Origin: Minisyncoccota bacterium
GTDB taxonomy: Bacteria > Patescibacteriota > Minisyncoccia > Phycocordibacterales > JAQTLZ01
Length of the DNA: 64,000 nt
NCBI GenBank assembly: GCA_028714635.1
Contig: JAQTLZ010000001.1
Coordinates: 173,272 to 237,271 of the forward strand
Reading direction: 5' to 3'
Part shown: positions 1 through 64,000 of the stretch, piece by piece
Layout: the number at the start of each line of letters is the position of its first letter
How positions within the stretch are numbered: position 1 is the stretch's first letter
Notes under the pieces: generated by a model
Seen by the model: the letters and a program-made list of their open reading frames with translations, nothing else
Database searches by the model: none
Told to the model about the DNA's origin: nothing
Position numbers and translations under genes: made by a program

Positions 1-309
1 TCCAGCAGGAAAATATTTTGCGCCGATAACTTTTCCGGGAACTCCCGCATTATCTTCATGCACTGCTACCCATCCTCCATTCGCGAATGTTACTGAATCT
101 AGATAGAGAGTACTGCCAGGGAATTGCGCACCTACTGCGAGCTTATCGCCGCCCGCTGAAACCATTGTGTTTGTTGGAGTTGGCGTTGCCTCTGTCGTTG
201 ATGGAGTAGAATTTCTAGTAAAAAGATATGTTCCAAGCGCGAGGACGACAATAACGACTACGATGCCGATAATCATATTTTTCGAACTTGAATTTGTTGT
301 TGGTTCCAT
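1..309 (-). CDS. hypothetical membrane-anchored protein (N-terminal part; gene continues beyond window start)
   Basis: Minus-strand ATG at 307-309 opens frame MEPTTNSSSKNMIIGIVVVIVVLALGTYLF... with an N-terminal TM helix then a Thr/Pro-rich segment; it runs off the window edge and is not in the ORF track. Confidence 0.35.
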   Translation of the reverse strand, partial: MEPTTNSSSKNMIIGIVVVIVVLALGTYLFTRNSTPSTTEATPTPTNTMVSAGGDKLAVGAQFPGSTLYLDSVTFANGGWVAVHEDNAGVPGKVIGAKYFPAG

Positions 310-390
310 TTAATTAAATATTAATGAATAAAACAAGAACTCTTTTGCTTCATTTAGTATAGCACTTATGCCTCTTGCTAAAATTTCATT

Positions 391-936
391 TTAGATTCCG
401 AATTTTTTTCGCAGTGACCAGAGGCGGAATATCATGCATGCCATATTCTCGTTATAGATCAGATCTTTTTTTATCATTTGAAATGCTTTGTCTATAGAGA
501 CGGGTACGACCTTAATATCCTCGTCCTCATCTTTCAGAAGACGATCGGGAGTGAGTTTTGTTGCAACATAAGCGAAGCGTCTCCATACCCAGGATTGCCC
601 GCCTTCTGCGAGACGAAAAAGTTTCAGATTTTTTGCCCGCACTCCCGCTTCTTCGCGGAGCTCTCTTTGTGCAGCCCGAACAGGGGTTTCTCCCTTCTTT
701 ACTTTTCCTGCTGGCAGGGCCCAGATATATTTTTTGATTCGCGAACGGTATTCGCGGATGAGGAGAAGGCGTTTCTTCGCATCGATAGGAAGGATCATAA
801 CGCTTGGCGGACGATGCATTGTCTCGAAGACTTCTTTTTTACCAGAAGGCATTACCGCGATAGCGCGCTTCACTTCAAAGGTGTGTCCCTTGAAAACTGT
901 CTTATATTTCCCAATTTTTGCGCGAGGTTTTTGCAT
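391..936 (-). CDS. Nudix hydrolase
   Basis: Nudix box GKVKKGETPVRAAQRELREEAGV in the 206-aa ORF 391..1011; likely start at internal Met MQKPRAK (936). Confidence 0.7.
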   Translation of the reverse strand: MQKPRAKIGKYKTVFKGHTFEVKRAIAVMPSGKKEVFETMHRPPSVMILPIDAKKRLLLIREYRSRIKKYIWALPAGKVKKGETPVRAAQRELREEAGVRAKNLKLFRLAEGGQSWVWRRFAYVATKLTPDRLLKDEDEDIKVVPVSIDKAFQMIKKDLIYNENMACMIFRLWSLRKKFGI

Positions 937-1016
937 AGAAATGGTAAATAAAAGGGGTAATCTCCTAGTATAGCACCCCGCGGCAAAATTTTCTAGAAAA
1001 TTTTGCCGCACCCCCT

Positions 1017-1430
1017 TTATCTATTTAAAAGACCCGATCGGAAAATGTCCGGCTTATGAGAACTTATTTTTAGTATTTCAATCGGGAAGGGGAATTTCCC
1101 CTTTGCATTTTCCAGCGCATTTCCTAAACCATCTTGATCATATCCGAGCGCGACCACGTCTGGCTTGTTTTTGAGAATGACATTCCATGTTCCGAGTGTT
1201 TCATCGGCTTCAATTACGTAGTCCGCAATTTTTTCTGCTCCCAGATCCGCAATTCTTTTTTGGAGCGAAAAGCGGGGAGAATGTTTCTTTAATGTTTCAA
1301 CGTGTTCATCACGAGCAACTGCTACGATGAGTATGTCGCCAAACTTTTTCGCTTCGCGCAAAAAATGCCGGTGTCCCTCATGTACTCCGTCAAAGGTGCC
1401 AAAAACTAAAACTTTTTTACCGTTTTTCAT
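1017..1430 (-). CDS. nucleotidyltransferase (cytidylyltransferase-like fold; FMN adenylyltransferase/RibF-N-like)
   Basis: Motif VLVFGTFDGVHEGH matches the (H/T)xGH nucleotidyltransferase signature of the RibF N-domain and CTP-transferase family; 137 aa. Confidence 0.5.
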   Translation of the reverse strand: MKNGKKVLVFGTFDGVHEGHRHFLREAKKFGDILIVAVARDEHVETLKKHSPRFSLQKRIADLGAEKIADYVIEADETLGTWNVILKNKPDVVALGYDQDGLGNALENAKGKFPFPIEILKISSHKPDIFRSGLLNR

Positions 1431-1431
1431 G

Positions 1432-2361
1432 TTAGGAGAAAATAAGAAGCAGTGTTCCTGCGATCATTACACCGATTGCAAAAAATTTTTGTAGGATGTC
1501 TCGTCCAGAGAGTTTTTCTTTCCCCAATTTGGGGAGGAAAACAGTAAGTATGATACCGATTATAAATACGAAGAGGGGCTGGAGACTATTTACAAGAAGG
1601 AGAAGTGCGATTGGTACCAAAAGACTTACGTAGTTGGAAGCAAGTTTTGCTACAAAACTTAGGACTTCCCCCAGGATATTTACAAGAACAAATCCTGCCG
1701 TATTTTGTCTCATGAGGCTTAAAAATTGCTGTCGATAAGATTTGATGCAGATAAATAAAAAGAGAGAGAAAATCACAATACCGGCATATTCCCAAAATAC
1801 GCTTGCCCAGAAATTCTCTTGGAGCGCGATGATTTTGAATAGGAGAATTGAAAGTGAGACCAAGAACGCCGCGCCCATCATTTTCAAGAGAATACCTTTT
1901 TTAATTTGTGCCGATTTCTTGTCAAAGGAAATTGAGATACTGATAGCCCCCAAGATGATTAAAAATCCTCCGATAATTTGTATATTTCGCAATGTTTCTC
2001 CAAGAAAGAAAAATCCGAGAATATAGCCGAAAATAGGAATGAATTGCCATAATGGTGTGATGACAGAAGCTTCTTCATATTCAAGTGCGGAAAAATAGGG
2101 AACGTAGGAACCAACCAAAAACATTCCGCTTAGGATGATGACAAGGGCGTGAGGGAAAGAGATGCTGATTTGGGAAGGAATTGAAATTCCAATTACAAGG
2201 CAAAATAGGATACTTATGAGGCCAGTAAAAATAACGAGAGAGCCAATTCCGCCTTTTTCAGAAGTGCGGTTCTTAAAAAAACGTTCGACAAGGTATTTGT
2301 CAACGTGATTGTTGATTGAATAGAGAAGGGGAGGTGCGAGTGCGATGATAAACCATTTCAT
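1432..2361 (-). CDS. polytopic membrane protein, DMT/EamA-like transporter
   Basis: 309 aa with about 10 predicted TM helices in two halves; 1-bp gap to the upstream gene. Confidence 0.45.
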   Translation of the reverse strand: MKWFIIALAPPLLYSINNHVDKYLVERFFKNRTSEKGGIGSLVIFTGLISILFCLVIGISIPSQISISFPHALVIILSGMFLVGSYVPYFSALEYEEASVITPLWQFIPIFGYILGFFFLGETLRNIQIIGGFLIILGAISISISFDKKSAQIKKGILLKMMGAAFLVSLSILLFKIIALQENFWASVFWEYAGIVIFSLFLFICIKSYRQQFLSLMRQNTAGFVLVNILGEVLSFVAKLASNYVSLLVPIALLLLVNSLQPLFVFIIGIILTVFLPKLGKEKLSGRDILQKFFAIGVMIAGTLLLIFS

Positions 2362-2653
2362 AGAAAATAAGTATACGCCCGCGCAAACTTTTTAAAAAGT
2401 TTGCGCGGACAAGCAAGAAAACGCAAAACCCGATCTCCATGTGAGATCGGGGTTAAAAGTAAGAAGAGGGGGATTCCGCTAAAAACTGCGGATATGGGGT
2501 GGGAGTATTTCGAAAATTTCAGATGAAAAAGAAAAAATCGAAACTACCAGGTGGGACGGACTCCCCGCTCTTCTCGCTTCGTAAACATGTGAACTTTACT
2601 ACCTATTATAATACTACCATATCTGATTTAAAAAGTCAAGTACCTTATTTTGA

Positions 2654-2682
2654 TTGACATTAAGGAGTATAGGCTCTTAAAT
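2654..2682 (+). promoter_or_regulatory. putative sigma70-like promoter (TTGACA-N17-TTAAAT) upstream of the 2798 gene
   Basis: TTGACA at 2654-2659, 17-nt spacer, TTAAAT at 2677-2682, in a divergent intergenic region. Confidence 0.3.
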
Positions 2683-2797
2683 AGAGTATAGATAAGTCAT
2701 TTCCCGAGAATTCTCGTAGGGAGAAAGGCTACGTAATTTATTGTTTGGGCAATCGTCATCCATTAAGCATCTTTAAAAGTTTTTAATACTAGGTAAT

Positions 2798-4489
2798 ATG
2801 AAAAAAATTATACAAAAAGACGAAGTTCTCATCTCGTCTCGGTGGGGGAAAGAACTCCATCGACTTGTCTCTGTGATCGCAGTTTCCTCACTTCTTTTAG
2901 GTGTTGTGGCTCCTTTGAGCGCGACAGCTGCTGCTGGTAACTACGAGATAACTCTTAGTTCGCAACAGGTTGGACCATTTTCTATAACTTTGAACGGTAC
3001 TGCAAGCGGTGATCCTATTGTCGGGAAATGTGATGCACAACATATTTCTGTTTTGAGTTGGGATGTTGCACATGGTCAGCTACCTACACCCGAAGATGTT
3101 ACTTTACAAAATTTTGGTTGCAATGATAAGGTTTTAGTAACTGATTGGGCAGCTTCTCATGTATATGCAAATGCCGGCACCTATACTATTCAGGTTAGAA
3201 TTTATCATGCAAACCCTACTGGTGCAGAAGGTTCGGATGTTGCAACGATCGATGTTCCAGTAATTATTCCTCCTGCGACTCTTACGGTTATTAAAGAGGT
3301 GGTTAACAGTACTCAATCAGCCGATGACTTCACTATAAATGTAACTGGTAATGGCGCTTCTCCCGCATCATTTCCAGGTGTTGAATATCCGGGGCAAGTT
3401 GTAAGTCTCCAGCCTGGTGATTACAGTGTTTCTGAAGCGAGTACTACGGACTACACCGCGTCTTTTTCAGCCGATTGTACTGGTTCAGTAGCGTCCGGAG
3501 ACAGTAAGACCTGCACGGTTACGAACACTTTTGTCCCTCCTCCGACCCCTACGCCCACTCCAACTCCTTCTCCAACGCCGACACCAAGTCCAACTCCGAC
3601 TCCAACTCCTTCTCCTACACCTACCCCCACACCGTCTCCAACCCCAACACCGAGCCCAACTCCCTCACCGACACCAGAACCTACTCCTTCGCCCACCCCA
3701 GAACCAACTCCAATACCAAGCGTGACGCCAACCCCAAGCCCCACGCCATCACCCACCCCGTCTCCAACGCCGGAACCAACACCATCACCGACACCAGAAC
3801 CTACTCCTTCCCCAACTCCACAAGCAACTCCAAGCCCAACTCCGGAAATAACTCCTAGTCCTACACCTACTCCAGATGGTGGCGGAGGGGAAACTCCAAC
3901 CCCGACTCCAGAAGCGACTCCGTCTCCAACACCCGAGCCTACTGCCTCTCCGACTCCTGAACCAACAGCCAGTCCAACTCCAGAACCAACTCCCTCTCCT
4001 ACTCCTAACAATGGCGGAGGCGAAAATCCTACACCAACTCCGACTCCTTCTTCCACGCCATCACCAACTCCGAAACCGCATCATTCAGGATCTTCTGGGG
4101 GACGTGTAGGTACGGGCGGAGGTGGTAGTGTGCTTGGAATATCCACTGGGCCTGGTGAAGTGCTTGGAGCTGAAGCTTGCAGTGTGTATCTCAAAACATA
4201 TATACATTATGGATGGAAAAATGATCCAGAAGATGTAAAAAGACTCCAGACATTGCTCAATAGCTATCTGAAAATCAATCTTCCAATTAGCGGTTTTTAT
4301 GGTCCGATGACGAGAGACGCCGTAAATAGACTCCAGGTTATGAATTGGCAAGAAGTGTTAGCTCCTTGGGTACCATTCGGCTTGCCAACGGCACATACTC
4401 CGACCGGATATGTTTACAAGACCACACAACGCTTCATCAATAATTATATTTGTCCGACTCTCAACCTTCCGATTCCGCAACTTCCGTAA
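2798..4489 (+). CDS. secreted cell-surface protein: Cna-B/prealbumin-like fold domain, long Pro-Thr linker, Gly-rich segment, C-terminal putative peptidoglycan-binding domain
   Basis: N-terminal hydrophobic signal; motif YSVSE...TCTVTNT typical of Cna-B-like domains; about 180 aa of (S/T/E)PTP repeats; C-terminus [21 protein letters not shown]...[15 protein letters not shown] resembles the PG_binding_1 domain. Confidence 0.55.
3535..4080 (+). repeat. tandem [13 protein letters not shown]-type coding repeat (Pro/Thr linker)
   Basis: Dozens of 6-15 nt units (ccaactcc, acgccgac, etc.) encoding PT/PS/PE repeats; the antisense GVG-repeat ORF 3451..4056 is an artefact of this repeat. Confidence 0.8.
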
Positions 4490-4549
4490 AATGCTTTGAG
4501 AGAGGAAATCCTCCTTGTTTTTCAATTGCCTTTTGTGTTCTAATAGTTC

Positions 4550-5554
4550 ATGGGTAATTTTCTCAAGCACCACTTTATTCCCCATGAAGGGAATGAATAC
4601 AAGCCACACTTTTTAAGAGAAGCTTCGATTGCTTCGCTCATCTCTCTTGCTCTCATTCTTTTTCTCGGTTCAATTTCGTATGGAATTGTAGCGACCAAAA
4701 CAAATATTTTGGCGTCTATTTACCCGTCTCTGGTTGTTAATCTTACAAATGAAAACCGAACTGCACAGGGCGATCTTCCTCTCCAAGTAAATCCGCTTTT
4801 AGAAAAATCGGCGGGATTCAAGGCAGAAGATATGGCGGAGAAAGGATATTTTGCCCACACCTCTCCGGAAGGGCTCACTCCATGGCATTGGTTTGATCTT
4901 GCTGGCTACGCGTATATCTATGCCGGAGAAAATCTTGCTGTGAATTTTTCTGACACGGATACAGTAGTGAATGCGTGGATGAATTCTCCGACGCACCGGG
5001 AAAATATTCTCAATAATCATTTTACGGAGATTGGCATCGCCACTTCTCACGGAGTATATAAAGGAAGAGATACGATTTTCGTCGTCCAAGATTTTGGAAC
5101 TCCATCTCTCGCATCTGCAGAGGGGAATGTCCGGCCGGTTTTGAAAGAGGTGAAAAGCATTGCTCCTATTTCACAGGTACAAGTCTCTCCTGAAGTAGCC
5201 GGTGAGAGTGTGAAAAAAGATTTTGTGCAGGCAGAAGCGCCGCTTCAGACTTTTGTTGCTGTGAAAAATGAGGCCGCTGTATCTTCCGCACCCGCACAAC
5301 AAGCTATAGATGGAAATTCTTTTCCGAAACTTTCGTGGTATCAAAGAGCGGTGCTTTTGTATCCCAAAATAGTGAGCGATGCATATATTGTCCTTGCCGG
5401 CATCGTTGTTCTTTCACTTGTCCTTCTTATCTTCATTGAAGTTAAAAAACAGCACCCAAAACATATTCTGTACGGATTTCTTGTTTTAGCATTAGTGCTT
5501 GTGCTACTCTACCTCTCTCGGGCAATTCTCTTCCCGCAGGTGATCATAATCTAA
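4550..5554 (+). CDS. CAP/SCP/PR-1-like domain protein with C-terminal TM anchor
   Basis: GYFAHTSPEG, GENLA, WMNSPTHRENIL, FTEIGIA match CAP-domain signature motifs; N- and C-terminal hydrophobic helices. Confidence 0.55.
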   Translation: MGNFLKHHFIPHEGNEYKPHFLREASIASLISLALILFLGSISYGIVATKTNILASIYPSLVVNLTNENRTAQGDLPLQVNPLLEKSAGFKAEDMAEKGYFAHTSPEGLTPWHWFDLAGYAYIYAGENLAVNFSDTDTVVNAWMNSPTHRENILNNHFTEIGIATSHGVYKGRDTIFVVQDFGTPSLASAEGNVRPVLKEVKSIAPISQVQVSPEVAGESVKKDFVQAEAPLQTFVAVKNEAAVSSAPAQQAIDGNSFPKLSWYQRAVLLYPKIVSDAYIVLAGIVVLSLVLLIFIEVKKQHPKHILYGFLVLALVLVLLYLSRAILFPQVIII

Positions 5555-5560
5555 ACACAA

Positions 5561-6775
5561 ATGGCAGAACAGAGAATCAAAAAAGAGCTCGGAGAGTGGA
5601 AGGATATTTCCATCGTGAATCTTATCGATTCGCTTGTTGAGTATGCTCATGCAAACCACGCATCGGATATTCACATTGATCCATCGGAGAAAAAAGTGCG
5701 AGTGCGGCTTCGTATTGACGGCGTTTTGGAAGAGCTTTGTGTATTTCCGAAAGACATTCATCCAGAAATTATTTCCCGAATCAAAATTCTGGCATCTTTG
5801 CGCACTGACGAGCATCAATCGCCCCAAGACGGACGTTTCCGGATTTCGCTTAAGTCGAAGTTCCCGATAGATGTGCGAGTTTCTATTGTTCCAACATTTT
5901 TCGGCGAGAATGCGGTGCTCCGGCTTCTGTCAGACAAAGCGGAAAGCATTTCTTTGGACATGCTTGGTTTAAACGAGAGAGATTACCAAAAACTTAAGAA
6001 AGCTGTGCAGAAATCTTCGGGAATGATCCTTGCTACCGGTCCGACCGGTTCTGGAAAGACCACGACGCTGTATACGATTTTGAAGATGCTCAATACCAAA
6101 GAAGTATCGATTATTACCATTGAAGATCCGATCGAATACGCGCTTGAGGGGATTGAACAGATCCAAGTAGACCCGCGAAGTTCGCTCACTTTTGCAAATG
6201 GTTTGCGCTCTATTTTGCGCCAAGATCCGAACATTATCATGGTAGGTGAGATCCGTGATACAGAAACTGCCGGCATTGCAGTCAACACCGCTCTCACAGG
6301 GCACTTGCTTCTCTCTACGCTCCATACAAATGATGCGGCGACAACGCTTCCGCGACTTCTTGATATGCACATTGAACCATTTTTGGTCGCTTCGACTGTC
6401 TCTGTCGCTATCGGCCAGCGGCTGGTGCGCACGCTCTGTCCGCATTGCAAGGTGCCGAAAACGCTTACAGAAGCGGAAAAGAAAACGCTCGAAGACATTT
6501 TTGCCGGAGTTCCGCTTCCGGAAAATCCCACGTTTTTTGAAGCGAAAGGCTGCGACGAATGCAGCACTGCAGGCTTTCGCGGACGAATCGGCCTTTACGA
6601 GGTCCTTGTCATGTCCCCAGCTATTCGAGAGGCAATATTGCGGAAGACTTCAGCCGCTGAAATAAAAACCATAGCTTTGCAAGAAGGCATGACTCCCATG
6701 GTTCGTGATGGTCTTGAAAAAGCCGCTCGCGGTCTCACTACCATTGAGGAAGTAATGCGTGTCGGCCATGAATAA
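5561..6775 (+). CDS. pilB: type IV pilus assembly ATPase PilB/GspE family
   Basis: Walker A GPTGSGKTTTLY, Asp box, His box (LLSTLHTNDA), tetracysteine CPHC...CDEC zinc motif; 404 aa. Confidence 0.85.
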   Translation: MAEQRIKKELGEWKDISIVNLIDSLVEYAHANHASDIHIDPSEKKVRVRLRIDGVLEELCVFPKDIHPEIISRIKILASLRTDEHQSPQDGRFRISLKSKFPIDVRVSIVPTFFGENAVLRLLSDKAESISLDMLGLNERDYQKLKKAVQKSSGMILATGPTGSGKTTTLYTILKMLNTKEVSIITIEDPIEYALEGIEQIQVDPRSSLTFANGLRSILRQDPNIIMVGEIRDTETAGIAVNTALTGHLLLSTLHTNDAATTLPRLLDMHIEPFLVASTVSVAIGQRLVRTLCPHCKVPKTLTEAEKKTLEDIFAGVPLPENPTFFEAKGCDECSTAGFRGRIGLYEVLVMSPAIREAILRKTSAAEIKTIALQEGMTPMVRDGLEKAARGLTTIEEVMRVGHE

Positions 6776-6944
6776 TCCCCGCCACACTTCAAAAGAACGC
6801 ACTTCCCATCGGCCGTCTCTCCATTCTGAAATGGCGAAAAAAGTTCTTCCCAAAGTCGAAAAGAAAAAACATTTCGGGCACGCAATTGTTCCCAAACTTT
6901 CTCATTCGAGCAAAAAAATAAGAGCAAAAATGGGAGGCTTCCGG

Positions 6945-8033
6945 ATGAAAGTCCAAGCATATTGGAAAACAGATCAAAAAAATAGGTTGCGGCTCAGCAT
7001 GAAAGAGCGTTCCCATTTTGCCAAACGCCTTTCTTTTCTTATCTCCGGCGGAGTGCCGCTTCTCGAGGCTCTTTTTGTGCTTCAAAAGCAAAATCGCTCC
7101 CGGAGGAAAGAGAAATTTTTCGATTCTATTATCGCTGATATTTCAAATGGCCAGACGCTTTCGAAGGCACTCGTGAAATTTCCGAGAATGTTCGATGATT
7201 TTGCAGTGAATATTATTCGAGTCGGTGAATCAAGCGGGACCTTAAACCAAAATCTCCAGTATCTTGCCGAAGAGCTGAAAAAGAAAAATGTCCTTCGAAA
7301 TAAAGTATTGAGCGCGCTTGTCTATCCGATTTTTATCACCATAACGACATTGGCCCTCACCATTTTGCTCACCATTTTTATTTTTCCTAAAATTCAGCCG
7401 ATCTTCACTAGTCTTCGGGTTGCGATTCCTTTGACCACGAGAATACTTATTTTTACAAGCGCATTTCTTCGCGCCTATGGGCTCTGGCTTTTGGCAGCGC
7501 TCGTCGTTTCCGCTATAGTATTTTTGATTTTCCTCAAGAAATCAGAAGGTTTCCGAAAATTTTTCGACAGGAATATATTTCGCATTCCGCTTTTAGGGAC
7601 GATTTTTCAGGGATATAACCTTGCTAACATTACCCGCACTTTGGGGCTTCTTTTGAAAAGCGGGGTCAAATTGAGCGAGGCGGTCATTGTGACCGCGGAT
7701 ACCACAGCTAACGTCATCTACAAACAAGAGCTCCATAATATTTCCGCAGGAGTGCTGAGAGGCGAGAAACTTTCTTTCTACATGGAGAAGAATAGAAAAC
7801 TTTTCCCTGATCTTGTCTCTCATATGGTCGCGGTCGGGGAGGGGACGGGAAACCTTTCCAACACGCTCATCTATCTTTCTGAAAGCGAAGAGGCGGAAGT
7901 GGACGATCTGACCAAAAATCTTTCCAATTCCATCGAGCCCTTGCTTATGGTCTTTATGGGCCTTATTGTTGGATTTATAGCTGTTTCGGTCATAACGCCT
8001 ATCTATGAAATTACCCAAAATCTTCATCCATAA
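6945..8033 (+). CDS. pilC: type IV pilus platform protein PilC/GspF family
   Basis: Two GspF-type repeats, 3 TM segments, ORF 6759..8033; likely start at MKVQAYW (6945) preceded by GGGAGG at 6932-6937; the long ORF overlaps the pilB end. Confidence 0.75.
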   Translation: MKVQAYWKTDQKNRLRLSMKERSHFAKRLSFLISGGVPLLEALFVLQKQNRSRRKEKFFDSIIADISNGQTLSKALVKFPRMFDDFAVNIIRVGESSGTLNQNLQYLAEELKKKNVLRNKVLSALVYPIFITITTLALTILLTIFIFPKIQPIFTSLRVAIPLTTRILIFTSAFLRAYGLWLLAALVVSAIVFLIFLKKSEGFRKFFDRNIFRIPLLGTIFQGYNLANITRTLGLLLKSGVKLSEAVIVTADTTANVIYKQELHNISAGVLRGEKLSFYMEKNRKLFPDLVSHMVAVGEGTGNLSNTLIYLSESEEAEVDDLTKNLSNSIEPLLMVFMGLIVGFIAVSVITPIYEITQNLHP

Positions 8034-8508
8034 AGAGAAGACATGCGGTTTCACTTTAATAGAAATTTTGGTCGTGATGGCGATTTTCACGCTTCTCTCT
8101 GGCCTCGGGTTGTTTATGACATTTGATTCCTATCGCGGAGCTTCTTCGCGTTCCGAGCGCGATACTGTGGTGAGTCTTTTGGAAAGGGCGCGCAGTCAGG
8201 CAATGAATAATGTTTGTTTTGGCGCTTCTTGCGTCGGAGGAAAAAGACACGGTATCTCCATTCAGTCCAACCAATACGTGATTTTTGAGGGAGGAAACTA
8301 TGCCAGTCGTGACAGTGAGGTCGATCAAATTACCCCCGCTAATCCGACAGCCATCATAACTCCTATTGATGTGGTATTTGATCAGCTGACCGGAAAACTT
8401 TACCCGCAACTTTCTCCCGCGACAACCGAATTGATCATCACCATAAAGCAGGCCGACCGGCCCGATTCAATTATTTCAATCAACAATGAAGGCACGATCA
8501 ATTGGTGA
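8005..8508 (+). CDS. pseudopilin (prepilin-type N-terminal cleavage/methylation domain)
   Basis: Class III signal KTCG|FTLIEILVVMAIFTLL; 167 aa; overlaps the pilC end. Confidence 0.6.
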   Translation: MKLPKIFIHKEKTCGFTLIEILVVMAIFTLLSGLGLFMTFDSYRGASSRSERDTVVSLLERARSQAMNNVCFGASCVGGKRHGISIQSNQYVIFEGGNYASRDSEVDQITPANPTAIITPIDVVFDQLTGKLYPQLSPATTELIITIKQADRPDSIISINNEGTINW

Positions 8509-8574
8509 TTTTTGCACCACAAAAATCATGTCAGAAGATTTTTAGCCGAAGGCGTAAAAATTTCTGACTCAAAC

Positions 8575-10188
8575 ATGAAAACTGAAAATACAAAACCAAA
8601 GATAAAAAACTCTCGAGGCTTCAGCACGCTTGAAATACTCATTGCTTTTTCTATTCTCATTTTGGCTTTGACGGCGCTTATTCTCGTGGTCTTCGGCAAT
8701 CAATCGATCTTAATTGATACTCAGGTAAGCAATGAAGCGCTCCATAAAGCGGAAGCCTTGCTTGAGGGTGCGCGTGCCGATTCTCGCTTCGATTTTGGCC
8801 TCGTCAATCCGACCACAACAATAGAAGTGAGCGGTTCGCTCGCTTATACAAAAAAACTTGAAGTGCACCAGGTGGATTTATTTACCAAGGAAGTAAAGAG
8901 TATCGTAAGCTGGCTTGGTCCGAATGACCGCAATCTCTCCGTAACGCTCAGTACGCTTCTTACCAACCCTCAGGCGGTAGCCGGAGGAGATACATGCAGT
9001 TCTGTTCTTGAGGGTAATTGGAATGATGCGCAAATAACCGAGCCGATTGATGTGGGTACGACCTCCAGCGGAAATCCCGTGACCAGCGTGTACGCTTTCA
9101 ATGAAAAACTCTATCTTACGACAGCAAATACTCATGGGCATAATGATGATTTTTATATATACGATCTTTCCGCTGATCCCAAACACCCCACCCAGATAAT
9201 AAGCAGAGATACGAATGGTTTGACTCCTGGATTAAATGCGGTGACAGTTTCGAAAAATGGCGCAAACCAGTTTGCGTATGTAGGGAATGCAAATGATAGA
9301 AATTTTAAAACCTGTACGTCTGGACCGGGTTGTTCGCAACTGCAAGTGATAGATGTTACGAGTCCAAGTTCTCCTTCGGTCGTAGCTAGTTTCTTGCTTC
9401 CAACGAGCACGGCACCGTATGTCCTGGGAAATGTCACAAGTTCCAACGATCAAGCTGTCGGGAAAAGTATTTTTTATAAAGATGGATATGTTTATCTTGG
9501 ATTGACGACCACTTCAAATGGGCCAGGTTTTCATATTATTGATGTGCATGATCCATTGCATCCAAGCTGGGTTGGCAGTTGGCCATCCCCAGCACTGGGA
9601 TTTGGAAGTTCGGGCGCCCCCATTAACGCAATCTATGTTAAGAATAATTATGCATACCTCGCTCATCCTACAGGCCTCGCCGGCGGGTCTTCGGAACAAT
9701 TGACAGTTCTTGATATCAGCAATCTATCCAGTCCCCAGCGCGTCAGTTCTTTTTTTGATAGCGGCGGTGTCGGGGGAAACGGGAAAAGCCTTGGTTTGGT
9801 TGGCAACAAATTATATTTTGGAAGGACAGCGACAAAAATTTCCGGAGCAACGGATTCTCGTCCAGAGTTTTACATTTTGAACAATGCTAATCCCACCTCT
9901 CTCCCAGCTGCTCCGCTCGGCACTCTTGCCTTGGCCACTGCCGAAAGCGCAAACGGAATACTTATCCGCGATTATCTCGCTTTTTTGACCACCACTAATT
10001 ATTTTCAAATCTGGAATATTTCGAACCCCTCAAATATTTTAGCGGTCAAATCATTCTTTATGCCCGACATTGTGCATAGCGGGTCAACCGGTTCGGCATC
10101 AGGATGCGAGGGAAATTATATTTATGTTGGTTCGTATAGGACGAGTAACGATAAGGGGGTAATCCTTGTCGCATATCCAGGACTATGA
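8575..10188 (+). CDS. large pseudopilin with beta-propeller-like (LVIVD-type) repeats; possible pilus tip/adhesin subunit
   Basis: Prepilin N-terminus NSRG|FSTLEILIAFSIL; at least 7 degenerate repeats (YLTT, YVGN, YLGL, YLAH, YFGR, YVGS); ORF opens at 8512, Met at 8575 more plausible. Confidence 0.5.
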   Translation: MKTENTKPKIKNSRGFSTLEILIAFSILILALTALILVVFGNQSILIDTQVSNEALHKAEALLEGARADSRFDFGLVNPTTTIEVSGSLAYTKKLEVHQVDLFTKEVKSIVSWLGPNDRNLSVTLSTLLTNPQAVAGGDTCSSVLEGNWNDAQITEPIDVGTTSSGNPVTSVYAFNEKLYLTTANTHGHNDDFYIYDLSADPKHPTQIISRDTNGLTPGLNAVTVSKNGANQFAYVGNANDRNFKTCTSGPGCSQLQVIDVTSPSSPSVVASFLLPTSTAPYVLGNVTSSNDQAVGKSIFYKDGYVYLGLTTTSNGPGFHIIDVHDPLHPSWVGSWPSPALGFGSSGAPINAIYVKNNYAYLAHPTGLAGGSSEQLTVLDISNLSSPQRVSSFFDSGGVGGNGKSLGLVGNKLYFGRTATKISGATDSRPEFYILNNANPTSLPAAPLGTLALATAESANGILIRDYLAFLTTTNYFQIWNISNPSNILAVKSFFMPDIVHSGSTGSASGCEGNYIYVGSYRTSNDKGVILVAYPGL

Positions 10189-10643
10189 AAACAACAGGCG
10201 GTTTCACTTTAATCGAATCGGTTGTCTACGTCGCTCTTTTAGCCCTCATCATGGGAGGAGTCTTGCCTCTGGTGTATCAAATTTTGCAGGGAAGCAATAC
10301 TCTATCTGGAATAAATGCGGTACAAGAAGAGGCGAATTTTGTATTGCACAAAATCGATTGGGCGCTTGGCGGTATTTCAAATATCCTCTCTTCTTTTTCT
10401 GATGCCGACACCATTACCATACCCAGATACGATGGGAATCAGGTGCGTTTTCGGTTGAACACGGACAAAATCGAGATGAGCGAATCGGGCGGGACATATC
10501 TGCCGATCACTACAGCCAATGTGGCGGCAACTCATTTGCTTTTTCATTACATACCGGCGATGGGCACGGGACCAGCGGGTGTGAAAGTTTCTTTTACTCT
10601 CGGAACTGTTCCATTTGAAATAACGAAATACATACGAAAATGA
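10185..10643 (+). CDS. pseudopilin
   Basis: N-terminus MKTTGG|FTLIESVVYVALLALIMGG; 152 aa; 4-bp overlap with the upstream gene. Confidence 0.55.
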   Translation: MKTTGGFTLIESVVYVALLALIMGGVLPLVYQILQGSNTLSGINAVQEEANFVLHKIDWALGGISNILSSFSDADTITIPRYDGNQVRFRLNTDKIEMSESGGTYLPITTANVAATHLLFHYIPAMGTGPAGVKVSFTLGTVPFEITKYIRK

Positions 10644-11014
10644 TTTTAAAACAAAAACAAGGATTCATCGCTCTTATATCCACCATCGTCATCTCGGTGG
10701 TCTTGCTTCTTGTTGTGAGCACGGCGAGCTTAACCGGGTTTTATGGGCGCTCTGATATTTTGGATTCGGAACTCAAGGAGCGGACAAATGCTCTCGCCGA
10801 AGCTTGCGTGGACAAAGCAATTTTGTATGTAGCAGATGGTTCGGCTCATACTTACCCGGAGCTTGTGTCTGTCAGCACTGACAAGTGTTATATAGATTCT
10901 ATAAGTGCCGGGGTCATTAAAACTCACGCGCTTTACAGCAGTTTCCGAACCAATTTGCAAGTCACTATAAATACTGCGAATTTCTCAGTTTTTTCTTGGG
11001 AAGAAGTGCCTTAG
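10640..11014 (+). CDS. pseudopilin-like small protein
   Basis: N-terminus KQKQG|FIALISTIVISVVLLL; 124 aa; translationally coupled to the upstream gene. Confidence 0.4.
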   Translation: MILKQKQGFIALISTIVISVVLLLVVSTASLTGFYGRSDILDSELKERTNALAEACVDKAILYVADGSAHTYPELVSVSTDKCYIDSISAGVIKTHALYSSFRTNLQVTINTANFSVFSWEEVP

Positions 11015-11105
11015 AATTAAGGATTAACTAAAATTGCTTGCTTTTTTGTCTGCCGGTGCTATATATAAGCAACAGAAGATTGTATTACTAATTTAGATAA
11101 AAAAT

Positions 11106-11552
11106 ATGTTTAAGAAATTATCTGCAAGAAAGGGGGGATTCACTCTTATTGAGATTCTCGTCGTCATCGGTATTATCGCTATTTTGGCAACTATTGTGCT
11201 TATTGCCATTAACCCAGCTCGCCAGTTTGCACAAGCAAATAACACACAGAGAGTAAGTAATGTAAATGCAATTTTGAATGCTATCGGACAGTACAGTGCT
11301 GACAATAAAGGCCAGTTGCCTCCGAACATTGATAATACTGTTAGAGAGATTAAAAAAAGCGGAGGAGCTGATATTTGTTCGAGTCTTGTTCCTACTTATA
11401 TACCAGCACTACCATTTGATCCAAAGACCGGCTCTTATACAGACTGCAGTACTTATGACACTAATTACACTGTTGCAACGACAACTGGTAATCGTGTTGT
11501 TGTATCGGCTCCAGACGCTGAGCTTAGTCAAACTATTTCAGTTACTCGCTAA
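11106..11552 (+). CDS. major type IV pilin (PilA-like)
   Basis: SARKGG|FTLIEILVVIGIIAILATIVLIAI class III signal and conserved pilin alpha-1 helix; 148 aa; followed by a strong terminator. Confidence 0.7.
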   Translation: MFKKLSARKGGFTLIEILVVIGIIAILATIVLIAINPARQFAQANNTQRVSNVNAILNAIGQYSADNKGQLPPNIDNTVREIKKSGGADICSSLVPTYIPALPFDPKTGSYTDCSTYDTNYTVATTTGNRVVVSAPDAELSQTISVTR

Positions 11553-11573
11553 TTTTTTCCCGGGTTTTTAAAA

Positions 11574-11613
11574 ATCCCCGCGAGAACCTTTGGGTTCTCG
11601 CGGGGATTTTTAT
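11574..11613 (+). terminator. rho-independent terminator after the pilin gene
   Basis: ccccgcgagaacc/ggttctcgcgggg 13-bp stem followed by atttttatt. Confidence 0.8.
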
Positions 11614-11848
11614 TCAGTAAGAAATGCTTATTCCCATCGTCTACCACTAAAGAGGTCGAATAATGAAAGGTTTTTATTTTATCCACATTTAATTCACAGG
11701 TTATATACAGGACGGGTTACACAATACATAATTCGTAAATCAAGAGTGCAATCAAAAAATAGACCAGGTAGAATTAGGAAATAATGACGAGGTCGAAAAT
11801 TGTACATTTAAAAATTAAATAATTATTACAAGAATTAATACAAACATT

Positions 11849-14278
11849 ATGAAACAGATAACAATAGAAAAAAGATCGTTTTGGAGCAAAATACTTTCTG
11901 CTTCAGTTTTGAGCTTCATGCTCGCGGTCGCTTTTGCCGGAACTCCTGCAAGAGCAGACGTTGACCCGGCAGGTTGTACCGATAACGGCGGAGGAGTCTC
12001 TGTCGCAGCATTTCGTGCTGATGGAACGACAAATATCGGATCAGGAACAGTGACCGACGGTGAAGCTATTAAGTATAAAGCGACACTTTCCGCACTCCCT
12101 ACTCCGAACTGTGCTTTTGAAGGCGGAACGTGGACACTTACTACTCCAGATGGTGTTTCTCATAATTTGGGCGCTGTGCCTCGAATTGGAGGTACGGGAG
12201 TTGCGAGTCTTTCATCGGCTCTCATTCCTTACACAGTGAATCATGCAGATGAACAGGTGAATTCCACACGACATATTGATGCGATCACAAGCTACAGCGG
12301 AGGAAAATCTCATGCTGACACTCTTGATGAGACAGCGGGCCCAACTCTTGGCGCGTCAAAGATTCTGAAAGTTGTTCACACCCCTACAGTTACTACGAAC
12401 GTACATGACGCAAACCATGCTGTCATCACTTCAGCTCCGATCGGATCTTCTGTACACGACCAAGCAACGGTTACTGGCGAAACTGGCGGTCCTGTTCCTA
12501 CAGGCACTGTTAATTTTAATCTCTACCCAAACACAACTTGTGAGGCGACTCCGACAACGCAATCAGGAGTTGCTTTGACGGCGGGAGTAGGAGAATCCAG
12601 CGCAACAACCGTTCCGACAACAGGTCTCTCTTACAAAGCTCACTACAATGGTGACGGTAATTACCTTGTAGCGGATGGTGCATGTGAGCCATTAACGGCG
12701 ACAAAACTTGATTCCCGCACTTCTACAGATGTTCACAGTGCTAATCACTCAGTTATTACTTCCGCAACAGTTGGGGATATGGTGCATGATAATGCTCTTG
12801 TAACTGGTACGGGTGGAACTGCAACTGGCAATGTTTCCTTCCAGCTTTACAGCGATGGCGTATGTACTGCAACAAATGGTGCTCCTCAAGTAGTAGCACT
12901 TGATGGCACAGGACATGCAGAGACAACTCCTGTTGCTGCAGCTGCTCCAGCGATGTCTTACAAAGCTAGCTATGCAGGAAACGATACTTACAATGCGAGC
13001 GAGGGAGCATGTGAACCTCTAACTGTAAACAAGCTCACTCCATCAGTAGTCACGGAAGTTCACAATGCTTCTGAAGCGGTTGTCAGTGGTTCAGTGATAG
13101 CTCCGGTAACAGTGCATGATAAGGCTACTGTTTCAGGTTCAGGTGGAACTCCAACCGGAACTGTAGATTTCTCATTCTACACATCAACCACTTGTTCTAG
13201 TGAGGCAACACCTTCTGGTTCAGGCGTTTCTCTGGTTTCCGGAGTTGCACACCCTTCATCGAGCCAAGGACCACTTTCTGCAGGTAGCTACGGATTCAAA
13301 GCTCACTACAATGGTGATGCGACCTACTCAGCAGCAGATGGCGAATGTGAACCATTCACAGTAGTTTCTCAAGGTCATATTATTGTAGATAAAGTAACCA
13401 ATCCTTCTGGCGATTCACAAAGCTTTGATTTCACTGCAGGAGGTGCAGGATACACAAACTTTTCTCTCACTGACGCTACGGCACCAAATGACCAGACTCT
13501 AAACGCTGGTACCTATTCTGTTTCTGAAACTCTTCCATCGGGATGGGTTCAGACAAGCGCAACGTGTGACGGTCAAGGAAATACCCCAGCAAGTATCACG
13601 CTTGCTGCAGGTCAGACAGTAACATGTACCTTCACCAACACAAAGAAAGGCCATCTTATCGTTGATAAGGTAACCGACCCAACCGGCGATACGACTTCCT
13701 TCCCAATTAATGCAACAGGAAGCGGAACGATCACTGGTGGTGGAGCAGGTACAATAACTGATGCGGCAAATAAAGACTACGAAGTTACCCCGGGCACCTA
13801 TTCAGTAACGGAAAACACCCCATCAGGATGGAACATGACTGGAAATACCTGTACGGATGTTGCAGTAGGTCCAGGGGAGACAAAGACTTGTACGATCACG
13901 AACACGAAAGCTCCAGTCTTGCAATATTGTTCTCCAGGATATTGGAAGAATCATCCAGCAAGTTGGACAGGATACACTCCAAGCCAGCTCTTCAGTAGTG
14001 TCTTCGAACAGATCTCAATTATGTGGAGCGCAAAAGGCAAGCCTTCTCCAGTGGCAAATCCTACGCTTCAGCAAGCACTTGAGGCGAACGGCGGTGGAAT
14101 CAATCAGCTCGCCCGAGCAACAGTTAACGCTCTCTTGAACACCTCTGCTGGACTCACGACAGGGTTCACTACTCAAGAGATCATCGATGCATTCAACGCA
14201 GCAGTTCCGGGCACAGACAGCGCATACAGCTCTCTTGCTGCTCGATTCACTGCTCCAGAGAACTGTCCGCTCCACTAA
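11849..14278 (+). CDS. large secreted surface protein/adhesin with tandem Ig-like repeats and two Cna-B/prealbumin-like domains
   Basis: Signal peptide; about four ~100-aa repeats each with (V/A)HD(N/K)ATV(T/S)G...GT(P/A)TG(T/N)V(S/D)F...CEP(L/F)TV; then two HLIVDKVT...TCT(F/I)TNTK domains; cysteine-containing C-terminal domain. Confidence 0.5.
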   Translation: MKQITIEKRSFWSKILSASVLSFMLAVAFAGTPARADVDPAGCTDNGGGVSVAAFRADGTTNIGSGTVTDGEAIKYKATLSALPTPNCAFEGGTWTLTTPDGVSHNLGAVPRIGGTGVASLSSALIPYTVNHADEQVNSTRHIDAITSYSGGKSHADTLDETAGPTLGASKILKVVHTPTVTTNVHDANHAVITSAPIGSSVHDQATVTGETGGPVPTGTVNFNLYPNTTCEATPTTQSGVALTAGVGESSATTVPTTGLSYKAHYNGDGNYLVADGACEPLTATKLDSRTSTDVHSANHSVITSATVGDMVHDNALVTGTGGTATGNVSFQLYSDGVCTATNGAPQVVALDGTGHAETTPVAAAAPAMSYKASYAGNDTYNASEGACEPLTVNKLTPSVVTEVHNASEAVVSGSVIAPVTVHDKATVSGSGGTPTGTVDFSFYTSTTCSSEATPSGSGVSLVSGVAHPSSSQGPLSAGSYGFKAHYNGDATYSAADGECEPFTVVSQGHIIVDKVTNPSGDSQSFDFTAGGAGYTNFSLTDATAPNDQTLNAGTYSVSETLPSGWVQTSATCDGQGNTPASITLAAGQTVTCTFTNTKKGHLIVDKVTDPTGDTTSFPINATGSGTITGGGAGTITDAANKDYEVTPGTYSVTENTPSGWNMTGNTCTDVAVGPGETKTCTITNTKAPVLQYCSPGYWKNHPASWTGYTPSQLFSSVFEQISIMWSAKGKPSPVANPTLQQALEANGGGINQLARATVNALLNTSAGLTTGFTTQEIIDAFNAAVPGTDSAYSSLAARFTAPENCPLH

Positions 14279-14305
14279 TCTCGAACTTAAAATTATCAGC
14301 TAAAA

Positions 14306-14346
14306 AACAATCCGGTGCCTTCGTGAAGGCGCCGGATTGTTTTTCT
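14306..14346 (+). terminator. rho-independent terminator
   Basis: caatccggtgcc/ggcgccggattg stem then tttttct. Confidence 0.8.
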
Positions 14347-14408
14347 GCGCATCAGTTTGAATGAAAGTTTGTCCCCAGCCTCGCATTCTTTTGCGGGGTT
14401 TCTTCTTG

Positions 14409-14414
14409 TATAAT
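14409..14414 (+). promoter_or_regulatory. TATAAT -10 element upstream of the methyltransferase gene
   Basis: Perfect TATAAT at 14409-14414, 84 nt upstream of the ATG at 14498; no convincing -35. Confidence 0.3.
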
Positions 14415-14423
14415 ATATGGATT

Positions 14424-14446
14424 GAAGCTACCAGCTAAAAGCTACC
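14424..14446 (+). repeat. AGCTAC(C/A)AGCTA heptamer-type dispersed repeat, copy 1
   Basis: gaagctaccagctaaaagctacc in the intergenic region after the adhesin terminator. Confidence 0.5.
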
Positions 14447-14497
14447 CCAGTAGTAGAGCAAAGCTCACTACGGGGCAGGCAGCTAATAAGCTTTTTT

Positions 14498-15025
14498 ATG
14501 GCCTTTACAGACCCAGAACACAACATACAGCAATTTGGACTTCAGTCTGGAGCGAAAGTCGCAGATTTCGGCGCCGGCAGCGGTTTTTATGCTTTTGAAA
14601 TTGCAAAAGCTGTCGGCGGGGCGGGGAAAGTCTATGCGATTGATGTCCAAAAAGATCTTTTGGCAAAAATTAAAAATGAAGGAAGCAAACGCGGATTTAC
14701 AAATATCGAAATCATCTGGGCGGATGTGGAAAAACCGGCAGGCACGCATTTGAAAGCGGATTCAGTTGATGCGGTGCTCATTTCAAACATTCTTTTCCAG
14801 CTTCCTGATAAAGTCGGCGCCGTCGCAGAAGCAAAGCGGATTGTGAAATCAGGCGGACGCATTCTGGTGATTGATTGGACCGATTCGTACGGGGGAATGG
14901 GGCCGGCATTTGATGCGATTTTTACGGCAAAAAAGGCGCAAGAACTTTTCACGAAAGCGGGGCTCACACTGCAAACCCAAATCCGGGCAGGGGATCATCA
15001 TTACGGACTCATTTTTAAAAAATAG
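14498..15025 (+). CDS. class I SAM-dependent methyltransferase
   Basis: Motif I VADFGAGSGFYA; acidic loop YAIDVQ; 175 aa. Confidence 0.65.
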   Translation: MAFTDPEHNIQQFGLQSGAKVADFGAGSGFYAFEIAKAVGGAGKVYAIDVQKDLLAKIKNEGSKRGFTNIEIIWADVEKPAGTHLKADSVDAVLISNILFQLPDKVGAVAEAKRIVKSGGRILVIDWTDSYGGMGPAFDAIFTAKKAQELFTKAGLTLQTQIRAGDHHYGLIFKK

Positions 15026-15027
15026 CT

Positions 15028-16308
15028 ATGTCCAATTTTCAAATTGTTTTTATCGGAATTCTCATCTTTTTTGCTATCGTCGGCCTCATTACTTTTGCAA
15101 TTGTGAGGGCGCCGGAAGGAAGCGCGACCGCATCTGTGGTGATCTGGGGTACGGTTCCCCAACAAACATTTGACGCTCTTTTCACCGCGCTCAATCAAGG
15201 GAAGCAATCGGAGCTTAAAGTAAGTTATGTTGAAAAAGATGAAGCCACATTCGATACTGATTTAGCAGAAGCTATCGCCACAGGCCACGGTCCCGACATA
15301 TTTCTTTTAGGACAAGATAAAATCTACCGCCACTCTGAAAAGATTGCTCTTATTCCTTTTACCGCTCTTACGCAAAGACAATTTCAAGATACTTTCATAC
15401 AAGAGGGGAATATGTATCTCACAGGCAATGGAATTCTCGCTTTGCCTTTCGTGATCGACCCGCTTGTTATGTATTGGAATCGCGATCTTCTCACGAATGC
15501 TTCCGTAGTTGCTCCGCCGAAAAATTGGAGTGATTTCATCGCATTTACTAAAAAGCTCACGCTTAAAAATAATGCATCCGTACTGCTTCAAAGTGCGGGA
15601 GCGATGGGGGAGTTTAAAAATGTCTCCAATGCAAAAGAAATTCTAGCGACACTTCTTCTGCAGTCGGGCAATCCCATTACAAAATATGACCAGATCGGCT
15701 GGGTTTCTGCTCTTGATTCATCGGGAAACTCCGCCGAAGAGGGGCTTCGTTTTTATGCCCAGTTCGGGAATCCGACCAACGAGGCCTACACCTGGAACCG
15801 CTCTCTTCCTCTTTCTATTGATTCATTCGCTTCTGGCAAGCTCGCTGTTTATTTTGGTTTTGCGTCGGAACTCAAGACACTTCGACAGAAAAATCCGAAT
15901 CTCAATCTCGATATGGCACTTATGCCTCAGCCGAAAGAAGTCACAGTTTCAATGACTTTTGGCAGAATGTACGGCCTCGCAATTCTCAAAACTTCGCCGA
16001 ACTTCGTGAGTGCTCTCAATATGATTACGTATCTCACGTCGCAAGATGTGGTAAGAAATTTTGCTGTAGTCAGCGGCTTGCCTCCAACCCGTCTCGATCT
16101 TTTGGCAGTACCCCCGCAAGATTCATTGAGTCCAGTAATGTATTCTTCCGCGCTTCGTTCCCGCGCGTGGTTTGACCCAAATCCGACAGAGACGAAAAAC
16201 ATTTTCCAGCGGATGATCGAAACAGTATCTTCCGGCCAGGAAAAATATTCTGACGCGATAGGGTTGGGAAGCCAGGCGATTCAGCTTTTGTTTAACCAAA
16301 ATAACTAA
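15028..16308 (+). CDS. membrane-anchored extracellular solute-binding-like protein (ABC SBP family 1-like)
   Basis: N-terminal TM; about 400-aa periplasmic-binding-fold-like region (VVIWGT, DIFLLGQD); weak assignment. Confidence 0.35.
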   Translation: MSNFQIVFIGILIFFAIVGLITFAIVRAPEGSATASVVIWGTVPQQTFDALFTALNQGKQSELKVSYVEKDEATFDTDLAEAIATGHGPDIFLLGQDKIYRHSEKIALIPFTALTQRQFQDTFIQEGNMYLTGNGILALPFVIDPLVMYWNRDLLTNASVVAPPKNWSDFIAFTKKLTLKNNASVLLQSAGAMGEFKNVSNAKEILATLLLQSGNPITKYDQIGWVSALDSSGNSAEEGLRFYAQFGNPTNEAYTWNRSLPLSIDSFASGKLAVYFGFASELKTLRQKNPNLNLDMALMPQPKEVTVSMTFGRMYGLAILKTSPNFVSALNMITYLTSQDVVRNFAVVSGLPPTRLDLLAVPPQDSLSPVMYSSALRSRAWFDPNPTETKNIFQRMIETVSSGQEKYSDAIGLGSQAIQLLFNQNN

Positions 16309-16311
16309 AAT

Positions 16312-16770
16312 ATGGCAGACTTATCTTCCTCAAAAAATATACTTTCGAAAATCTTTCTCGGGTTTTTTGTTTTCTTCGTTATTTTCAGTGTTGCTTTGCC
16401 CGTTTTTGCCTGGAGTCCTTTCCAGCCAGTTGTTCCTCCTTGTGATGGTTCGATTACAGCAGAAAATTCTGATCTCAATGACACCCGCACGGGGCAAAGT
16501 GGTTGTGGATATAACGCCTTCCTCCAGCTTGTTTCCAACATCATTCAATTTCTTCTTTATATCGCGATTCCAATTGCAGCTGTTTCGTTCTTTTTTGCCG
16601 GTTTCCTTTATTTGACCGCAGGAGGAAATCCTGGGAAAATAGAAGAGGCTCATCATATCTTTTGGAGTGCGCTTGTCGGAATTATTATTATGCTTGCTGC
16701 GTGGCTCATCATAAATACCATACTTACTGCGCTCGTCGAGAAAGGTTCAGGTTTTAATTTGCTCGGTTAA
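16312..16770 (+). CDS. VirB2/TrbC-like small 'pilin' (two-TM hairpin domain)
   Basis: C-terminal IAIPIAAVSFFFAGFLYLTAGGNPGKIEEAHHIFWSALVGIIIMLAAWLI is a TM-loop-TM unit shared with the four following genes. Confidence 0.45.
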   Translation: MADLSSSKNILSKIFLGFFVFFVIFSVALPVFAWSPFQPVVPPCDGSITAENSDLNDTRTGQSGCGYNAFLQLVSNIIQFLLYIAIPIAAVSFFFAGFLYLTAGGNPGKIEEAHHIFWSALVGIIIMLAAWLIINTILTALVEKGSGFNLLG

Positions 16771-16780
16771 TTTTCGCAAG

Positions 16781-17932
16781 ATGCTTACCATGAAAACAGT
16801 AGAAAAAGTGGAACATATACTTAAAAATAAATCAGCTTTTTTCTTCGGAATCTTTTTTGTTCTCATCTCGTTTCTTATTTTAGGAGCGCTTCCTTCGTCC
16901 GCTTCAGCTGCTACCTGGTGTTCAAAAGATCCAAATAATGTAGTGCATGTATTTGGTTCGGGTCCAGCGTGTACCCAAGGAAGAGATGCTTCCTGGAATG
17001 TGTGCGGTACTTGTGTCGTATGGTGTGCCATTGGCAAAGACAAAAAAGCGGTCAATGCTTTTCCCACCAATGATGCCTGTGTCCAGTCTATTGCAAATTC
17101 GGGAGTCTCCGGCGGTTCTTGTAGGCAGTGTACCTCTACAGATATTGCTACCATCAACAATAAGCTCAAAGGCTATTACGGAACATCGAAACCCACAAAC
17201 GGTTCCCTTTTTAATTTCAATTTAAATGGAATTCTTTTGGGATTCGGCTCTGGATCGTACATGTCACTTTATTCCGCGGATAATACAATTAATCAGACTT
17301 GGTGTGCCGCTTCGGGAGGTGGCAATGTTGTATTCTATAGTCTCAGCAGTTGTGTTGCCGCGGCTGGTTCGCCTGAAAAATGTTCTCCTTGCCAAGATCA
17401 GGGTGCGGGGAATACGACTCCGCTTCCTACTCTCAATACGGAGCCGGGAGCTTATTGTGATGCAAACGGCACGAATTATCCTTCTTTGTCTGCGTGTGTA
17501 AATAGTCAGGCGAACCAAGGCATTGATAGCCCTTCTTGTGGTCCTTGTTCCGATCCTGCTTTAGGGGGAGGTCCTCATCAATCTCCAGCACCCTTTGATT
17601 TGGGTGACACGGGCAAGAAGCCGTTTGATCTCGGTACTACTGGTGGCAGTTGTTCCGGTAGCAATGGCAGATTGCCGAATCCTCTTGGAAATACATGTGA
17701 TTTGTACACGCTTCTCAATAAAATTCTAAAAGTTGCCGAACAGATTGGCGGAGTGATCATTGTGCTCGCTATTATTTACACCGGCTTTCTCTTTGTAAAA
17801 GCTCGCGGGAATAGTGAAGAGCTTGAAACAGCAAAGAGGGCATTTATGTGGACAGTGATTGGGGCAGGGGTGCTTCTCGGAGCGACTGTTCTATCAAAAA
17901 TCATTGAGAACACCATTAAACAATTACAATAA
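16781..17932 (+). CDS. Cys-rich secreted domain fused to a C-terminal VirB2/TrbC-like pilin hairpin
   Basis: Signal peptide; about 280-aa region with more than 20 Cys; C-terminus GGVIIVLAIIYTGFLFVKARGNSEELETAKRAFMWTVIGAGVLL is paralogous to the neighbouring pilin units. Confidence 0.45.
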   Translation: MLTMKTVEKVEHILKNKSAFFFGIFFVLISFLILGALPSSASAATWCSKDPNNVVHVFGSGPACTQGRDASWNVCGTCVVWCAIGKDKKAVNAFPTNDACVQSIANSGVSGGSCRQCTSTDIATINNKLKGYYGTSKPTNGSLFNFNLNGILLGFGSGSYMSLYSADNTINQTWCAASGGGNVVFYSLSSCVAAAGSPEKCSPCQDQGAGNTTPLPTLNTEPGAYCDANGTNYPSLSACVNSQANQGIDSPSCGPCSDPALGGGPHQSPAPFDLGDTGKKPFDLGTTGGSCSGSNGRLPNPLGNTCDLYTLLNKILKVAEQIGGVIIVLAIIYTGFLFVKARGNSEELETAKRAFMWTVIGAGVLLGATVLSKIIENTIKQLQ

Positions 17933-17954
17933 TTTAATAATTTATTTATTTACT

Positions 17955-18269
17955 ATGAATCCATCACAAAATCTTGCTGCAGCATGTGCGATAGACTTCA
18001 CCACTTTGGCAGATTGTATGACAAGGTACTTGGGACAGATTATTCCTGTCCTGGTCGGGGTTGCTGTCATCGGTTTTCTCTATGGAGTACTCCGTTATAT
18101 CTATTCAGGAGGGGATGAAGAAAAACGAAAAGAGGGAGTACGTTTTATGACTTATGGTATTGTCGGTTTGGCCGTTATCACCACACTATGGGCTCTTGTC
18201 GGGATTATTACCCTAAGTGTCGTTGGTACAAATCCAGTGTTGCCACAACTTACTCCGGGCCTTCAATAA
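17955..18269 (+). CDS. VirB2/TrbC-like pilin paralog
   Basis: VGVAVIGFLYGVLRYIYSGGDEEKRKEGVRFMTYGIVGLAVITTLWALV; Met at 17955 inside ORF 17859..18269. Confidence 0.45.
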   Translation: MNPSQNLAAACAIDFTTLADCMTRYLGQIIPVLVGVAVIGFLYGVLRYIYSGGDEEKRKEGVRFMTYGIVGLAVITTLWALVGIITLSVVGTNPVLPQLTPGLQ

Positions 18270-18393
18270 AGCCGTATTTCATATCCACACGTCTTTCTTG
18301 CTGATTTCCCTCGGTTTGTTACCATTAAAGTACGTTTCATTAAAAAAGTCGTTCAACGAAACTTTATTATTAAGTTATTTATTAATAGATAGT

Positions 18394-18735
18394 ATGAAAA
18401 AATCTCTCATCATTGCTTCAGTTTGGGCGCTTCCTGGCTTAGCGTTCGCAGCGGGTTTTGATAATATCATCGGTCTTGCTCAAAGGACTTTGAGCCAGCT
18501 CGTTCCTCTTTTTATTTCTGCAGCAGTCGTACTTTTTCTCTACGGTGTTCTTACTTATATTCTTGCGGGAGGAGATGAAGAAAAGCGATCAGCGGGGCGA
18601 AACACGATGATCTACGGTATTATCGCAATTTTCGTGATGGTATCCGTCTGGGGTTTGGTGAATCTTCTTCGAGATTCGCTCCAGTTGAATCAGGCAAACA
18701 ACGTTCCGAATCTTCTTCCTGCAACTCATAATTAA
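18394..18735 (+). CDS. VirB2/TrbC-like pilin paralog with signal peptide
   Basis: MKKSLIIASVWALPGLAFA signal; FISAAVVLFLYGVLTYILAGGDEEKRSAGRNTMIYGIIAIFVMVSVWGLV; Met at 18394 in ORF 18217..18735. Confidence 0.45.
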   Translation: MKKSLIIASVWALPGLAFAAGFDNIIGLAQRTLSQLVPLFISAAVVLFLYGVLTYILAGGDEEKRSAGRNTMIYGIIAIFVMVSVWGLVNLLRDSLQLNQANNVPNLLPATHN

Positions 18736-18741
18736 AAAGTA

Positions 18742-18770
18742 AAAGAGCTCATCCACGAGCTCTTTTCTTC
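18742..18770 (+). terminator. rho-independent terminator
   Basis: aaagagctc/gagctcttt stem followed by tcttc. Confidence 0.55.
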
Positions 18771-18783
18771 GTCCTCTTTTCCT

Positions 18784-19014
18784 ATGGAATTACTTGGTAA
18801 ATTAGAAACAGCCGTTTTAAATCCCGTTATCATAATCCTCTTTGGAGTTGCGGTAGTTATTTTTGTGTATGGGGTTGTTCAATTTATCTGGAAATCCGAT
18901 GATGAAGAAGCGCGTCAAGTTGGAGCCCAACATATTATGTGGGGACTTATCGGGCTTTTTATTATGACCGCTGCGATTGCTATAAAATCTTTTATCAAAA
19001 GCACAATACAGTAA
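18784..19014 (+). CDS. VirB2/TrbC-like pilin paralog (minimal 76 aa)
   Basis: ILFGVAVVIFVYGVVQFIWKSDDEEARQVGAQHIMWGLIGLFIMTAAIAI; same two-TM architecture. Confidence 0.4.
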   Translation: MELLGKLETAVLNPVIIILFGVAVVIFVYGVVQFIWKSDDEEARQVGAQHIMWGLIGLFIMTAAIAIKSFIKSTIQ

Positions 19015-19058
19015 GCATAAATTCTTTTCTAAGTCATCTGATTTATTTAGGCAAAAAT

Positions 19059-19100
19059 AATAGGCGGGGAGTGGCTAATGCCCCTCCTCGCCTATTTTCC
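19059..19100. terminator. bidirectional terminator between convergent genes
   Basis: Imperfect GC-rich hairpin taggcggggag...ctcctcgccta flanked by A/T runs on both strands. Confidence 0.45.
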
Positions 19101-19101
19101 A

Positions 19102-19686
19102 TCACCTAATATTTGTACATTGTTTACTGGGTTCTATTTTTACATTTACCTGACTTGGATTCAGGTTTTCTATGAGTACCCATTTTGGTTCATAGTCTCT
19201 TGGCGTGCTGGCGCCGATCCGTTTGTCCGCAGTCCGCTCATCCGGAGCCGCCTCGCTTTCCCTGTAGAAAGTTCGGCTGAATTTCTGCGGATTGAAGTCG
19301 TTCGGCGGAGAGGGGATTTCGTAGTGCACTCCTCCGTCAGGCAGGCAAACCAATTTGCTTTTGCCCGGAGGGACTTCCACGATACACGGTAGCTTTACAG
19401 GCACCCGTGGTTGGATCACCTTCGCTGTGACCACCCGAACTACAGTTTTCGTGGGCCGGGTGGATGGAGCTGGCGCTTTTGCTGTTTTCTGCGGCGCTAG
19501 CGCTTTTTCGATTTTCTTCAACTCCAGCGCCTGTTGCGCTGTTGCCTCGGGGGTGGTGGTGCCATATCCGTGTTCGAGGATATACATCACTACGCTCGAG
19601 ATGGGAATGATGAGAAGACCGAGCGCGATCAGTTTCATTATGATCTCGCCCGGTTTCAGATTGATTCCACCGCTGCTTGCACTCAT
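19102..19686 (-). CDS. hypothetical membrane protein
   Basis: 194 aa, one TM helix, Ala/Pro/Lys-rich linker; chosen over the overlapping plus ORF because it is co-directional with the two following genes. Confidence 0.35.
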   Translation of the reverse strand: MSASSGGINLKPGEIIMKLIALGLLIIPISSVVMYILEHGYGTTTPEATAQQALELKKIEKALAPQKTAKAPAPSTRPTKTVVRVVTAKVIQPRVPVKLPCIVEVPPGKSKLVCLPDGGVHYEIPSPPNDFNPQKFSRTFYRESEAAPDERTADKRIGASTPRDYEPKWVLIENLNPSQVNVKIEPSKQCTNIR

Positions 19687-19709
19687 GCCGATCTCCTTTC
19701 AGGTTTCAG

Positions 19710-29886: not shown

Positions 29887-30630
29887 TCACACCCCCGCAA
29901 CTTGCGCGTACAGCATACGATGTTGAACTTTTCCCACCAGATATTCGTGTGACCATTCTGGCTCGGAAAGTATGATTTCCTCCATCTGCTTGGCTAACCG
30001 CGCATGTTCTTCTTCGGCGACGCTGTGCAAACGGAAGAATTTCCCATCCGCCAACAGCCCAGTTTCGGCTAGCGCATGTACTTCGCCCATTGAGCCGTCT
30101 TCGTTGTCACTAACCGCTCCAAGCAAACGAAAGACAGAAGGTTTGGCGAGCAACGATTGGCAGAATGGCCACCACGGCAGATTCTTCTCAGTACCCCTTT
30201 CAAGGCGGAGAATCGCGGGGTGATCTTCGAGAAACACACTGCAATGATCTCCGCTAAGATCGGACATTTGCTCATCTTCGACAAGTTCTTGTCCACACGA
30301 GAGGTGGACAAATATCTTGCGTGCTTCCGCCAACTTCTTCGCTTTAGACCACTCCCGCTCAGTTCGAAGTGTTCCGATGGTTTGTTCGAGCAGGAAGAGC
30401 GTACGCGCCAAGATGAGTGGAAAGTACAACGGAACCGGCCAGAAGCCAATTCCCGGAATGTTTTTGAGATCTTCCGGAATTCGTTCCCGAGCTGCCAACG
30501 CCTTCACGCACTCGCCCATGAAATCCCCGGCAGACGTTCTGCCAAGCACGGCACAAAGTACGCTATTTTCAGCCGTCCTTAAATCCAATTGCCTTAAATC
30601 GCCGACATGAGAGAAAACCTTCTCATCCAT
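29887..30630 (-). CDS. hypothetical protein (possible heme-oxygenase/TenA-like helical fold); GC-rich
   Basis: 247 aa; HSVAEEEHARLAK HxxxExxH-like motif; markedly higher GC than neighbours. Confidence 0.3.
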   Translation of the reverse strand: MDEKVFSHVGDLRQLDLRTAENSVLCAVLGRTSAGDFMGECVKALAARERIPEDLKNIPGIGFWPVPLYFPLILARTLFLLEQTIGTLRTEREWSKAKKLAEARKIFVHLSCGQELVEDEQMSDLSGDHCSVFLEDHPAILRLERGTEKNLPWWPFCQSLLAKPSVFRLLGAVSDNEDGSMGEVHALAETGLLADGKFFRLHSVAEEEHARLAKQMEEIILSEPEWSHEYLVGKVQHRMLYAQVAGV

Positions 30631-30684
30631 GATGATTCCTCCAAACCAGGCCTAGTCCTTACTATTTCTACAATATCTCTGTGT

Positions 30685-31320
30685 TTATGTAAAGACCACC
30701 TTAGAAACTGAGTAATTTTGCATCCGGTAGTATTCCCATTTCAAATTTTTCGGAATTATTTTTTGGATTTCTATTTTCGGCATCTCACCCGTTTCAAAAT
30801 ATAATTTAGTTTTCCATTTTTTGGCAACGATAGAGGCGATCAGCTCTTCGTATGCTCCCAAAATTCCTTTGGGATGAAAAATTGCGATTTTCGGCTCGAA
30901 CTTAAGTTTTTCTGGCGAGTTACTTTTCAGCACGTACCTTTCATCTCCCCACGGAAGATTTGCAACTATGATATTGGGGGAAAAAATATCTAAATTATCT
31001 ACATAATTACCTGAGCTGCAGATTATATTTGCTGTTTTGTGTATTTTTACATTTTTGCGCGTAACCTTCAAAGCCTTCTCATCAATATCAACGGCGTAGA
31101 TTTTTGCACTCGGAAATTCCTTTGCAAGAGTAACAGCAATACAGCCTGAACCAGTACCAACATCGACAATCGATGACGGATTATTCGCTTCCTCTTTAAC
31201 AAGATTCACTAACTGCTCGGTTTCAATGGTTGGGATGTAAGCGCGTTCGTCAATATAAAATGTCTCACCGCAAAAATCGACTTTCTGTGTTTTGTATTCT
31301 TTTGGTTTGTCGTCGATCAT
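30685..31320 (-). CDS. HemK/PrmC-like SAM-dependent methyltransferase
   Basis: VDVGTGSGCIAVTLA motif I; AVDIDEKAL; IVANLPW in place of the NPPY motif. Confidence 0.55.
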   Translation of the reverse strand: MIDDKPKEYKTQKVDFCGETFYIDERAYIPTIETEQLVNLVKEEANNPSSIVDVGTGSGCIAVTLAKEFPSAKIYAVDIDEKALKVTRKNVKIHKTANIICSSGNYVDNLDIFSPNIIVANLPWGDERYVLKSNSPEKLKFEPKIAIFHPKGILGAYEELIASIVAKKWKTKLYFETGEMPKIEIQKIIPKNLKWEYYRMQNYSVSKVVFT

Positions 31321-31343
31321 TTTTCTAAAAATTAGAAAATTGT

Positions 31344-32189
31344 CTAAAAATCTACTCCCCAGAACTTTTTAAACTTAATGGTGATCTTTCTCGCTTTCTC
31401 TGGATTATTTTCGAGCCAGATACTGCATTTTGTTTTCTTTCGAAATATGGCAAGAACAGCTTGGAGATCAAGATCATTTAATGATTTTGTTTTTTCGTAT
31501 ATTCGATCAATCTCCTCAGCCGTCTTTGGATCAAGTTTTACTGTAACAACAAAATCATCGACGACGTTTATATAGGTTGATCGTTCGTTTTGAAAGTCGC
31601 TTTTACTGAATGAATACTCAACTGCTTTTTTATCCCAAAATTTCTCTGTCCATTTATCCAGAAAAGAATTACCTCCAACAATAAGATAAAGTTTTGATTT
31701 TGCCAATTTCAAGGATTCAATATATTGCTTCTCCTGTTTCGTCTGAACTAAGTGAAACCACGGATGCGGATTCCACCCAAGAAGTATCTTCTTTTTCGAC
31801 TGCTGGATTATCATGAGAAGGAGATGAGACCAAAAGTCATTCATTTTTAGTAAATCTGTAAAATGCCAAATCTCCTTTTTATTTATTTCCGGTAAAACGA
31901 GCGGAGATCGAGGCCTTTCGATATAGGTAGAGGAAAGAGTGTCTGCAAGAGAAAGAAAATTGAGCACCCACGGTAATCGTAAGCTATAGCGAGTTTCTAG
32001 TTTAAATAACATTCCTTCCTCTTGGAGTTTCTTTAATTCTTTATAGAGACCTTGAATTGTATACTTTCTGCCGCCAACCTCTACTACTTTTTTATGAATT
32101 TGGGATGCATTGAGAAATTGCTCTGTAGAAAGAGCTTCTAAGATTGTTTCGGCTAGTTTTTTGCGTTCCTTGAGTATTGATTCAACCAT
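31344..32189 (-). CDS. hypothetical protein
   Basis: 281-aa ORF, no recognised motif. Confidence 0.35.
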   Translation of the reverse strand: MVESILKERKKLAETILEALSTEQFLNASQIHKKVVEVGGRKYTIQGLYKELKKLQEEGMLFKLETRYSLRLPWVLNFLSLADTLSSTYIERPRSPLVLPEINKKEIWHFTDLLKMNDFWSHLLLMIIQQSKKKILLGWNPHPWFHLVQTKQEKQYIESLKLAKSKLYLIVGGNSFLDKWTEKFWDKKAVEYSFSKSDFQNERSTYINVVDDFVVTVKLDPKTAEEIDRIYEKTKSLNDLDLQAVLAIFRKKTKCSIWLENNPEKARKITIKFKKFWGVDF

Positions 32190-32282
32190 TTGTTTAAAAA
32201 ATGCCTGTTTTTCGAAATTTTGTTGATATCTAATATATCATACTTATAATCGAATTGGGAATAGGTAAGAAAGGAGGAAGAA

Positions 32283-32624
32283 ATGAACACCGTTGCAGTA
32301 CCCGGTTGTCCGGGAACAGTGGTTGAGGAATTGCCGAGCGCCCTCGGTAGGCAGTTCTTGCGAGTTACAATCGAGCGTGGTGGTGAGGTGCCACTACACT
32401 CGCACGAATGCGCAGCGACCATGATCGTTACTCACGGATCAGCTCGCAAACTTGTCGAGCGCGGAAACGCCGAAAGGGTGAAAGCGGGTGATGTTATCAC
32501 TAAAGCGGCGCGAGAACCACACGGGTTCACAGAAATTGGAGAGGAGGGATTCTCCTTCATTTCCGTTTCTGGTGGTCTCGGTATTGTCCAAGAAGGTGGC
32601 AAGCTCGACATGGAACTTGTTTAA
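32283..32624 (+). CDS. cupin-domain protein
   Basis: Strong SD AAGGAGGAAG; two-His cupin-like motifs (PLHSHE; HGFTEIGEEG); GC-rich; 113 aa. Confidence 0.45.
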   Translation: MNTVAVPGCPGTVVEELPSALGRQFLRVTIERGGEVPLHSHECAATMIVTHGSARKLVERGNAERVKAGDVITKAAREPHGFTEIGEEGFSFISVSGGLGIVQEGGKLDMELV

Positions 32625-32647
32625 GCAGGTTCCTATCAGCCAGCGTT

Positions 32648-32681
32648 AAGGACGGAGAAGAATTCTCTCCGTCCTTTTTTC
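32648..32681 (+). terminator. rho-independent terminator
   Basis: aaggacggagaag/cttctccgtcctt stem then tttttt. Confidence 0.8.
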
Positions 32682-32728
32682 TTGTCTTAATATTCGGGTG
32701 GGGGAAGGGTAGGGGGTGAAGTAAAGGG

Positions 32729-32763
32729 GCAGCTTGTAGGTTGTAGCTATTAACTTGTAGCTT
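32729..32763 (-). repeat. AGCTACAAGCTAC dispersed repeat, copy 4 (reverse orientation)
   Basis: gcagcttgtaggttgtagctattaacttgtagctt is the reverse complement of the aagctacaag units. Confidence 0.5.
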
Positions 32764-32872
32764 AAAATACGAATACTTAAAAAGCCGCGATTGTCTGAAG
32801 GCAATCGCGGCTTTCGCATTGTTTTTTCAAGAATTTTCTGTTACCTTTGTAGGGTAATGAGGTAACGGAAAT

Positions 32873-32955
32873 GCGTCGGTACCCAAGTGGTCAACGGGAG
32901 CAGACTGTAAATCTGTTGGCTTACGCCTTCGTTGGTTCGAATCCAACCCGACGCA
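32873..32955 (+). tRNA. tRNA-Tyr (anticodon GUA)
   Basis: GCGTCGGTACCCAAGTGGTCAACGGGAGCAGACTGTAAATCTGTTGGCTTACGCCTTCGTTGGTTCGAATCCAACCCGACGCA; class II long variable arm; anticodon loop CTGTAAA. Confidence 0.8.
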
Positions 32956-32962
32956 CAAATTA

Positions 32963-32986
32963 AATCTCCCCGAAAGGGGAGTTTTA
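32963..32986 (+). terminator. hairpin with T-run between tRNA-Tyr and structured element B
   Basis: ctcccc gaaa ggggag followed by tttt. Confidence 0.5.
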
Positions 32987-32990
32987 ATTT

Positions 32991-33136
32991 GTGGCCGAGC
33001 AAGACGCGGGGGGGGGGCGTCTTGCGTGGTTGGATTCGAAGCCTCGATAAGCAGATTTTTAAGTTCGTAATCGAACGTAAAAAATCTCCATCGAGGAAAC
33101 TGGTTCTGTAAGAACCGAAATTCCAACCCGACGCAC
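32991..33136 (+). ncRNA. unclassified conserved structured RNA element, copy B (paralog of 22416..22556)
   Basis: Hairpin aagacgc-G10-gcgtctt; stem cctcgat/atcgagg enclosing hairpin agatttttaagttcg taa tcgaacgtaaaaaatct (33042..33095); hairpin ggttc-tgtaa-gaacc; 3' tail aattccaacccgacgcacaa duplicates the 3' end of the adjacent tRNA-Tyr. Confidence 0.45.
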
Positions 33137-33142
33137 AATAAC

Positions 33143-33171
33143 TAAAAACTTCCGCAAAAGCGGAAGTTTTT
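33143..33171. terminator. bidirectional terminator
   Basis: cttccgc aaaa gcggaag flanked by aaaaa and ttttt. Confidence 0.7.
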
Positions 33172-33176
33172 AGTCT

Positions 33177-34964
33177 CTATAACCCTACTGGAGGCATTGT
33201 TTTTGGAATATCAGGCGGGATTTGCGGAGGCACTGGCGGTGGTGGAGGCGTTGGCATTGGAATAGGTGGAGGCGGAGTTGGTATGACCGGCGCTACTGGT
33301 GTTACCGGCATCGTGGGAACAGTTGGGGCAACTTGAGACGCTACTGGTGTCACGTATACCGGTTTTGGAGCGGGAGGCGGAGTAGGAGCTACTGGCATGG
33401 TTTGTACTGGTGGAGGTGGGGGTGGCGGAGGCTGGACGGATGCAGGAGGTGCTGGAGGAGTAGGAGGAATGACAACTGGCGGAACGAATGCTGGTTTCGC
33501 CACTTGTGCCGGGGAGGTCGGCATTACTTGGATTGTCGAAGGCATAACCGATGCTGTGCTAGCAGGAGCCGTGGAGACTGGTTTCGGCGGAGTGGGCATT
33601 GAGGACATCGGAGAAGCTCCTGGCATTGAAGCAGGCGGAATATAATTTGGCTTCATTGTAACTGGTGGCATCATGCCCGGAGAAGGAATAACAGGAGAAC
33701 TTTTTCTTCGGAAGATTTTTATCATGAGAGCTATGATGAGAAGTGCAAAAAATCCAATTCCCATAACAACATACATCATCACTCCCTCAAAAGGAGAGGG
33801 AACGGCCGAACTTTCAGCAACTGGAGTGACAGCCAACTCTTGTCCGGCAGCTACTGCGATGACTGTTGGACTCGGCTGTGCAACTTCAATTTTGAAGGTT
33901 GTGCTTTTATCCATCGAATAATATGCGCTCGAGTAATAATCGGGAAGCGGTCCGACTAAAAGATAAATAAATCCGGTGTAACTTGGCGTATAAGAAACTA
34001 CATTTTTCGTAGAAGCTTGCACGCTGTATGTTTTGCCGATCTCCACTCTGTCCTTGTCTTGAATTTTAAGTCCTGCATTTATTTGCTTGCTTGGGACGAA
34101 ACTCTTTGTCGCGGAATCATACCCGATTGCCTTGTCAGTTGTGATGAGAGTAAGTGTGATGGGGACATTTTCTGTTACGGAGATTTTAAAATAATCGTAG
34201 TCGCCGTTTTTCTGATTGTGATCAAGATGATATGAGGCCGGATCGATCGCGACCGCCGTGTCATACCCATTTCCTCCTCGAATTGCGATCGCGATATCTT
34301 TATCGGTGTTTGTTTTGTCTATTGGCTTTTCGATATCTTGAATTGCTTTGAATCCGGAGATAAGAGATGCTGAATCTGTGGCGTCAAAATATTTTGCTCC
34401 GCCAGCTGTCGCGATTGCCGAAAGTTGCGTTCGTGAAGCGTCGTCAACTCCAAGCCCGATAACATAGGTTTTTATCTTTGCGGACGATGCCAAAAGTGCC
34501 TTAGCAGAAGCCACCGGATCGCCTCCACAGGTATCTTTTCCATCGGTAAGCAGGATAATACTGTTGTCATTTCCCGCTATGAAATCATTTTGAGCTTGGC
34601 TCAAAGCATATGCAGTAGGGGTGTATGTTCCAATAGCATCGATCGCATTTACTTTGCCGATGATCGCATTTCTGTCAGATCCGAACGGCATGAGAAGCTC
34701 TGTTTGTTTGCAGGCTTCTGCTTGAGTAGTTTTTCTTACATTTCCGAATGGACGGAGCGCGGTTATGATGCTTCCATGAAGGCTTGTGATGATGTCAGAG
34801 AGCGCTGATTTTGCAGCAATGATTTTGGTGGTGTTTCCGAAGCTTTCGAGCATCGAGCCGGAAGCGTCGAAGATGAAAAGCATATTTTTTGCTCCGTCTG
34901 CGCGCGCGACCGAAACGGATGAGAACAAGCTCAAAATTATTGTAAAGAGAAATATCTTTTTCAT
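33177..34964 (-). CDS. von Willebrand factor type A domain membrane protein with poly-Pro C-terminal tail
   Basis: Signal peptide; MIDAS motif LFIFDASGSM and ILLTDGKDT; central TM; about 170-aa Pro-rich tail (PPPPPPPPVQ). Confidence 0.6.
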   Translation of the reverse strand: MKKIFLFTIILSLFSSVSVARADGAKNMLFIFDASGSMLESFGNTTKIIAAKSALSDIITSLHGSIITALRPFGNVRKTTQAEACKQTELLMPFGSDRNAIIGKVNAIDAIGTYTPTAYALSQAQNDFIAGNDNSIILLTDGKDTCGGDPVASAKALLASSAKIKTYVIGLGVDDASRTQLSAIATAGGAKYFDATDSASLISGFKAIQDIEKPIDKTNTDKDIAIAIRGGNGYDTAVAIDPASYHLDHNQKNGDYDYFKISVTENVPITLTLITTDKAIGYDSATKSFVPSKQINAGLKIQDKDRVEIGKTYSVQASTKNVVSYTPSYTGFIYLLVGPLPDYYSSAYYSMDKSTTFKIEVAQPSPTVIAVAAGQELAVTPVAESSAVPSPFEGVMMYVVMGIGFFALLIIALMIKIFRRKSSPVIPSPGMMPPVTMKPNYIPPASMPGASPMSSMPTPPKPVSTAPASTASVMPSTIQVMPTSPAQVAKPAFVPPVVIPPTPPAPPASVQPPPPPPPPVQTMPVAPTPPPAPKPVYVTPVASQVAPTVPTMPVTPVAPVIPTPPPPIPMPTPPPPPVPPQIPPDIPKTMPPVGL

Positions 34965-35206
34965 TTTGCCCGCCTAAATTTTCTACTATAGCTCTTACCA
35001 ACCTCAGCCTTATAGAAAATTTATAAATTAATTTTAAAAATCGATTTTTTTATTATGCACCCGAAAACTTTGGCGGGTGAATAAGTCCTACCTTTTAATA
35101 AATACAGTATATCCTGAAAGACGTTTCTTGTTTGATAAGTTTTACACACCGTCTGTCCGGGCTGGCAGGGTTGTAGAGAACGAGAAATCTTGCTACTTTG
35201 TAGGCT

Positions 35207-36349
35207 ATGATCGCTAAAAATGACCGAATGGGGCTTCGAACGTGGATCGAGGTGGATACTCGCGCAATCGCGCATAATTACGAAATTTTCAGAAAGCTCA
35301 TTCCAAAATCGTGCAAGTTGATGGCGGTGGTGAAATCGAATGCTTATGGCCACAGTCTCGTCGATTTTTCGAAAGAGATTTCAAAACTCGGCGCGGATTG
35401 GATCGGTGTTGATTCTGTTGTGGAAGGATTTGCTTTGCGACGAGAAGGCATTACGCTTCCGATTTTAGTTCTTGGCTACACTTTGCCTGAACTTGTTCAT
35501 GAAGCGGCGGAGAAAAACATTTCCCTCACCGTTTCAGATCTGTCTTTTTTTGAAAATTTGCCGAAAGGAAAATTATCGCAGAAAATACATATTCACATTG
35601 AAGTCGATACGGGAATGCATCGGCAAGGTTTTCTTTCTGAACATAAGGAGACATTATTTTCAGCATTAGAAAAATACAAAGATTTCGTAAAAGTGGAGGG
35701 GTTGTATACGCATTTTGCAGAGGCGAAAAATCCGTCTTCGCTTGAATATACGAAAGGCCAGATCAGCCAGTTTCTGGAATGGAAGAAAAGCTTTGAAAGT
35801 AAAGGGTTTTCTCTCGTTACCCATGCGGGCGCCACAGCGGGCACCCTTCTCTATCCAGAGGCAGATTTTGATATGGTTCGTATCGCTTCCGGCCTTTTTG
35901 GACTCTGGCCATCTCACAAATTACGAGAAGCTTTTGAGGAAAAAATACATCTTACTCCCATACTTTCTTGGAGAACGCTTATTTCAGAAGTAAAAGAAAT
36001 TGAAGCGGGAGAGTCTGTGGGATATGAACGAACATATAAGCTTTCTTCGCGAGCGAAGATCGCAATTTGCCCCGTTGGATATTGGCAAGGGCTTCCGCGT
36101 TCCTTGTCTAATAATGCTGAAGTGCTTTTGAACGGCAAGCGAGCGAAAATCATCGGACTTGTTTCGATGGATATGATCATTCTTGATTGCACCGATATTC
36201 CTGAAGTGAAAGTTGGCGATGTTGTGACGCTTATAGGATATGATCGAGATGAATCTATTGACGTGTATGAACTTGCAGAACATGCAGATACGGGACACAA
36301 CGAAATTGTGACTCGTATTAATCCGCTCATTAAGCGCATCTATTTTTAG
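35207..36349 (+). CDS. alr: alanine racemase
   Basis: PLP-Lys motif AVVKSNAYGHS; C-terminal beta-domain; 380 aa. Confidence 0.8.
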   Translation: MIAKNDRMGLRTWIEVDTRAIAHNYEIFRKLIPKSCKLMAVVKSNAYGHSLVDFSKEISKLGADWIGVDSVVEGFALRREGITLPILVLGYTLPELVHEAAEKNISLTVSDLSFFENLPKGKLSQKIHIHIEVDTGMHRQGFLSEHKETLFSALEKYKDFVKVEGLYTHFAEAKNPSSLEYTKGQISQFLEWKKSFESKGFSLVTHAGATAGTLLYPEADFDMVRIASGLFGLWPSHKLREAFEEKIHLTPILSWRTLISEVKEIEAGESVGYERTYKLSSRAKIAICPVGYWQGLPRSLSNNAEVLLNGKRAKIIGLVSMDMIILDCTDIPEVKVGDVVTLIGYDRDESIDVYELAEHADTGHNEIVTRINPLIKRIYF

Positions 36350-36371
36350 AAGCGAAGAAAGAAAAACGACG

Positions 36372-36402
36372 AAAAATCGGCCCTGCGGGGCCGATTTTTC
36401 GT
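36372..36402 (+). terminator. rho-independent terminator
   Basis: aatcggccc tgc gggccgatt then tttcg. Confidence 0.7.
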
Positions 36403-36433
36403 CTCATTCTGGTGTGGATAACTCTGTTGGTAA

Positions 36434-36479
36434 GTGGGGGAGAGTGGTATAAAATAGAGCCTAGGTGGGAAAGAGTGGT
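36434..36479 (+). promoter_or_regulatory. putative MraZ operator: phased GTGGG/GTGGT direct repeats upstream of mraZ
   Basis: GTGGG 36434, GTGGT 36444, GTGGG 36465, GTGGT 36475 (10-bp phasing); MraZ is known to bind GTGGG-type direct repeats in Pmra. Confidence 0.45.
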
Positions 36480-36511
36480 AAATAATAATTTTTTACTCTA
36501 TACTATGAATC

Positions 36512-36946
36512 ATGCTCATCGGGGAATACACTCACACAATCGACGACAAAAACCGGCTCTCGCTTCCGGTAAAATTTCGAAAAGAATTGGGAAAAAAAGT
36601 GGTGCTCACGCTGTGGCTCGACAATTGTTTGTCCGTGTTTGCCCCCAAGGAATGGGAAAAGATTTCGGAGAAGCTTTCGCAGTCGTCTATGCTGTCGGGA
36701 GACAACAGAAGCTTCAACCGGTTTATGTTCGCAGGCGCAACAGAGGCGGAAGTTGATTCGATCGGACGTATTTTGGTTCCAGATTTTCTTCGCGAAAGAT
36801 CAAATTTACAGGAAAAAGTAGTAATTATCGGAGTAGAAAATCGGGCGGAAATTTGGAATGAGAAGACGTGGAGTGAATATAAGAAGAGTGTGGAGAAGAA
36901 GGCGGATTCATTGGCAGAGAAGTTAGGACAGGCCGGAATTCTATGA
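36512..36946 (+). CDS. mraZ: transcriptional regulator MraZ
   Basis: N-terminus MLIGEYTHTIDDKNRLSLPVKFRKEL and duplicated DxxxR MraZ repeats; 144 aa. Confidence 0.85.
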   Translation: MLIGEYTHTIDDKNRLSLPVKFRKELGKKVVLTLWLDNCLSVFAPKEWEKISEKLSQSSMLSGDNRSFNRFMFAGATEAEVDSIGRILVPDFLRERSNLQEKVVIIGVENRAEIWNEKTWSEYKKSVEKKADSLAEKLGQAGIL

Positions 36947-37836
36947 TCCACACGAGTGTTCTTTTACAGGAATCAATAGATGGATTAGCGATCACAAATG
37001 GTGATGTTTTCCTTGACTGCACAATAAACGGCGGAGGCCACAGCGAAGAGGTAGCTAAGCGATTCGGACAAGCTGTGCAAATCATCGGAATTGATATGGA
37101 TGAAAGTGCGCTCCAAAGGGCTGAAAAACGGCTCTTGGTACAGAAAGCAAAGTTTCTCCTTGCGCAGGATAACTTCCGAAATGTCAACAAAGTGCTTGAA
37201 AAATTTGGCATACAACGGGCGAACAAGATTTTGTACGATTTGGGACTCTCTTCCAATCAGTTCGAAGACTCGGGCAGGGGTTTTTCTTTCCAAAAAGACG
37301 AACCGCTTCTTATGACTTTTAAAGAAAAGCCGACAGAAACTGATTTGACGGTAAAAGAAATTTTGAACAGCTGGGACGAAGAAAATATCGCGGATGTGAT
37401 TTACGGATACGGAGGCGAAACATTTTCACGACGGATTGCGAAGGGAATTGTGGAAGCGAGAGCGGTGAAGCCCATCGAAACAACGGGAGAGCTTGTAGAA
37501 ATAATCAAAAATGCGACCCCAGCACCGTATCACCGCAGAAAAATCCATTTCGCGACGAAAACATTTCAGGCACTGCGCATTACTGCAAACGATGAAATCC
37601 GAGCGCTCAAAGAAGGACTGGAAAAAGGATACGCGATCCTCGCTCCGAAAGGCAGAATAGCGGTCATTTCATTCCACAGCATCGAAGACAGGATCGTAAA
37701 ACAATTTTTTAAATCAAAAGAAAAGGCTGAAGAAGCTATTTTAATAACAAAAAAACCAATTGTGCCGAGCCGAGAGGAAGTAGTGAGAAACCCGCGTTCA
37801 AGAAGTTCAAAACTGCGTATTTTAGAAAAAAGATGA
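36943..37836 (+). CDS. rsmH: 16S rRNA (cytosine1402-N4)-methyltransferase RsmH
   Basis: FLDCTINGGGHSEEV SAM motif; position after mraZ; 297 aa. Confidence 0.8.
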   Translation: MIHTSVLLQESIDGLAITNGDVFLDCTINGGGHSEEVAKRFGQAVQIIGIDMDESALQRAEKRLLVQKAKFLLAQDNFRNVNKVLEKFGIQRANKILYDLGLSSNQFEDSGRGFSFQKDEPLLMTFKEKPTETDLTVKEILNSWDEENIADVIYGYGGETFSRRIAKGIVEARAVKPIETTGELVEIIKNATPAPYHRRKIHFATKTFQALRITANDEIRALKEGLEKGYAILAPKGRIAVISFHSIEDRIVKQFFKSKEKAEEAILITKKPIVPSREEVVRNPRSRSSKLRILEKR

Positions 37837-38153
37837 GAAGCAATGTAGAAAAATTCAATCACTATCAAAAACTCTTTTTCTGGGGTGCTTTTTTGCTCTT
37901 GGTAGTTTCTGTTTGTTCTTATGTGTATTTTCTCAACGGCACTATCCGTAATGTGGTAGAAAGACAAAAGGCAGAGACACGCATCGCCTCAATTCGGGGC
38001 GCAGTGGGAGAGCTTGAATCTCGCTATATCGTCCTTAAAGACTCAATTACCCTCGATCTAGCATCATCGCTCGGGTTTCAGACGGTTCAAAATCCTGTCT
38101 TTATTTCTCGCACAGCGCTTTCGAAAGCACTCTCCGTCAATTCGGTTGAGTAA
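37833..38153 (+). CDS. FtsL-like cell-division membrane protein
   Basis: 106 aa, single TM, coiled-coil; conserved position between rsmH and ftsI. Confidence 0.45.
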   Translation: MRSNVEKFNHYQKLFFWGAFLLLVVSVCSYVYFLNGTIRNVVERQKAETRIASIRGAVGELESRYIVLKDSITLDLASSLGFQTVQNPVFISRTALSKALSVNSVE

Positions 38154-38164
38154 TTCGAGAGCGC

Positions 38165-39877
38165 ATGAAGATCCACTCATTATCTAGAATACGCATCATT
38201 TCTATCGGACTTTTTCTGTTCGCGGTACTCATTGTTGCAAAGTTATATCTTGTTCAAGTGGTAGATGGCCATCTTTATACTGACAAAGCCGATCGCCAGT
38301 ATGTAAAACCGAACGAAAACCTTTTTGACAGAGGTTCTATTTTTTTTCAAACTCGAAGCGGGGATTTGGTCAGCGCCGCGACCTTGAAAACTGGGTATCT
38401 TGTCTCACTCAGTCCTAAATTGGTGACAGATCCCGAAACCACGTTCGAAAAGTTGGAGAGCGTGATTCCGCTTGAAAAAGAATCTTTTTTGGAGAAAGCG
38501 GGCAAGAAAGCTGATCCATACGAGGAGGTGGCTCGAAGAGTTTCTGAAGCAGATGCCGCTAAAATCGAGAGCCTTAAACTTCCCGGAGTTTCTCTCTATA
38601 AAGAAAAATGGAGGTACTATCCTGGAACAACTATGGCCGCGAACGTGCTCGGGTTTGTTGGTTCTGATGGGAAATCTGTTGCCGGTCAATATGGTCTCGA
38701 AAAATATTATGAAGCCGAGCTGAATCGGAGTGATCGAAATTTGAATGTAAATTTTTTTGCTGAAATATTTTCTGACGTAAGCAAAACGCTCGTCGACGAC
38801 AAACAGGCGGAAGGGGACATTGTTTCAACCATAGAGCCTTCAGTCCAGCTTTTTCTTGAAAAACAATTAAAGTCGCTTCAAGCAGAATGGAATCCTGATA
38901 CTTCAGGCGCGATTATTATCGATCCGACAAATGGTGAAGTGTATGCGTTGGCTTCGCTTCCTACATTCGATCCAAACAATTTTAATCTTCAAAAAAATCC
39001 GCGGGTTTTTTCCAATCCGCTCGTCGATAGCGTGTATGAGATGGGTTCGATCGTAAAGCCACTTACCATGGCAGCCGGAATTGATTCGGACACTGTCACT
39101 CCTACAACAACTTACGATGATAGAGGATTTCTGGAACTGAACGGTTTGAAAATTTCGAACTTCGATTTTCGCGGCCGTGGGGTTGTTCCCATGCAGGAAG
39201 TGCTCAATCAGTCTTTGAATACCGGAGCGGCAACCGTCGCTCTTCGAATGGGGAAGGACCTCTTTTCCAAATATATGTTGAATTACGGTTTGGGCGAGGA
39301 GACTGGAATTGACCTCCCGAATGAATCAGCTGGACTTGTAGAAAACTTAAAAAGCCCTCGAGATATCGAGCATGCCACAGCAGCGTATGGGCAGGGAATT
39401 GCACTTACGCCGATCGCCACTGTCCGCGCGCTTTCTACGCTTGGGAACGGCGGGGTTCTCATTGATCCGCATGTGGTAAAAAGTCTCAAATACACGGTCG
39501 GGCTTTCAAAAGATCTGTTCACTGGCAGAGAGGAAAAACGAGTTCTCAAAAAAGAAACTTCAGAAACCATCACCAAAATGCTTGTAGAAGTGGTGGATAA
39601 AGCACTTCGTCATGGCACCATGAAGCTCAAGAATTGGAGCGTAGCGGCGAAAACCGGTACTGCCCAGATCGCAAACCCGGCAGGAAAAGGTTATTACGCA
39701 GACCGCTATCTCCACTCCTTTTTCGGTTATTTCCCAGCGTATAATCCGAAGTTTTTGGTCTTTATGTATATGGTGTACCCAAAAGGAGCGAATTATGCGT
39801 CAGAGACGCTGACCACTTCTTTCTTCGACATCACAAAATTTCTCATAAATTATTACGAAATTCCGCCGGATAGGTAG
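38165..39877 (+). CDS. ftsI: peptidoglycan D,D-transpeptidase (PBP2/FtsI class B)
   Basis: SIVKP (SxxK), SLNTG (SxN), KTGTA (KTG) active-site triad; N-terminal TM; 570 aa. Confidence 0.8.
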   Translation: MKIHSLSRIRIISIGLFLFAVLIVAKLYLVQVVDGHLYTDKADRQYVKPNENLFDRGSIFFQTRSGDLVSAATLKTGYLVSLSPKLVTDPETTFEKLESVIPLEKESFLEKAGKKADPYEEVARRVSEADAAKIESLKLPGVSLYKEKWRYYPGTTMAANVLGFVGSDGKSVAGQYGLEKYYEAELNRSDRNLNVNFFAEIFSDVSKTLVDDKQAEGDIVSTIEPSVQLFLEKQLKSLQAEWNPDTSGAIIIDPTNGEVYALASLPTFDPNNFNLQKNPRVFSNPLVDSVYEMGSIVKPLTMAAGIDSDTVTPTTTYDDRGFLELNGLKISNFDFRGRGVVPMQEVLNQSLNTGAATVALRMGKDLFSKYMLNYGLGEETGIDLPNESAGLVENLKSPRDIEHATAAYGQGIALTPIATVRALSTLGNGGVLIDPHVVKSLKYTVGLSKDLFTGREEKRVLKKETSETITKMLVEVVDKALRHGTMKLKNWSVAAKTGTAQIANPAGKGYYADRYLHSFFGYFPAYNPKFLVFMYMVYPKGANYASETLTTSFFDITKFLINYYEIPPDR

Positions 39878-39964
39878 ATTTGAACTGTGAACCCATTGCG
39901 TGGCTTTCAGAACTTACTAAACAGAGACAGTATATCGGTTTAGCAGTCGAAAAGCTTGAAGCAC

Positions 39965-40639
39965 TTATGGCTTCTTAGGTCCTTTACCAACCAATCTCGC
40001 AAATGATTTTGCGATTGGTTCACCTTTATGAAAGACAAAAGTTCCTTCAACACCAAGTTCTTCTCTAATATCCCAGTAAAATCTTTCTATGCGGTTCGCT
40101 ATCTTCTTTGTAAAACGTGGGTCCACTTGAAAAATACCGTTAATATGGACGAAGCCATTCTCGTGGATATTTAGTTTTGTATTGAAGTGACCAACCTGAT
40201 TTCCTCTGGCACGGACTATCTGGTTTATTGATGCTTTTATACTATCCAGTCTTTTCTGGTAACGCTTACGCTTCTTTTCATCTTTGATGTGGTCAGTCAT
40301 CGTATAGAGCGATGATGTCTGCCTGTTTTCATCGAGAATTGTACCGAGAATGACAATCGCATCTCGTGAATAGACATCAACCATCGAAATAATAATGGTT
40401 AGACTTCGCTTCGGCTCATCTTCAGCAAAGTCATCTTTGTGTTTGCCAAGATACAGAATGAGGTCGGCTTGGTCTCGTAGACGATTGAGACAATCATAAA
40501 CATAATCACTTATGTTTCGTATCTTTCTTGTTTCGTCTATTACTGGTTTCTTTTTTGATTTCATATAGGTGAGGGTTTTGCTTCTTGTCTGCCCTGAGAA
40601 GTATTTGGAACGCTCCAACAATCCTATCTCTTTCTTCAT
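39965..40639 (-). CDS. hypothetical protein (last gene of the R-M/helicase operon)
   Basis: 224-aa ORF, basic, no recognised motif. Confidence 0.35.
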   Translation of the reverse strand: MKKEIGLLERSKYFSGQTRSKTLTYMKSKKKPVIDETRKIRNISDYVYDCLNRLRDQADLILYLGKHKDDFAEDEPKRSLTIIISMVDVYSRDAIVILGTILDENRQTSSLYTMTDHIKDEKKRKRYQKRLDSIKASINQIVRARGNQVGHFNTKLNIHENGFVHINGIFQVDPRFTKKIANRIERFYWDIREELGVEGTFVFHKGEPIAKSFARLVGKGPKKP

Positions 40640-40659
40640 TGGTCCAGTTCGGGACTTTA

Positions 40660-41142
40660 TTATTTTTTACTACCATTGATTTCCTTTATCATTTTCCAGC
40701 TCAATTCTTCGACCGTACCTAATTCATCCACAAAAAAGAGATACAGGTTCAATTTATCCATCACATCAAACGGCATCTTTCGTATGACCATTTTTCTGAA
40801 TGATGTAGGAAAAGCAACTCCGTATTTGTAGCCATACTTGTAACCTCTTGCTCCATTACGGTGCATTCTTGTCAGTATCTGTCCCAGTGCAGAGTTGAAG
40901 CTACTACTCTGGCTCCCTGAAGGGTTTATAACCTTTATTGAGGGGTCTCCTTTGGCTTCTATAAGCCAGTATCGTGCAAAGTTATTGTTTCGGACTTTTA
41001 TATCAACACCTTGCTCCCACAACTCCTTACTAGTTAGTGATTTGCTCCAGCCGTTTAGCTCAAGATGTCTAATGACAGACTTTTGTACAAAATCCTCTGT
41101 GATTATCTGTCTTTCTTTTTTGGTTGGTTTAGGGGTAATCAT
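40660..41142 (-). CDS. small PD-(D/E)xK-like nuclease-fold protein
   Basis: GVDIKV...WLIEAKG fits D...(E)xK restriction-endonuclease-like core; 160 aa from Met at 41142 (ORF opens at 41163 with GTG). Confidence 0.4.
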   Translation of the reverse strand: MITPKPTKKERQIITEDFVQKSVIRHLELNGWSKSLTSKELWEQGVDIKVRNNNFARYWLIEAKGDPSIKVINPSGSQSSSFNSALGQILTRMHRNGARGYKYGYKYGVAFPTSFRKMVIRKMPFDVMDKLNLYLFFVDELGTVEELSWKMIKEINGSKK

Positions 41143-41147
41143 AGAAT

Positions 41148-41171
41148 GGTTCACAACGTTCACATATTCAC
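41148..41171 (-). promoter_or_regulatory. triple GTGAA(C/T) direct repeat immediately upstream of the nuclease gene start
   Basis: Gene orientation: GTGAATATGTGAACGTTGTGAACCATTCTATG; 9-bp phasing. Confidence 0.45.
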
Positions 41172-42703
41172 TATGCGTTTATTTCTTCGATAAATCTCGA
41201 AGCTTTTCCTTTCCATAGTCGTGAACGTACATCAAACTTGAAGTCATCTTTGTTCACTGTGTTCACGTGCTTTCCTTCAATACTGATACTTGAGATGAGA
41301 TGCAGGGCTTTCTTTGCTCTTGTCATACCCACATAGAAAAGTCTTCGTTGGCTCTCAATAGTGTCGTTTCCTTTGGCACGATTTGGTATAACACCTTCAA
41401 TAAGACCAATCATAAACACGTGCTCCGCACCAAGTCCTTTCGACTTATGTATAGACATTATGTTTACTCGTTTTTCCACATCTTCCTCAATGAGCACGAA
41501 TAGGTTTTCAAGCTTTTCGTCTTCGGTATCACCCTCAGCATTGTTGTAGAAATCTGCTAGGTCTAGGAAATAAGGCTCCTGAAGTGCCGTATCAATATCT
41601 ACATATGTTGCTTTAGCTTCATTTGGAAGTTTGCTTGCGACCACACCAAATAGCTCTGCAAAGTCCTGTCCACTGGCATAGTGTTTCTTGATGGTCTCGT
41701 AGAGCTTCTTTCTTGATGACAAAACATTGTATCCAATCAATGCGAGATTGAGGTACTTATGCTTACCAAAAAGACTTCTCAGTACCCACGATTTCCTAAT
41801 GATTTCGGGCTCTACTTTAGCAACAAAATAGTTCTTGTAGTCGATACCAGAACCATCAAGTCGGTTAGTGAGGTTCTCCACGAGAAATCTCACAGGACTG
41901 AGTATCAGAACCTTCTCGTCAGTTGAAGCTCCAATGACCTTCTGGACCTCATCCAAGATATAGTCTGCCGTGTTGGTGTTTGAAGGAAACTGTTTTTGTA
42001 CAATAGTCCCAGCTTTACCTGTCTTCTCCCATTTTTTGTCTACTCGTTTTGTGTTGTTCTTTATCAGTTTCGTAGCACTATCTACCACACTGTCAGGACA
42101 TCTGTAGCACTTGTGTTCGTGCTCAAGCTTCTCGTGAGAAGGGTCTGAGTGGAGCGAAATAATCTTGTCGTTATCGGCATCTTTGAAGTCGTAGATACAC
42201 TGGTCATCATCACCAAGAATATAACTCTCGCTCATTACTTCTACGAGCAAATCAATGAGTTCTTGCTCATTTTTATTGAAGTCTTGGTATTCATCCACTA
42301 TCAATACGGAGTACGCTGAAAGCTTATCTTTGAGGTATGCAGGGTTTGATTTTGCATAGCTGACAAAGCGAGCAATCATCTGGTCAAAAGTTGTTGCTGA
42401 GAAGAAATTGCACAAATCATCGAACCCTATAGAAGTGCTTTTTGAGATTTGAGAAAGCTCACTAATCTCTAGCATATCGAGAACGTGCCTACTTTTGTCG
42501 TGATTGTATTTCACAGCAAACTTATGAAGGGTCATACAATTCTCAGGACTGACACCAATCGGTATCAGGGACTTCTTCAGGTCCTCAACAGTTGCGTTGG
42601 TAAAAGAGATAATCAAAACACCATCAAGATTTGGCTTTGATTGAATGATGTTCTTTATGTTTGTTGTTTTACCAGTCCCTGGTCCTGCGAGTAGTATTTT
42701 CAT
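41171..42703 (-). CDS. UvrD/PcrA-like superfamily 1 DNA helicase (short form)
   Basis: Walker A GPGTGKTT, motif II VDEYQD, motif III GDDDQCIY, motif V HKSKGLGAEHVF, motif VI YVGMTRAKKAL; 510 aa. Confidence 0.8.
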   Translation of the reverse strand: MKILLAGPGTGKTTNIKNIIQSKPNLDGVLIISFTNATVEDLKKSLIPIGVSPENCMTLHKFAVKYNHDKSRHVLDMLEISELSQISKSTSIGFDDLCNFFSATTFDQMIARFVSYAKSNPAYLKDKLSAYSVLIVDEYQDFNKNEQELIDLLVEVMSESYILGDDDQCIYDFKDADNDKIISLHSDPSHEKLEHEHKCYRCPDSVVDSATKLIKNNTKRVDKKWEKTGKAGTIVQKQFPSNTNTADYILDEVQKVIGASTDEKVLILSPVRFLVENLTNRLDGSGIDYKNYFVAKVEPEIIRKSWVLRSLFGKHKYLNLALIGYNVLSSRKKLYETIKKHYASGQDFAELFGVVASKLPNEAKATYVDIDTALQEPYFLDLADFYNNAEGDTEDEKLENLFVLIEEDVEKRVNIMSIHKSKGLGAEHVFMIGLIEGVIPNRAKGNDTIESQRRLFYVGMTRAKKALHLISSISIEGKHVNTVNKDDFKFDVRSRLWKGKASRFIEEINA

Positions 42704-42706
42704 AAT

Positions 42707-42730
42707 GGTTCACGATGTTCACTCATTCAC
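42707..42730 (-). promoter_or_regulatory. triple GTGAA(C/T) direct repeat immediately upstream of the helicase start
   Basis: Gene orientation: GTGAATGAGTGAACATCGTGAACCATTATG. Confidence 0.45.
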
Positions 42731-42733
42731 CAA

Positions 42734-45418
42734 CTACTTTGAGAATAGTCGGACCAGCTCATCGAAGTTCTTGGCTGGATTTTTTTCATAGTCTTCTTGT
42801 TTGACGTATAGAGCCTTGTAAACAACTCTACTTTGTCGAGCGTTTACGTCCTCACACCACTTTTGAAGTCTTTCAAACTTGATTTTGTCGTCCTCTTCTT
42901 CACGACCCTTTGTTTCAATGATGTACACCTGTTTCTCATCAACCTTCACAAAGAAGTCTGGGTAATAATTAGCGATAAAGCCTTCAGCATTCTTGTATTC
43001 AATACGGAGAGCAGTCGCTTCCTTGTTTTGGAAGTTCTTCGCAAACGAGATAGTGTCATCGCATTTTTCAAGGAAAGCAGAGAACTCAAGCTCAAAGTTA
43101 CTATCTCCCACAATTCGGTTGAATACGGATTTTTGAGGAATGAGGAACGCCTTATCATTTACCACAAAAGGGCGTGCATCACTTACCTTGATGTAGTTCT
43201 TGATTTCGGTATCACCCTTGTCTTGGACCGTTAGCTCGTTGATTGATTTCTTGAAGCCGTCTTTGATGAGTTTTATGTACTCAACTTCGGATAGGTTACG
43301 AAGAACATTCAGGTCTGTGAGCTCAACCTTGCTCTCAAACATATGGTTCTCAACAAAATCCTTCACTTTGCCAAAGAGGATGTCATAGCATCCGAATAGA
43401 CGCATTTCTCGCATTATTGCCTGTGCAAAGAAGCCAACGACACTCTGGTAGTTTGGTTCAATATCACCACTCAAAATCGTAGTGTGATGGACCGCTTCAG
43501 CAACCACATCTTTGAAGACAATTTCTCGTTTCTCTTGCTCACTGAACGTCTTTACCTGCACCTTCTCGTTTCCAAAAGTAGAAACATCCAAGTCAGCAAG
43601 ATTTTTGTACTCTCGCTGTATTCTGGCGGTCATTACAGGGATTTCAATATCCAGTTTTCCAATGTCCTTCTTGGTGTTCTCTTTATCAATCTCAATCACC
43701 ATAGGAGAAATAGGTTTTGAACCAGACCCCATCAAACGCTTTTCAAGGAGTACGCCTTCACCCTTGATACTCTCTACGAAGTCCATAAAGGCTGGAGTAC
43801 CGATAACACTCACGTATTCATCAATGTCATCTCTTCCAAAATACATTCTTCGGAGACCTCTACCAAGCGTTTGCTCAGGAAGGATTTTACTATCTGAAGC
43901 GTATGGTCGGAGACCAACAATAGTAGTTACGTTTTTTACGTCCCATCCTTCTTTGAGCATCATTACAGACACGATGACCTTGTAAGGACTTTCCCAGCTA
44001 TCAATCTCGTTCGATTGCTTTCGGAGTTGTTCAAGTTCTTCTTGATTTCTACCTGTTGTACTCTCAGAAATCTCACCACTCTTGTTCGTGTGAATAGTAA
44101 GGACCGCACCCTTTAGTTCAGGGTAGTTCATTTCAAGATACTGAGCGACATCATCACAGTTCTTGGTATCGTCAGTCATTATGAAGAGAAGGGACTTCTT
44201 GTTTGTAGGTAGGAGTTGTTCGTATGTCTTTCTCCATTCTTCAACACCAAGGTGAATGTGGTCTCTCCACTTCTCTGTGAATACAACGCTTTGACCTTCT
44301 TTGAGCTTTCCTCGACTTGCTTCGTCTGGCACAACTGGTTGCTTCACAACACGCTGGTGAATTGCTTCAACCAACGGATAGTCAGAAATAGTCTGTACGA
44401 AAATCGCACCTTTGTTGTTTTTAGGTGTTGCTGTTACGTCTAATTGGAGAGAAAGACCGCCACCTTTTTGCTTGAGTTTATTATCAATATCACGAATAGA
44501 TTTGAGCCACGCATTTTCTTCGTGGATATGGTGAGCCTCGTCATTGATAACAATAAGCTCATCAATATCTCGGACTACCATTCCTAAATCAACAGTTCCT
44601 TGATTTGTTTTAGTAACTGGCTTATCTCCAAGGAAATACTCAGAAGCATCCTCATCGTCTGCATCGTAATCTTTTACATCGCTTTCAAACACTCGGTGAA
44701 TGTTAGTGAGGAAAATGTTTCCAGTATCAGAGACGTTTTTGAGCTCATCTTGGAGGTGAAGTGTAATCTGGAAATCATCCTGCCAGTTTTGACCCATATA
44801 ACCGTTATCAGGAAGAACAGGGTCCAAGAAGAATATCTTGTTTCCTTCAAAGTCATTCTTGATACGCTCGAACACGATTACGTTTGGTGCGATGAGTAGG
44901 AAGTTCTTTGCGAGATTTGAGCCTTCTTCGTAGAGTTTATGGAAATACGCCCACGCAATCACCAAGCTCATTACCTTGGTCTTACCAGCTCCTGTAGCCA
45001 TCTTGATGACAAATCGGAGCCAATCCTCGGTGAACATCTGAGGGCTCAAAACGCCTGTAGAGTTGTAGCGTATCAAATCGTACTTATCCTTCACCTGAGC
45101 GACCTCGTAGAGCCATACAACGGTCTCCAGAGCCTCTCTTTGAGAGAAGTAGTATCGGAAGTTGTAGGATGTACCGTCCTGATTGTAGAGAGTGTGTTCT
45201 TCTTTGAACCACCACGTCAAAAGTGCTTTTGAGGTATCGCTAGCACCCTCATAATTATTATCTCGCCACGCTTTTACTTGCTTACGAAGTTCTGCAACGA
45301 GAGGAGGAATGAGCTTCTCAAATCCTTTTTCTCGAAGGTCCTCATCAGCAGGAAACCACCTAATTTCAGGATTGAGGATTGCGTATGGGTCTTTTGGAAA
45401 ATCTTTGTGTAGTGCCAT
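42734..45418 (-). CDS. res: type III restriction enzyme Res subunit (SF2 helicase + PD-(D/E)xK endonuclease)
   Basis: Walker A MATGAGKTKV, DEAHH motif II, helicase motif VI QTLGRGLRR, C-terminal YYPDF...IIETKG nuclease motif; 894 aa; directly follows mod. Confidence 0.85.
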   Translation of the reverse strand: MALHKDFPKDPYAILNPEIRWFPADEDLREKGFEKLIPPLVAELRKQVKAWRDNNYEGASDTSKALLTWWFKEEHTLYNQDGTSYNFRYYFSQREALETVVWLYEVAQVKDKYDLIRYNSTGVLSPQMFTEDWLRFVIKMATGAGKTKVMSLVIAWAYFHKLYEEGSNLAKNFLLIAPNVIVFERIKNDFEGNKIFFLDPVLPDNGYMGQNWQDDFQITLHLQDELKNVSDTGNIFLTNIHRVFESDVKDYDADDEDASEYFLGDKPVTKTNQGTVDLGMVVRDIDELIVINDEAHHIHEENAWLKSIRDIDNKLKQKGGGLSLQLDVTATPKNNKGAIFVQTISDYPLVEAIHQRVVKQPVVPDEASRGKLKEGQSVVFTEKWRDHIHLGVEEWRKTYEQLLPTNKKSLLFIMTDDTKNCDDVAQYLEMNYPELKGAVLTIHTNKSGEISESTTGRNQEELEQLRKQSNEIDSWESPYKVIVSVMMLKEGWDVKNVTTIVGLRPYASDSKILPEQTLGRGLRRMYFGRDDIDEYVSVIGTPAFMDFVESIKGEGVLLEKRLMGSGSKPISPMVIEIDKENTKKDIGKLDIEIPVMTARIQREYKNLADLDVSTFGNEKVQVKTFSEQEKREIVFKDVVAEAVHHTTILSGDIEPNYQSVVGFFAQAIMREMRLFGCYDILFGKVKDFVENHMFESKVELTDLNVLRNLSEVEYIKLIKDGFKKSINELTVQDKGDTEIKNYIKVSDARPFVVNDKAFLIPQKSVFNRIVGDSNFELEFSAFLEKCDDTISFAKNFQNKEATALRIEYKNAEGFIANYYPDFFVKVDEKQVYIIETKGREEEDDKIKFERLQKWCEDVNARQSRVVYKALYVKQEDYEKNPAKNFDELVRLFSK

Positions 45419-45422
45419 AGGA

Positions 45423-47582
45423 TTATAGTTTTACATCAATCACTCTGGTAGTGTCGTTACCGAAGATGTCCACGACCTTTACTGCAACTTTGTAGTCTCC
45501 CTTTGGAAGCTCTTTTGGTGCAGACTTGAACTCAAGATTTCTATTCTTCTTTGTACGGAAACTTTGCCATTCGTTGTCAAAGATATAGTCTCCAGTCCAA
45601 ACATCTTTTTCTTCACCGTCCTCAATAACCTTGATGATTTCTTTACGGTCCGCAAAGTTGTAATCAACCGCCCAGTAATCAATCCAGTCGCTCCACTTTT
45701 TTGTGAGGACCTCTCGTGATACAAGTTCGGTATCTTTGTCCTTTGTTACTTTCAATACCTGACCGTTTTCGATGATTACTTTTGACCTTCCAGCCTTTAG
45801 TTCTTCATCAATTGCACCATTGTCTTGGTTGTAGAAAACAGAGAAGTCAGTAATCTCAATTGAGAGTTCTTTCATTGAACCTCTACCAGTAATAATTGGT
45901 TTGATGTCGATGTAGGCAACGTCATAGAAGTTCACCTGACCACGCTCAACTGCACGCTTATCAAACACTTCACGTGGAATGATTTTGAAAGCAACATCAA
46001 TACCTTCGTCAGCATACTCACCAAAGTTCATTCCCATTTCGTAATCGAAACCGAGAACATCAATTTTAGTAAGATTTTTCTCCTTACACTCACTAACAAT
46101 TTCACGAATAAACTTTGAAGATACAGGAAGGTTGATAGGACCGATTGCTACCAATCTGTCTCGCTTCTTTCCTACAACGTGTGCGAAGCTCTCAACAGGT
46201 TCAGCTTTGTAGGCAGAGAGAATAAGCTTGATGAACTCTTTTTCTTTTCGGTCTGCTTGTTTTGCTTTCTCTTCAGCACGTAAGTCATCGTTAGTATTTA
46301 GGAAGCTTTCACGCTCGTATTTACCAACGTTCAATATCTCAAATGCACGGAAATCTTTTCCTGCTTTTTTGAGTTCACGTTGAATACCAACCATTCGCTT
46401 TCGAGAGGTGTGTATACCGAACTTACCTAGGTCAGTGCCTATCCACTTACGACCAAGTTTTTCAGCCGTTGCAATCGTTGTGCCTGAGCCAACAAAAAAG
46501 TCAGCTACTAAATCTCCCTCATTTGAGGAGGATTTTATAATTCTCTCTAGGAGGGCAGATGGTTTTTGTGTCGGGTAGTCTAGTCGCTCTTTTGACATCG
46601 AGTTTTCGTAAGGGATTTCCCACACATCGTTCGGTATCATTCCTTCCTCTGGATAGTAGGTTCTCCATTTACCTGCATCAAATCTTTTTCTACACACTTT
46701 TCCATTATCATCTTTATCCCTAAAGTGAGATTTTATGTATTCATCAGAGTAAGGAACACGAGCTCCTTTTTCGTTGAAGTACGTTTTGTTTGATTTTCCA
46801 TAGTAAAAAATAGTGTCGTGCTTTTGTGCAAACCTATCATCTGGTCTTCCTAGTGTTGAGTAATACCAAATAATTTCATTCCTGAAGTTTTCTTTTCCAA
46901 ATATCTCATCGAGCGACATTCTCATAAAAGCACTAACTCGCCAATCACAATGCACATAAATACTTCCATCTTCGGCGAGTAGCTCGTGCATCAACTTCAG
47001 ACGCTCGTAAATCATTGCAATAAAGCTGTCTGCACCTTTACCCCACGTATCACGATAGGCAATCTCTTCAATTACAGAGGGCTTCTTTGTGAAGCTGTCA
47101 TTTTCTTCACCAATTGAAATGTTCATTGAAAAGTCAGCTCCCACATCAAAAGGAGGGTCAATATAGATAAGTTTGAGACCCCCTTGAGCTTCAATCTCTT
47201 TTCGCATTGGACCGTTCTTGAGAGATGAGAGAATGAGTTTGTTATCTCCCCAGATTAGTTTGTTGGTCCAGCCAGTAATTTGCTTACCAGAGAAATCAAA
47301 CAACGTACCTTTGTCGCCAAACTCTTTACCTTCTCGTGGTTCATCAATCTGCTCAATTACTTGGAATGGAAGAACTACGTTTGTAACTTCGTTAGTCTTT
47401 CCATTCCAAACAAGCTCGACTTCACGGTCATCTTTGAAGAGAAGGAAGCGGTACTTTTCTGGAAGGGGTTTTCCAGCTTCGAGGAACTTCACAATGTCTC
47501 GCTTTTCGTTGTCAGAAAGATAGAGTGAGCCACTCTTGGTCTGTCCGTTCTTTTGTTGTTCGTTGTCTTTTTTCATATACAT
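45423..47582 (-). CDS. mod: type III R-M DNA methyltransferase Mod (beta-class N6A/N4C MTase)
   Basis: Motif IV IYIDPPFD precedes motif I FFVGSGTTIATAEKLGRKWIGTD (beta-class order); 719 aa. Confidence 0.85.
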   Translation of the reverse strand: MYMKKDNEQQKNGQTKSGSLYLSDNEKRDIVKFLEAGKPLPEKYRFLLFKDDREVELVWNGKTNEVTNVVLPFQVIEQIDEPREGKEFGDKGTLFDFSGKQITGWTNKLIWGDNKLILSSLKNGPMRKEIEAQGGLKLIYIDPPFDVGADFSMNISIGEENDSFTKKPSVIEEIAYRDTWGKGADSFIAMIYERLKLMHELLAEDGSIYVHCDWRVSAFMRMSLDEIFGKENFRNEIIWYYSTLGRPDDRFAQKHDTIFYYGKSNKTYFNEKGARVPYSDEYIKSHFRDKDDNGKVCRKRFDAGKWRTYYPEEGMIPNDVWEIPYENSMSKERLDYPTQKPSALLERIIKSSSNEGDLVADFFVGSGTTIATAEKLGRKWIGTDLGKFGIHTSRKRMVGIQRELKKAGKDFRAFEILNVGKYERESFLNTNDDLRAEEKAKQADRKEKEFIKLILSAYKAEPVESFAHVVGKKRDRLVAIGPINLPVSSKFIREIVSECKEKNLTKIDVLGFDYEMGMNFGEYADEGIDVAFKIIPREVFDKRAVERGQVNFYDVAYIDIKPIITGRGSMKELSIEITDFSVFYNQDNGAIDEELKAGRSKVIIENGQVLKVTKDKDTELVSREVLTKKWSDWIDYWAVDYNFADRKEIIKVIEDGEEKDVWTGDYIFDNEWQSFRTKKNRNLEFKSAPKELPKGDYKVAVKVVDIFGNDTTRVIDVKL

Positions 47583-47602
47583 TTGGTTGATTAGCTAATA
47601 AG

Positions 47603-47821
47603 TTACTTTGGCGACTGGACAAACTTTTCGAGGTCCTCTTTTTTATATCTTCTTGCTCTACGTTCACCAATTCGTATGGCAGGAAGTATGCCTTTCTTAT
47701 CCCATTGCCGAAGCGTGTTGGGATGACACTTGAGATAAGCAGATGCTTCTTCCAAAGTGAGAAGTTCTGGCAAATCCCCATCATTTTGCGGTGTTTTTTT
47801 CGTTGATTTCATACCTAACAT
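47603..47821 (-). CDS. small helix-turn-helix DNA-binding protein (excisionase/MerR-like)
   Basis: LTLEEASAYLKCHPNTLRQWDKKGILPAIRIGERRARRYKKEDLEKFV resembles Xis/AlpA-type HTH; 72 aa; leads the mod-res operon. Confidence 0.5.
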   Translation of the reverse strand: MLGMKSTKKTPQNDGDLPELLTLEEASAYLKCHPNTLRQWDKKGILPAIRIGERRARRYKKEDLEKFVQSPK

Positions 47822-47843
47822 TTGATAACATTATTATACATAA

Positions 47844-47878
47844 CCTTCACAACGTTCACAATGTGCACGGACCGTGAA
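47844..47878. promoter_or_regulatory. GTGAAC-type repeat cluster in the divergent intergenic region between the HTH gene and the 431-aa gene
   Basis: ccTTCACaacGTTCACaatGTGCACggaccGTGAAaacc; adjacent TATGTATAAT (minus-strand sense) could be the HTH promoter. Confidence 0.45.
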
Positions 47879-47889
47879 AACCAATGTAA

Positions 47890-49185
47890 ATGTATATGAG
47901 TAGCCTCAAAACCACTGAGAAGAAGATACTTGAAAAGCTTTTCAATATGGAAGGTGGCTATGTGCTGAGTTTTACTGATAAATCATTCGAGAAGTTCCTC
48001 AAAGATGACTTCAATATCTCGGTCTACAGTGAGATGTACGACTTGGACTTTCCAAGTAAATCAAAAGCAAACCGACTACGTGGTATCTGGAGTGTAGAAG
48101 ATGATGCGAAAGTTGGAGGTATTATTTTGGAACTTGTTGAGTGTGCGGAGACCGACATTTTGACATCAGGCAAAGAGATGTCTGCTATTGAAAAGGACCT
48201 TACTTCAAAGGCACGTGATATAGGGATACGCTTACTGTTTACAGAAATTGCTGACGGAAGCACCAAACCAGAAGTTCAGAAGCTGAAGACTAAGGCTGAA
48301 CTCATAAAGGGTTTCAATAGTATTGATTTCAAGGAGATGGAGCCTAACAAGCGTATCTATCTGCTAAAGGTTCTGTTCTCTTACTACGATGCGATTATTC
48401 GTGCATACAGAGGCTCAGGATTGTTCTATCTCACATCAGGCATTGATGACCTCAATGACTATTTCAAGGTCCTCAGAAAGCGAATGATTGAGCTACTCGA
48501 TACATACGACACTTTTGTTGAAATGAAGAAGTCGCCCACTTATACGGACTTCATTGAGCCTGTAACAAGCCTTTACGCAAGTCAGGACTATCTTGAAGTC
48601 GTGTGGGAAGAAAGCGTGCTCCCTATGCTCATCAATTTCCGTGAAGACATAGCTGATAGAGACCTGTTTGATAATCAGTCAGAAGTTCACAAAGTTCACG
48701 TTGAGGTGTTGAGCTTTTTGGATGCTATCTCAAAAGAGATTGAGGCTCTCAATGGGTATATGAGCCAGCAAACAAAGAAGTTCTACGATACTGACCTACC
48801 AGCAGAGAAAGAAAGGCTATCCAATATCTTTCCATCCGAAGAGCTATACATCACAAAACAAGGTGATGATTTTCGATACAAAGGAAAGCTACTGAACCTC
48901 TCGAAGAAAGCCGACTACTACAAAGTTTTTTGTGCTTTATACGCACTCCTTCCGCAAGGTGGAGAAATTGAATACAAGCCTCTTATAACTGAAATCAAAA
49001 GCAGAATACCGAAGACCAAAGCGAAGTCTGACGAAGAAATGCGAAAGCTTATACAAGGTAATCTCACTGATAAAAGCAACGGCTTTATCCGCTATGCAAA
49101 ACTGCCAAATACGGAGGACAATTCCAAGCCACTCATCGAAGTTATAAAGGGCTTTGGAGTGCGTTTCAACAATAAAGCTGGCTAA
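47890..49185 (+). CDS. hypothetical protein
   Basis: 431 aa, acidic, begins MYM; no recognised motif. Confidence 0.4.
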   Translation: MYMSSLKTTEKKILEKLFNMEGGYVLSFTDKSFEKFLKDDFNISVYSEMYDLDFPSKSKANRLRGIWSVEDDAKVGGIILELVECAETDILTSGKEMSAIEKDLTSKARDIGIRLLFTEIADGSTKPEVQKLKTKAELIKGFNSIDFKEMEPNKRIYLLKVLFSYYDAIIRAYRGSGLFYLTSGIDDLNDYFKVLRKRMIELLDTYDTFVEMKKSPTYTDFIEPVTSLYASQDYLEVVWEESVLPMLINFREDIADRDLFDNQSEVHKVHVEVLSFLDAISKEIEALNGYMSQQTKKFYDTDLPAEKERLSNIFPSEELYITKQGDDFRYKGKLLNLSKKADYYKVFCALYALLPQGGEIEYKPLITEIKSRIPKTKAKSDEEMRKLIQGNLTDKSNGFIRYAKLPNTEDNSKPLIEVIKGFGVRFNNKAG

Positions 49186-49224
49186 TCCTGAAACTTCCTG
49201 AGAATAGATAAGTTCTCCTGACTA

Positions 49225-49259
49225 AAACACCTTTGAAATAAAGGGTGTTTTTTCGTTTT
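49225..49259 (+). terminator. rho-independent terminator
   Basis: aaacaccttt gaaata aagggtgttt then ttttcgtttt. Confidence 0.75.
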
Positions 49260-49361
49260 CCTGAATGTTCAGGAAGTACGCAGAACAATCTCAAAAAGCA
49301 AAAATCAATCTATAGAACTTTTCTTGGCGGAAGTTCACTTACTCATAAAACACCAATGTAA

Positions 49362-49664
49362 ATGATTATGAAAAGAAACAATGAGAGCGATGAGCTCCAC
49401 AACGTCCCTTTGGACGATTACAAAAACTATTACTACTCGAACGATATTGATGTCGCATCAACCCTCATATGTAAAGGATATGAATTGGTAGACATCACAC
49501 CGATAAGCCACAACAAGGCTACCTTCGTATTCAAAAATCATCCTGCAATTACGGATGCGGTTGAAGGCTTTTGGAGCAATCGAATTGAGGTCCGACCTCT
49601 TGAGTTCGCTAACGTCAGAAAAAATCTGAAATCACGCATCTTCGGAATGCGGAAAACTTACTAG
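49362..49664 (+). CDS. small hypothetical protein typical of mobile-element replication modules
   Basis: 100 aa; YYSNDIDVASTLICKGYELVDITPISHNKATFVFKNHPAITDAVEGFWSNRIEV resembles a small family I recall from phage/ICE loci; low certainty. Confidence 0.35.
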   Translation: MIMKRNNESDELHNVPLDDYKNYYYSNDIDVASTLICKGYELVDITPISHNKATFVFKNHPAITDAVEGFWSNRIEVRPLEFANVRKNLKSRIFGMRKTY

Positions 49665-49676
49665 CCCATAAATGAA

Positions 49677-51032
49677 ATGTATATGCAAAACAAAGAAGAA
49701 AGACAAGAAAAAATTATCCTGAAGACAAGTATCACAACGCCAAACGAGCTCTACGAAATGGTGTTTGACCGAAGTGAAAACAAAACCTCTTTCATAAAAA
49801 TTGATAGAGATGGAAAAATTGAGACCCTGCTGGAAGAGGTGGAAATTGGCGGAAGAAAGTATCGACCACTTCCATCTGATTACAACCTCGTGGACAAGAA
49901 CGTCATCTTGTTTCCATCACTTGCTACACCTTATGAAAGCGAGGAAGAAATACTCACTGAAGTACAGCATTTTATCCATAAACACCTAGACATCTCTGAG
50001 GTATTCGAGCGTATAGCTACTTACTACGTTCTGTTTACGTGGCTATTCGACAAGTTCAATGAGGTCCCGTATCTACGAGCAATTGGTGATTTTGGAAGCG
50101 GTAAATCACGCTTTCTCCAAGCTATCGGAATACTCTGCTACAAGCCTGTATTTACTGGAGGTGCGACTACTCCAAGTCCGATATTCCGCATCATCAATGA
50201 GGTAAAAGGAACGCTCATCATAGACGAAGCTGACTTCAAGTTCTCGGATATGACATCAGAGATTGTGAAGATATTGAACACTGGATACCAGAAAGGAATG
50301 TCCGTGCTTCGTTCTGAAGGAAAAGGGACCTTTGAAGTAAAAGCCTACGATGTATTTTGTCCGAAAATTGTAGCCACTCGTGAGACCTTCGCTGACAAGG
50401 CACTTGAGAGCCGATTTCTCGTTGAAGAAATGGGTGCTGGAAAGTTGCGTACCGACATCCCACGCACTCTTGATGAGAGCTTTTATGAGGGTGCTGAATT
50501 GATACGAAACAAGCTCCTGATGTGGCGACTGAAGAACTACTTTGAGCCGATAGAACGTAGGCACGATTTGATTGAAGGAATACATCCACGACTGAACCAA
50601 ATCGTTATGCCACTTTTATCCATCATCAAAGACGAGAGTATCAGAAATCAGCTCAAGACTTTCATTGTTCAATACAACGCTGAACTGGTAGCAGACCGTG
50701 GTCTTTCGTGGGAAAGCGACATTGTTTTTGCAGTCCTGAAATTGGAGTACGAATTGAAAGGAAACGAGCTAACAGTCAAACAGATTACTGACGAAGTGAA
50801 CAAGGAAATAGATGTAAGCGATGACACCCTACAGGCTCGAAAAGTCGGGTGGTATTTACGAGCAAAACTACAACTCAAGCCTTATAAAACTCGAAAAGGA
50901 TACGTACTTTCTTTCAAGGAAAACAGGAAGCGATTGGATATGTGGAAGGAACGCTTTGGTATCACCGATGCGGATATTCGTGGTGAACAAGTGAATGTCG
51001 TGAACGATGCTGAAGCTATTACCAATAACTAA
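49677..51032 (+). CDS. P-loop NTPase, probable replication/primase-associated protein (VirE/D5-like)
   Basis: Walker A AIGDFGSGKS, Walker B LIIDEADF, about 130 aa N-terminal domain before the P-loop; 451 aa. Confidence 0.45.
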   Translation: MYMQNKEERQEKIILKTSITTPNELYEMVFDRSENKTSFIKIDRDGKIETLLEEVEIGGRKYRPLPSDYNLVDKNVILFPSLATPYESEEEILTEVQHFIHKHLDISEVFERIATYYVLFTWLFDKFNEVPYLRAIGDFGSGKSRFLQAIGILCYKPVFTGGATTPSPIFRIINEVKGTLIIDEADFKFSDMTSEIVKILNTGYQKGMSVLRSEGKGTFEVKAYDVFCPKIVATRETFADKALESRFLVEEMGAGKLRTDIPRTLDESFYEGAELIRNKLLMWRLKNYFEPIERRHDLIEGIHPRLNQIVMPLLSIIKDESIRNQLKTFIVQYNAELVADRGLSWESDIVFAVLKLEYELKGNELTVKQITDEVNKEIDVSDDTLQARKVGWYLRAKLQLKPYKTRKGYVLSFKENRKRLDMWKERFGITDADIRGEQVNVVNDAEAITNN

Positions 51033-51041
51033 ATCATTCTT

Positions 51042-51554
51042 ATGGAAAACAAGTCAAAAGGTGGTCCAAAAACAACTGAAGGAAAGGCAATCTCGAAGTA
51101 CAACGCAATCAAACACGGATTGCTCTCAAAAGAGGTGCTTGTTGATGGTGAAGATGAGAAGACACTCCTAGAACTCAATCAAAGCGTACACGACCAATTT
51201 CAGCCAGTAGGACCGATAGAAAAGATGCTGGTAGACCGTGTTGTATCAAATCTCTGGAGACTACGAAGAGCTGTCTTTGTCGAGACTGCAACGATGAACT
51301 GGTATCGAGCTGACATCAATCTCTTTCCAATTGGACAGGATGATGAGCAACAAGAACGACAGAACGTAAAGAATATGTTGAGCAACGAAAGTATCGAGAC
51401 CATTCTTCGATACGAGACAACCATTGAAAGAAGCATCTTCAGGGCTCTTCACGAGCTTGAGCGTATACAGGCTAAAAGAAACGGGAAAGACGTTTCAATT
51501 CCAGCCGTGGTCGATGTAAACGTGGATAGTTCGTTTCGCAAAAATGACCAATAA
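51042..51554 (+). CDS. hypothetical protein
   Basis: 170 aa, helical, no motif. Confidence 0.35.
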   Translation: MENKSKGGPKTTEGKAISKYNAIKHGLLSKEVLVDGEDEKTLLELNQSVHDQFQPVGPIEKMLVDRVVSNLWRLRRAVFVETATMNWYRADINLFPIGQDDEQQERQNVKNMLSNESIETILRYETTIERSIFRALHELERIQAKRNGKDVSIPAVVDVNVDSSFRKNDQ

Positions 51555-51569
51555 CAGTGAGGTTCTCAA

Positions 51570-52211
51570 TTGATTTCGGAAGATAAAAACATTATGAGTA
51601 AAACAGAAGCAGATGACTGCAAGAAAATAGAAATATGGTGGCTCCTGCGAGACATCAAGGAGAAAGGTGGTTACAAATACACCACTGTTTCTTGGGGTGA
51701 AAATGGTTCACACGGAAGCGTATCTGTGCAGGTATCTGTATGGGACGAAGAAAAATACGCTCGCTTTATTTACTCGCAAACTGACCATTCTACAGGTGAA
51801 AAGAAGGACTTCGACTACAAGGTCCCCATCATCACCACACCTTGTCATCTAGGTGGAGAACGATATTGGTTCAAGTGCTCTCTATTCAAAAACGGAGAGC
51901 AATGTGGACGACGTGTTGGTGTGCTCTACAAAGATGGTGATTGGTTCGGTTGTCGTCATTGTTACGAGCTCACCTACAAATCAAAAAACGTAAACAAGGG
52001 GTACAAACACTATCCGATGTTTCGAGTTCTTGAGCTAAGGATGGAAATAGACAGGCTCGAAGAGAAGTCACATCGACACACATACAACGGAAAACCAACC
52101 AAGAAGCGGATGCGACTAGAAAAGCTTTATCGAGAAGCAATGCTCCAGCATCGTGCTTTTTACGAGACTGAAAAAGGTCTCAAAGTCAGCAAAAAAGGTC
52201 GAGAGTTCTAA
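51570..52211 (+). CDS. hypothetical protein with Cys-rich zinc-ribbon-like region
   Basis: CHLGGERYWFKC...CGRRVG...CRHC pattern; 213 aa. Confidence 0.35.
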   Translation: MISEDKNIMSKTEADDCKKIEIWWLLRDIKEKGGYKYTTVSWGENGSHGSVSVQVSVWDEEKYARFIYSQTDHSTGEKKDFDYKVPIITTPCHLGGERYWFKCSLFKNGEQCGRRVGVLYKDGDWFGCRHCYELTYKSKNVNKGYKHYPMFRVLELRMEIDRLEEKSHRHTYNGKPTKKRMRLEKLYREAMLQHRAFYETEKGLKVSKKGREF

Positions 52212-52225
52212 TCAAAAATGTTATT

Positions 52226-52468
52226 ATGAGTAAGTTACACGAAAGCCTGAATAATGCTCCGCAACCGCAACCTTCCAAGGAGCAGGACCAGCTTTTGTGT
52301 GAAGGTCCAAAGCACCTGCTCTCGAAAGATACCCTTGATGCTTTGGAAGAACTCGGTGGTGTTCTCAGGAACATTCACAGGAGAATGGTATCTGAAGGAT
52401 ACGAAATTGTAGATGGAAACATCCGCAAAGTAGTACCGCAAAATGTAAATGTATATGAAAAAGCCTAA
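52226..52468 (+). CDS. hypothetical small protein
   Basis: 80 aa; overlaps the recombinase start by 20 nt. Confidence 0.3.
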   Translation: MSKLHESLNNAPQPQPSKEQDQLLCEGPKHLLSKDTLDALEELGGVLRNIHRRMVSEGYEIVDGNIRKVVPQNVNVYEKA

Positions 52469-54146
52469 TATCAAAACTGAAAAAGATTTGATTGCCGAAA
52501 TACTCTCTGGTAAATACCGTGATTGTCATTTGATATATAACAGAAAGAGTACGGACGAAGCTGACAACCAGAAGAACTCCATTTCATATCAAAAGATAGA
52601 GAACACTCGTTTTGCACATCGAGAAAAACTTTCCATAGCACAAATCACCATCAAAGGTTTCTCTGCTGACGGCATCATTTCCGAAAAGCACTCAGGGTTT
52701 ACTGAGGACGATGATATAAACATTACCGATGACGGTTTGGTTCAATACAGAATTGATAGACCAAAGTTCCAGAGAATGCTTCAGTTCGTTAGCCAAGGGT
52801 ATTTCAAAGGTGTCGTATGTCTTTGTTGGGACCGTATCAGTAGAAATAAAGGAGATGACACTCTTATCCGAAAGCTTATGCGTAAGGGTGTAGATTTTCG
52901 CTTTGTATACGCTAAATACGAGAAGACAAGTTCAGGTGCTCTTCATATGGATATTGATGGAATGTTCTCTCAACATCACTCACGTGTTACAAGTGAGAAA
53001 GTAACGCTCACCATCCGTAACTCACGAGAGAAAGGCATATGTACTTACAGAGCACCAATCGGCTATCTCAATCAAGGGAAAATGGAAGATAAACCACTAG
53101 ACCCATTCCGTGCACCCATAATCAAGCAGATGTATGAGTATTACGCTACAGGAGACTGGAGCCTGTCAGACATTGCTCGCTTTGCAAATGACCAAGGTTT
53201 TACCACAGTACCGATGAGGCGTAGAAGGACAAAAGAAGAAATGCTCGCTGAGGAAGACGAGTTTGAGGAAATAGAAAAGACCTCACGTCCTGTAAACGAA
53301 AACCATATCAGCAGAATACTTACTAATCGCTTTTATACAGGAAGGACCCTCAACTCAGAAGGTAAATATATCCAAAGTATCAGCCACGTAGCTATCGTAA
53401 GCGATGAGCTCTTTGATGACGTTCAGGCTGTGCTCAAAAAGAAGAAAGTGAGCGTTCACTATACGGAAAAACTCGACCAGCCACTTCGAGGTGTTGTACG
53501 TTGTGCACATTGTGAACGTGTATACACACCATACATAAAGAAAGGTATTCAATACTACAATTCACGCTGTACAAAAGACTGTAAGAATACGGACAAGAAC
53601 TTGAGTTTTGAGAAGATTGATAAGAAAATCAGTGGACTTATTACAGGTCTGCATTTTACCGATGACGAAATAGAACAGATGGATGCTCGTGCAGGTACAG
53701 AGATTGCGTTGCTCGAAGAGAAGCGTCATAAAACACTCGACCAAGTAGAGAGAAAAAAGAAAAAGATACGAGAAGACCTTGCATACCTACGCTCGAACAA
53801 AATACCTCTCTTGAAGGCTGGAGTGTATACACCTGAGAGTTATGTTACCGAGGAAACAAAACTTGATAGTGAACTTTCTTTGTTGCAGAGCGAAGAGCAA
53901 GCATCAGACATCGCAATGCACGAGACAATGAAAGAGGTTCAAAAACTTTCAGAACTCGTCAAAAACGTTGCTCTATATTATCAATTCGCAAAACCACACG
54001 AAAAAGAGCAGATTGTTCGTGTAATCTTTTCAGAACTTTCTATTGCTCAAGATGTGTTGCAATTCAAGGTCAAAAAAGGATTTGAAGCCTTTGAAAACCG
54101 TTTCCTTGCTATTTGTGACCCTACAGAGAATCGAACTCTGATTTGA
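52449..54146 (+). CDS. large serine recombinase
   Basis: Resolvase catalytic domain with Ser in YNRKSTDEADNQ and CLCWDRISRN (RxSR-like) motif, recombinase domain, C-terminal Cys4 zinc ribbon CAHCERV...CTKDCK; 565 aa. Confidence 0.85.
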   Translation: MYMKKPNIKTEKDLIAEILSGKYRDCHLIYNRKSTDEADNQKNSISYQKIENTRFAHREKLSIAQITIKGFSADGIISEKHSGFTEDDDINITDDGLVQYRIDRPKFQRMLQFVSQGYFKGVVCLCWDRISRNKGDDTLIRKLMRKGVDFRFVYAKYEKTSSGALHMDIDGMFSQHHSRVTSEKVTLTIRNSREKGICTYRAPIGYLNQGKMEDKPLDPFRAPIIKQMYEYYATGDWSLSDIARFANDQGFTTVPMRRRRTKEEMLAEEDEFEEIEKTSRPVNENHISRILTNRFYTGRTLNSEGKYIQSISHVAIVSDELFDDVQAVLKKKKVSVHYTEKLDQPLRGVVRCAHCERVYTPYIKKGIQYYNSRCTKDCKNTDKNLSFEKIDKKISGLITGLHFTDDEIEQMDARAGTEIALLEEKRHKTLDQVERKKKKIREDLAYLRSNKIPLLKAGVYTPESYVTEETKLDSELSLLQSEEQASDIAMHETMKEVQKLSELVKNVALYYQFAKPHEKEQIVRVIFSELSIAQDVLQFKVKKGFEAFENRFLAICDPTENRTLI

Positions 54147-54187
54147 GCCTTGAGAAGGCTCCGTCCTGACCGTTAGACGATAGGGCC
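54116..54187 (-). tRNA. tRNA-Glu (anticodon CUC); 3' part overlaps the recombinase gene end; one acceptor-stem mismatch
   Basis: Reverse complement GGCCCTATCGTCTAACGGTCAGGACGGAGCCTTCTCAAGGCTCAAATCAGAGTTCGATTCTCTGTAGGGGTC; D-arm and anticodon loop TTCTCAA closely resemble bacterial tRNA-Glu; acceptor pair 2:71 is G:G. Confidence 0.55.
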
Positions 54188-54217
54188 GCACACGCGGAGA
54201 ATACTAACATTTTTCTC

Positions 54218-55183
54218 CTATTTGGCAAAAAACGCCATAAATTTCATTGGGTCAATTGAGATGTCGTTGATTCTTACTGTGATGTGAAGATGCGGACTTT
54301 CTGCGTAGCCGGTTTGGCCAGAGAGAGCAATTGTCTGTCCGATGTTTACTTTCTCTCCCACTTTCACATTTATTTTTGAGAGATGCATGTAAATGCTCAT
54401 AAGCCCGAGACCGTGGTCAATGACGACAGTGTTTCCGTAAATTTGGTATAACCTTGCGATTCTTACAATTCCTGTATTCATTGCGAGTACCGGTGTCCCT
54501 TCGTCTGCATGGAAATCCGTGCCTTTATGATTGATCGCTTCACCGACGGTTTGACGAACGTAGCCGTAATCGTCAGTAACAGTTATCTTGCCTGCGAGCG
54601 GGAACCGGAAAGGCACTGTCCAAAGCGCTGTGCTTGCCGTTTTAATGCCGAGGAGGGTTTGGCTTTCCTGCGCCATAGTGCTAATGACATTCGTTACTGC
54701 TTCTTCTGTGTTTCCCCCAAGTTTTTCTGGAATGCCAAGCGGGGCTTCGACTTTTGGACGTATGCCGATGGTTATATTTTTTTCAAGTTTTTCTCCGGTA
54801 GTTAAAGTTGCGAGAAGTTTGTAAGTTCCAGGTTTCTGATTGAGATCGATACCGATCAAAGCACTCGGTTCCGATTTGTATGAAAATACTCCTAAAAATT
54901 TTCCATCGAAAGAAATATTTTTAATTTCCGGCAAGTCGGCGCTTTTTATTTGTACTAGGATTGGTTCTCCTTGAATGATTTTGGCTGGCGTGATTGAAAT
55001 AGACGGAGCGGGGGTCGGGTTTGCTCTCGGAGTTGAAACAGGGGATGGTGTGGAGGAAATGGTTGGGGTAGGGGATATCGTCGGTGCAATAATCGGAGTG
55101 ACAGAGGCGGAATTTTTTTCCAAAAGGAAAAAAATTCCGCCAAGGACTAGAACCGCGACAAATATCTTTACTACGAAGCTCAT
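54218..55183 (-). CDS. M23 family metallopeptidase (LytM-like) with TM anchor and PT linker
   Basis: HKGTDFHADEGTPV (HxxxD) and SPHLHITV (HxH) motifs; 321 aa. Confidence 0.8.
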   Translation of the reverse strand: MSFVVKIFVAVLVLGGIFFLLEKNSASVTPIIAPTISPTPTISSTPSPVSTPRANPTPAPSISITPAKIIQGEPILVQIKSADLPEIKNISFDGKFLGVFSYKSEPSALIGIDLNQKPGTYKLLATLTTGEKLEKNITIGIRPKVEAPLGIPEKLGGNTEEAVTNVISTMAQESQTLLGIKTASTALWTVPFRFPLAGKITVTDDYGYVRQTVGEAINHKGTDFHADEGTPVLAMNTGIVRIARLYQIYGNTVVIDHGLGLMSIYMHLSKINVKVGEKVNIGQTIALSGQTGYAESPHLHITVRINDISIDPMKFMAFFAK

Positions 55184-55500
55184 TGGGGTAGTATAACAGT
55201 TTGTTTGACAAAAATGATGCGTAGGAATAAACTGGATTTATGAGTATGTTAGCTGACAAATTCTTTCATTTCTTTTATTTTAGCCGTTAAACGGGAGATT
55301 TTGTTGCTATTTATAACTTAAACCTAGCAAAGAAAAACTCCCGCAAAACGGGAGTTTTTTCTCATCTGGAAATTGAGCGTTTGGATAAAAAGCAAGTTCT
55401 CAATTTCCAGGTCAGAAGATTTGGATTCATGCCCGTGCGGGTTGTGGATGCCCATTTCGGGCAGAATGCGTTCTTCATGCTTTTGGGGAAGGGAGGTCGT

Positions 55501-56196
55501 ATGCACCAATTACCAACATTTCCAGCGTGCGACGCTGTGAGGTGGAATGATCTGGCAAAACGCCAAGCACTGTTGTCTCCCAGGATTAGGGCGGTTGTCT
55601 CTTACGCTCTCGGGCCTGCGGGCACTAACATGGAGCAGGTCGCGCGGCTCTGGCATGCTCACATGGGTATCGAGAACAAAGCGGTTATTGAGCTTTGCGA
55701 TTTGCCAGAAACGGCGGTCAAAAGGGCAATTGCAATGCAGGAGGACGGTGTTCTTGCAGTGTTCTGGACGTGCGCCGTGTTTGCTCGGTTGCATAAGGTT
55801 TTCTTCGGAAATCCCGCAACGTTGCCGCTTTTCTTCGTACAGCAAATGGCTCTCGACGAAATGCAGCTTGCCGTACGTAATCTGAAGTACCTCTCCTTAA
55901 TCGTCGAGCAAGGCGGGACTCCGAACGCTCTTTCGGGGATTAAGATCGCTAGTCATGTTTCTCCAGCTCCGCTTCTCGATACACTTGTCGCTAACAGGGC
56001 GACACTTGTTGATGCGAAGAGCAACGCACAAGCGGCCGAGATGTGCGCAGTTGGCGAAGTGGAAGCTTGCATGACGACTGAGTCGGCTCGCAAGCTTCAC
56101 CGTTTGACCATGGTGCACGTATTCGGCTCCCCGCCGATGCTTTTCTTCGGTGGGATTACCGCATCGGGATTCAAACTCCTCAAAAGCACCCAGTGA
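55501..56196 (+). CDS. prephenate-dehydratase-like (PDT/periplasmic-binding-fold) domain protein; GC-rich
   Basis: YALGPAGTNMEQVA resembles the PDT N-terminal LGPxGTFS motif; start Met at 55501 after GGGAGG (ORF opens at 55381). Confidence 0.3.
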   Translation: MHQLPTFPACDAVRWNDLAKRQALLSPRIRAVVSYALGPAGTNMEQVARLWHAHMGIENKAVIELCDLPETAVKRAIAMQEDGVLAVFWTCAVFARLHKVFFGNPATLPLFFVQQMALDEMQLAVRNLKYLSLIVEQGGTPNALSGIKIASHVSPAPLLDTLVANRATLVDAKSNAQAAEMCAVGEVEACMTTESARKLHRLTMVHVFGSPPMLFFGGITASGFKLLKSTQ

Positions 56197-56286
56197 CTTT
56201 TGCATGAAAGTGCGAAAGTAACTAATTTGAGCTCTCGTCGGATTTTTAACAGATCCAGACGAGAGCCCAAATTTATTTTTCTTCAA

Positions 56287-57822
56287 ATGGATTCAAAAAA
56301 ATTTACATTTACACAAGCAATTATTGGCGCCAGAGGCAGTATGGGCCAGTTTTTGGTCGATACCCTTTCTCCCGTTTCTAAAATAATGAAAGTGAATCGC
56401 GATAGTTCCAAAGCAGATTGGGATAAGGCTTGGAGAGCCGATGCGATCTGGCTTTCCGTTCCTCGCTCATCCTTGGATGAAATGCTTTCTGGCAAAAAAT
56501 TTACCAAAAAACAACTTCTTATAGATCTCTGTTCTCTCAAAAGGGGATTGGGAAAGGTGATAGAGAAAACTGGCGCAACCCATCTTTCTTTGCATCCGCT
56601 TCATGGGGCGAAGGTGCCTCTTATTGGCCAGCGCTGGGCGATTATTGAGACTTCTTCTCATGGAGAGAAAAATCCTCATGCAAAAGTGCTTATAGATTTT
56701 TTTAAAAAACAAGGCGTGGCATTTTTATCGGCCAGTTCGGAAGATCAGCATGATTTTATGATGGGAATCACTTTAAGTGTCCCGGAAGTTCTCACCATTA
56801 TTTTAGAAAAAGTTATTGGCAATTATGCAAAAGATGCTGGAAAATCTTCTCCGACCCAGGAAGAACTTATGCGATGGGCGGTTCCGGCATCAAACGCCAT
56901 TTTTGGAGCATACGCGCATACGATAAACAGCACTCCCGAATGGCTTCGAAACGAAATTATCCGCGAAGCCCCGCACGACCTGCTTCAGTCTGTAAAAGAA
57001 GCCTGCAAAGAAATACAGAATATTTCTCTCGAAAGCGTGGAGGAATCTATTGCCACTCAAGCAAAAAAGATCACTCAAATTGCTCCGGCAGAAAGAGATC
57101 GTATCCGAAGATGGATCAATCAGTGGTTTGTGGATTCGACCAAGACTTTTTTCAAATCCGCAAAAGAGAGCCGAGTAAAGCCGAATTTGAATATTCAGTG
57201 GATGGAAGCAATAAAAAATATTTTTCCTGCAAAGAAGAAAATTCTTACCGTAGGAATACACGGTATCGACGGATGCTTTACTCATGAAGCGCTTTTGCGT
57301 TTTCTCGAGGAAAATGGAATTTCGGAGATGCGAGTCGAACCAAAGTTTTTGGTGACTGCAGAGAATGTACTGAAAGCAGTAGATTCTGGAAAGACCGATC
57401 TGGGGATTTTTGCTATCGCTAATTCTGGTTCCGGCGCATATGTTTCCAGCATGGCACCTTTGGCAAAATATACCTTCAAGATACAAGCAGTCCTCGGAAT
57501 GGAAATCATGCAATGCCTTTTGGCCCACAAATCAATAAAGGATGTCGAAGCTATAAAGCAGGTGTTCGGCCATCCTCAAGCCGTGAGTCAATGTAAAAGA
57601 ACTCTCGAGGAAAGTTATCCGAAATTGAAAGTTGTTTCAGGCAAAGATAGCGACGATACTGCTCTCTGCGCCAAAAGAATTTCGAAAGGGGATTTGCCCA
57701 AGACCACTGCTACCCTCGCTTCCCAAATTGCCGCAAAAAGGTACGGATTGAATATTGTTTCCTACAACATGCATCACGACCCATTCAACACGACAACATT
57801 TTTGCTTGTGTCAAAAAAATAG
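56287..57822 (+). CDS. prephenate dehydrogenase-like N-domain fused to PDT-like C-domain (TyrA/PheA-like)
   Basis: Rossmann IIGARGSMGQFLV, SLHPLHGAK; C-terminal GIFAIANSGSGAY resembles the PDT ENS motif; Met at 56287 (ORF opens at 56200). Confidence 0.4.
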   Translation: MDSKKFTFTQAIIGARGSMGQFLVDTLSPVSKIMKVNRDSSKADWDKAWRADAIWLSVPRSSLDEMLSGKKFTKKQLLIDLCSLKRGLGKVIEKTGATHLSLHPLHGAKVPLIGQRWAIIETSSHGEKNPHAKVLIDFFKKQGVAFLSASSEDQHDFMMGITLSVPEVLTIILEKVIGNYAKDAGKSSPTQEELMRWAVPASNAIFGAYAHTINSTPEWLRNEIIREAPHDLLQSVKEACKEIQNISLESVEESIATQAKKITQIAPAERDRIRRWINQWFVDSTKTFFKSAKESRVKPNLNIQWMEAIKNIFPAKKKILTVGIHGIDGCFTHEALLRFLEENGISEMRVEPKFLVTAENVLKAVDSGKTDLGIFAIANSGSGAYVSSMAPLAKYTFKIQAVLGMEIMQCLLAHKSIKDVEAIKQVFGHPQAVSQCKRTLEESYPKLKVVSGKDSDDTALCAKRISKGDLPKTTATLASQIAAKRYGLNIVSYNMHHDPFNTTTFLLVSKK

Positions 57823-57953
57823 CAATGCCGAGAGTTCTTTGATGTTTTCCAATGAGACGAGTTGCGTGGATCTTTAGAAGGATCTACGCAACTCGTCTCA
57901 TTGTGAGCGAGTTTTAAACCAGCGATTAAACGGATACAAAAGGGAGAGTTCAA

Positions 57954-59153
57954 ATGGTTCAAGCGAGACAGTCGTGGCTTCGGTCTCGACCGAAGAACGT
58001 GTTCCATCAAGTCGACGATCAATGCACATTCGCGCAAGCGAATGGCGTCGCATTGTATCGATTTGATGTCGGCCTGCCTTCGGGGCCTGCATTTCTTTAC
58101 GCTCGCAAAGCAGCTGCAAGGGCTGTGATGTCGATCAAAGAAGCGATGCATACGTACCAAAAGAATGGATCTCCCGGAGTTCCTGATTTTGCGCGGGATT
58201 TTGTTCTTTGTCACGTCCCATCCTTGGCGAAACATCTCGACAAGGTAGCTTTTGTGCCCGTGCCCGGATTGAAGTCGATGTTCGAACTTATCCCGCGCGC
58301 ATGCGGGATTCCAGCGGAGCGTTCACGCGGGGTGCTCTACACCATGACGGATCCGGGGTATCCGCCGCCGGAAGATATGTGTGCAGATCTTGGTATCAAG
58401 AAGCACCGCAGGCTCGTGACGAACATGCGTAACGATTTCCTCTTTGAACCTGAGAGAACCGGCGCAAGGAAAGGGGACGTCATCATGATCAATTACCCGC
58501 ATAATCCAAGTGGGCAAGTAATGAACAGAGCTTGGCTTCGTCAGCTTTGTGCGCATTGCGAGAAATACGGTATCCGGCTTTTCAATGATGCTGCTTACGT
58601 CTTTCTCGACCATACTGGAAAGCGTGTGACATTGGCGGAGATTGCGGTTGAATTTCCGAATTTGTCATGGGCTGAAGGATTTTCGGCTTCGAAGATCGGC
58701 AATTTTACCGGCTGGCGTATCGGCGCGATTGTCGGTTCCTCCGACTTCATCGCTGATATTTGCCGGAAGAAAGCCAATATCGATAGTGGTTTTTGCGCGG
58801 CGCTTGCTTTGGCGGTGCTTCGTCAGTTACAAAATCGTCCTCAAGATGTCGAGGCGATGCGCTTGGTTTACAAACGTCGTCTCGATGGGGTCATTTCGGT
58901 GTTGGAGCGGTATGGTATGAAGCTCGCATTTCGTCCGAAAGCCGGCGCGTTTAGTCTCTGGCAAACGCCTCGCTACGCATTCGGGAAGCGGGTTGTAAAT
59001 GCCAAATTCTTCAATCACGAGTTGATTCTCCGGACGGGCGTGGTCGGCGTCGACTTCGACCCCTACTACAGGGTTGCAAGTTTCGGAGACGTTGAACCGA
59101 TGTTTCCCCAATTGGAACGGGCGTTCAAGATGGCGGAAGTGAGTTATCGATGA
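57954..59153 (+). CDS. class I/II pyridoxal-phosphate aminotransferase
   Basis: NYPHNPSGQV (NPxNPTG-like) and SASKIGNFTGWRIG (SxSKxxxxxGxRxG PLP-Lys) motifs; 399 aa. Confidence 0.7.
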   Translation: MVQARQSWLRSRPKNVFHQVDDQCTFAQANGVALYRFDVGLPSGPAFLYARKAAARAVMSIKEAMHTYQKNGSPGVPDFARDFVLCHVPSLAKHLDKVAFVPVPGLKSMFELIPRACGIPAERSRGVLYTMTDPGYPPPEDMCADLGIKKHRRLVTNMRNDFLFEPERTGARKGDVIMINYPHNPSGQVMNRAWLRQLCAHCEKYGIRLFNDAAYVFLDHTGKRVTLAEIAVEFPNLSWAEGFSASKIGNFTGWRIGAIVGSSDFIADICRKKANIDSGFCAALALAVLRQLQNRPQDVEAMRLVYKRRLDGVISVLERYGMKLAFRPKAGAFSLWQTPRYAFGKRVVNAKFFNHELILRTGVVGVDFDPYYRVASFGDVEPMFPQLERAFKMAEVSYR

Positions 59154-59170
59154 AGAGCAGGTTTTTCGAG

Positions 59171-59198
59171 GGCGGTTGTGTTGTGCATCCGCCTTTTT
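59171..59198 (+). terminator. rho-independent terminator
   Basis: ggcgg ttgtgttgtgcat ccgcc then tttttt. Confidence 0.65.
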
Positions 59199-59215
59199 TC
59201 TTTTCCACACCTTGC

Positions 59216-59243
59216 TTGACAGCAAGGTAGGCAGGGTTATGAT
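59216..59243 (+). promoter_or_regulatory. sigma70-like promoter TTGACA-N16-TATGAT
   Basis: TTGACA 59216-59221, TATGAT 59238-59243, in a 500-nt non-coding gap. Confidence 0.4.
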
Positions 59244-59249
59244 GGATAT

Positions 59250-59394
59250 ATGCAGTTGAGCCGAAACATTATTTGCAAGATTATCATTAACTCTCAAAAA
59301 GGGGAGACTTTTGATCCGTGTTGCGAATAAACTGAAAAATACAAACACTTACATCACCAAAAGCCTCCCTCTCCGGGGAGGCTTTCTTGTTTGA
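59250..59394 (+). ncRNA. candidate small RNA (promoter-to-terminator unit)
   Basis: Predicted TSS about 59250 after the promoter above; ends at hairpin aagcctccc tctccgg ggaggctt (59361-59384) then tcttgtttg; no convincing ORF inside. Confidence 0.25.
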
Positions 59395-59668
59395 AAATTG
59401 GGCATCTGTGAGAACAGACGAACAGTTTCCAGACAAGTCGTTGCACTTCGCAAAGACACGGTGTTTGGGAAAGTTCTGTCAAAAAAAGGAGACGAGCAGC
59501 CATGCAGGATCATCGGTGTGAAGTGGGTTCAAAGGTCGCAGAAGAAACTACACCAAGTAGCGTTCTTCCGCCGGTACCGGTTTTTCCTCTGAAGGATCTG
59601 GAGGTTCTTCGATCGGGGAAAAATCCCGCTAACGAAAGAAGGGATGCTTTGTGGGGAGAGGAGATACC

Positions 59669-59974
59669 ATGCAGCGATTAGATCCCGAAGTTGCGATGTA
59701 TATGCGGGAGGGACAAGAAGCATATAAGAAGGGTCTCGATCTCAACTCTTGCCCCCACCCTCGTGGACTGAGTGGCAATAACTGGAAATGGGGATGGATG
59801 AAGCAGATGGGACGCAGAGTTGTAGAAGGGATCATCCGAAACCGCGGTCCGGACTCTGCGCTTCTCAACGCGCCAGATCAATGCCATCGTTTTCATGGCT
59901 GGGTTGCTTCAGCCTTCGAAGATGGATTCAGAGAGACTGTGGAAGAGGTTAGAGGAGGTTCGGTGGCGACATGA
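59669..59974 (+). CDS. ribosome modulation factor (RMF)-like small protein
   Basis: QEAYKKGLDLNSCPHPRGLSGNNWKWGWMKQMGRRVV aligns with E. coli RMF (QRGYQAGIAGRSKEMCPYQTLNQRSQWLGGWREAMADRVV); SD GGGGAGAGGAG before the ATG at 59669. Confidence 0.45.
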   Translation: MQRLDPEVAMYMREGQEAYKKGLDLNSCPHPRGLSGNNWKWGWMKQMGRRVVEGIIRNRGPDSALLNAPDQCHRFHGWVASAFEDGFRETVEEVRGGSVAT

Positions 59975-60005
59975 CAATGTTGCCACTTTTTTATATTCTG
60001 AAGAA

Positions 60006-60527
60006 ATGAAAAAGGTTATTTCTCAAAATTTTTTCAATCGGCCGATACTTAAAGTCGCTCCGGATTTGCTCGGGAAATATTTGGTGCGGAAAATCAGGCG
60101 GAAAATTGTGAGGCTTAAAATTACAGAAGTAGAGGCTTACGATGGCGAGAAAGATTTGGCTTGTCATGCCTGCAGGGGGAGGACGCAACGGACTGAAATT
60201 ATGTATGGAGAGGCGGGTCGTTTTTATATTTATCTTTGTTATGGAATGTATTGGATGCTCAACATTGTCACGGGGCCAAAGGAATATCCGGCTGCGGTTT
60301 TGATTCGGGGAGTGGAAAGTTTTGAGGGGCCGGGAAAGCTCACTCGAGAGCTAAGAATTGATAAACGCTTCAACAAAAAAATAGTTAAGCCTCTGAGTGG
60401 GCTTTGGATAGAAAGTGGAGAAGAGAAAATACAGAAAAGCGCCGTCCTTCGGACGGCGCGTATCGGAGTTTCGTATGCCGGACCAATTTGGTCCAAGAGA
60501 AAGTATCGGTTCGTTTTAAAAAAGTGA
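60006..60527 (+). CDS. mpg: DNA-3-methyladenine glycosylase (Mpg/AAG family)
   Basis: LLGKYLV, EVEAYDGEKDLACHA, YIYLCYGMYWMLNIV, VLIRGVE match the AAG-family core; Met at 60006 inside ORF 59895..60527. Confidence 0.7.
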   Translation: MKKVISQNFFNRPILKVAPDLLGKYLVRKIRRKIVRLKITEVEAYDGEKDLACHACRGRTQRTEIMYGEAGRFYIYLCYGMYWMLNIVTGPKEYPAAVLIRGVESFEGPGKLTRELRIDKRFNKKIVKPLSGLWIESGEEKIQKSAVLRTARIGVSYAGPIWSKRKYRFVLKK

Positions 60528-60968
60528 TTCAACAACTGCCTTTACGTCGCCCCCGTCAGCCATTCCTTTTGTTTCTTTCATTACTGCACCCATAAGTTTT
60601 CCCGCACCCGCTTTGTCCGTCACGCCCATTTTTTCTTTCATAGCAGTTGCGATTTTTTTAATTTCGTCCTGTCTCATCATTTTTGGCATAAAGGTCTCGA
60701 GTACGCCCAATTCGGCCTGTTCGACCTTCACGAGGTCCATTCGGTTGCCCTTGGTAAACTGCTCTATTGAGTCTTTTCTTTGCTTTACGAGGCGTTTAAT
60801 GACAGTCATGGCATCTGTGTCAGAAAGCTCATCTGTCGGCTTTTTCATTTTTGCCACAAGCTCATTGGTAAACGCCGCAGAAATCCCTCGGACAACACCA
60901 AGTCGCAAAGCATCTTTTGCGAGCATGGCTTTTTTAATTTCTTCTTTGATGGATTGCTGGATGGACAT
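60516..60968 (-). CDS. GatB/YqeY domain protein
   Basis: MSIQQSIKEEIKKAMLAKDALRLGVVRGISAAF matches the YqeY N-terminus; 150 aa from the internal Met. Confidence 0.65.
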   Translation of the reverse strand: MSIQQSIKEEIKKAMLAKDALRLGVVRGISAAFTNELVAKMKKPTDELSDTDAMTVIKRLVKQRKDSIEQFTKGNRMDLVKVEQAELGVLETFMPKMMRQDEIKKIATAMKEKMGVTDKAGAGKLMGAVMKETKGMADGGDVKAVVESLF

Positions 60969-61047
60969 AGAAAATATAAGAATTTGTAATGAGGATAGTA
61001 TAGCAAAAATAGAGGAAAGAAAAATAGCTGGCACGCAAGCGCACCGG

Positions 61048-61404
61048 CTATTGATACGGATTGAAATAATCCTTAATAAACTCATTCACGTATGCATCGT
61101 ACAACATCCACATCCCGATGAGCCAGCATATTGAGAGGACGTGATATCTGACAAATTTGTCTCTCCAAATTGTCCCAAAAAGAAGAGCGGGGAGTGTCGC
61201 TAAGTAGAAATAGGCGACAATAACGAAGTTCTTTCCGATGATTGCCAGATTTTCCCTTACTTCTGGCGGTGTGGGTACACGTGACGTATAACGGACATTG
61301 AGAGCCATCACTAATGCGAACACGCAAAGCCACGCAAGATTGATCAGCCAGAAATTATTCCACGGATCATTGCGTCCGGCTTCTTCTCTTTTTTCTCTTT
61401 CCAC
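61048..61404 (-). CDS. hypothetical membrane protein
   Basis: 118 aa, 3 TM helices. Confidence 0.35.
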   Translation of the reverse strand: MEREKREEAGRNDPWNNFWLINLAWLCVFALVMALNVRYTSRVPTPPEVRENLAIIGKNFVIVAYFYLATLPALLFGTIWRDKFVRYHVLSICWLIGMWMLYDAYVNEFIKDYFNPYQ

Positions 61405-61522
61405 CGGACACCTCTCTTTCGTAAAGGGTTAATTTCCAAGTTAAAAGTAGCTATTTTTCTGTGGGGTGTCAAATGAAAAACACCCGGGCGGTAAGGCTCG
61501 GGTGAATCTAGGACGTGCGGAC

Positions 61523-61786
61523 CTACAATTTTCGAAGACCTTTCAGGTGATCTTCGTAGTGAAGGCCAGTAGTGAAGGCATCCTTGTTTGCTTCCCTCGG
61601 GCGATCCGAAGGTTTTTCGGTTGTACAGAGGACGCCGTGCTTCAGAAACACAGCGAGATGGTTCTCAAGATCTCCCGCGTTTCTGATTTCATGGTCGCAG
61701 AACTTTTGTTCAAGTTCTTTTTTTGTCTGCGGCCACTTAATCTTTTGAAACCACGGAGATGCGAGAATTTCTTGCGAGGTGTACAT
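61523..61786 (-). CDS. hypothetical small protein
   Basis: 87-aa ORF. Confidence 0.3.
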   Translation of the reverse strand: MYTSQEILASPWFQKIKWPQTKKELEQKFCDHEIRNAGDLENHLAVFLKHGVLCTTEKPSDRPREANKDAFTTGLHYEDHLKGLRKL

Positions 61787-61864
61787 GACTCATTCTCCAG
61801 AGTTGACGGTTAAACTTCCCATTTAAAATTACCATTATTAAAAAATTGTTGCTATAATTTCAGT

Positions 61865-62908
61865 ATGTTGATAACTCTTTTGACCACACTTATTGTACTT
61901 GTTGCAATTGTCATCATTTTTTTGGTGCGGATGAATATGAAAAAGTCGCCGGAAAAAGGCGAAGATGTGGGGTTTAAGCTTCTTTTGGAACAGATGAATG
62001 AACTATCTCGTACGGTTCATGATGTGAATAAGACTGTTGATGCAAAGATGACCACGCAATTTACCGAGTCGCAACGGCTCATTAAAGACATCACTCGCGA
62101 GCTTACTGAAGTGAAAGAGACGGGGAAGCAGGTTATTTCTTTTGCTGATCAGCTTCAGAATTTGCAGGATATTTTGAAGAATCCGAAACAGCGGGGGATT
62201 TTGGGCGAATATTATCTCGAAACTTTGCTCAAAAATGTCATGCCTCCGGGCTCTTATCAGATGCAATACAAATTTCCGGATGAGACCATCGTGGATGCTG
62301 TGGTCTTTGTGAAAGATAAAATTATTCCGATCGATTCTAAATTCAGTCTTGAAAATTACAATCGTATTGTTGAAGAAAAAGACGAGACTCGCAAAAAAGA
62401 GTACGAAAAAGTCTTTCTGAATGATTTAAAAAACCGAATTCTGGAAACTTCAAAATATATTCAGCCGAATAATGGCACGATGGATTTTGCCTTTATGTTC
62501 ATTCCCCACGAGGCGATTTATTACGATTTGATCGTGAATAAAATCGGCGGGAATCAGGATGACGACGAAAATCTCATTCAACGAGCAGCAAGCAAGTACA
62601 AAGTTATCATTGTTTCGCCGACATCATTTCTTGCATACCTCCAGACCGTGCTTCAGGGGCTGCGCGCGCTCAAAATCGAGGATACCGCGAAGGATATTAT
62701 TAAAAGAGTGGATGAGCTCGGTAAGCACCTCAAAAGCTACGAGGACTATCACGGCAAGATGGGGAACGCTTTGGCGACGACGGTAAACCATTACAACGCC
62801 TCCCAAAAGGAATTTAAGAAGATTGATAAGGATGTGCTTCGGGTGACGGGGGACGCCCTAGAAATTGGAGCTATCGTTTTAGACCGTCCGGACCGCGAGG
62901 AGGAGTGA
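61865..62908 (+). CDS. rmuC: DNA recombination protein RmuC family
   Basis: N-terminal TM, coiled coil, C-terminal KYKVIIVSPTSFLAYLQTVLQG region typical of RmuC; 347 aa. Confidence 0.6.
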   Translation: MLITLLTTLIVLVAIVIIFLVRMNMKKSPEKGEDVGFKLLLEQMNELSRTVHDVNKTVDAKMTTQFTESQRLIKDITRELTEVKETGKQVISFADQLQNLQDILKNPKQRGILGEYYLETLLKNVMPPGSYQMQYKFPDETIVDAVVFVKDKIIPIDSKFSLENYNRIVEEKDETRKKEYEKVFLNDLKNRILETSKYIQPNNGTMDFAFMFIPHEAIYYDLIVNKIGGNQDDDENLIQRAASKYKVIIVSPTSFLAYLQTVLQGLRALKIEDTAKDIIKRVDELGKHLKSYEDYHGKMGNALATTVNHYNASQKEFKKIDKDVLRVTGDALEIGAIVLDRPDREEE

Positions 62909-62952
62909 GGGAATTTGCCATTTTAAGCCACTTTTGCTAGGATAGTGCCACT

Positions 62953-63273
62953 ATGAAGGATTTCGCAGTCATACAAACAGGTGGCAAGCAATACAAAGTC
63001 TCCGTCGGAGATGTCCTTAAAATTGAGAAAATGCCAGGGGAATTCAAGGCTGGCGACACTATTTCTTTTGACAAAGTGCTTATCGTGGACAACGGCAAAG
63101 ATACGACTATCGGAACTCCATTTATCGAGGGTGCAAAGGTTGCTGCTATTTTCGAAAAAGCCGGCCGAGCTCCAAAAATCGACGTGGTTAAATACAAAGC
63201 AAAAAGCAAATACTACAAGAAACGAGGCCACCGACAGCCATTCTTTGAGGTGAAGATTAAATCAATACAATAA
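62953..63273 (+). CDS. rplU: 50S ribosomal protein L21
   Basis: MKDFAVIQTGGKQYKVSVGDVLKIEK canonical L21 N-terminus; 106 aa. Confidence 0.85.
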   Translation: MKDFAVIQTGGKQYKVSVGDVLKIEKMPGEFKAGDTISFDKVLIVDNGKDTTIGTPFIEGAKVAAIFEKAGRAPKIDVVKYKAKSKYYKKRGHRQPFFEVKIKSIQ

Positions 63274-63277
63274 AAAA

Positions 63278-63312
63278 ACGGCGCGGGGCATAAAGCTCGG
63301 CGCCATTTTCGT
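63278..63312 (+). terminator. putative rho-independent terminator
   Basis: GC-rich hairpin acggcgcgg...ctcggcgcc then attttcgtttcg. Confidence 0.5.
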
Positions 63313-63321
63313 TTCGTTGAC

Positions 63322-63819
63322 TCACTTGTATTCCTCGGGTTCAGGTAATTTCCCGATGCCAAAAGCATAGTACTTGTATGCTTGGAGCGCGTCAGTGGTG
63401 AACTTATTCTCCATGCGCTCACCTAGGCTCTCGCGAACCAAGGATGTGTATACCGCTTCGGCAGTGTTATCGTACCGCACTGACCCGCGGTATTTGTCTT
63501 CGATTCCCCTGAGGTGTTCTTCCGTTTGTTCGATTGCCTTGTGGTTCAAATTGGGATATGTCTCGTTGAACCAGCGTTTCCAGCCGACGTCTCGCTCGTA
63601 ATCTTTTACTGCGCCACCTATCCAATAGAGCGCGACGACAGGAATCCAAAGAGAGAGGTAAAAAAGAATGGCCCAAATTGTCGGTGATGAGCTCACTTTG
63701 GCTTCCTTCGCATAGATTACAAAAATGATGATATTTGCAATCACCACGAGGGTAAGCAACACATATATCGCGTTTGCTATTGGGTGCTTGATGTGGTATA
63801 GGCGCCTTTTGAGGTGCAT
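63322..63819 (-). CDS. hypothetical membrane protein
   Basis: 165 aa, 2 TM helices then a soluble domain. Confidence 0.4.
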   Translation of the reverse strand: MHLKRRLYHIKHPIANAIYVLLTLVVIANIIIFVIYAKEAKVSSSPTIWAILFYLSLWIPVVALYWIGGAVKDYERDVGWKRWFNETYPNLNHKAIEQTEEHLRGIEDKYRGSVRYDNTAEAVYTSLVRESLGERMENKFTTDALQAYKYYAFGIGKLPEPEEYK

Positions 63820-64000
63820 GGTATTTCCCTCCTAGTTGGTACAGGTCTTTTTCGAGGAGCTTTAGTCCACAATGGACACAAAAAACAGCTGCTCTTCGCA
63901 TACCATATCAGCATATTTTCACTTCGTCAAATCACTTGGAAGCTGAGCTTCCAAGTCGAATTATGAGCGGTTTTTGAAAGCGTTTTTGAGAGTGTCTGAA

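What the first reader, a model, noticed from the sequence alone, without database searches (positions are those of the whole stretch)
39965..47821. Type III R-M operon extended by a short UvrD-like helicase, a PD-(D/E)xK-like mini-nuclease and a 224-aa unknown: candidate composite defence module
Six co-directional, tightly spaced minus-strand genes: HTH (72 aa), Mod (719 aa, beta-class DPPF then FxGxG), Res (894 aa, DEAHH helicase plus YYPDF...ETKG nuclease), a 510-aa SF1 helicase with complete UvrD motifs I-VI, a 160-aa protein with a D...EAK core, and a 224-aa protein with no motif. Type III systems normally end at res. A GajB-sized UvrD-like helicase plus a separate small nuclease-fold protein appended in the same transcription unit is not a textbook arrangement. 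Each of the two appended genes carries its own triple GTGAAC repeat at its start, which suggests separate regulation. This may be an uncharacterised helicase-nuclease defence or anti-defence pair riding with the R-M system.
Basis: partly seen in the sequence, partly recalled or inferred. Interest (0 to 1): 0.65.

Follow-up and report, generated by a model that had tools for sequence, protein, structure and literature searches.

The report
Restriction operon with add-on defence genes
A DNA-restriction operon on an integrated mobile element in a tiny uncultivated bacterium has picked up four extra small genes (a helicase, a nuclease-fold protein, a mini-protein and an RNase-type protein). Each of these also rides on other restriction operons elsewhere, so this is a patchwork of separate add-ons and not one new machine.

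Summary
The "224-aa unknown" is a 199-aa AbiU2-like HEPN protein with an invariant Rx5H motif. A seventh conserved gene of 56 aa lies between it and the 160-aa protein.

HTH-Mod-Res is a bona fide Type III R-M operon. It forms the left arm of a roughly 14-kb integrated element with a large serine recombinase next to tRNA-Glu.

The three appended genes are not a conserved unit. The trio recurs only in near-identical copies of this element. In one of those copies Res and the helicase are already decayed.

Elsewhere the 160-aa PD-(D/E)xK protein (closest fold XisH, no Pfam model) abuts the 3' end of other genes. At least 18 of 41 loci show Type I, IIG or III R-M genes nearby, and none shows the helicase or the HEPN gene.

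The compact UvrD-like helicase is embedded in Type I, IIG or III R-M operons in 13 or more of 23 loci. It has no fixed partner and rarely a GajA. Four different HEPN families lie beside it.

The GTGAAC repeats are real. They belong to an island-wide set of 9-bp direct repeats (8 sites against 0.15 expected) that overlaps the operon promoter. This fits a BldC/Xis-like HTH operator.

Verdict: a mosaic defence operon, a new variant of a known kind, of moderate interest.

The parts
47833..47868 (-). Operon promoter with three 9-bp direct repeats (GTGCACATT GTGAACGTT GTGAAGGTT). The -35 TTGTGA lies inside the repeats, followed by a 17-nt spacer and -10 TATAAT.
   Evidence: It is the best promoter-like site of the region at 10/12 matches. 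The repeats are shown. The region is conserved in L047 and, in diverged form, in L054.
47603..47821 (-). 72-aa winged-HTH protein of the excisionase/BldC/MerR-like type; the putative regulator.
   Evidence: HTH_17 1.9e-13. TIGR01764 excise 1.6e-9 and HTH_BldC 2.3e-5. PADLOC mad1 1.1e-11. It is 100% identical in L047 and 86% in L054.
45423..47582 (-). Type III Mod, a beta-class N6-adenine methyltransferase with an exchangeable target-recognition domain.
   Evidence: PADLOC MTase_III 2.6e-118 and Pfam N6_N4_Mtase 1.8e-48. Residues ~201-350 are only 34-68% identical to otherwise 86-100% identical alleles in L047, L060 and L008.
42734..45418 (-). Type III Res: an SF2 helicase with a C-terminal PD-(D/E)xK endonuclease.
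   Evidence: ResIII 3.4e-17, REase_III 1.4e-21, NCBIfam BPTD_3080 family 1.4e-80. DEAHH and YYPDF..ETKG are read. Identity is 92-99% in L047, L008 and L060.
42708..42730 (-). Repeat leader (GTGAAT GA GTGAAC ATC GTGAAC) ending 4 nt before the helicase ATG.
   Evidence: The same leader precedes the helicase in L054 behind a different upstream gene.
41171..42703 (-). Compact 510-aa UvrD-like SF1 helicase, a family that rides in R-M operons.
   Evidence: UvrD-helicase and UvrD_C domains, and PADLOC GajB 1.5e-41. By sequence the closest solved structures are UvrD, Rep and PcrA at about 1e-35.
41149..41171 (-). Repeat leader (GTGAAT AT GTGAAC GTT GTGAAC) ending 6 nt before the P160 ATG.
   Evidence: It is absent upstream of P160 in all 41 other loci.
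40660..41142 (-). 160-aa stand-alone PD-(D/E)xK-fold protein (P160), an unnamed family.
40506..40676 (-). Conserved 56-aa ORF (sORF) with core W-T-x-E-E-R-x-R-I-V-G-A-F-x-I-L-L-x-x-D-K-K-Q-N-P-H-L-Y. It overlaps the P160 stop and the P224 start.
   Evidence: The same peptide is found after the helicase in L054 and L060, after P160 in L011, L023 and L008, and fused to a HAD-like domain in L061. Substitutions are biased to the third codon position, 11/6/18.
39965..40564 (-).
39889..39964 (.). Conserved non-coding tail marking the left end of the element; contains the hairpin CTAAAC..GTTTAG.
   Evidence: It is conserved in L047, L054 and L144 up to GGGT(T/C)CAC, after which the flanks differ.
47890..54187 (+). 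Right arm of the element: p431, a DUF5659 protein, a P-loop 451-aa protein, p170, p213 and a large serine recombinase (52449-54146), abutting tRNA-Glu (54115-54187, minus strand).
   Evidence: The element contains further GTGAAC repeat sites at 48685, 50983-51005 and 53503. L054 holds a decayed copy.

Best explanation
The locus is a mosaic defence operon carried on the left arm of an integrated serine-recombinase element in a Patescibacteria (CPR) genome. An intact Type III R-M system (HTH-Mod-Res) is followed by four separately mobile accessory genes. Each belongs to a family that recurs at the 3' end of, or inside, R-M operons of different types.

The four genes are:
1. a compact UvrD-like helicase;
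2. a small PD-(D/E)xK protein whose closest solved fold is XisH;
3. a 56-aa protein;
4. an AbiU2-like HEPN protein, a predicted RNase.

What is shown: the domain identities, the separability of the genes across loci, their recurrent linkage to R-M operons, the single strong promoter, and the island-wide 9-bp repeat.

What is inferred:
- The add-ons act as independent back-up layers, as PrrC does inside EcoprrI: HEPN RNase as an abortive effector, helicase as a DNA-end or translocation sensor, P160 as a DNase. They are not subunits of one helicase-nuclease machine.
- The 72-aa BldC/Xis-like HTH binds the GTGAACNNN direct repeats head-to-tail. It would do so at its own promoter and again just upstream of the helicase, P160 and p170 genes, tuning expression of the whole element.
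For: - Type III core. TRD allele swapping between near-identical Mods.
- Element context: serine recombinase, tRNA-Glu, DUF5659. Decayed copies L054 and L144 share the same left end.
- Separability: L008 is Mod-Res-P160. L054 is HTH-mad2-like MTase-Hel-sORF-P224. L060 is Mod-x-Res-Hel-sORF. L144 has Res and Hel decayed but P160, sORF and P224 intact. P224 stands alone in L050 and L145.
- P160 loci: about 30 of 38 abut a co-directional upstream gene. At least 18 of 41 have R-M genes within 3 genes.
- Helicase loci: Type I operons in six (M-S-Hel-R where all subunits are on the contig), Type III in five, IIG in two. There is no recurrent non-R-M partner.
- HEPN. AbiU2 HEPN proteins in R-M operons, and the multi-pronged R-M plus HEPN concept, are described in PMC3710099.
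- Repeats. [quoted passage not shown] The HTH hits the BldC and excisionase models.
- Phage origin is unlikely: P224 and the helicase family itself are absent from IMG/VR, and P160 occurs on one viral contig.
Against: - No experiment exists. Defence function is inferred from context only.
- PADLOC has no model for P160 or P224.
- The trio is retained together in three near-identical copies, and Hel-sORF-P224 in a fourth, more diverged copy. Some cooperation therefore cannot be excluded.
- HEPN genes of four different families lie next to the helicase in five loci, which could reflect a functional pairing.
- The HTH-repeat link is untested. More distant HTH homologues (L006 and others) show no such repeats.
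- The leaders lie too close to the ATG to be ordinary promoters.
Confidence: 0.6

Rival explanations
1. The helicase, the 160-aa nuclease and the 199-aa protein form one obligate composite system (a Gabija-like helicase-nuclease pair plus a third subunit) that extends the Type III enzyme.
For: The genes are co-directional and tightly spaced under one promoter. The helicase matches GajB HMMs at 1.5e-41. The trio is kept in window, L047 and L144.
Against: Outside near-identical copies the trio never co-occurs. L008 lacks the helicase and L054 lacks P160. In L144 the helicase has lost its Walker A motif while P160 and P224 stay intact. No GajA-like ATPase-TOPRIM is present in the island.
Confidence: 0.1
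2. The functional unit is helicase + sORF + HEPN, a helicase-sensed RNase-executed abortive module that rides in R-M operons. P160 is an unrelated later insertion between the helicase and the sORF.
For: L054 has Hel-sORF-P224 without P160. The sORF follows the helicase in L054, L060 and L061. HEPN proteins of other families flank the helicase: AbiV in L064 (1.2e-24), Abi_C in L072 (4e-11), and a weak DUF4145 hit in L070. UvrD-DUF4145 HEPN fusions are listed in PMC3710099.
Against: Most helicase loci have no HEPN neighbour. HEPN genes are common R-M passengers anyway. P224 occurs without this helicase in L050 and L145. The sORF also follows P160 where there is no helicase (L008, L011, L023).
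Confidence: 0.2
3. The extra genes serve the mobile element and not defence. P160 would be an XisH-like excision cofactor for the large serine recombinase, and the helicase an element replication or transfer helicase.
Against: Most P160 and helicase loci are R-M operons with no recombinase nearby. No XisI-like partner was noticed, though none was searched for specifically. Similarity to XisH is at fold level only, 18% identity, and other top hits are restriction enzymes and HamA.
Confidence: 0.07
4. P160 is a selfish, promoter-less nuclease cassette (homing-endonuclease-like or addiction-like). It inserts behind expressed genes, often R-M genes, and contributes nothing to host defence.
For: Its amino-acid conservation is very high (69-97% among the 120 closest clusters, 49-85% across the 41 species-level loci) beside unrelated neighbours. 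It almost always abuts the 3' end of a co-directional gene. Neighbours also include non-defence genes such as DnaJ, T2SSE and YibE_F.
Against: No conserved target sequence is seen at the junctions. The enrichment for R-M and defence neighbours fits a defence-island resident equally well.
Confidence: 0.1

Closest known systems
Type III restriction-modification (EcoP15I/EcoP1I type)
   Same: A beta-class Mod with a central TRD is followed by a Res with an SF2 helicase N-terminal part and a PD-(D/E)xK C-terminal part. TRD allele exchange occurs between strains.
   Different: The operon is preceded by a BldC/Xis-like HTH instead of a classical C protein. It is followed, in what appears to be the same operon, by four extra genes.
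PrrC/EcoprrI and other HEPN genes embedded in R-M operons (Anantharaman et al. 2013, PMC3710099)
   Same: A HEPN-domain gene rides in an R-M operon. AbiU2-family HEPN proteins are listed there as occurring in R-M operons. The concept of a second abortive layer applies.
   Different: P224 has no ABC-ATPase domain. It sits at the very 3' end after other passengers and also occurs solo. Its activation signal is unknown.
Gabija (GajA + GajB)
   Same: The helicase is GajB-sized and scores on PADLOC GajB models (1.5e-41). It is a UvrD-like SF1 ATPase with all motifs.
   Different: There is no GajA (ATPase-TOPRIM) partner here, and only 2 of ~23 family loci have one. By sequence the protein is nearer to UvrD, Rep and PcrA than to any solved GajB. 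The family's habitual context is inside R-M operons.
XisH (fdxN element excision controlling factor, PDB 2okf)
   Different: Identity is 18% and there is no Pfam XisH hit. No XisI-like partner gene was noticed (none was searched for). The usual neighbours are R-M genes.
BldC / Xis family of small winged-HTH proteins
   Same: The protein is a ~70-residue MerR-like wHTH with weak hits to the BldC and excisionase models. The candidate sites are head-to-tail direct repeats of 9 bp, the footprint of one BldC subunit (PMC5859096).
   Different: The repeat sequence (GTGAACNNN) is unrelated to the BldC consensus AATTNNNNC. Binding has not been tested.
MADS (methylation-associated defence system)
   Same: The HTH hits mad1, and the methyltransferase that replaces Mod/Res in L054 hits mad2 (1.1e-16).
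   Different: MAD6, 7 and 8, which define the system, are absent. mad1 and mad2 are generic regulator and MTase homologues.

Membership tests
Type III R-M | Mod: N6/N4 methyltransferase with motif IV (DPPF/Y) before motif I (FxGxG) and a TRD between them | tested here: met
   N6_N4_Mtase 1.8e-48; MTase_III 2.6e-118. DPPF then FVGSGTT are read. The variable block at residues 201-350 is shown.
Type III R-M | Res: SF2 helicase motifs plus a C-terminal PD-(D/E)xK endonuclease, encoded directly after mod | tested here: met
   ResIII 3.4e-17; REase_III 1.4e-21. ATGAGKT, DEAHH and PD..ETK are read. The gap after mod is 4 nt.
Type III R-M | ATP-dependent cleavage requiring two inversely oriented unmethylated sites | not testable with these tools
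   A biochemical property.
Gabija | GajB: UvrD-like helicase | tested here: met
   PADLOC GajB PDLC00117 1.5e-41. This is a generic UvrD-like match: the top PDB hits are UvrD, Rep and PcrA.
Gabija | GajA: adjacent ABC-ATPase + TOPRIM (OLD-family) nuclease | tested here: not met
   No such gene is found in the island. AAA_15 + OLD_TOPRIM occurs in only 2 of ~23 helicase-family loci.
HEPN superfamily (AbiU2 family) | Rx4-6H motif, conserved | tested here: met
   R120-x5-H126 (199-aa numbering) is invariant in 28 sequences.
HEPN superfamily (AbiU2 family) | Profile match to PF18734 above the curated cut-off | tested here: inconclusive
   The window protein scores E 0.043 and 13.7 bits against a cut-off of 26.8. 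16 of 28 homologues match at E<=0.01, best 2.1e-6. Two database homologues carry a precomputed PF18734 hit.
HEPN superfamily (AbiU2 family) | All-alpha helical-bundle fold resembling solved HEPN domains | tested here: inconclusive
PD-(D/E)xK nucleases / XisH | Alpha-beta-beta-beta-alpha-beta core with D...(D/E)xK on strands 2 and 3 | tested here: met
PD-(D/E)xK nucleases / XisH | Sequence membership of Pfam XisH, and a partner XisI | tested here: not met
   No Pfam hit at E<=0.1. No PDB sequence hit. XisI-like neighbours were not searched for specifically; none appeared among the top Pfam families of the flanking genes.
MADS | MAD6, MAD7 and MAD8 present (mandatory in the published model) | tested here: not met
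   Only mad1 (HTH) is hit in the window. No other island protein hits PADLOC. The requirement is quoted.
BldC-family regulator | Small wHTH lacking dimerisation and effector domains | tested here: inconclusive
   The protein is 72 aa. HTH_BldC scores 2.3e-5 and 24 bits against a cut-off of 77; the excisionase domain scores 38 bits against a cut-off of 28.8.
BldC-family regulator | Binds head-to-tail direct repeats, one subunit per 9 bp | not testable with these tools
   Candidate sites with a 9-bp period are present and enriched. Binding itself needs EMSA or footprinting.
PrrC-type R-M-embedded abortive nuclease | HEPN nuclease fused to an ABC-ATPase and held inactive by the R-M complex | tested here: not met
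   P224 is a single 199-aa HEPN domain with no ATPase. The analogy is functional only.

The most novel reading that the evidence does not exclude
The compact ~510-aa UvrD-like helicase defines an unrecognised class of R-M-embedded guard. It sits inside Type I, IIG and III operons and pairs with interchangeable HEPN RNases (AbiU2, AbiV, Abi_C, DUF4145-like) to trigger abortive infection when restriction is evaded. Alongside it, the unnamed, highly conserved P160 PD-(D/E)xK family and the 56-aa protein would be further new R-M-riding modules. In this element all of them would be wired to a BldC-like regulator through 9-bp direct repeats.
Probability: 0.22. Interest if true: 0.7.

Novelty: new variant of a known kind. 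Interest (0 to 1): 0.45.

Why it matters
R-M operons are known to carry passenger abortive-infection genes such as PrrC and various HEPN proteins. This locus, with the comparative data gathered here, adds three passenger families that have no name in Pfam, NCBIfam or PADLOC, or only a misleading one:
- a compact UvrD-like helicase that would be mislabelled as an orphan GajB;
- a small, very strongly conserved PD-(D/E)xK protein;
- a 56-aa protein.

All three are common in Patescibacteria, whose immune repertoire is poorly charted. The locus also offers a concrete, testable regulatory circuit: a BldC/Xis-like HTH with 9-bp direct repeats at the promoter and in front of individual passenger genes. 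If the helicase-HEPN pairing proves functional, it would be a new two-gene defence type.

Tried and rejected
- Gabija: rejected, because there is no GajA.
- MADS: rejected, because only the generic mad1/mad2-type hits occur.
- att direct repeat of the tRNA-Glu 3' end at the far end of the island: none longer than 11 nt. The left end was instead placed at ~39889 by comparison with L054 and L144.
- tRNA-like look of 39880-39960: no Rfam or ARAGORN support.
- Structure search of P224: dominated by generic and designed helical bundles, so not decisive.
- PDB sequence searches with P160 and P224 profiles: nothing significant.
- PLSDB plasmids: no homologue of the helicase (at E<=1e-30) or of P160 (at E<=1e-5).
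- IMG/VR: one P160 locus, no P224, and only distant UvrD relatives.
- AFDB Foldseek library: not available.
- Repeats upstream of more distant HTH homologues: none found, so the operator idea lacks comparative support beyond the close relatives.
- GTGAAC as the Type III recognition site: considered but untestable. GTGAAC is not depleted in the window, 37 observed against 27.6 expected.

Full report
**Observation**

The six minus-strand ORFs are present as described. Their domain content is as follows.

- The HTH is an HTH_17/excisionase-type winged helix of 72 aa. It scores 1.6e-9 on TIGR01764 and gives weak hits to BldC and MAD1.
- Mod is an N6_N4 methyltransferase. It scores 2.6e-118 on PADLOC MTase_III, and DPPF precedes FVGSGTT.
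- Res carries ResIII with ATGAGKT and DEAHH, plus a C-terminal YYPDF...ETKG.
- The 510-aa protein has the UvrD N- and C-terminal domains. Walker A, DEYQD, GDDDQ, SIHKSKG and VGMTRAK are invariant across 27 homologues.
- The 160-aa protein (P160) has no Pfam, NCBIfam or PADLOC hit. D47 and E62-A-K64 are invariant.

Two corrections are needed.

First, the "224-aa unknown" really starts at M26 and is 199 aa. Nearly all homologues are 196-199 aa. In L054 the upstream stretch of that frame contains a stop codon.

Second, the region upstream of M26 belongs to a seventh gene, a 56-aa ORF at 40506-40676. Its peptide, W-T-x-E-E-R-x-R-I-V-G-A-F-x-I-L-L-x-x-D-K-K-Q-N-P-H-L-Y, is conserved in seven other loci. 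Substitutions between window and L054 are biased to the third codon position, 11/6/18.

**Setting**

Upstream on the plus strand lie alr, mraZ, rsmH, ftsL and a PBP, and the PBP gene ends at 39877. Beyond the six genes, transcribed divergently on the plus strand, lie:

- a 431-aa protein (p431);
- a DUF5659 protein;
- a P-loop 451-aa protein;
- proteins of 170 and 213 aa;
- a 565-aa large serine recombinase, which abuts tRNA-Glu at 54115-54187.

The stretch from about 39.9 to 54.2 kb is therefore an integrated element, and the finding is its left arm.

Related copies fix the left end at about 39889. A conserved 76-nt tail follows the HEPN gene in L047, L054 and L144, after which the flanks diverge.

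L054 is a decayed copy. There the first 49 codons of p431 are joined to the last ~160 codons of the recombinase.

Homologues are named Paceibacterota, Gracilibacteria, Nomurabacteria, Colwellbacteria and the like. The host is therefore probably a Patescibacteria (CPR) bacterium.

**Are the three appended genes a unit?**

They are not. The full array recurs only in near-identical copies.

- L047 has HTH at 100% identity, Res 99%, Hel 99%, P160 97% and P224 96%.
- L144 has Res frameshifted and fused to helicase codon ~40, so Walker A is lost. P160 (99%), the sORF (95%) and P224 (96%) remain intact.

Other arrangements exist:

- L008 has Mod (82%), Res (94%) and P160 (85%) with no helicase.
- L054 has HTH (86%), a mad2-like methyltransferase, Hel (81%), the sORF and P224 (77%), with no P160, Mod or Res.
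- L060 has Mod, a 326-aa gene, Res (92%), Hel (82%) and the sORF, with no P160 or P224.
- P224 relatives stand alone among unrelated genes in L050-53. In L145 one lies in another island at the same dcw site.

None of 41 species-level P160 loci carries the helicase or P224.

**What each family does elsewhere**

*P160.*

- The 120 closest of 259 clusters are at least 69% identical to P160, and all named ones are Patescibacteria.
- There are 230 representatives at 50% clustering. Nearly all are stand-alone proteins of 130-160 aa.
- In about 30 of 38 loci P160 abuts a co-directional upstream gene with a gap of 30 nt or less, or an overlap.
- Neighbours at position -1 and -2 are dominated by R-M components: ResIII, Methylase_S, N6_Mtase, N6_N4_Mtase, HSDR_N, Eco57I/UPF0020, D12 and MmeI.
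- Other defence genes also appear: nSTAND3, SduA_C, RVT_1, RadC, GmrSD_N and AAA_15+OLD-TOPRIM.
- A conservative per-locus labelling finds R-M genes within three genes in at least 18 of 41 loci. One example is HsdM-HsdS-x-P160-HsdR in L024.
- Three loci have a convergent large serine recombinase at position +1.

*Helicase.*

- The family has more than 1400 full-length relatives at 40-95% identity.
- In 23 loci with flanks it is embedded co-directionally in R-M operons.
- Type I operons account for six loci (L063, L064, L066, L067, L070, L071), with the order HsdM-HsdS-..-Hel-HsdR where all subunits are on the contig.
- Type III operons account for five: window, L047, L060, a different Mod/Res pair in L061, and L068.
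- Type IIG enzymes flank it in L072 and L073, and a mad2-like MTase in L054.
- All-against-all clustering of neighbours finds no recurrent partner other than R-M subunits.
- A GajA-like ATPase-TOPRIM is seen in only two loci.
- By sequence the nearest solved structures are UvrD, Rep and PcrA (about 1e-35). No GajB appears at 1e-10 or better.
- The family is absent from IMG/VR, and no PLSDB plasmid matched at E<=1e-30.

HEPN proteins of four different families lie next to the helicase:

- AbiU2-like here and in L054;
- AbiV in L064 (1.2e-24);
- Abi_C in L072 (4e-11);
- a weak DUF4145 hit in L070.

This may be a functional pairing. It may equally reflect that HEPN genes are themselves frequent R-M passengers, as Anantharaman et al. 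2013 documented. That paper lists AbiU2 as occurring "in R-M operons" and lists UvrD-DUF4145 fusions.

*sORF.* It follows the helicase in L054 and L060. It follows P160 in the window, L047, L011 and L023. It comes one gene after P160 in L008. In L061 it is fused to a HAD-like domain right after the helicase. A C-terminal remnant precedes solo P224 in L050-53. It marks the 3' end of these arrays. I could not assign it a function.

**The GTGAAC repeats**

Both leaders are real:

- TTGGTGAATGAGTGAACATCGTGAACCATTATG before the helicase;
- GTGAATATGTGAACGTTGTGAACCATTCTATG before P160.

They are not private to these two genes. GTGAACNNNGTGAAC with at most one mismatch occurs 8 times in the window against 0.15 expected, and no shuffle out of 100 reached that count. 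All eight sites lie inside the island. The motif is at background level in 1.28 Mb of other loci.

Triple repeats sit at four places:

- in the HTH promoter (GTGCACATT GTGAACGTT GTGAAGGTT, 47845-47868);
- 4 nt before the helicase ATG;
- 6 nt before the P160 ATG;
- 37 nt before the p170 gene on the other arm.

In the promoter the repeats contain the -35 (TTGTGA), followed by 17 nt and TATAAT. This is the best promoter-like site of the region and the only good one on the minus strand.

The helicase leader travels with the helicase gene, because L054 has it behind a different upstream gene. L008's Res-P160 junction keeps only the Res-proximal half. The leaders therefore also mark recombination joints between cassettes.

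The 9-bp period equals the footprint of one subunit of BldC. BldC is a 68-residue MerR/Xis-like wHTH that multimerises head-to-tail on direct repeats (PMC5859096). The 72-aa HTH here hits the excisionase and BldC models.

The inference is that the HTH autoregulates the operon and contacts the passenger genes and other element genes through these repeats. Comparative support is limited to close relatives.

**Mechanism: what is shown and what is inferred**

Shown:

- an intact Type III R-M with exchangeable specificity (the Mod TRD block at residues ~201-350 is 34-68% identical between otherwise 86-100% identical alleles);
- passenger genes with intact catalytic motifs;
- the separability of those genes;
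- their habitual residence in R-M operons;
- a single strong promoter.

Inferred, at roughly 0.6 overall: restriction is the first line. The HEPN protein is an abortive RNase layer in the PrrC tradition. The helicase and P160 are further independent layers or sensors, and the whole is tuned by the HTH.

Rivals are listed with their tests:

- an obligate composite system (0.1);
- a helicase-sORF-HEPN module with P160 as an insertion (0.2);
- element-maintenance functions, with P160 as an XisH-like excision cofactor (0.07);
- P160 as a selfish nuclease cassette (0.1).

**Comparison and novelty**

The core is an ordinary Type III system. R-M operons with embedded HEPN abortive genes are known. 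Gabija and MADS membership both fail on defining components.

What is new in degree:

- the stacking of four passengers behind res;
- the recognition that this helicase family is an R-M passenger and not an orphan GajB;
- an unnamed, strongly conserved PD-(D/E)xK family and a 56-aa family with the same habit;
- a candidate BldC-type operator set.

I rate the finding a new variant of a known kind, with interest 0.45.

Noticed in passing
It overlaps the P160 stop by 17 nt and the true P224 start by 59 nt. The same peptide closes related arrays in L054, L060, L008, L011 and L023, and is fused to a HAD-like domain in L061. Its function is unknown.
   Followed up: partly
window 47845-47868, 48685-48699, 50983-51005, 53503-53517 (plus the two leaders): There is an island-wide set of GTGAACNNN 9-bp direct repeats, 8 sites against 0.15 expected. 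The set includes a site antisense inside p431, a triple site before p170 and a site inside the recombinase gene. It is a candidate regulon of the 72-aa BldC/Xis-like HTH.
   Followed up: partly
window 45423-47582 (Mod residues ~201-350): The target-recognition block is only 34-68% identical to Mods in L047, L060 and L008 that are otherwise 86-100% identical. This is a specificity-allele swap between near-identical elements.
   Followed up: yes
window 47890-49185 (+), p431: Its N-terminal ~140 residues are homologous to the N-terminal domain of two HEPN proteins (Abi_C in L072, DUF4145-like in L070) that lie next to the helicase family in R-M operons. p431 has a different C-terminal region with no family hit. 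It may be another Abi-type gene with a swapped effector.
   Followed up: partly
window 39889-54187; L054, L144, L145: An integrated element lies between the dcw cluster (PBP) and tRNA-Glu, with a large serine recombinase. No att direct repeat was found. Decayed copies sit at another chromosomal site (next to Pyr_redox and FtsZ) in L054 and L144. L145 has a different island at the same dcw site, with a recombinase remnant, a diversity-generating retroelement (RVT_1 + bAvd) and a 902-aa SF1 helicase near a P224 homologue.
   Followed up: partly
window 41171-42703 (helicase residues 195-202): An H-x-H-x-C-x-x-C motif (HEHKCYRCPD) is invariant or nearly so in the family. It may be a zinc site, and I do not recall one in canonical UvrD, Rep or PcrA.
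   Followed up: no
L054:5950-7971: In the related array the Type III Mod/Res pair is replaced by a single 673-aa protein. It combines a GTP cyclohydrolase II-like domain with a mad2-like methyltransferase domain (PADLOC mad2 1.1e-16), which is an unusual fusion.
   Followed up: no
window 39889-39964: A 76-nt tail after the HEPN gene is conserved in four copies of the element. It contains the hairpin CTAAAC-N15-GTTTAG and looks tRNA-like, but is not called by ARAGORN or Rfam. It may be a terminator or an attachment-site remnant.
   Followed up: partly
window 55328-55431 (-): There is a sub-threshold Rfam match to the Phe_leader (34 bits against a gathering score of 55, E 0.021). It lies just upstream of, and on the opposite strand to, the ORF at 55381 that precedes a prephenate dehydratase gene. 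It is probably chance.
   Followed up: no
L006:8563-9309, L027:3830-4579, L031:8720-9451, L065:7563-8315: A ~250-aa PDDEXK_1/Cas4-like protein follows P160 in three loci. A protein with the same Pfam domain follows the helicase in one locus. It is another candidate passenger of these operons.
   Followed up: no

Follow-up and report, generated by a model that had tools for sequence, protein, structure and literature searches.

GTGAAC triplets as putative iteron-type sites of a P4-like integrative element in a Patescibacteria genome

Within a 64,000-nt stretch of a Patescibacteria (CPR) genome, hereafter the window, an integrated mobile element of ~14.3 kb (~39.9-54.15 kb) carries phased triplets of the hexamer GTGAAC at several dispersed sites. 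Among relatives of the element, these triplets track the gene for a replication-type ATPase and not the gene for a small HTH protein, which makes iterons their most likely identity. We therefore favor, as the probable reading of the sequence, that they are plasmid-style iteron-type sites of a P4-like integrative replicon, whose binding by a protein we infer, and the best reading of individual sites is that some of them double as operators or roadblocks.

In the core operon of the element lie the genes for a DUF5659 protein and for a 451-aa P-loop NTPase whose C-terminal part is predicted to form a winged helix. A divergent operon holds the cargo, which here comprises an HTH gene, Type III Mod/Res genes, a UvrD/GajB-like helicase gene and two uncharacterised genes. 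The 3′ end of the serine-recombinase gene overlaps a tRNA-Glu(ctc) gene (54115-54187, minus strand). The element is best read as a small integrative replicon of a P4-like kind that is widespread in Patescibacteria.

Table 1. Coordinates of the sites and genes discussed, numbered from the first nucleotide of the window
Feature	Position	Strand	Description
Left-edge motif	39880..39892	+	TTGAAC-T-GTGAAC, 7-bp spacing, element-host junction
Site A	41149..41171	-	GTGAAT-AT-GTGAAC-GTT-GTGAAC, spacing 8+9
Site G	41243..41266 (doublet 41252-41266)	-	GTGAAC-ACA-GTGAAC, then weak third hexamer GATGAC
Site B	42708..42730	-	GTGAAT-GA-GTGAAC-ATC-GTGAAC, spacing 8+9
72-aa HTH_17 protein gene (BldC/Xis-like)	47603..47821	-	Start codon possibly 47812
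Direct repeat	47815..47832	-	AATGTTA-TCA-AATGTTA, between -10 box and HTH start
Site C	47845..47868	-	GTGCAC-ATT-GTGAAC-GTT-GTGAAG, spacing 9+9
Site F	48685..48699	-	Doublet GTGAAC-TTT-GTGAAC, antisense within 431-aa gene
451-aa P-loop NTPase gene	49677..51032	+	Walker A GSGKS, Walker B IIDEAD
Site D	50983..51005	+	GTGAAC-AA-GTGAAT-GTC-GTGAAC, spacing 8+9
Large serine recombinase (integrase) gene	52449..54146	+	Marks the right end of the element
Site E	53494..53517	+	(TTGTAC-GTT-)GTGCAC-ATT-GTGAAC, within serine-recombinase gene

Triplet sites in the element and in the window

A sequence-only reading of this DNA had quoted three repeat-bearing sequences, which indeed lie on the minus strand at sites A, B and C, and four additional sites (D, E, F and G) were found here. 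Its 9-bp spacing applies to site C, whereas sites A and B are spaced by 8 and then 9 bp (GTGAAT-N2-GTGAAC-N3-GTGAAC); likewise, an ending in GTGAACCATT immediately before a start codon describes A and B but not C. Over 27 nt, A and B share 85% identity (repeat family D12), and they constitute essentially the only non-coding DNA separating the cargo genes. Site A occupies the 28 nt that separate the stop codon of the helicase gene from the ATG of a 160-aa gene; this stop codon overlaps hexamer 1, and the ATG lies 6 nt past hexamer 3. Site B likewise occupies the interval from the Res stop codon to the ATG of the helicase gene, which lies 4 nt past its hexamer 3. Site G is located on the sense strand within the 3′ end of the UvrD-like helicase gene, and site E occupies the CxHCER zinc-ribbon codons of the recombinase and shares with site C, in inverted orientation, an exact 17-mer (I17). 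Of all sites in the family, D is the most widely conserved; it resides within the 3′ end of the P-loop gene, with the next ATG 36 nt on.

A motif at the left edge, adjoining a penicillin-binding protein (PBP) gene, had also been counted as a relative of the triplets. With its 7-bp spacing and different layout it lacks the architecture of the family and probably does not belong there; what it shares with the tRNA-Glu gene at the other end of the element is limited to a GTTCAAATC-like stretch.

The window contains four exact copies of GTGAACNNNGTGAAC against 0.01 expected, a count reached in none of 100 shuffles, and all four fall inside the element, which bears out the earlier proposal that the repeats are element-specific. 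When at most one mismatch and a spacing of 8 or 9 bp are allowed, the element (14.3 kb) holds seven sites against 0.12 expected and the host DNA of the window (49.7 kb) one against 0.41. Repeated codon pairs, Val-Asn (GTG AAC) or Cys-Glu (TGT GAA), were considered as a source of such arrays, a possibility that the sequence-only reading had itself raised. Site D encodes VNxVNVVN and site E encodes CxHCER, and three-codon peptide repeats of this type can give rise to a 9-bp period. An origin by chance or as a coding artefact is nonetheless already refuted: sites A, B and C are non-coding, as are the triplets of distant relatives; hexamer 1 of site D is in another reading frame than its neighbors; and the four to seven sites observed compare with 0.01-0.12 expected.

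The triplets are under selection at the DNA level. Hexamer 1 of site D is read as GGT GAA CAA and hexamers 2 and 3 as GTG AAT and GTG AAC, yet both the sequence of hexamer 1 and the 8+9 spacing match those of the non-coding sites A and B. At site E, relatives differ in the residue encoded (E, A, V or G) but retain GTGNAC.

Linkage of the triplets to the P-loop NTPase gene

In a comparison set of about 120 related loci, we looked for a GTGAAC-like triplet (at most two mismatches, spacing 8 or 9) from -160 to +350 nt around the stop codon of the P-loop gene. Such a triplet is present at 18 of 19 loci with at least 80% protein identity, 17 of 22 at 60-80%, 13 of 17 at 50-60% and 15 of 27 at 40-50%, compared with 24 of 373 control windows from those loci. 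Down to ~42% identity, the triplets of relatives occur at, or just past, the 3′ end of the P-loop gene. Other positions are also kept, namely the cargo promoter, the interior of the recombinase gene and the DNA directly after the last restriction-modification (R-M) gene, as for site B (L001 8637, L002 15083, L008 16264, L017 15394, L029 3394 and L038 3263). A counterpart of site F occupies the equivalent place in L001, L021, L032 and L033.

In distant relatives the triplets are found in non-coding DNA past the stop codon, many of them opposite to the gene orientation. Three of these loci (L115, L123 and L090) have two convergent triplets around a spacer of 60-100 bp, an arrangement that resembles the layout of an origin. 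A relative from Desulfarculus (41% identity) carries the hexamer GGGGAC in the same 8/9-bp architecture, flanking a 79-bp AT-rich stretch, and GGACTT-type hexamers occur in L112 and L117. Covariation between the type of hexamer and the recognition helix of the winged helix is only suggestive; L101 has Ser at the key recognition-helix position and GTGAAC is still present.

The P-loop protein, for which 1485 homologues were collected, has the appearance of a replication protein, and we propose it as the candidate binder of the triplets and a putative replication initiator or helicase. In two of these, P0233 and P0238, it occurs as a fusion with Prim-Pol (PF09250) and PriCT_1 (PF08708) domains. 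A C-terminal winged helix is predicted at about residues 345-430 (pLDDT 70-88), modeled as helix-strand-helix-helix-strand-strand-helix, and winged-helix DNA binders were the highest-probability matches in a fold search, none of them significant (best E=0.12). Also counting against the proposal, confidence in the modeled ATPase core is low (mean pLDDT 58), and a sequence search of the PDB with the protein returned no match.

The small HTH protein, named as the binder in the sequence-only reading, would form operator arrays in which BldC/Xis-like monomers line up head-to-tail, with autoregulation at site C and blocking or tuning at sites A and B. It is a MerR-like winged HTH protein lacking a dimerisation domain, and in the PDB it matches BldC best (6AMK/6AMA, E=0.002-0.01; 6AMK E=0.002). 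On direct repeats of 9 bp, BldC assembles cooperatively and head-to-tail into multimers of two to four protomers (PMC5859096), and thus the HTH protein could bind the triplets as well; the related phage protein D29 Gp36 represses transcription via direct repeats (PMC12266134). Site C, moreover, covers the -35 element and spacer of the HTH gene's own promoter. The distribution of the triplets makes this assignment unlikely. Among the triplet-carrying relatives, 11 (L022, L023, L027, L031-L033, L035, L036, L038, L039 and L041) yielded no member of the HTH family in an HMM search (E≤1), and their triplets are kept at the same places as elsewhere. Conversely, in three relatives of the Toprim-primase type the HTH protein is near-identical and its recognition helix CHPNTLRQWDKKG invariant, and the GTGAAC arrays are degenerate or no longer recognisable. 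The triplets are also present with distant P-loop relatives from other phyla. The HTH gene co-occurs instead with AATGKTA-N3-AATGKTA, which is kept in every HTH-bearing relative, the Toprim type included, and is thus an alternative candidate operator for this protein.

Another binder, be it a different conserved small core protein (DUF5659 or the 170-, 205- or 80-aa protein) or a host protein such as DnaA, might use the triplets in partition, silencing or recruitment of the host initiator, an option that we regard as improbable. The 9-mers TGTGAAYNN resemble relaxed DnaA boxes, and the dispersed sites, mostly co-oriented with local genes, recall centromere and operator repeats such as omega heptads and ParG boxes, and also L5 stoperators. 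In most elements the DUF5659 gene directly precedes the P-loop gene, but it is likewise present in Toprim-type elements that lack arrays. The 170-, 205- and 80-aa genes are missing from the array-bearing L035 and L037. Arrays persist in minimal elements, L035 retaining DUF5659, P-loop and recombinase genes and L044 only the recombinase and P-loop genes around its triplets. A universal host factor fails to explain hexamers that change to GGGGAC or GGACTT in particular P-loop lineages, and no arrays occur in the window's ~50 kb of host DNA.

Site C, start codons and proposed functions

The claim that the repeats are phased direct repeats of a protein-binding kind holds up, and one array, site C, lies on a promoter in the manner of an operator. 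Site C overlaps the -35 element (47861-47856) and spacer of the promoter of the HTH/R-M operon, whose -10 box TATAAT is at 47838-47833. With 10 of 12 matches (TTGTGA-17-TATAAT), this is the best sigma-70-like promoter in the element, and related elements that carry the HTH gene show this same arrangement. The ATG previously taken as a start codon at site C consists of the three bases directly 5′ of the -10 box, and the HTH start codon is 24-33 nt downstream of the site. Being upstream of the -10 box, site C is therefore absent from the HTH mRNA.

This placement bears on a further suggestion of the sequence-only reading, that GUGAAC repeats before AUG act in the RNA as an element-specific signal for translation initiation or control of genes without a Shine-Dalgarno (SD) sequence. 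Sites A and B and eight non-redundant intergenic triplets in relatives end -2 to 14 nt from an ATG, a proximity that follows from the shortness of the intergenic spacers (about 28-30 nt). None of the 11 element ORFs has an SD-like tetramer; of the window's 46 host ORFs, only 9 have one, and missing SD sequences are thus the norm in this genome and not a property of the element. Sites D, E and G reside within ORFs and F is antisense, the triplets of distant relatives lie past stop codons, and we found no significant RNA structure at the A and B regions. We consider an RNA-level signal very unlikely.

Under the iteron reading, the winged helix of the P-loop protein would recognise the hexamer GTGAAC, with three protomers, or three domains of one oligomer, on each 23-24-bp triplet (8+9 or 9+9). 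Located within the 3′ end of the binder's own gene, site D would correspond to the phage P4 origin or "crr", or to the ori beside rep in staphylococcal pathogenicity islands (SaPIs). Counting against this, D stands in the window without an inverted partner and without a clear AT-rich unwinding region close by. Iteron Rep proteins gate transcription at their own promoters, and occupancy of site C on the -35 element and spacer would also gate transcription from the cargo promoter. Sites A and B could serve as auxiliary iterons that act by handcuffing, by titration or by looping of the crr kind. They could also, or instead, be polar, stoperator-like roadblocks that limit read-through out of the R-M genes and into the helicase gene and those beyond it.

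Two features of the arrangement speak against the iteron model: it does not call for triplets 4-6 nt from start codons, as at A and B, and it predicts no strand arrangement, yet sites A, B, G, C and F are on the minus strand and D and E on the plus strand.

Comparison with known systems

Like BldC, lambda Xis, Pukovnik Xis and D29 Gp36 in their respective systems, a small MerR-like winged HTH protein is encoded by the element. BldC sites differ in being AT-rich (AATT-N4-C), and across relatives the presence of GTGAAC repeats does not follow that of the HTH gene.

The stoperators of mycobacteriophage L5 are single asymmetric 13-mers bound by the gp71 repressor. As in the element, these asymmetric sites are scattered, many of them in tiny intergenic gaps touching stop or start codons, and mostly co-oriented with local transcription, with one overlapping the main promoter (stoperators are mentioned in PMC12266134). 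The element's site is instead a triplet of hexamers, its likely binder is a replication protein and not a dedicated repressor, site F is antisense to its gene, and a roadblock effect is here putative.

Origins of SF3 type are built from 5-6-bp repeats, in two opposed sets around an unwindable spacer, beside the gene for the initiator-helicase, and those of SaPI/PICI elements share this plan. A similar layout is seen in the relatives L044, L090, L115 and L123, whereas the lineage of the window keeps a single triplet (D) there, inside coding sequence. Familiar examples are the SaPI/PICI origins next to the rep gene and, for SF3 proteins, the GAGGC pentamers of SV40 LTag and the sites of papillomavirus E1. 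The P-loop protein differs in being only a candidate helicase, classed here as a P-loop NTPase.

The element differs from phage P4 in several respects. Outside the Walker A motif, no sequence homology was detected that links the P-loop protein to P4 alpha; P4 has a tyrosine recombinase and the element a serine recombinase; and the element's triplets have fixed 8+9 or 9+9 spacing, include additional sites in coding sequences and cargo intergenic spacers, and belong to Patescibacteria hosts. The alpha primase-helicase is reported by Ziegelin et al. to bind the type 1 repeats through its C-terminal winged-helix domain. These repeats, annotated in P4 as "ori type 1 repeats", read TGTTCACC (reverse complement GGTGAACA; variants GGTGAATA, GGTGAAGA and TGTGAACA). 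They have a core in common with the element's GTGAAC, GTGAAT and GTGAAG, GGTGAACA itself being present at site D, and their phasing is similar (9-11 bp in P4). The type 1 repeats lie both in a divergent control region beside an HTH_17-type gene and in crr, just 3′ of the alpha gene and beside attP/int. Both locations have a parallel in the element, one 3′ of the replication gene near the integrase gene and the other in the divergent control region by an HTH_17/Vis-type gene, and both P4 and the element are integrative and tRNA-associated.

GTGAAC-type repeat sites in the element

Sites A, B and C, the three places at which the sequence-only reading had described GTGAAC-type hexamers in sets of three (triplets), lie within a ~14.3-kb integrated mobile element that spans about 39.9-54.15 kb of the window, and all three quoted sequences are present on the minus strand between 39.5 and 48.5 kb. 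The 9-bp hexamer spacing attributed to all of them holds for C (9+9) but not for A and B, both of which are spaced 8+9. Similarly, the triplets directly precede start codons at A and B, whereas C lies over the -35 element and spacer of the promoter TTGTGA-N17-TATAAT, the best promoter match in the element. A motif at the left edge that had been considered a related repeat has 7-bp spacing, lies within the junction region and probably does not belong to the set.

The proposed restriction of the motif to the element is borne out, with the exact sequence GTGAACNNNGTGAAC occurring 4 times in 64 kb against 0.01 expected; the lone GTGAAC hexamer is barely enriched in this 64-kb window (37 observed, 27.6 expected). 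A scan of the window with one mismatch permitted and spacings of 6 to 13 bp gave matches that concentrate at 8 and 9 bp only, all but one of them within 41.1-53.5 kb, and revealed four additional sites (D, E, F and G). The element thereby holds 7 sites in 14.3 kb (0.12 expected), compared with 1 in 49.7 kb of host DNA (0.41 expected). Spacing among 54 non-redundant triplets is (8,9) in 35, (9,9) in 16 and (9,8) in 3. The repeats are real, and the case for them is stronger than first reported.

In close relatives, site D resides inside coding sequence that specifies the peptide VNxVNVVN. Its first hexamer is in another frame (GGT GAA CAA) and stands 8 bp from the second, matching the non-coding sites A and B, which indicates that D is under selection at the level of DNA rather than of peptide. 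Sites C and E have an exact 17-mer, GTGCACATTGTGAACGT, in common in inverted orientation, and the unusual variant GTGCAC occurs at both corresponding sites in one relative (L028) as well, a pattern that suggests concerted change. The sites are also divided by strand, those left of ~49 kb (A, G, B, C and F; 41149-48699) all being on the minus strand and D and E (50983-53517) on the plus strand. Because F is antisense to its gene, the switch falls inside the core operon and not at the divergent promoter. The same pattern is seen in three relatives (L021, L032 and L033), and it may reflect polarity relative to an origin.

Positions of repeat sites and other features (window coordinates, except where a related locus is named)
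Feature	Position	Strand	Description
Site A	41149-41171	-	GTGAAT-AT-GTGAAC-GTT-GTGAAC, then CATTCT and ATG of 160-aa ORF
Site B	42708-42730	-	GTGAAT-GA-GTGAAC-ATC-GTGAAC, then CATT and ATG of UvrD-like helicase
Site C	47845-47868	-	GTGCAC-ATT-GTGAAC-GTT-GTGAAG, then GTTATG and TATAAT
Site D	50983-51005	+	spacing 8+9
Site E	53494-53517	+	
Site F	48685-48699	-	
Site G	41252-41266	-	
GTGCACATTGTGAACGT, copy at C	47852-47868	-	
GTGCACATTGTGAACGT, copy at E	53503-53519	+	
AATGTTA-TCA-AATGTTA	47815-47832	-	direct repeat at HTH gene
HTH gene	47603-47821	-	72-aa HTH_17 protein
P-loop gene	49677-51032	+	451-aa P-loop NTPase
Helicase gene	41171-42703	-	GajB-like UvrD helicase
Two genes after helicase	40660-41142; 39965-40639	-	no family match
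Recombinase gene	52449-54146		large serine recombinase
Intrinsic terminator	49224-49251	+	after 431-aa gene
AATGTAAATGTATATG	47883-47898; 49355-49370; 49670-49685; 52442-52457	+	
CCAAATGTATATG	47570-47582	-	short form of AATGTAAATGTATATG, at Mod start
AATGTAAATTTTTTTG	38744-38759	+	identical 16-mer
AATGTAAATTTTTTTG	56294-56309	-	identical 16-mer
LOOT RNA, L036	5594-5713	-	
LOOT RNA, L027	6037-6162	-	
LOOT RNA, L031	7782-7899	-	
LOOT RNA, L041	8216-8334	-	
RVT_1 adjoining bAvd gene, L009	16076-17462		beyond R-M cargo
RVT_1 adjoining bAvd gene, L010	15129-16515		beyond R-M cargo

Candidate binders of the triplets

The earlier interpretation of the arrays as protein-binding direct repeats is retained, but its choice of the 72-aa HTH protein as the main binder is not, since the triplets track a different gene, that of the 451-aa P-loop protein. 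The HTH protein is an attractive candidate: encoded near the repeats, it is a small MerR-like wHTH that carries no dimerisation or effector domain (Pfam HTH_17, 1.9e-13), its best PDB match is BldC, and it matches the NCBIfam models TIGR01764 and, below cutoff, HTH_BldC. BldC itself occupies direct repeats with a 9-bp period, 2-4 protomers being arranged head-to-tail (PMC5859096).

All 352 homologues of the HTH protein that we found are from Patescibacteria, and the contigs of ten of them represent one element family, in which the HTH gene and a restriction-modification (R-M) system, usually Type III, diverge from a core comprising DUF5659, then either a ~455-aa P-loop protein or a ~730-aa Toprim primase, then a serine recombinase. 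Relatives with the P-loop protein share all four triplet locations of the window: the HTH promoter, the P-loop 3' end, the zinc-ribbon codons of the recombinase, and the position immediately following the last R-M gene. The three Toprim-type elements have no clear GTGAAC arrays, although the HTH recognition helix CHPNTLRQWDKKG is invariant, and a search for alternative iterons in them found none. Conversely, scanning GTDB genomes with the P-loop protein yielded 25 loci. In 11 of them the contig covers the whole cargo side and the HMM detects no member of the HTH family at E<=1; triplets are nevertheless present in all 11, at the P-loop 3' end as well as in the divergent control region. The repeats thus follow the P-loop gene rather than the HTH gene. 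With a recognition helix that stays constant in the protein alignment while arrays come and go among the homologues' contigs, the HTH protein is unlikely to be the main binder of the GTGAAC triplets.

What does accompany the HTH gene without exception is another direct repeat, AATGKTA-N3-AATGKTA, located downstream of the -10 box and ahead of the start codon. The window copy is kept in all HTH-bearing relatives, including those of the Toprim type, and as an operator for the BldC-like HTH protein this repeat is a stronger candidate than the triplets. The first in-frame ATG of the HTH gene (47821) falls inside it, and so the real start may be 47812. A further match of the protein is to MAD1, from the methylation-associated defence system (PADLOC, 1.1e-11; NCBIfam, 9.7e-06, below cutoff), and defence operons based on a methyltransferase and headed by a small HTH_17 gene seem to recur. 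A C-protein-controlled R-M operon, which pairs an Xre-type HTH_3 regulator with inverted-repeat C-boxes, does not fit, as the regulator here is of the HTH_17 type and the repeats, besides being direct, are also found well away from the R-M genes.

The P-loop family has at least 1485 matches, two of which are fused to Prim-Pol (PF09250) and PriCT_1 (PF08708), fusions that place it among plasmid and viral replication proteins. In the AlphaFold model the ATPase core is poor (mean pLDDT 58), and residues 345-430 (pLDDT 70-88) are predicted to form a winged helix with the order helix-strand-helix-helix-strand-strand-helix (H-b-H-H-b-b-H). A Foldseek search with this model gave no significant match; probability was highest, still without significance, for DNA-binding proteins of the winged-helix type and for the corresponding domains of MCM, ORC and Cdt1.

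A metagenome scan, with a Desulfarculus homologue of 41% identity among the sequences in the profile, added 80 further loci. A GTGAAC-like triplet (no more than two mismatches, spacing 8 or 9) within -160 to +350 nt of the P-loop stop codon was counted at 18/19 loci whose protein is >=80% identical to that of the window, at 17/22 with 60-80% identity, 13/17 with 50-60% and 15/27 with 40-50%. Altogether, 63 of 85 loci have such a triplet, compared with 24 of 373 control windows from the same loci. The triplets of distant relatives are non-coding. At two loci (L115 and L123), GTGAACx3 and GTTCACx3 flank a ~97 bp spacer, and a third (L090) has the same convergent layout around a 61-bp spacer of 70% AT. 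The Desulfarculus locus (L044) preserves this architecture with another hexamer, reading CTGGAC-8-GGGGAC-8-GGGGAC, 79 bp of AT-rich sequence and GTCCCC-9-GTCCCC-8-GTCC. Convergent repeat sets around a spacer beside an initiator gene are a classic origin layout. An AT-rich stretch is flanked by repeats in L044 and L090; none is evident beside site D in the window. Hexamers also differ elsewhere (GGACTT-type in L112 and L117, ATGTAC in L104, GTGAAG in L105), and they map imperfectly onto the recognition helix, GTGAAC being retained in L101 despite a Ser at the key position.

Three features of iterons are found together here: repeats phased at about one helical turn, adjacency to the putative initiator gene across relatives, and a predicted DNA-binding domain in its product. 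The triplets are probably bound by the replication-type P-loop protein through its predicted winged helix, an assignment in which we have moderate confidence.

Gene boundaries and the surrounding element

The minus-strand operon of the element encodes the HTH protein, Type III Mod and Res, a UvrD/GajB-like helicase and two proteins of no known family; the divergent operon encodes a 431-aa protein, a DUF5659 protein, the P-loop protein, three small proteins and the recombinase, whose gene forms the right end and overlaps tRNA-Glu at its 3' end. The core proteins received no annotation from Pfam, PHROGs, PADLOC or NCBIfam, a viral_contigs scan with the P-loop protein returned no matches, and an Rfam scan of the element found tRNA-Glu only. 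Alignment of the left edge with the tRNA end gave no clear result for the att sites.

Sites A and B take up all of the 28-30-nt spacers that separate a stop codon from the next start codon. As these spacers hold no other non-coding DNA, the closeness of the triplets to ATG is most simply a by-product. Eight of 23 non-redundant intergenic triplets end -2 to 14 nt from an ATG; others are found at 23 nt, as at the HTH promoter, or at 165-275 nt upstream. This last group precedes a LOOT RNA (Rfam RF03000, 70-84 bits) in four HTH-less relatives (L027, L031, L036 and L041), where the RNA begins ~60-70 nt after the cargo-side triplet and is followed by genes for secreted or membrane proteins. Its place downstream of that triplet makes the orphan RNA motif part of the element family.

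The suggestion that the repeats exert translational control or provide an initiation signal has A and B in its favour, and is countered by site C, which is upstream of the -10 box, by D, E and G, which are in ORFs, by F, which is antisense, and by triplet-to-ATG distances of -2 to 275 nt. Predicted RNA structure at A and B is not significant (z = -1.0 and -1.4). The lack of Shine-Dalgarno sequences, remarked on earlier at these start codons, is uninformative, because only 9 of 46 host ORFs in the window have one. Translational control by the repeats is accordingly very improbable.

Transcriptional readings of A and B fare similarly. As sigma-70 promoters, they would pair with -10-like sequences (GAAAAT and TATGAT, 16-17 bp after hexamer 2) that overlap or follow the start codons; the helicase P-loop begins at residue 6, and a transcript from such a -10 could therefore not encode the protein. 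The register also varies between C-type sites. Leaderless promoters are likewise rejected, with TAnnnT found 5-9 nt before the ATG in 0/11 element ORFs compared with 14/46 host ORFs. Nor are the arrays Type III recognition sites, as they also occur in L001, adjacent to a Type II HpaII-like R-M system, and in elements with no R-M at all.

Coding triplets are sense in 30 cases and antisense in 1, counts in which D and E each form one homologous class and the F class is the antisense one, and the 23 intergenic triplets face the downstream gene. Given that their position immediately behind the R-M genes is conserved and that they share the direction of transcription, A and B might serve as auxiliary iterons and perhaps also as polar roadblocks, by analogy with L5 stoperators.

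Several other features of the element were observed. A strong intrinsic terminator (11-bp stem, then a T run) follows the 431-aa gene, so that the DUF5659 and P-loop genes need their own promoter in the 110-bp gap downstream. A second element-specific motif, AATGTAAATGTATATG, with 6 matches at <=3 mismatches (0.61 expected), closes with an ATG that coincides with the start of the 431-aa, DUF5659, P-loop and recombinase genes or lies 6 nt into it, and its short form CCAAATGTATATG ends likewise at Mod. The motif holds a start-stop (ATG TAA) followed by ATG TAT ATG, is kept at the divergent gene start in relatives, and is reminiscent of the 'start-associated sequences' of cluster K mycobacteriophages. 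The helicase starts directly at its P-loop; in L001-L004 a single protein of 296-300 aa comes after this helicase in place of the two found here, and helicase and following proteins may constitute an uncharacterised defence module behind the Type III R-M system. A reverse transcriptase gene beside bAvd in L009 and L010 looks like a diversity-generating retroelement. The inverted copies of AATGTAAATTTTTTTG, ~1.1 kb beyond the left edge and ~2.1 kb beyond the right edge of the element, are probably due to chance.

Significance and comparison with phage P4

To our knowledge, almost nothing is known about the replication and control of mobile elements in CPR/Patescibacteria, for which there are hardly any genetic tools, and a literature search found no publication on this element family. 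Iterons are a known kind of feature; what is new is this family, the hosts in which it occurs, and the way its iterons are spread into coding sequences and the boundaries of cargo genes. A comprehensive reading, which we offer tentatively and at low likelihood, is that an undescribed and very abundant Patescibacteria replicon family (at least 1485 un-annotated clusters of the P-loop/winged-helix initiator) uses polar GTGAAC triplets as origin iterons and gene-boundary gates, that the initiator makes expression of the defence cargo (R-M, helicase) depend on whether the element is in a replicative or excised state, and that its DNA-binding domain converged on the P4 alpha hexamer, homology being undetectable. 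If the triplets are indeed iterons of the P-loop protein, they would be a concrete cis-element and the abundant P-loop/winged-helix protein, currently lacking annotation, a concrete trans-factor; the P-loop gene, triplets and serine integrase would form a minimal replicon and possible vector backbone, and R-M and other defence cargo in these genomes would be carried by a P4-like integrative replicon. The corrected assignment also illustrates that a small HTH gene beside a repeat array, however attractive, is not necessarily its binder.

The P4 iterons were checked directly in the annotated P4 record, which lists 16 'ori type 1 repeats' of the form TGTTCACC (reverse complement GGTGAACA), with variants GGTGAATA, GGTGAAGA and TGTGAACA and spacing of 9-11 bp; a literature search on TGTTCACC returned primer matches only. 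The P-loop family profile aligned with P4 alpha (hhalign) over only 36 columns around Walker A, at a probability of 1.9%, the P-loop protein has no PDB sequence match, and the origin-binding domain of P4 alpha (1KA8) is absent from its 50 best fold matches listed. With no homology to alpha detectable in the sequence of the P-loop protein, the likeness to P4 is best read as an analogy of mechanism, possibly arising by convergence, and not as family membership. Both sets of repeats are built on GTGAAC and vary alike at position 6, to T or G. P4 crr, just 3' of the alpha primase-helicase gene and beside attP/int, has site D as its counterpart in the element, and P4 ori, in a divergent control region adjoining the excisionase-type HTH gene ORF88, has site C.

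Follow-up and report, generated by a model that had tools for sequence, protein, structure and literature searches.

Tandem in-frame AUGs at the starts of five mobile-element genes in a Patescibacteria genome: a candidate Shine-Dalgarno-independent translation signal

A mobile element residing in a Patescibacteria (CPR) genome has five genes that all begin within the same consensus of about 20 bases, CCA-ATG-TAA-ATG-TAT-ATG-AAAAA; what is read at their starts? In the window, by which we mean the whole 64,000-nucleotide stretch analysed, all five copies listed by an initial annotation were recovered (Table 1), together with the MYM N-termini of four of the translations and the MIM of the fifth. 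The in-frame ATG-TAA said to precede the start was likewise found in three of the five; the mod copy contains neither the first ATG nor the stop, and in the P-loop copy the upstream ATG is out of frame, is followed by no stop and opens an overlapping 17-codon ORF. With up to three mismatches allowed, the 64 kb hold nine matches to the motif, compared with a mean of 1.55 in shuffled sequence, and none of 100 shuffles reaches nine. Five of the nine are strong and all of these are element gene starts, the remaining four being weak and located away from gene starts. Rfam covariance models at gathering thresholds retrieved only six tRNAs from the window and no match to the motif. We consider it most likely that the motif is a signal for starting or controlling translation independently of a Shine-Dalgarno (SD) sequence.

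Table 1. Motif copies and neighbouring features in the window, with the start codons considered likely.
Feature	Position	Strand	Sequence	ATG#1-TAA	Likely start codon
mod (N6/N4 methylase), motif	47574-47588	-	AACCAAATGTATATG, also written aaccaaATGTATATG		47576-47574
431-aa gene (variable-gene slot), motif	47884-47898; with flank 47881-47898	+	ATGTAAATGTATATG; full motif CCAATGTAAATGTATATG	47884-47889 (ATG#2 at 47890)	47896-47898 (ATG#3)
100-aa DUF5659 gene, motif	49356-49370; with flank 49353-49370	+	ATGTAAATGATTATG; longer form CCAATGTAAATGATTATG	49356-49361	49368-49370
451-aa P-loop gene, motif	49671-49685	+	AATGAAATGTATATG		49683-49685
Large serine recombinase, full motif	52443-52457	+	ATGTAAATGTATATG		52455-52457
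HTH_17/excisionase-like gene	47603-47821	-			
Terminator hairpin, upstream of DUF5659 motif	49224-49251				
Inverted repeat, 5' of DUF5659 motif	49324-49329 / 49351-49356		TTGGCG / CACCAA		
80-aa ORF upstream of recombinase	52226-52468				
Cupin gene (chromosomal)	32283-32624		AAGGAGG (SD)		

Which of the ATGs is the start codon? Comparison of homologous sequences indicates that it is most likely the third and last. Homologues of the P-loop protein begin with MQN, MKN or MNN as often as with MYM. The codon between ATG#2 and ATG#3 specifies S, L, F, P, I, Y or N but always has the form NNT, which implies a constraint on the nucleotides and not on the protein, and in some orthologues ATG#2 directly precedes a stop. 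It is on these three grounds that we assign the start to the third ATG, and the MYM and MIM N-termini are probably an annotation artefact that renders the proteins two residues too long.

Does the motif belong to the element or to its host? Across 89 related CPR loci, 117 of the 600 genes around the element core (the interval from -6 to +3.5 kb relative to the P-loop gene) have ATGnnTATG starts, as do none of the 334 genes further out, which belong to the host. The motif is therefore not common at chromosomal starts, and the earlier proposal of an element-specific signal locked to start codons is borne out by its conservation on orthologous genes of many related elements. Every copy at a long ORF has the orientation of the gene and is in register with it, its last ATG being the start codon. 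Across dozens of elements it recurs on the same classes of genes: those for DUF5659 (28 of 42 orthologous contexts with ATGnnTATG), the P-loop replication protein (31 of 62) and the serine recombinase, the variable gene (motif plus ATG-stop in 7 of 10 start contexts orthologous to the 431-aa gene) and the first cargo gene, with ATGTAAATGTATATG, ATGTGAATGAATATG or ATGTAGATGTAAATG on mod-like cargo genes of other loci. It is essentially missing from the starts of the p170 (1 of 27), p201, p80, HTH and res genes, so that the suggested control of all modules of the element has to be narrowed to a fixed subset of its genes.

Conceivably, such a pattern could arise without any dedicated function, if recombination at module junctions had spread a start cassette from gene to gene and descent had then preserved it. 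Mosaic phage genomes carry conserved boundary sequences at gene junctions, and genes without homology to one another that occupy the variable and cargo slots do share the same sequence. We nevertheless regard this explanation as very improbable, because several copies reside within a conserved syntenic block (DUF5659 to P-loop, p80 to recombinase) and not at mosaic boundaries, and because 15 nt are too short for homologous exchange. Moreover, the 15-mer is identical between elements whose proteins are just 62-88% identical and whose flanking DNA has diverged, and the T at -1 is retained while the encoded residue varies.

What, then, is conserved within the motif? The units are ATG triplets with 3-nt spacers, the ATGs being the most conserved bases; the stretch contains almost no C, its G residues are confined to the AUGs, and folding of the RNA around the DUF5659 copy predicts no stable structure. 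In the triple-ATG arrays of related loci, spacer 1 is a stop codon in 51 of 67 cases (TAA 42, TGA 7, TAG 2) and a sense codon in the other 16. Of the codons one transition away from TAA, the sense codon CAA (5 arrays) is about as common as TGA or TAG, and given this and the 16 sense codons, it cannot be shown that selection maintains the stop in spacer 1. Tandem start-stops also occur (ATGTAAATGTAAATGACA in loci L173 and L168, ATGTAAATGTAGATGGCA in L008, ATGTAGATGTAAATGAAA on the mod gene of L009). ATG-stop is frequent on genes that have no evident translated cistron ahead of them (7 of 7 p431-like motif copies) and nearly missing on the P-loop gene (1 of 31), which trails the DUF5659 stop by 8-19 nt. 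Mod-like genes, however, retain it despite an HTH gene ending 15-20 nt upstream, which weakens the logic of ATG-stop as a surrogate cistron.

How are these genes set apart from those of the host? With GGAG, GAGG or AGGA at 4-18 nt upstream of the start as the definition of an SD, none of the 13 element genes in the window has one, and the reported lack of an SD on the five motif genes was reproduced. The accompanying statement that chromosomal genes do have an SD is correct for the cupin gene but overstated in general, as SD-like sequences precede only about 10 of the 50 host genes of the window. At host starts the preferred bases are T at -1 (47%) and A at +4 (48%), a context shared by the third ATG of the motif (U-AUG-A). 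Leaderless starts are in wide use in the host lineage: 60 of 169 host first genes have TAnnnT in a peak 6-8 nt upstream of the ATG.

This raises the alternative that the motif is a promoter or start-site element of leaderless or nearly leaderless mRNAs, in which TGTAAAT would take the part of an atypical -10-like box and TAT that of a Y-R-Y start element, and each gene would have its own transcript. The T at -1 agrees with the Y-R-Y "start element" of Terrabacteria promoters (PMC12641261), variants ATATAAATG generate TATAAAT, and in the DUF5659-less loci L021 and L026 TAGAWAT-acac-ATG resembles TGTAAAT-gtat-ATG. At the DUF5659 gene, just about 45 nt separate the terminator hairpin from the motif, and a TTGGYG lying 25-31 nt 5' of ATG#1 is conserved. 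Yet TAnnnT was found 6-8 nt before ATG#3 in none of 55 promoter-proximal motif genes (versus the 60 of 169 host first genes, p = 3e-9), nor does it occur at this distance from ATG#2, and a canonical leaderless promoter was rejected on this ground. TGTAAA itself has neither the A at -11 nor the T at -7 that are essential, the variants TGTGAA, TGTAGA and TGCAAA hit its A-tract, and the only sigma-70-like site of the 431-aa gene would place the motif within a leader of about 45 nt.

The genomic junctions bear on the same question. An upstream same-strand ORF overlaps the motif gene or ends no more than 25 nt before it in 44 of 108 cases (about 40%), an upstream stop near or overlapping the start being the arrangement of termination-reinitiation; the remaining 64 copies have longer or divergent gaps upstream. 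Three window copies are in tight or overlapping junctions: the mod motif lies 20 nt past the stop of the HTH_17/excisionase-like gene, 12 nt separate the DUF5659 stop codon from ATG#2 of the P-loop copy, and the recombinase motif is inside the 3' end of the 80-aa ORF, which reads through it in another frame. In other loci, the p80 ORF stops on the TAA of the motif (L008, L012, L017) or overlaps it as TAATG (L020, L022) or ATGA (L005). Tight-junction copies, which have to be transcribed together with the cistron before them, are embedded in conserved coding sequence with no -35, no conserved -10 upstream and no room for a promoter, and we accordingly hold the promoter reading to be improbable.

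How might the motif promote translation instead? We tentatively favour, at somewhat less than an even chance, the idea that it is a compact, RNA-level and SD-less initiation region with auxiliary in-frame AUGs (consensus CCA-AUG-UAA-AUG-UAU-AUG-AAAAA). We envision a scenario whereby the start AUG, with one or two further in-frame AUGs ahead of it at six-base spacing in an unstructured stretch, would profit from these as catchers of ribosomes that are newly arriving or just released from an upstream cistron. A ribosome pairing at AUG#1 would terminate at once and re-initiate on the adjacent AUG, such that the AUG-stop and the next AUG might form a minimal "bicistronic" coupling device. The outcome would be SD-independent entry points on the replication, recombination, DUF5659, variable and first cargo genes, with the other element genes being translated by ordinary coupling. 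That the ribosome itself reads the motif, and that it re-initiates there, is what we infer from this arrangement. Several observations count against the favoured reading. A signal effective with ribosomes alone should also appear on host genes, where it is absent, and its limitation to a fixed gene subset resembles a regulon; the out-of-frame upstream ATG in the P-loop copy of the window and the ATG#1 variants (ATA, ACG, TCG and CTA), none of which is an alternative start codon, are also hard to reconcile with it, as are the sense codons in spacer 1. Nor does the model account for how a ribosome would first gain access to AUG#1 within a leader.

A stronger version holds that the motif is a self-contained, host-independent ribosome-entry cassette, in which a minimal AUG-stop "cistron" fused to tandem in-frame AUGs replaces the SD. 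We think this unlikely, but if it were true, a broad-host-range CPR element could load ribosomes, possibly as 70S in the manner of leaderless mRNAs, onto selected genes wherever they stand in an operon, and the motif would represent a previously undescribed class of bacterial translation-initiation signal.

Known systems share some of these features. "Start-stops" are seen in E. coli by retapamulin Ribo-seq, and plant NIP5;1 has an AUG-UAA. Start-stop elements have also been described in human (bioRxiv 10.1101/2021.07.26.453809; PMC13338717). Like the motif, start-stop uORFs consist of an AUG and a stop just 5' of the main ORF, involve no elongation step and are conserved in position. The stop of the motif, however, is directly followed by more in-frame AUGs, the real start among them (AUG-UAA-AUG-UAU-AUG), and is optional (being missing from the 16 arrays with a sense codon), the motif is common to several genes of one mobile element in an SD-less context, and the known eukaryotic start-stops, unlike it, serve as repressive gates within long leaders that are scanned. 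In E. coli ptrB, ribosomes are brought to the downstream start by a 5'-uAUG whose uORF need not be translated (Beck et al. 2016, PMC4965119), and upstream AUGs of this type bind 70S ribosomes (PMC4965119). There, too, an upstream AUG, even with a quick stop, lies near a downstream start, and it is needed for ribosome binding; but the ptrB start keeps its SD and the uAUG is 26 nt upstream at the mRNA 5' end, whereas the motif has no SD, its AUGs are 6 and 12 nt upstream and many copies are internal to operons. Bacteria and archaea are both known to couple cistrons by termination-reinitiation (PMC6728339), and in Corynebacterium a bicistronic design of leaderless type has been engineered (PMC10367133). 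The p80 junctions likewise place an upstream stop beside the next start, but here the "upstream cistron" can be a bare AUG-UAA, and a fixed sequence, not simple overlap, is reused on several genes. Leaderless mRNAs share the lack of an SD and differ in that motif genes have no -10 box at leaderless distance and are often internal cistrons.

Alternatively, the motif may be a translational operator, whose AU-rich AUG repeats would be bound by an element-encoded RNA-binding protein in competition with the ribosome, possibly to repress replication, recombination and cargo genes jointly while the element is integrated. T4 RegA represses about 30 early mRNAs through unstructured, A+U-rich operators that overlap the AUG (PMC3014915), and RegA operators of T4 and RB69 resemble the motif in being short and in acting on a gene subset of one mobile genome. 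The SELEX consensus, given as AAAAUUGUUAUGUAA and for T4 RegA as aaAAUUGUUAUGUAA, contains AUGUAA, as does the motif, and an upstream UAA has been proposed to aid recognition by RB69 RegA (PMC3014915). A translational operator would fit the restriction of the motif to the element and to a fixed set of its genes, and its leading candidate binding protein is DUF5659, which has an invariant basic C-terminal helix (RKNLKSR) and whose own gene bears the best-conserved copy, as autoregulation would predict. Of the 42 contexts with DUF5659 immediately 5' of the P-loop gene, 30 have tandem ATGs at the P-loop start, compared with 1 of the 23 that lack it there (p = 8e-8, uncorrected for phylogeny), and the recombinase motif is present in 16 of 24 contexts with DUF5659 and in 0 of 3 without; loci whose P-loop proteins are 74-84% identical are among those devoid of both DUF5659 and the motif. 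This correlation is confounded by shared ancestry and operon context, however, since DUF5659 is the cistron directly 5' of the P-loop gene. Pfam, PHROGs and NCBIfam searches of the element proteins returned no RegA or other RNA-binding family, fold searches gave no informative match, RegA targets have an SD, and natural RegA sites are poorly conserved whereas the motif is nearly invariant. A binding site would also need no in-frame ATGs, yet spacer 1 shows all three stop codons. On balance we consider the translational operator rather unlikely, though a rival of the favoured reading that has to be taken seriously.

Could a DNA-binding protein of the element be the reader? The motif might be a degenerate relative (GTAAAT, GTGAAT) of a second element-specific motif, GTGAAY-N3-GTGAAY, which has 142 matches, all within elements, and could then serve as a DNA operator over gene starts with short leaders. 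Some GTGAAY repeats lie 4-6 nt before cargo gene starts (42722-, 41163-), and in L002 they run into the motif (GTGAACgtGTGTACgatGTGAATGTATATG). TTCACA/GTGAAY repeats in the divergent regulatory region precede the motif of the 431-aa gene. In addition, the DUF5659 copy adjoins the inverted repeat, which shows compensatory changes and, being weak as an RNA fold, may be a DNA site. We judge a DNA operator to be slightly less probable still than a promoter, because the ATG motif has a period of 6 nt and the GTGAAY repeats one of 8-9 nt, because its strongest conservation is on the ATGs and not on GTRAAT, and because it is strictly co-oriented and in register with the start codon, while GTGAAY repeats are present in both orientations and inside genes. 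The repeat behaviour of DNA operators and iterons, in either orientation and not bound to a frame, is a property of the GTGAAY repeats and not of the ATG motif.

Each of the five start-codon cassettes that the initial annotation had located in the mobile element is present at its position (see table), and the 15-mer ATGTAAATGTATATG recurs identically in two of them. Allowing as many as three mismatches, we counted 9 matches in the window where 1.55 were expected; no shuffle attained 9. The N-termini are likewise as described, four ORFs translating to MYM and one to MIM; an in-frame ATG-TAA lies directly 5' of three of the five genes, and none of the five has a Shine-Dalgarno (SD) sequence. An Rfam scan of the window returned tRNAs only, and the element harbors no separate reverse-complement copy able to encode an antisense RNA. 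The element is flanked by a PBP gene on the left and by tRNA-Glu and an M23 peptidase gene on the right. Family assignment, by PHROGs and NCBIfam for the small and unknown proteins and by Pfam for all element proteins, identified only an excisionase-like HTH, a UvrD-like helicase, res, mod, DUF5659 and the serine recombinase.

Features of the element and of neighboring host genes, in window positions
Feature	Position	Strand
Element	~39.9-54.15 kb	
Minus-strand genes in transcription order: excisionase-like HTH_17, mod, res, UvrD-like helicase, two genes of unknown function		(-)
Plus-strand genes: 431-aa gene of unknown function, DUF5659 (100 aa), 451-aa P-loop, p170, p201, p80, large serine recombinase		(+)
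Motif, mod	47574-47588	(-)
Motif, 431-aa gene	47884-47898	(+)
Motif, DUF5659 gene	49356-49370	(+)
Motif, P-loop gene	49671-49685	(+)
Motif, recombinase gene	52443-52457	(+)
DUF5659 gene	49368-49664	(+)
P-loop gene	49677-51032	(+)
p201 gene	51606-52211	(+)
Recombinase ORF	52449-54146	(+)
tRNA-Glu(CTC)	54115-54187	(-)
Left end of element	~39878-39960	
Tandem start of HTH gene	47807-47821	(-)
Sigma-70-like promoter of HTH gene	47861-47833	
p170-p201 spacer with TTGATTTCGG	51555-51605	
Inverted repeat 5' of DUF5659 motif	49324-49329, 49351-49356	
GTGAAY repeats	47846-47868, 50991-51013, 53503-53519	
GTGAAY repeats	48699, 42722, 41266, 41163	(-)
Host gene start with TAnnnT box, TATAATttcagtATG	61865	
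Host gene start with TAnnnT box, TATACTaccccaATG	54218	

Relatives were retrieved from 35 genome and 80 metagenome loci, and in many of these loci orthologous genes bear the same motif, as exemplified by the recombinase gene of locus L002 (gcctcaaaATGTAAATGTATATGaaaaag) and the DUF5659 gene of locus L004 (aaacaccaATGTAAATGATTATG). When 934 called genes from 89 CPR-type loci were counted, ATGnnTATG, which spans the last two ATGs, was found to open 117 of the 600 genes lying between -6 and +3.5 kb from the P-loop start versus 0 of the 334 genes farther out (p = 7e-25). Since no outer gene has it, the motif is not common at chromosomal starts, the circumstance named by the initial annotation as speaking against an element-specific signal. 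Where three ATGs are present, the consensus reads CCA ATG TAA ATG TAT ATG AAAAAA, with no conservation farther 5'. In terms of unique start contexts, the motif occurs on DUF5659 (28/42), P-loop (31/62), recombinase (17/28), mod-like first cargo (4/9) and 431-like variable genes (7/10), on p170 once in 27, and never on p201 (0/39), p80 (0/18), HTH72 (0/12) or res (0/8). The proposed control of all modules thus shrinks to a fixed subset of genes. A phage-wide signal was considered and rejected: the 17-mer AATGTAAATGTATATGA has more than 120 matches in viral contigs, yet none of 121 opens an ORF of at least 60 aa, and these matches are due to chance in AT-rich phage genomes.

Which of the three ATGs is used? 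Four lines of evidence from sequence comparison point to the third one (ATG#3) as the true start. Among 120 P-loop homologues, the N-termini MQN, MNN and MKN are commoner than MYM, MHM and MNM, and relatives without an upstream ATG keep only (C/T)AT-ATG. Orthologues of an ~811-aa gene have TAT (L232, L179), TAA (L173, L168) or TAG (L008) immediately before the last ATG, and the mod gene of L009 begins ATG-TAG-ATG-TAA-ATG; because a stop precedes the last ATG, only the third ATG can start the ~811-aa proteins of L173, L168 and L008 and the mod protein of L009. In DUF5659 homologues, S, L, F, P or I stands at the nominal second position, always with a codon ending in T, so that a constraint at the nucleotide level is implied at -1. 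The MYM N-termini in databases are probably wrong, because gene callers are split between the second and third ATG, listing the same, otherwise identical P-loop protein with 451 aa (MYMQN...) or 449 aa (MQN...). The homologue P0002 (449 aa), from a Candidatus Pacebacteria MAG according to NCBI, is identical to the window protein from the third codon on, which places the host among the Patescibacteria (CPR).

In 44 of 108 motif genes, an upstream same-strand ORF overlaps the start or ends no more than 25 nt before it. In the window, the gaps from the HTH gene to mod and from DUF5659 to the P-loop gene measure 20 and 12 nt, respectively, and p80 contains the recombinase motif. The end of p80 differs between loci: it falls on the TAA of the motif or at a TAATG or ATGA overlap, or the ORF passes through the motif in another frame. 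The motif stays constant despite these differing ends. With junctions so tight or overlapping and the motif constant, any role common to all copies must therefore act on RNA, at initiation. That the motif is a DNA operator we consider quite improbable. Among 67 unique triple-ATG arrays, ATG#1 is followed by a stop in 51 (TAA in 42, TGA in 7, TAG in 2) and by a sense codon in 16, with CAA (5) as frequent as the other transition neighbors of TAA; tandem start-stops occur, and where ATG#1 varies, no alternative start codon takes its place. On these sequence counts, the start-stop is the consensus state of the motif. Among motif copies, ATG-stop is found in all 431-like (7/7) and mod-like (4/4) genes, in 15/28 DUF5659 and 8/17 recombinase genes, and in 1/31 P-loop genes. 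Conceivably, the mini-ORF stands in for a terminating cistron upstream, which would partly fit this distribution, but the mod-like genes do not conform.

Could the motif instead be part of a promoter, or mark a leaderless start? Host genes with an upstream spacer of at least 60 nt display a sharp peak of TAnnnT 6-8 nt before the ATG (60/169, over a background of ~6 per position), and because of this peak leaderless mRNAs seem common in these hosts, which suggests that they are widespread in these Patescibacteria. SD use is rare (~10 of 50 host genes of the window), and host starts favor T at -1 (47%) and A at +4 (48%), as seen in window host genes (e.g., at 61865, 54218, 36512 and 24940) and in the flanks of L001-L212. 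In motif genes, however, TAnnnT is found 6-8 nt before ATG#3 in 0 of 55 cases (p = 3e-9), and nothing convincing of this type precedes ATG#2 or ATG#1. Together with the tight or overlapping junctions, this absence at the leaderless distance makes a promoter or leaderless start improbable. A sigma-70 scan of the element found promoter-like sites to be rarer than in shuffles (9 vs 28), the only strong one being that of the HTH gene (TTGTGA-17-TATAAT). The HTH gene starts 11 nt downstream of this best site with a conserved tandem start of its own, ATG-TTA-GGT-ATG-AAA, in which two in-frame ATGs lie 9 nt apart with AGG between them (likewise in L004, L005 and L009).

Who might read the motif, which we classify as a start-codon-embedded translational signal? 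The explanation that we rank first, albeit tentatively, is an SD-less initiation cassette read by the ribosome alone. It is supported by the conserved units being ATG triplets in one reading frame, by the host-typical T(-1)/A(+4) context of the third ATG, and by precedents for AUG-driven ribosome recruitment (PMC4965119) and for reinitiation (PMC6728339, PMC10367133). Alternatively, a dedicated factor might read the motif in the manner of T4 RegA, a translational repressor of unstructured A+U-rich operators over the AUG of ~30 mRNAs, with the SELEX consensus aaAAUUGUUAUGUAA (PMC3014915). Consistent with such a factor, host genes never use the motif, the pattern of genes resembles a regulon, and the motif tracks DUF5659: a tandem ATG is found on the P-loop start in 30/42 contexts with DUF5659 directly upstream versus 1/23 without, the recombinase motif is found in 16/24 contexts with DUF5659 versus 0/3 without, and both DUF5659 and the tandem ATG can be missing from loci whose P-loop identity is 74-84%. 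This correlation is, however, confounded by ancestry and operon context, and the element proteins bear no resemblance to RegA or to any family of RNA-binding proteins; we therefore hold a RegA-like operator to be rather unlikely. Our order is thus the ribosome-read cassette, the RegA-like operator, the promoter or leaderless start, the DNA operator and, as barely credible, no function at all. Start-stop uORFs, 5'-uAUG recruitment, termination-reinitiation coupling and RegA operators all have features in common with the motif, but none of these systems matches it in full, and we found no description of tandem-ATG start cassettes in bacteria in the literature. A 16S rRNA gene, sought for complementarity of its 3' tail to the motif, was not present in the fetched loci.

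To our knowledge, translation initiation in CPR/Patescibacteria is essentially unstudied. The data reveal CPR hosts that make little use of SD sequences and have many genes of leaderless appearance, in which a near-invariant 20-nt cassette on replication, recombination and cargo genes offers a mutable sequence for testing SD-less initiation or its control. The motif is compact, highly conserved and directly testable, and the element family that bears it is very widespread. The P-loop protein has 1485 database homologues, the best 120 of which are at least 78% identical; those named among these 120 are from MAGs labelled Pacebacteria, Moranbacteria, Nomurabacteria and 'Patescibacteria group', and MAGs bearing the labels of several different CPR lineages contain proteins 80-90% identical to it, an unusually high conservation. 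Because the homologues P0113 and P0118 are fused to an N-terminal PrimPol (PF09250) and PriCT_1, the P-loop protein is probably the helicase/ATPase part of the replication initiator of the element. Distant homologues (37-42% identity) in Acidobacteria, Verrucomicrobiota and Gemmatimonadota are without the motif, tblastn against phage and plasmid records gave only partial alignments of ~30% identity with hypothetical proteins, and a literature search on this element family or on DUF5659 found nothing.

The recombinase ORF shares its final 32 nt with the 3' part of the tRNA-Glu gene, implying that the element is integrated at or within that gene and contributes a portion of its sequence. The left end, just past the PBP stop, only weakly resembles the right junction (ATTTG..TGTGA.CCC). 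The p201 protein, confidently modelled by AlphaFold (pLDDT 81), comprises a beta-rich domain with five invariant cysteines (C80, C91, C100, C116, C119), followed by long helices, and DUF5659, modelled with similar confidence (pLDDT 83), has a beta-alpha-beta-beta-alpha-alpha topology with an invariant basic helix, RKNLKSR; neither model has a significant match in the PDB. The non-coding TTGATTTCGG, ~15-20 nt 5' of the p201 start, is strongly conserved in L001-L028 and is kept even in loci without p170.

Just 5' of the DUF5659 motif lies an inverted repeat, TTGGYG and CRCCAA separated by 20-26 nt, which has one mismatch in the window and recurs in L003, L008, L171, L009 and others with compensatory changes (TTGGTG/CACCAA, TTGGCG/CGCCAA, TTGGCT/AGCCAA, TTGGTGA/TCACCAA). 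A stable RNA hairpin was rejected: the arms co-vary, but the folding energy equals that of shuffled sequences (z -0.65 to +0.5), and the repeat may for this reason be a DNA operator with two half-sites bracketing a promoter. Also element-specific is the repeat GTGAAY-N2-3-GTGAAY (TTCACA on the opposite strand), which occupies the same positions in L002, L004, L012 and others as in the window and, together with the motif, provides a cheap marker to find and delimit this element family in metagenomes. These repeats are probably iterons or operators. Nearly all of their 142 matches in 1.04 Mb of related loci fall within -6 to +4 kb of the P-loop start, with clusters where the P-loop gene ends (63 matches, in the conserved stretch that encodes GEQVNVVN), in the interior of the recombinase gene and in the divergent regulatory region. 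Window copies lie 4-6 nt 5' of the UvrD-like and 160-aa gene starts, and the copy at 47852-47868 is repeated perfectly over 17 nt, in inverted orientation, at 53503-53519.

Follow-up and report, generated by a model that had tools for sequence, protein, structure and literature searches.

The overlap between a serine recombinase gene and a tRNA-Glu gene in the window (the whole 64,000-nt stretch of contig JAQTLZ010000001.1 that was analysed) is very probably the attR junction of a 14.2-kb Patescibacteria integrative element, inserted by a large serine recombinase where the tRNA-Glu has its 3′ end. This reading is built on five observations: the island boundaries, an empty site, a displaced recombinase tail that joins in frame, the circular form of a relative with an intact gene, and the recurrence of the arrangement across the family. 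The kind of element, a large-serine-integrase island, is known. Targeting of the tRNA discriminator together with an attP inside the integrase gene appears to be an undescribed variant. The coordinates of all features are collected in Table 1.

Table 1. Features of the integrated island and its two junctions (positions in the window).
Feature	Coordinates	Strand	Basis or remark
attL core TGTGA	39886-39890	.	host flank GATTTGAACTGTGA meets CCCTAC of the tRNA in the L088 empty site
Displaced native recombinase 3′ end, 29 codons + stop, EPIAWLSELTKQRQYIGLAVEKLEALMAS	39889-39978	+	in-frame join; tail HMM
Integrated island, 14,228 bp	39891-54118	.	att cores; GC; Pfam and PADLOC; missing from syntenic L088
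P′ arm of attP/attL, ACCCATTGCGTGGCTTTCAGAACTT	39891-39915	+	consensus and information content, 26 remnants and 23 intact genes
Cargo region	39965-49185		two unknown ORFs first; Pfam, PADLOC
GajB-like UvrD helicase	41171-42703		cargo
Type III restriction-modification Res	42734-45418		cargo
Type III restriction-modification Mod	45423-47582		cargo
Unknown 431-aa ORF	within 39965-49185		cargo
Island backbone including recombinase	49362-54146
Conserved backbone upstream of recombinase	49362-52468	+	tblastn against related loci
DUF5659 ORF	49362-49664	+	matched in 18 related loci (tblastn)
451-aa P-loop protein	49677-51032	+	matched in 25 related loci (tblastn)
170-aa ORF	51042-51554	+	backbone
213-aa ORF	51570-52211	+	matched in 27 related loci (tblastn)
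80-aa ORF	52226-52468	+	overlaps recombinase start; matched in 67 related loci (tblastn)
Large serine recombinase gene, integrated (hybrid) form, 565 aa	52449-54146	+	Pfam Resolvase and Recombinase; PHROG integrase
P arm of attP/attR	54072-54116	+	inside the coding sequence for ...KKGFEAFENRFLAIC; 36 attR junctions and 23 intact genes
attR core TGTGA	54114-54118	.	identical core at attL; attL/attR pair comparison; identity break
tRNA-Glu (anticodon CUC)	54116-54187	-	canonical, host-derived; ARAGORN, Rfam, fold, L088 ortholog
B′ arm of attB/attR (GACCCTACAGAGAATCGAACTCTG)	54117-54140	+	acceptor 3′ strand plus T arm of the tRNA
Promoter-like site TTGCCA, 16 nt, TG-TAGTAT	54201-54228	-	consensus scan; 13 nt upstream of tRNA 5′ end

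As the earlier note had described, the recombinase stop codon, TGA at 54144-54146, lies inside the tRNA-Glu, so that the two genes share 31 nt (54116-54146) in antisense orientation and the 565-aa ORF ends in ...AICDPTENRTLI. The protein matched the Pfam families PF00239 Resolvase (E = 6.9e-15) and PF07508 Recombinase (E = 1.1e-13), and the PHROG integrase profile with 189 bits. Its catalytic motifs, RxS in IYNRKSTDE (R32, S34, D36) and D128-R129-x-x-R132 in WDRISRN, are invariant among 27 homologs, as are the four cysteines of a zinc ribbon (C352, C355, C374 and C378). A single-sequence search of solved structures gave no match, and a profile search recovered only the TP901-1 catalytic domain (E = 0.003); identity to solved integrases is only 13-16%. 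Since sequence searches of solved structures were too weak, a fold search was required to place the protein. The AlphaFold model of the intact homolog P0065, which has long helices at residues 403-511, matched serine integrase-att DNA complexes over about 590 columns (Foldseek, E = 1.7e-15). By its domains, catalytic motifs and predicted fold, the protein is a large serine recombinase. A dN/dS of 0.02-0.08 relative to other integrated copies indicates that the gene is under purifying selection.

Residues 1-556 of the hybrid protein are native, and residues 557-565 (DPTENRTLI) are encoded by DNA antisense to the tRNA acceptor and T arm, with the D codon straddling the att core. The native end of the gene is found 14 kb from the rest, where it begins EPIAWLSEL... 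and finishes ...MAS before the stop. Joining 54118 to 39891 produced an in-frame 585-aa ORF ending ...AICEPIAWLSELTKQRQYIGLAVEKLEALMAS, a tail that resembles those of intact homologs such as P0090 (...AICDPIAWLSELYRYRAYIRDKIYELEKL), and an HMM constructed only from the intact tails of other loci matched 39892-39972 with E = 1.5e-8. The earlier note had suggested looking for a degenerate tRNA copy near 39878-39964. The best local alignment there scored 14, a value reached by 317 of 500 shuffles, and the remnant at the far end comes from the recombinase gene, whose 3′ end was displaced to this place, and not from a tRNA. This segment carries attP's P′ arm and also codes for the terminal helix. 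Because the last 29 native codons sit at 39889-39978, the other end of the island, these comparisons locate attP inside the recombinase gene.

In the mechanism that we propose, the large serine recombinase would insert the element right where a host tRNA-Glu(CUC) ends on its 3′ side. The B′ arm of attB would be the acceptor and T arm of this tRNA, and the B arm its 3′ trailer, which is not conserved. Strand exchange would occur within GTGA, around the discriminator base, and in the recombinase gene it would fall where a disordered linker is encoded. The mature tRNA sequence would not be altered by integration, its 3′ trailer would be swapped for recombinase coding DNA, and the recombinase gene would have its final 29 native codons moved 14 kb, to the other end of the island. 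Translation of the integrated gene would then continue into the antisense tRNA as far as the first stop and add DPTENRTLI, with 29 residues swapped for 9. Excision would restore the 585-aa gene on a circle, with a predicted attP junction of ...CGTTTCCTTGCTATTTGTGAACCCATTGCGTGGCTTTCAGAACTT... and a predicted empty-site junction of ...GGTAGATTTGAACTGTGACCCTACAGAGAATCGAAC....

The tail swap might act as a switch of activity or stability that is tied to the integration state. We give somewhat less than an even chance to the alternative that the structure is as described but the swap is functionless, the in-gene attP being an accident of compaction and both forms of the enzyme being alike. In the P0065 model the native tail is predicted to be a disordered linker followed by a helix (residues 560-578), and the swapped segment comes after this linker, past the last elements of the zinc-ribbon domain. 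Hybrid tails, of 9 or 19 residues, follow whatever tRNA sequence they are read from, and native tails are poorly conserved beyond WLSEL, all of which fits a neutral exchange. The W-L-S-E-L residues and a helical periodicity, on the other side, are conserved in intact genes across phyla. It may be the DNA site that is conserved here, since the synonymous positions do not vary either.

The GC content of the island is 0.39-0.44 (0.39-0.42 over 40001 to 50000) versus 0.43-0.48 in most flanking kilobases, a contrast that is weak and overlapping. Backbone homologs in related loci always lie upstream of the recombinase (tblastn). Large serine integrases recombine attP with attB by way of 2-bp staggered double-strand breaks and subunit rotation, and for excision they depend on a directionality factor. 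The 80-aa ORF is a candidate partner of the enzyme, and by analogy a recombination directionality factor could be encoded there. The Pfam and PHROG searches detected no tyrosine integrase or transposase within the island. A prophage reading was rejected, because no relative of the recombinase was found among IMG/VR viral contigs and the backbone ORFs gave no match to PHROGs; there were no hits to PHROG structural families. A search of the whole window for a second copy of the tRNA 3′ end, allowing up to 3 mismatches in 26 nt, found none, and general repeat finding in the window returned nothing relevant.

An empty site was located through homologs of the flanking PBP gene in a related species, which is not the source strain (locus L088). 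The gene order there is the PBP gene (94% identical to that of the window), ...GATTTGAACTGTGA followed directly by CCCTAC..., the tRNA-Glu, and an M23 peptidase gene. The locus is collinear with the window on both sides, with 90% identity over the left 200 nt and 87% in the tRNA, and then the M23 peptidase gene. The junction reads ...GATTTGAACTGTGA joined to CCCTACCGGG..., which is exactly the predicted attB. A circular form was seen in a relative, the 9.3-kb contig L086, which has a 141-bp terminal overlap and whose join is spanned by the independent contig L087. It has the same backbone order, an intact recombinase (71% identical to that of the window) and no tRNA.

The same junction recurs among related loci of independent genomes. 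Homologs of the recombinase number 893, and the loci were viewed with 10-kb flanks. A tRNA-Glu adjoins the recombinase in 39 of the 80 species loci (25 UUC and 14 CUC; nearly all are Patescibacteria) and a tRNA-Leu, -Val or -Ala in 4, so that 43 are joined at the same tRNA position. The tRNA-antisense peptide DPTGNRT... finishes 82 of the best 120 protein clusters. At least 20 of the loci joined to a tRNA have the displaced tail 5.5-11.7 kb upstream and in the same orientation, as located with the HMM of intact tails. Tandem arrays of remnants are also present in the family. An Rfam search downstream of a third class of tail, in locus L039, returned nothing.

A resident or domesticated recombinase could abut the tRNA by coincidence, with the island brought in by another mechanism or immobile. 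Many homologs are in fact intact in the chromosomes of other phyla and have no adjoining tRNA. About 23, mostly from Bacteroidota and Proteobacteria, lie intact in large chromosomal contigs, and the in-gene attP may not hold family-wide, or these intact copies may occupy other structures. The excised form of the window island was likewise not recovered from metagenome contigs, in a scan that queried the empty site attB, not attP: the predicted attB (PBP gene end, 5-20 nt, tRNA 3′ end) had 0 exact-pattern matches. Nevertheless, coincidence is very improbable in view of the identical junction in the 43 loci, the in-frame tail that sits precisely at the opposite end of the island, the point from which the sequence again follows the host flank seen in the empty site, a relative with a circular form, and an island with no other enzyme of the tyrosine integrase or transposase kind.

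To return to the integrative element, its attL and attR have only the 5-bp TGTGA in common. When more than 20 attL/attR pairs were compared position by position, only positions -2 to +2 were always shared, a short core around the boundary of GT and GA. We infer a crossover within GTGA (54115-54118), with GT (54115-54116) as the likeliest place; on the tRNA strand this GT corresponds to the discriminator A73 plus the base that opens the trailer. Directly after the core, attL has A and attR has C, and this C can be assigned to host DNA because it is needed for the C3-G70 pair. A crossover to the right of this difference, at CC (54120-54121), was considered and rejected: the original tRNA would have had a C3-U70 mismatch, and L088 has G70. 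The att comparisons thus assign all of the tRNA, or all but its last 1-3 nt (identical in attP), to host DNA.

The reconstructed attP reads ...CTTGCTATTTGTGAACCCATTGCGTGGCTTTCAGAAC.... Its P arm codes for ...FENRFLAIC and holds TTTGAAAACC, which is imperfectly repeated, in inverted orientation, as GGCTTTCAGAA of the P′ arm. The latter codes for the C-terminal helix WLSEL..., and within it TGGCTTTC.GAACT is almost invariant at the DNA level, including at synonymous positions. A scan of the reconstructed attP for dyad symmetry gave only a weak signal (11 of 28 positions, centred 1-2 nt to the left of the inferred crossover), too weak for the central dinucleotide to be fixed in this way. On the B′ side the attR consensus is GACCCtACgGgGAaTCGAACcCcG. 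The B′ arm is the sole conserved half of the target, and the B arm (the left flank of attL) is unconserved beyond tttGT. The target would then be recognised mainly through the tRNA half-site.

The earlier note had proposed an attachment-site junction at which element-derived sequence restored the tRNA imperfectly. The junction holds, as attR, but the imperfect restoration does not, the tRNA being host DNA with the crossover at its discriminator. An element-borne tRNA 3′ half that restores the gene is the usual arrangement of tyrosine-integrase islands, and a crossover inside the tRNA would agree with the overlap of the recombinase ORF with its 3′ 31 nt and with a T stem that is CAGAG/CUCUG in the window and CCGGG/CCCGG in L088. 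However, the tRNA is free of any mismatch, the differences from L088 are spread throughout the tRNA, including the D loop and positions 26 and 43, far from any crossover, and there is no tRNA fragment at the far end of the island. The recombinases of L003-L005 are 97-99% identical to that of the window (amino acids, full-length tblastn alignment) and that of L006 is 88% identical, and L003-L005 adjoin different tRNA-Glu genes; four different T arms occur among elements whose recombinases are 97-99% identical. In L003-L006 identity to the window is 100% in the 60 nt left of the junction, even though gene-wide dS is 0.27-1.1, then 79-89% in the tRNA, and the sequences are unrelated beyond; the break falls exactly at the core. 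The A/C difference after the core also speaks against a crossover inside the tRNA, which is even less probable than coincidence.

ARAGORN made a single tRNA-Glu(CUC) call, at 54115-54187 on the minus strand, and this is the sole tRNA-Glu of the window, as had been noted before. The Rfam tRNA model matched 54116-54187 over all its 71 positions (60.2 bits, E = 4.9e-12; the gathering score is 29). A G:G mismatch had been reported in the acceptor stem, with TAGGGGT as the 3′ strand. That strand is UAGGGUC, and the stem is GGCCCUA/UAGGGUC, with the pairs G1-C72, G2·U71, C3-G70, C4-G69, C5-G68, U6-A67 and A7-U66; every pair in the molecule is canonical or G·U, and cmscan marked no non-canonical pair. 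The G2·U71 wobble was found in all of the ~50 tRNA-Glu genes of related loci, including element-free ones and that of the L088 empty site. The cloverleaf is canonical and its fold stable (-30.4 kcal/mol, z = -4.8), with a 7-bp acceptor stem, a Glu anticodon and a conserved T loop, UUCGAUU; CCA is not encoded. Judged from sequence and predicted fold, the tRNA-Glu is a normal, intact host gene. Least probable of all is the earlier suggestion that it is a pseudogene or a decayed copy disrupted by the element, for which nothing speaks but the misread G:G pair, and against which stand the Rfam score, the pairing and stable cloverleaf, an acceptor stem common to about 50 relatives, the conservation of the orthologous position in L088 and the promoter-like site upstream.

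Two findings had been named beforehand in the earlier note as speaking against its reading: a high-scoring canonical tRNA call with a different boundary, or an identical tRNA-Glu in genomes that lack the element. The call is indeed high-scoring and canonical, with essentially the same boundary. An exact copy of the 72 nt was not found elsewhere (0 matches in species-representative genome contigs), and the tRNA-Glu(CUC) of the empty site offers a weaker form, 87% identical with 9 of 69 compared positions different and the same acceptor stem. Downstream of the tRNA the next minus-strand terminator-like site is at 53261-53244, about 0.85 kb into the recombinase gene. The consensus scan for promoters and terminators gave fewer hits than the shuffle expectation, and both sites are therefore weak evidence. 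Antisense read-through from the tRNA promoter could silence the recombinase.

The window enzyme resembles the phiC31, Bxb1, A118/LI, SPbeta and TP901-1 integrases in having a resolvase domain, a recombinase domain, a 4-Cys zinc ribbon and coiled-coil helices. It also shares with large serine integrases the full-length modelled fold match to DNA complexes, a very short attL/attR core without long end repeats, outer inverted motifs in attP, and a small conserved ORF beside the gene. It differs from the known ones in its target, a tRNA 3′ end, and in that only the tRNA half of attB is conserved. Serine integrases have been regarded as not targeting tRNA genes, and apart from 14 of 297 computational cases a tRNA 3′-end target was reportedly not known for them before (PMC7192596). 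A further difference is that attP lies within the integrase ORF, so that the C-terminus depends on the integration state.

Other systems share parts of this arrangement. The target of SSV1 is also a tRNA gene. In the SSV1/SSV2-type integrases of Sulfolobus fuselloviruses, the att site lies within the integrase gene, which is interrupted on integration (PMC5861418). The window gene is likewise partitioned by integration through an att site inside its ORF. Unlike these tyrosine recombinases of archaeal viruses, the window enzyme is a serine recombinase, in a bacterial host and on a non-viral island. Moreover, the SSV gene is split into two large parts, whereas in the window gene no more than the final 29 codons out of 585 are displaced, so that the catalytic and DNA-binding protein it encodes stays complete. 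The window recombinase is an analogue of the SSV-type system and not a member of it, because the enzyme is a serine recombinase.

In the integration-dependent immunity of mycobacteriophage BPs and its relatives, attP lies in the 3′ end of a gene, and the integrated form has a different, shorter C-terminus from which an ssrA-like degradation tag is removed (PMC4557955). Both elements carry attP in the 3′ end of one of their own genes and change its C-terminus on integration, but in BPs the repressor is affected and the integrase is a tyrosine integrase, while in the window the recombinase itself is affected. The native tail of the window ends ...EALMAS and shows no evident degradation tag; among about 33 intact tails of the family, only 5 finish with -AA.

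With Islander-type islands and tycheposons, the element has in common its small size and position by a tRNA, a tRNA-proximal integrase, variable type III restriction-modification defence cargo and tandem remnant arrays. Large serine recombinases were found in 27 of 937 tycheposons (bioRxiv 10.1101/2020.12.28.424599). In contrast to tyrosine-integrase tRNA islands, there is no duplicated tRNA 3′ segment, the core is 5 bp and the enzyme family is another one; the crossover is at the discriminator in the window versus the anticodon or T loop in those islands.

These results bear on how the family is read. The ...DPTGNRT... tail carried by about 80 of the 120 closest recombinase clusters would be an artefact of integration and not native, the true C-terminus of the recombinase being at the other end of each island. 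A whole clade of serine integrases across Patescibacteria would target tRNA genes, with a single conserved half of attB and an in-gene attP, a layout known elsewhere from the SSV tyrosine integrases of archaea and, in a repressor gene, from mycobacteriophage BPs. In practical terms, the element provides defined attP, attB, attL and attR sites and a natural 9-14 kb cargo platform that bears restriction-modification systems and a reverse transcriptase. To our knowledge, there are almost no genetic tools for the Patescibacteria host group, and a tRNA-Glu target is present in every genome.

It is possible, if on balance rather unlikely, that these enzymes form a new large serine integrase class, Patescibacteria-wide, with target recognition essentially through one tRNA-Glu half-site (acceptor and T arm), cleavage at the discriminator base, and an in-gene attP whose use in integration removes a C-terminal amphipathic helix. 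If this is true, the free and the integrated recombinases would be different proteins. The exchange could then sense the integration state and set directionality, stability or expression without depending on a separate factor alone, and antisense read-through from the tRNA promoter could reinforce that sensing.

The recombinase reading frame and the tRNA-Glu gene share 31 nt in antisense, and the TGA stop codon of the recombinase (54144-54146) lies inside the tRNA; the overlap reported in the earlier note is therefore real, and the recombinase C-terminus is, as given there, ...AICDPTENRTLI followed by the stop. ARAGORN identified six tRNAs in the window, a single one of which is a tRNA-Glu (anticodon CUC, minus strand, 54115-54187), again in line with that note. 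The G:G mismatch that it gives at 2:71, however, was misread: with UAGGGUC as the 3′ strand of the acceptor stem, the pair is a G2·U71 wobble, and this is found in all ∼50 tRNA-Glu genes gathered from related genomes, unoccupied ones included. The Rfam tRNA model covered 54116-54187 end to end (60.2 bits, gathering score 29, E = 4.9e-12) with no non-canonical pair flagged in the match, and the cloverleaf fold is stable (-30.4 kcal/mol; z = -4.8 relative to shuffles); the suggestion in the note that the tRNA might be a pseudogene is contradicted. A second copy of the tRNA 3′ end, which the note had proposed to look for, was not found elsewhere in the window. In a consensus scan, a promoter-like site for the tRNA was located at 54228-54201, and no terminator-like site was seen on the tRNA strand before 53261.

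The sequence TGTGA occurs at both boundaries of the island. When 54118 was joined to 39891 a 585-aa ORF was restored, hence attP lies inside the recombinase gene. The intergenic DNA at the left boundary, read on the plus strand in the recombinase frame (tgt gaa ccc att gcg tgg ctt tca gaa ctt...), encodes C-EPIAWLSELTKQRQYIGLAVEKLEALMAS and a stop, and the restored tail matches a long class of C-termini, e.g., ...AICDPIAWLSELYRYRAYIRDKIYELEKL in the homolog P0090. As a result of integration, the last 29 recombinase codons (39889-39978) now lie at the opposite end of the island, where their stop-proximal 14 nt (39965-39978) overlap the 3′ end of a convergent 224-aa ORF on the minus strand. The features of the region are listed in the table.

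Features of the island, its boundaries and its flanks (window coordinates)
Feature	Position	Strand	Remarks
mraW, ftsL, PBP transpeptidase	PBP ends at 39877		left flank, housekeeping
attL core	39886-39890		TGTGA
Island	39891-54118		14,228 bp
224-aa ORF	39965-40639	-	cargo, no assigned family
167-aa ORF	within 39965-47582	-	cargo, no assigned family
GajB-like UvrD helicase	within 39965-47582	-	140 bits
Type III restriction-modification Res	42734-45418	-	
Type III restriction-modification Mod	45423-47582	-	394 bits to PADLOC MTase_III
DUF5659 protein and several unknown ORFs			other island ORFs
80-aa ORF	52226-52468	+	overlaps recombinase start codon region; promoter-like site 52199-52227
Recombinase	52449-54146	+	565 aa; Pfam Resolvase and Recombinase domains
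attR core	54114-54118		TGTGA
M23 peptidase	54218-55183		right flank, housekeeping

Of 893 homologs obtained in a protein search, the best 120 were examined; they are 61-96% identical and come largely from Parcubacteria/Paceibacteria MAGs. The C-terminus ...C/G-DPTGNRT..., with or without 10 more residues, was found in 82 of these 120; this peptide is encoded by the antisense strand of a tRNA acceptor and T arm. Thirteen of the 120 have a C-terminus 20-30 residues longer, ...C-D/E-P-x-x-WLSEL.... A third conserved class, ...C-E/D-E-I/L-L/I-T-L/F-ARTYF-E/Q... (L039, 11640-11713 of the locus on the complete chromosome CP060229.1; L034; P0038, P0064, P0076 and P0087), has no tRNA or Rfam family downstream, and may mark another conserved integration target or be an alternative native tail. 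An HMM built only from the intact tails of other loci matched the window at 39892-39972 (E = 1.5e-8). At least 20 tRNA-joined loci likewise have a displaced tail by this HMM; it lies 5.5-11.7 kb upstream of the recombinase and on its strand. In two loci, L021 (tails at ∼0, 1322 and 2173) and L025 (3364, 3969, 4945 and 6139), tandem displaced tails spaced 0.6-1.3 kb lie upstream of one tRNA-Glu-joined recombinase, and look like scars of serial integrations at one tRNA followed by decay. Four Bacteroidota-type loci with an intact recombinase carry an additional tail of the WLSE type that has the same core, on the same strand and preceded by non-recombinase DNA, 1.6-3.9 kb downstream (L029, 6671; L058, 9611; L067, 14022; L074, 8835); this may be a cassette placed in the in-gene site, or may reflect nested insertions.

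One genome per species was then scanned with an alignment of 27 homologs, which yielded 80 loci. The recombinase ORF runs into tRNA-Glu in 39 of them (25 UUC and 14 CUC) and into tRNA-Leu, -Val or -Ala in 4, an intact tail without adjacent tRNA is present in 23, and the remaining 14 are cut or otherwise different; the junction thus recurs across Patescibacteria. Three loci (L003-L005) have recombinases 97-99% identical to that of the window, located at different tRNA-Glu genes in unrelated neighbourhoods. In these and in L006 (88% amino acid identity) the match to the window is 100% over the 60 nt that precede the core on its left, whereas the tRNA is only 79-89% identical and the DNA past it is unrelated. 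This break of identity at the core establishes that each of these tRNAs belongs to the host, which contradicts an imperfect restoration of the tRNA by the element, as the earlier note had envisaged.

An empty site was reached through homologs of the flanking PBP, in a Ca. Pacebacteria MAG (GCA_028711065.1; PBP 94% identical). Here, downstream of the PBP stop, come ATAGATTTGAACTGTGA/CCCTACCGGGAGTCGAAC..., then tRNA-Glu(CUC) and the M23 peptidase gene, precisely the attB expected once 39891-54118 is removed. The locus is collinear with the window (left 200 nt 90% identical, tRNA 87%, high identity beyond), and its acceptor stem, GGCCCUA/UAGGGUC, is the same. With TGTGA at both boundaries, this empty site establishes the island limits and bears out the reading of the overlap as an att junction. 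In a separate genome (L089, PBP 83% identical) tRNA-Glu(CUC) is on the opposite strand (3208-3280), and its 3′ end recurs ∼180 bp downstream (∼3441-3456) as a 16-nt direct repeat (CCCGGTAGAGTCACAA); such a repeat is the typical trace of another element, one of tyrosine-integrase type, at this tRNA. A circular form was found in a relative: a 9,440-bp MEGAHIT contig (L086) has a 141-bp terminal overlap, and an independent contig from another sample (L087), 100% identical, spans the join, hence a circle of ∼9.3 kb. Its backbone is ordered as in the window (DUF5659, unknown ORF, 211-aa ORF, 82-aa ORF, recombinase), and a 634-aa reverse transcriptase (Pfam RVT_1) is carried as cargo beside it. The recombinase of the circle, P0065, is intact, ending in ...GAPTAWLSELFGLRGDIKKAVSDLVF and a stop, with no tRNA.

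Consensus att sequences were derived from 36 attR junctions, 26 displaced tails and 23 intact genes. The attL/attR pairs with displaced tails have only a few bases around GT/GA(C)CC in common and, by position, only -2 to +2 (GTGA, 54115-54118) match in essentially every pair, so that the crossover falls at A73, the discriminator, and the base that follows. The P arm is conserved (...TTTGAAAACCGTTT..TTGCT.TTTGT, encoding FENRF.A.C). In the P′ arm, GA.CC.....G.GTGGCTTTC.GAACT, hardly any position varies, synonymous ones included (Leu CTT and Glu GAA are fixed), which points to a constraint at the DNA level. The B′ arm (GACCCTAC.G.GAATCGAAC) is formed by the tRNA acceptor and T arm, and the B arm, the tRNA trailer, has no conservation past tttGT. 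Located ∼16 nt to each side of the core, TTTGAAAACC (P arm) and GGCTTTCAGAA (P′ arm) constitute an imperfect inverted repeat. In known serine integrases (LI/A118) the zinc-ribbon-domain motif is placed differently in the attP and attB half-sites; here the distance between the core and a TC(A)GAAC-like motif is 4-5 nt greater in P′ than in B′, which resembles that arrangement. In five loci (L026, L056, L020, L021 and L047) the junction codon is GGT (Gly) instead of TGT (Cys) and the tRNA-Glu reads ...GGGTCACC(A), so that part of a CCA-like 3′ end seems to come from the P arm of the element.

Domains, motifs (R32, S34, D128-R129-x-x-R132 and four invariant Cys) and fold all assign the enzyme to the large serine recombinases. 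The intact homolog P0065, modelled with AlphaFold (mean pLDDT 74.7), gave full-length Foldseek matches to serine integrase-att complexes (9y66, 9dxh, PhiC31 9rah, Bxb1 9iu2 and LI 4kis; best E 1.7e-15, 13-16% identity), a kinship barely detectable when solved structures are searched by sequence. In the model the codons at the crossover correspond to disordered residues 550-556 and the WLSEL tail (560-578) is helical; integration thus takes away a predicted linker and terminal helix, and the catalytic, recombinase, zinc-ribbon and coiled-coil parts stay intact. Compared with nine further integrated copies, the window recombinase has a dN/dS of 0.02-0.08, so the gene is not decaying. Five of ∼33 homologs with intact tails (P0081/L029, P0082, P0089, P0094 and L075) end in -AA (...LCPAA, ...IDRAA, ...IEEAA, ...LDEAA, ...LKLAA), which recalls the ssrA-like degradation tags of the BPs system; the tail in the window ends in ...ALMAS.

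The island is an integrative genetic element. Its GC content (0.39-0.44 over ∼40.0-54.0 kb; 0.39-0.42 at 40001-50000) contrasts weakly with that of most flanking kilobases (0.43-0.48), the ranges overlapping. No recognisable GajA accompanies the GajB-like helicase in the cargo. Res and Mod are also found in the islands of L014 and L076 (73-87% identity), with more distant Mod homologs in nine further loci, and it seems that defence genes are carried by these islands. A homolog of the 80-aa ORF lies immediately upstream of the recombinase in 67 related loci, intact and integrated alike (tblastn); it has no Pfam, PHROG or PADLOC match, and, speculatively, is a candidate partner, directionality factor or regulator.

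We propose that the enzyme would bind attP in its own gene and the tRNA-Glu 3′ end, cut at GT (A73/+1) and exchange strands as known for serine integrases, with the target chosen mainly via the tRNA half-site. Such targeting would explain the use of both tRNA-Glu isoacceptors, the occasional other tRNAs and the tandem remnant arrays of L021 and L025. The structural account of island and in-gene attP, as distinct from this mechanism, we consider very probable. Speculatively, once the element has integrated, its activity may be tuned by the tail swap, or by read-through that starts at the promoter-like site of the tRNA (54228-54201) and enters the 3′ end of the recombinase gene. That the swap is neutral is a realistic possibility, if somewhat short of probable, and one that concerns its function and is compatible with the structural account; a regulatory function is doubtful.

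Mageeney et al. reported tRNA-gene targets as not known before for serine integrases, beyond 14 of 297 computational cases, said to need experimental proof (PMC7192596), and 27 of 937 Prochlorococcus tycheposons have a large serine recombinase (bioRxiv 10.1101/2020.12.28.424599); among large serine recombinases the window enzyme is unusual in its target, the tRNA-Glu 3′ end. An att site within the integrase gene, as here, is described as unique to SSV-type integrases, which are tyrosine enzymes of archaeal viruses (PMC5861418). An integration-dependent C-terminus is known for the repressor of mycobacteriophage BPs (PMC4557955), whereas here it is that of the recombinase. A literature search, itself incomplete, found no description of this recombinase family or of its behaviour in Patescibacteria, and we do not claim that none exists. 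The object of interest is the recombinase gene, not the tRNA: it is of a known kind, in a widespread and apparently undescribed variant.
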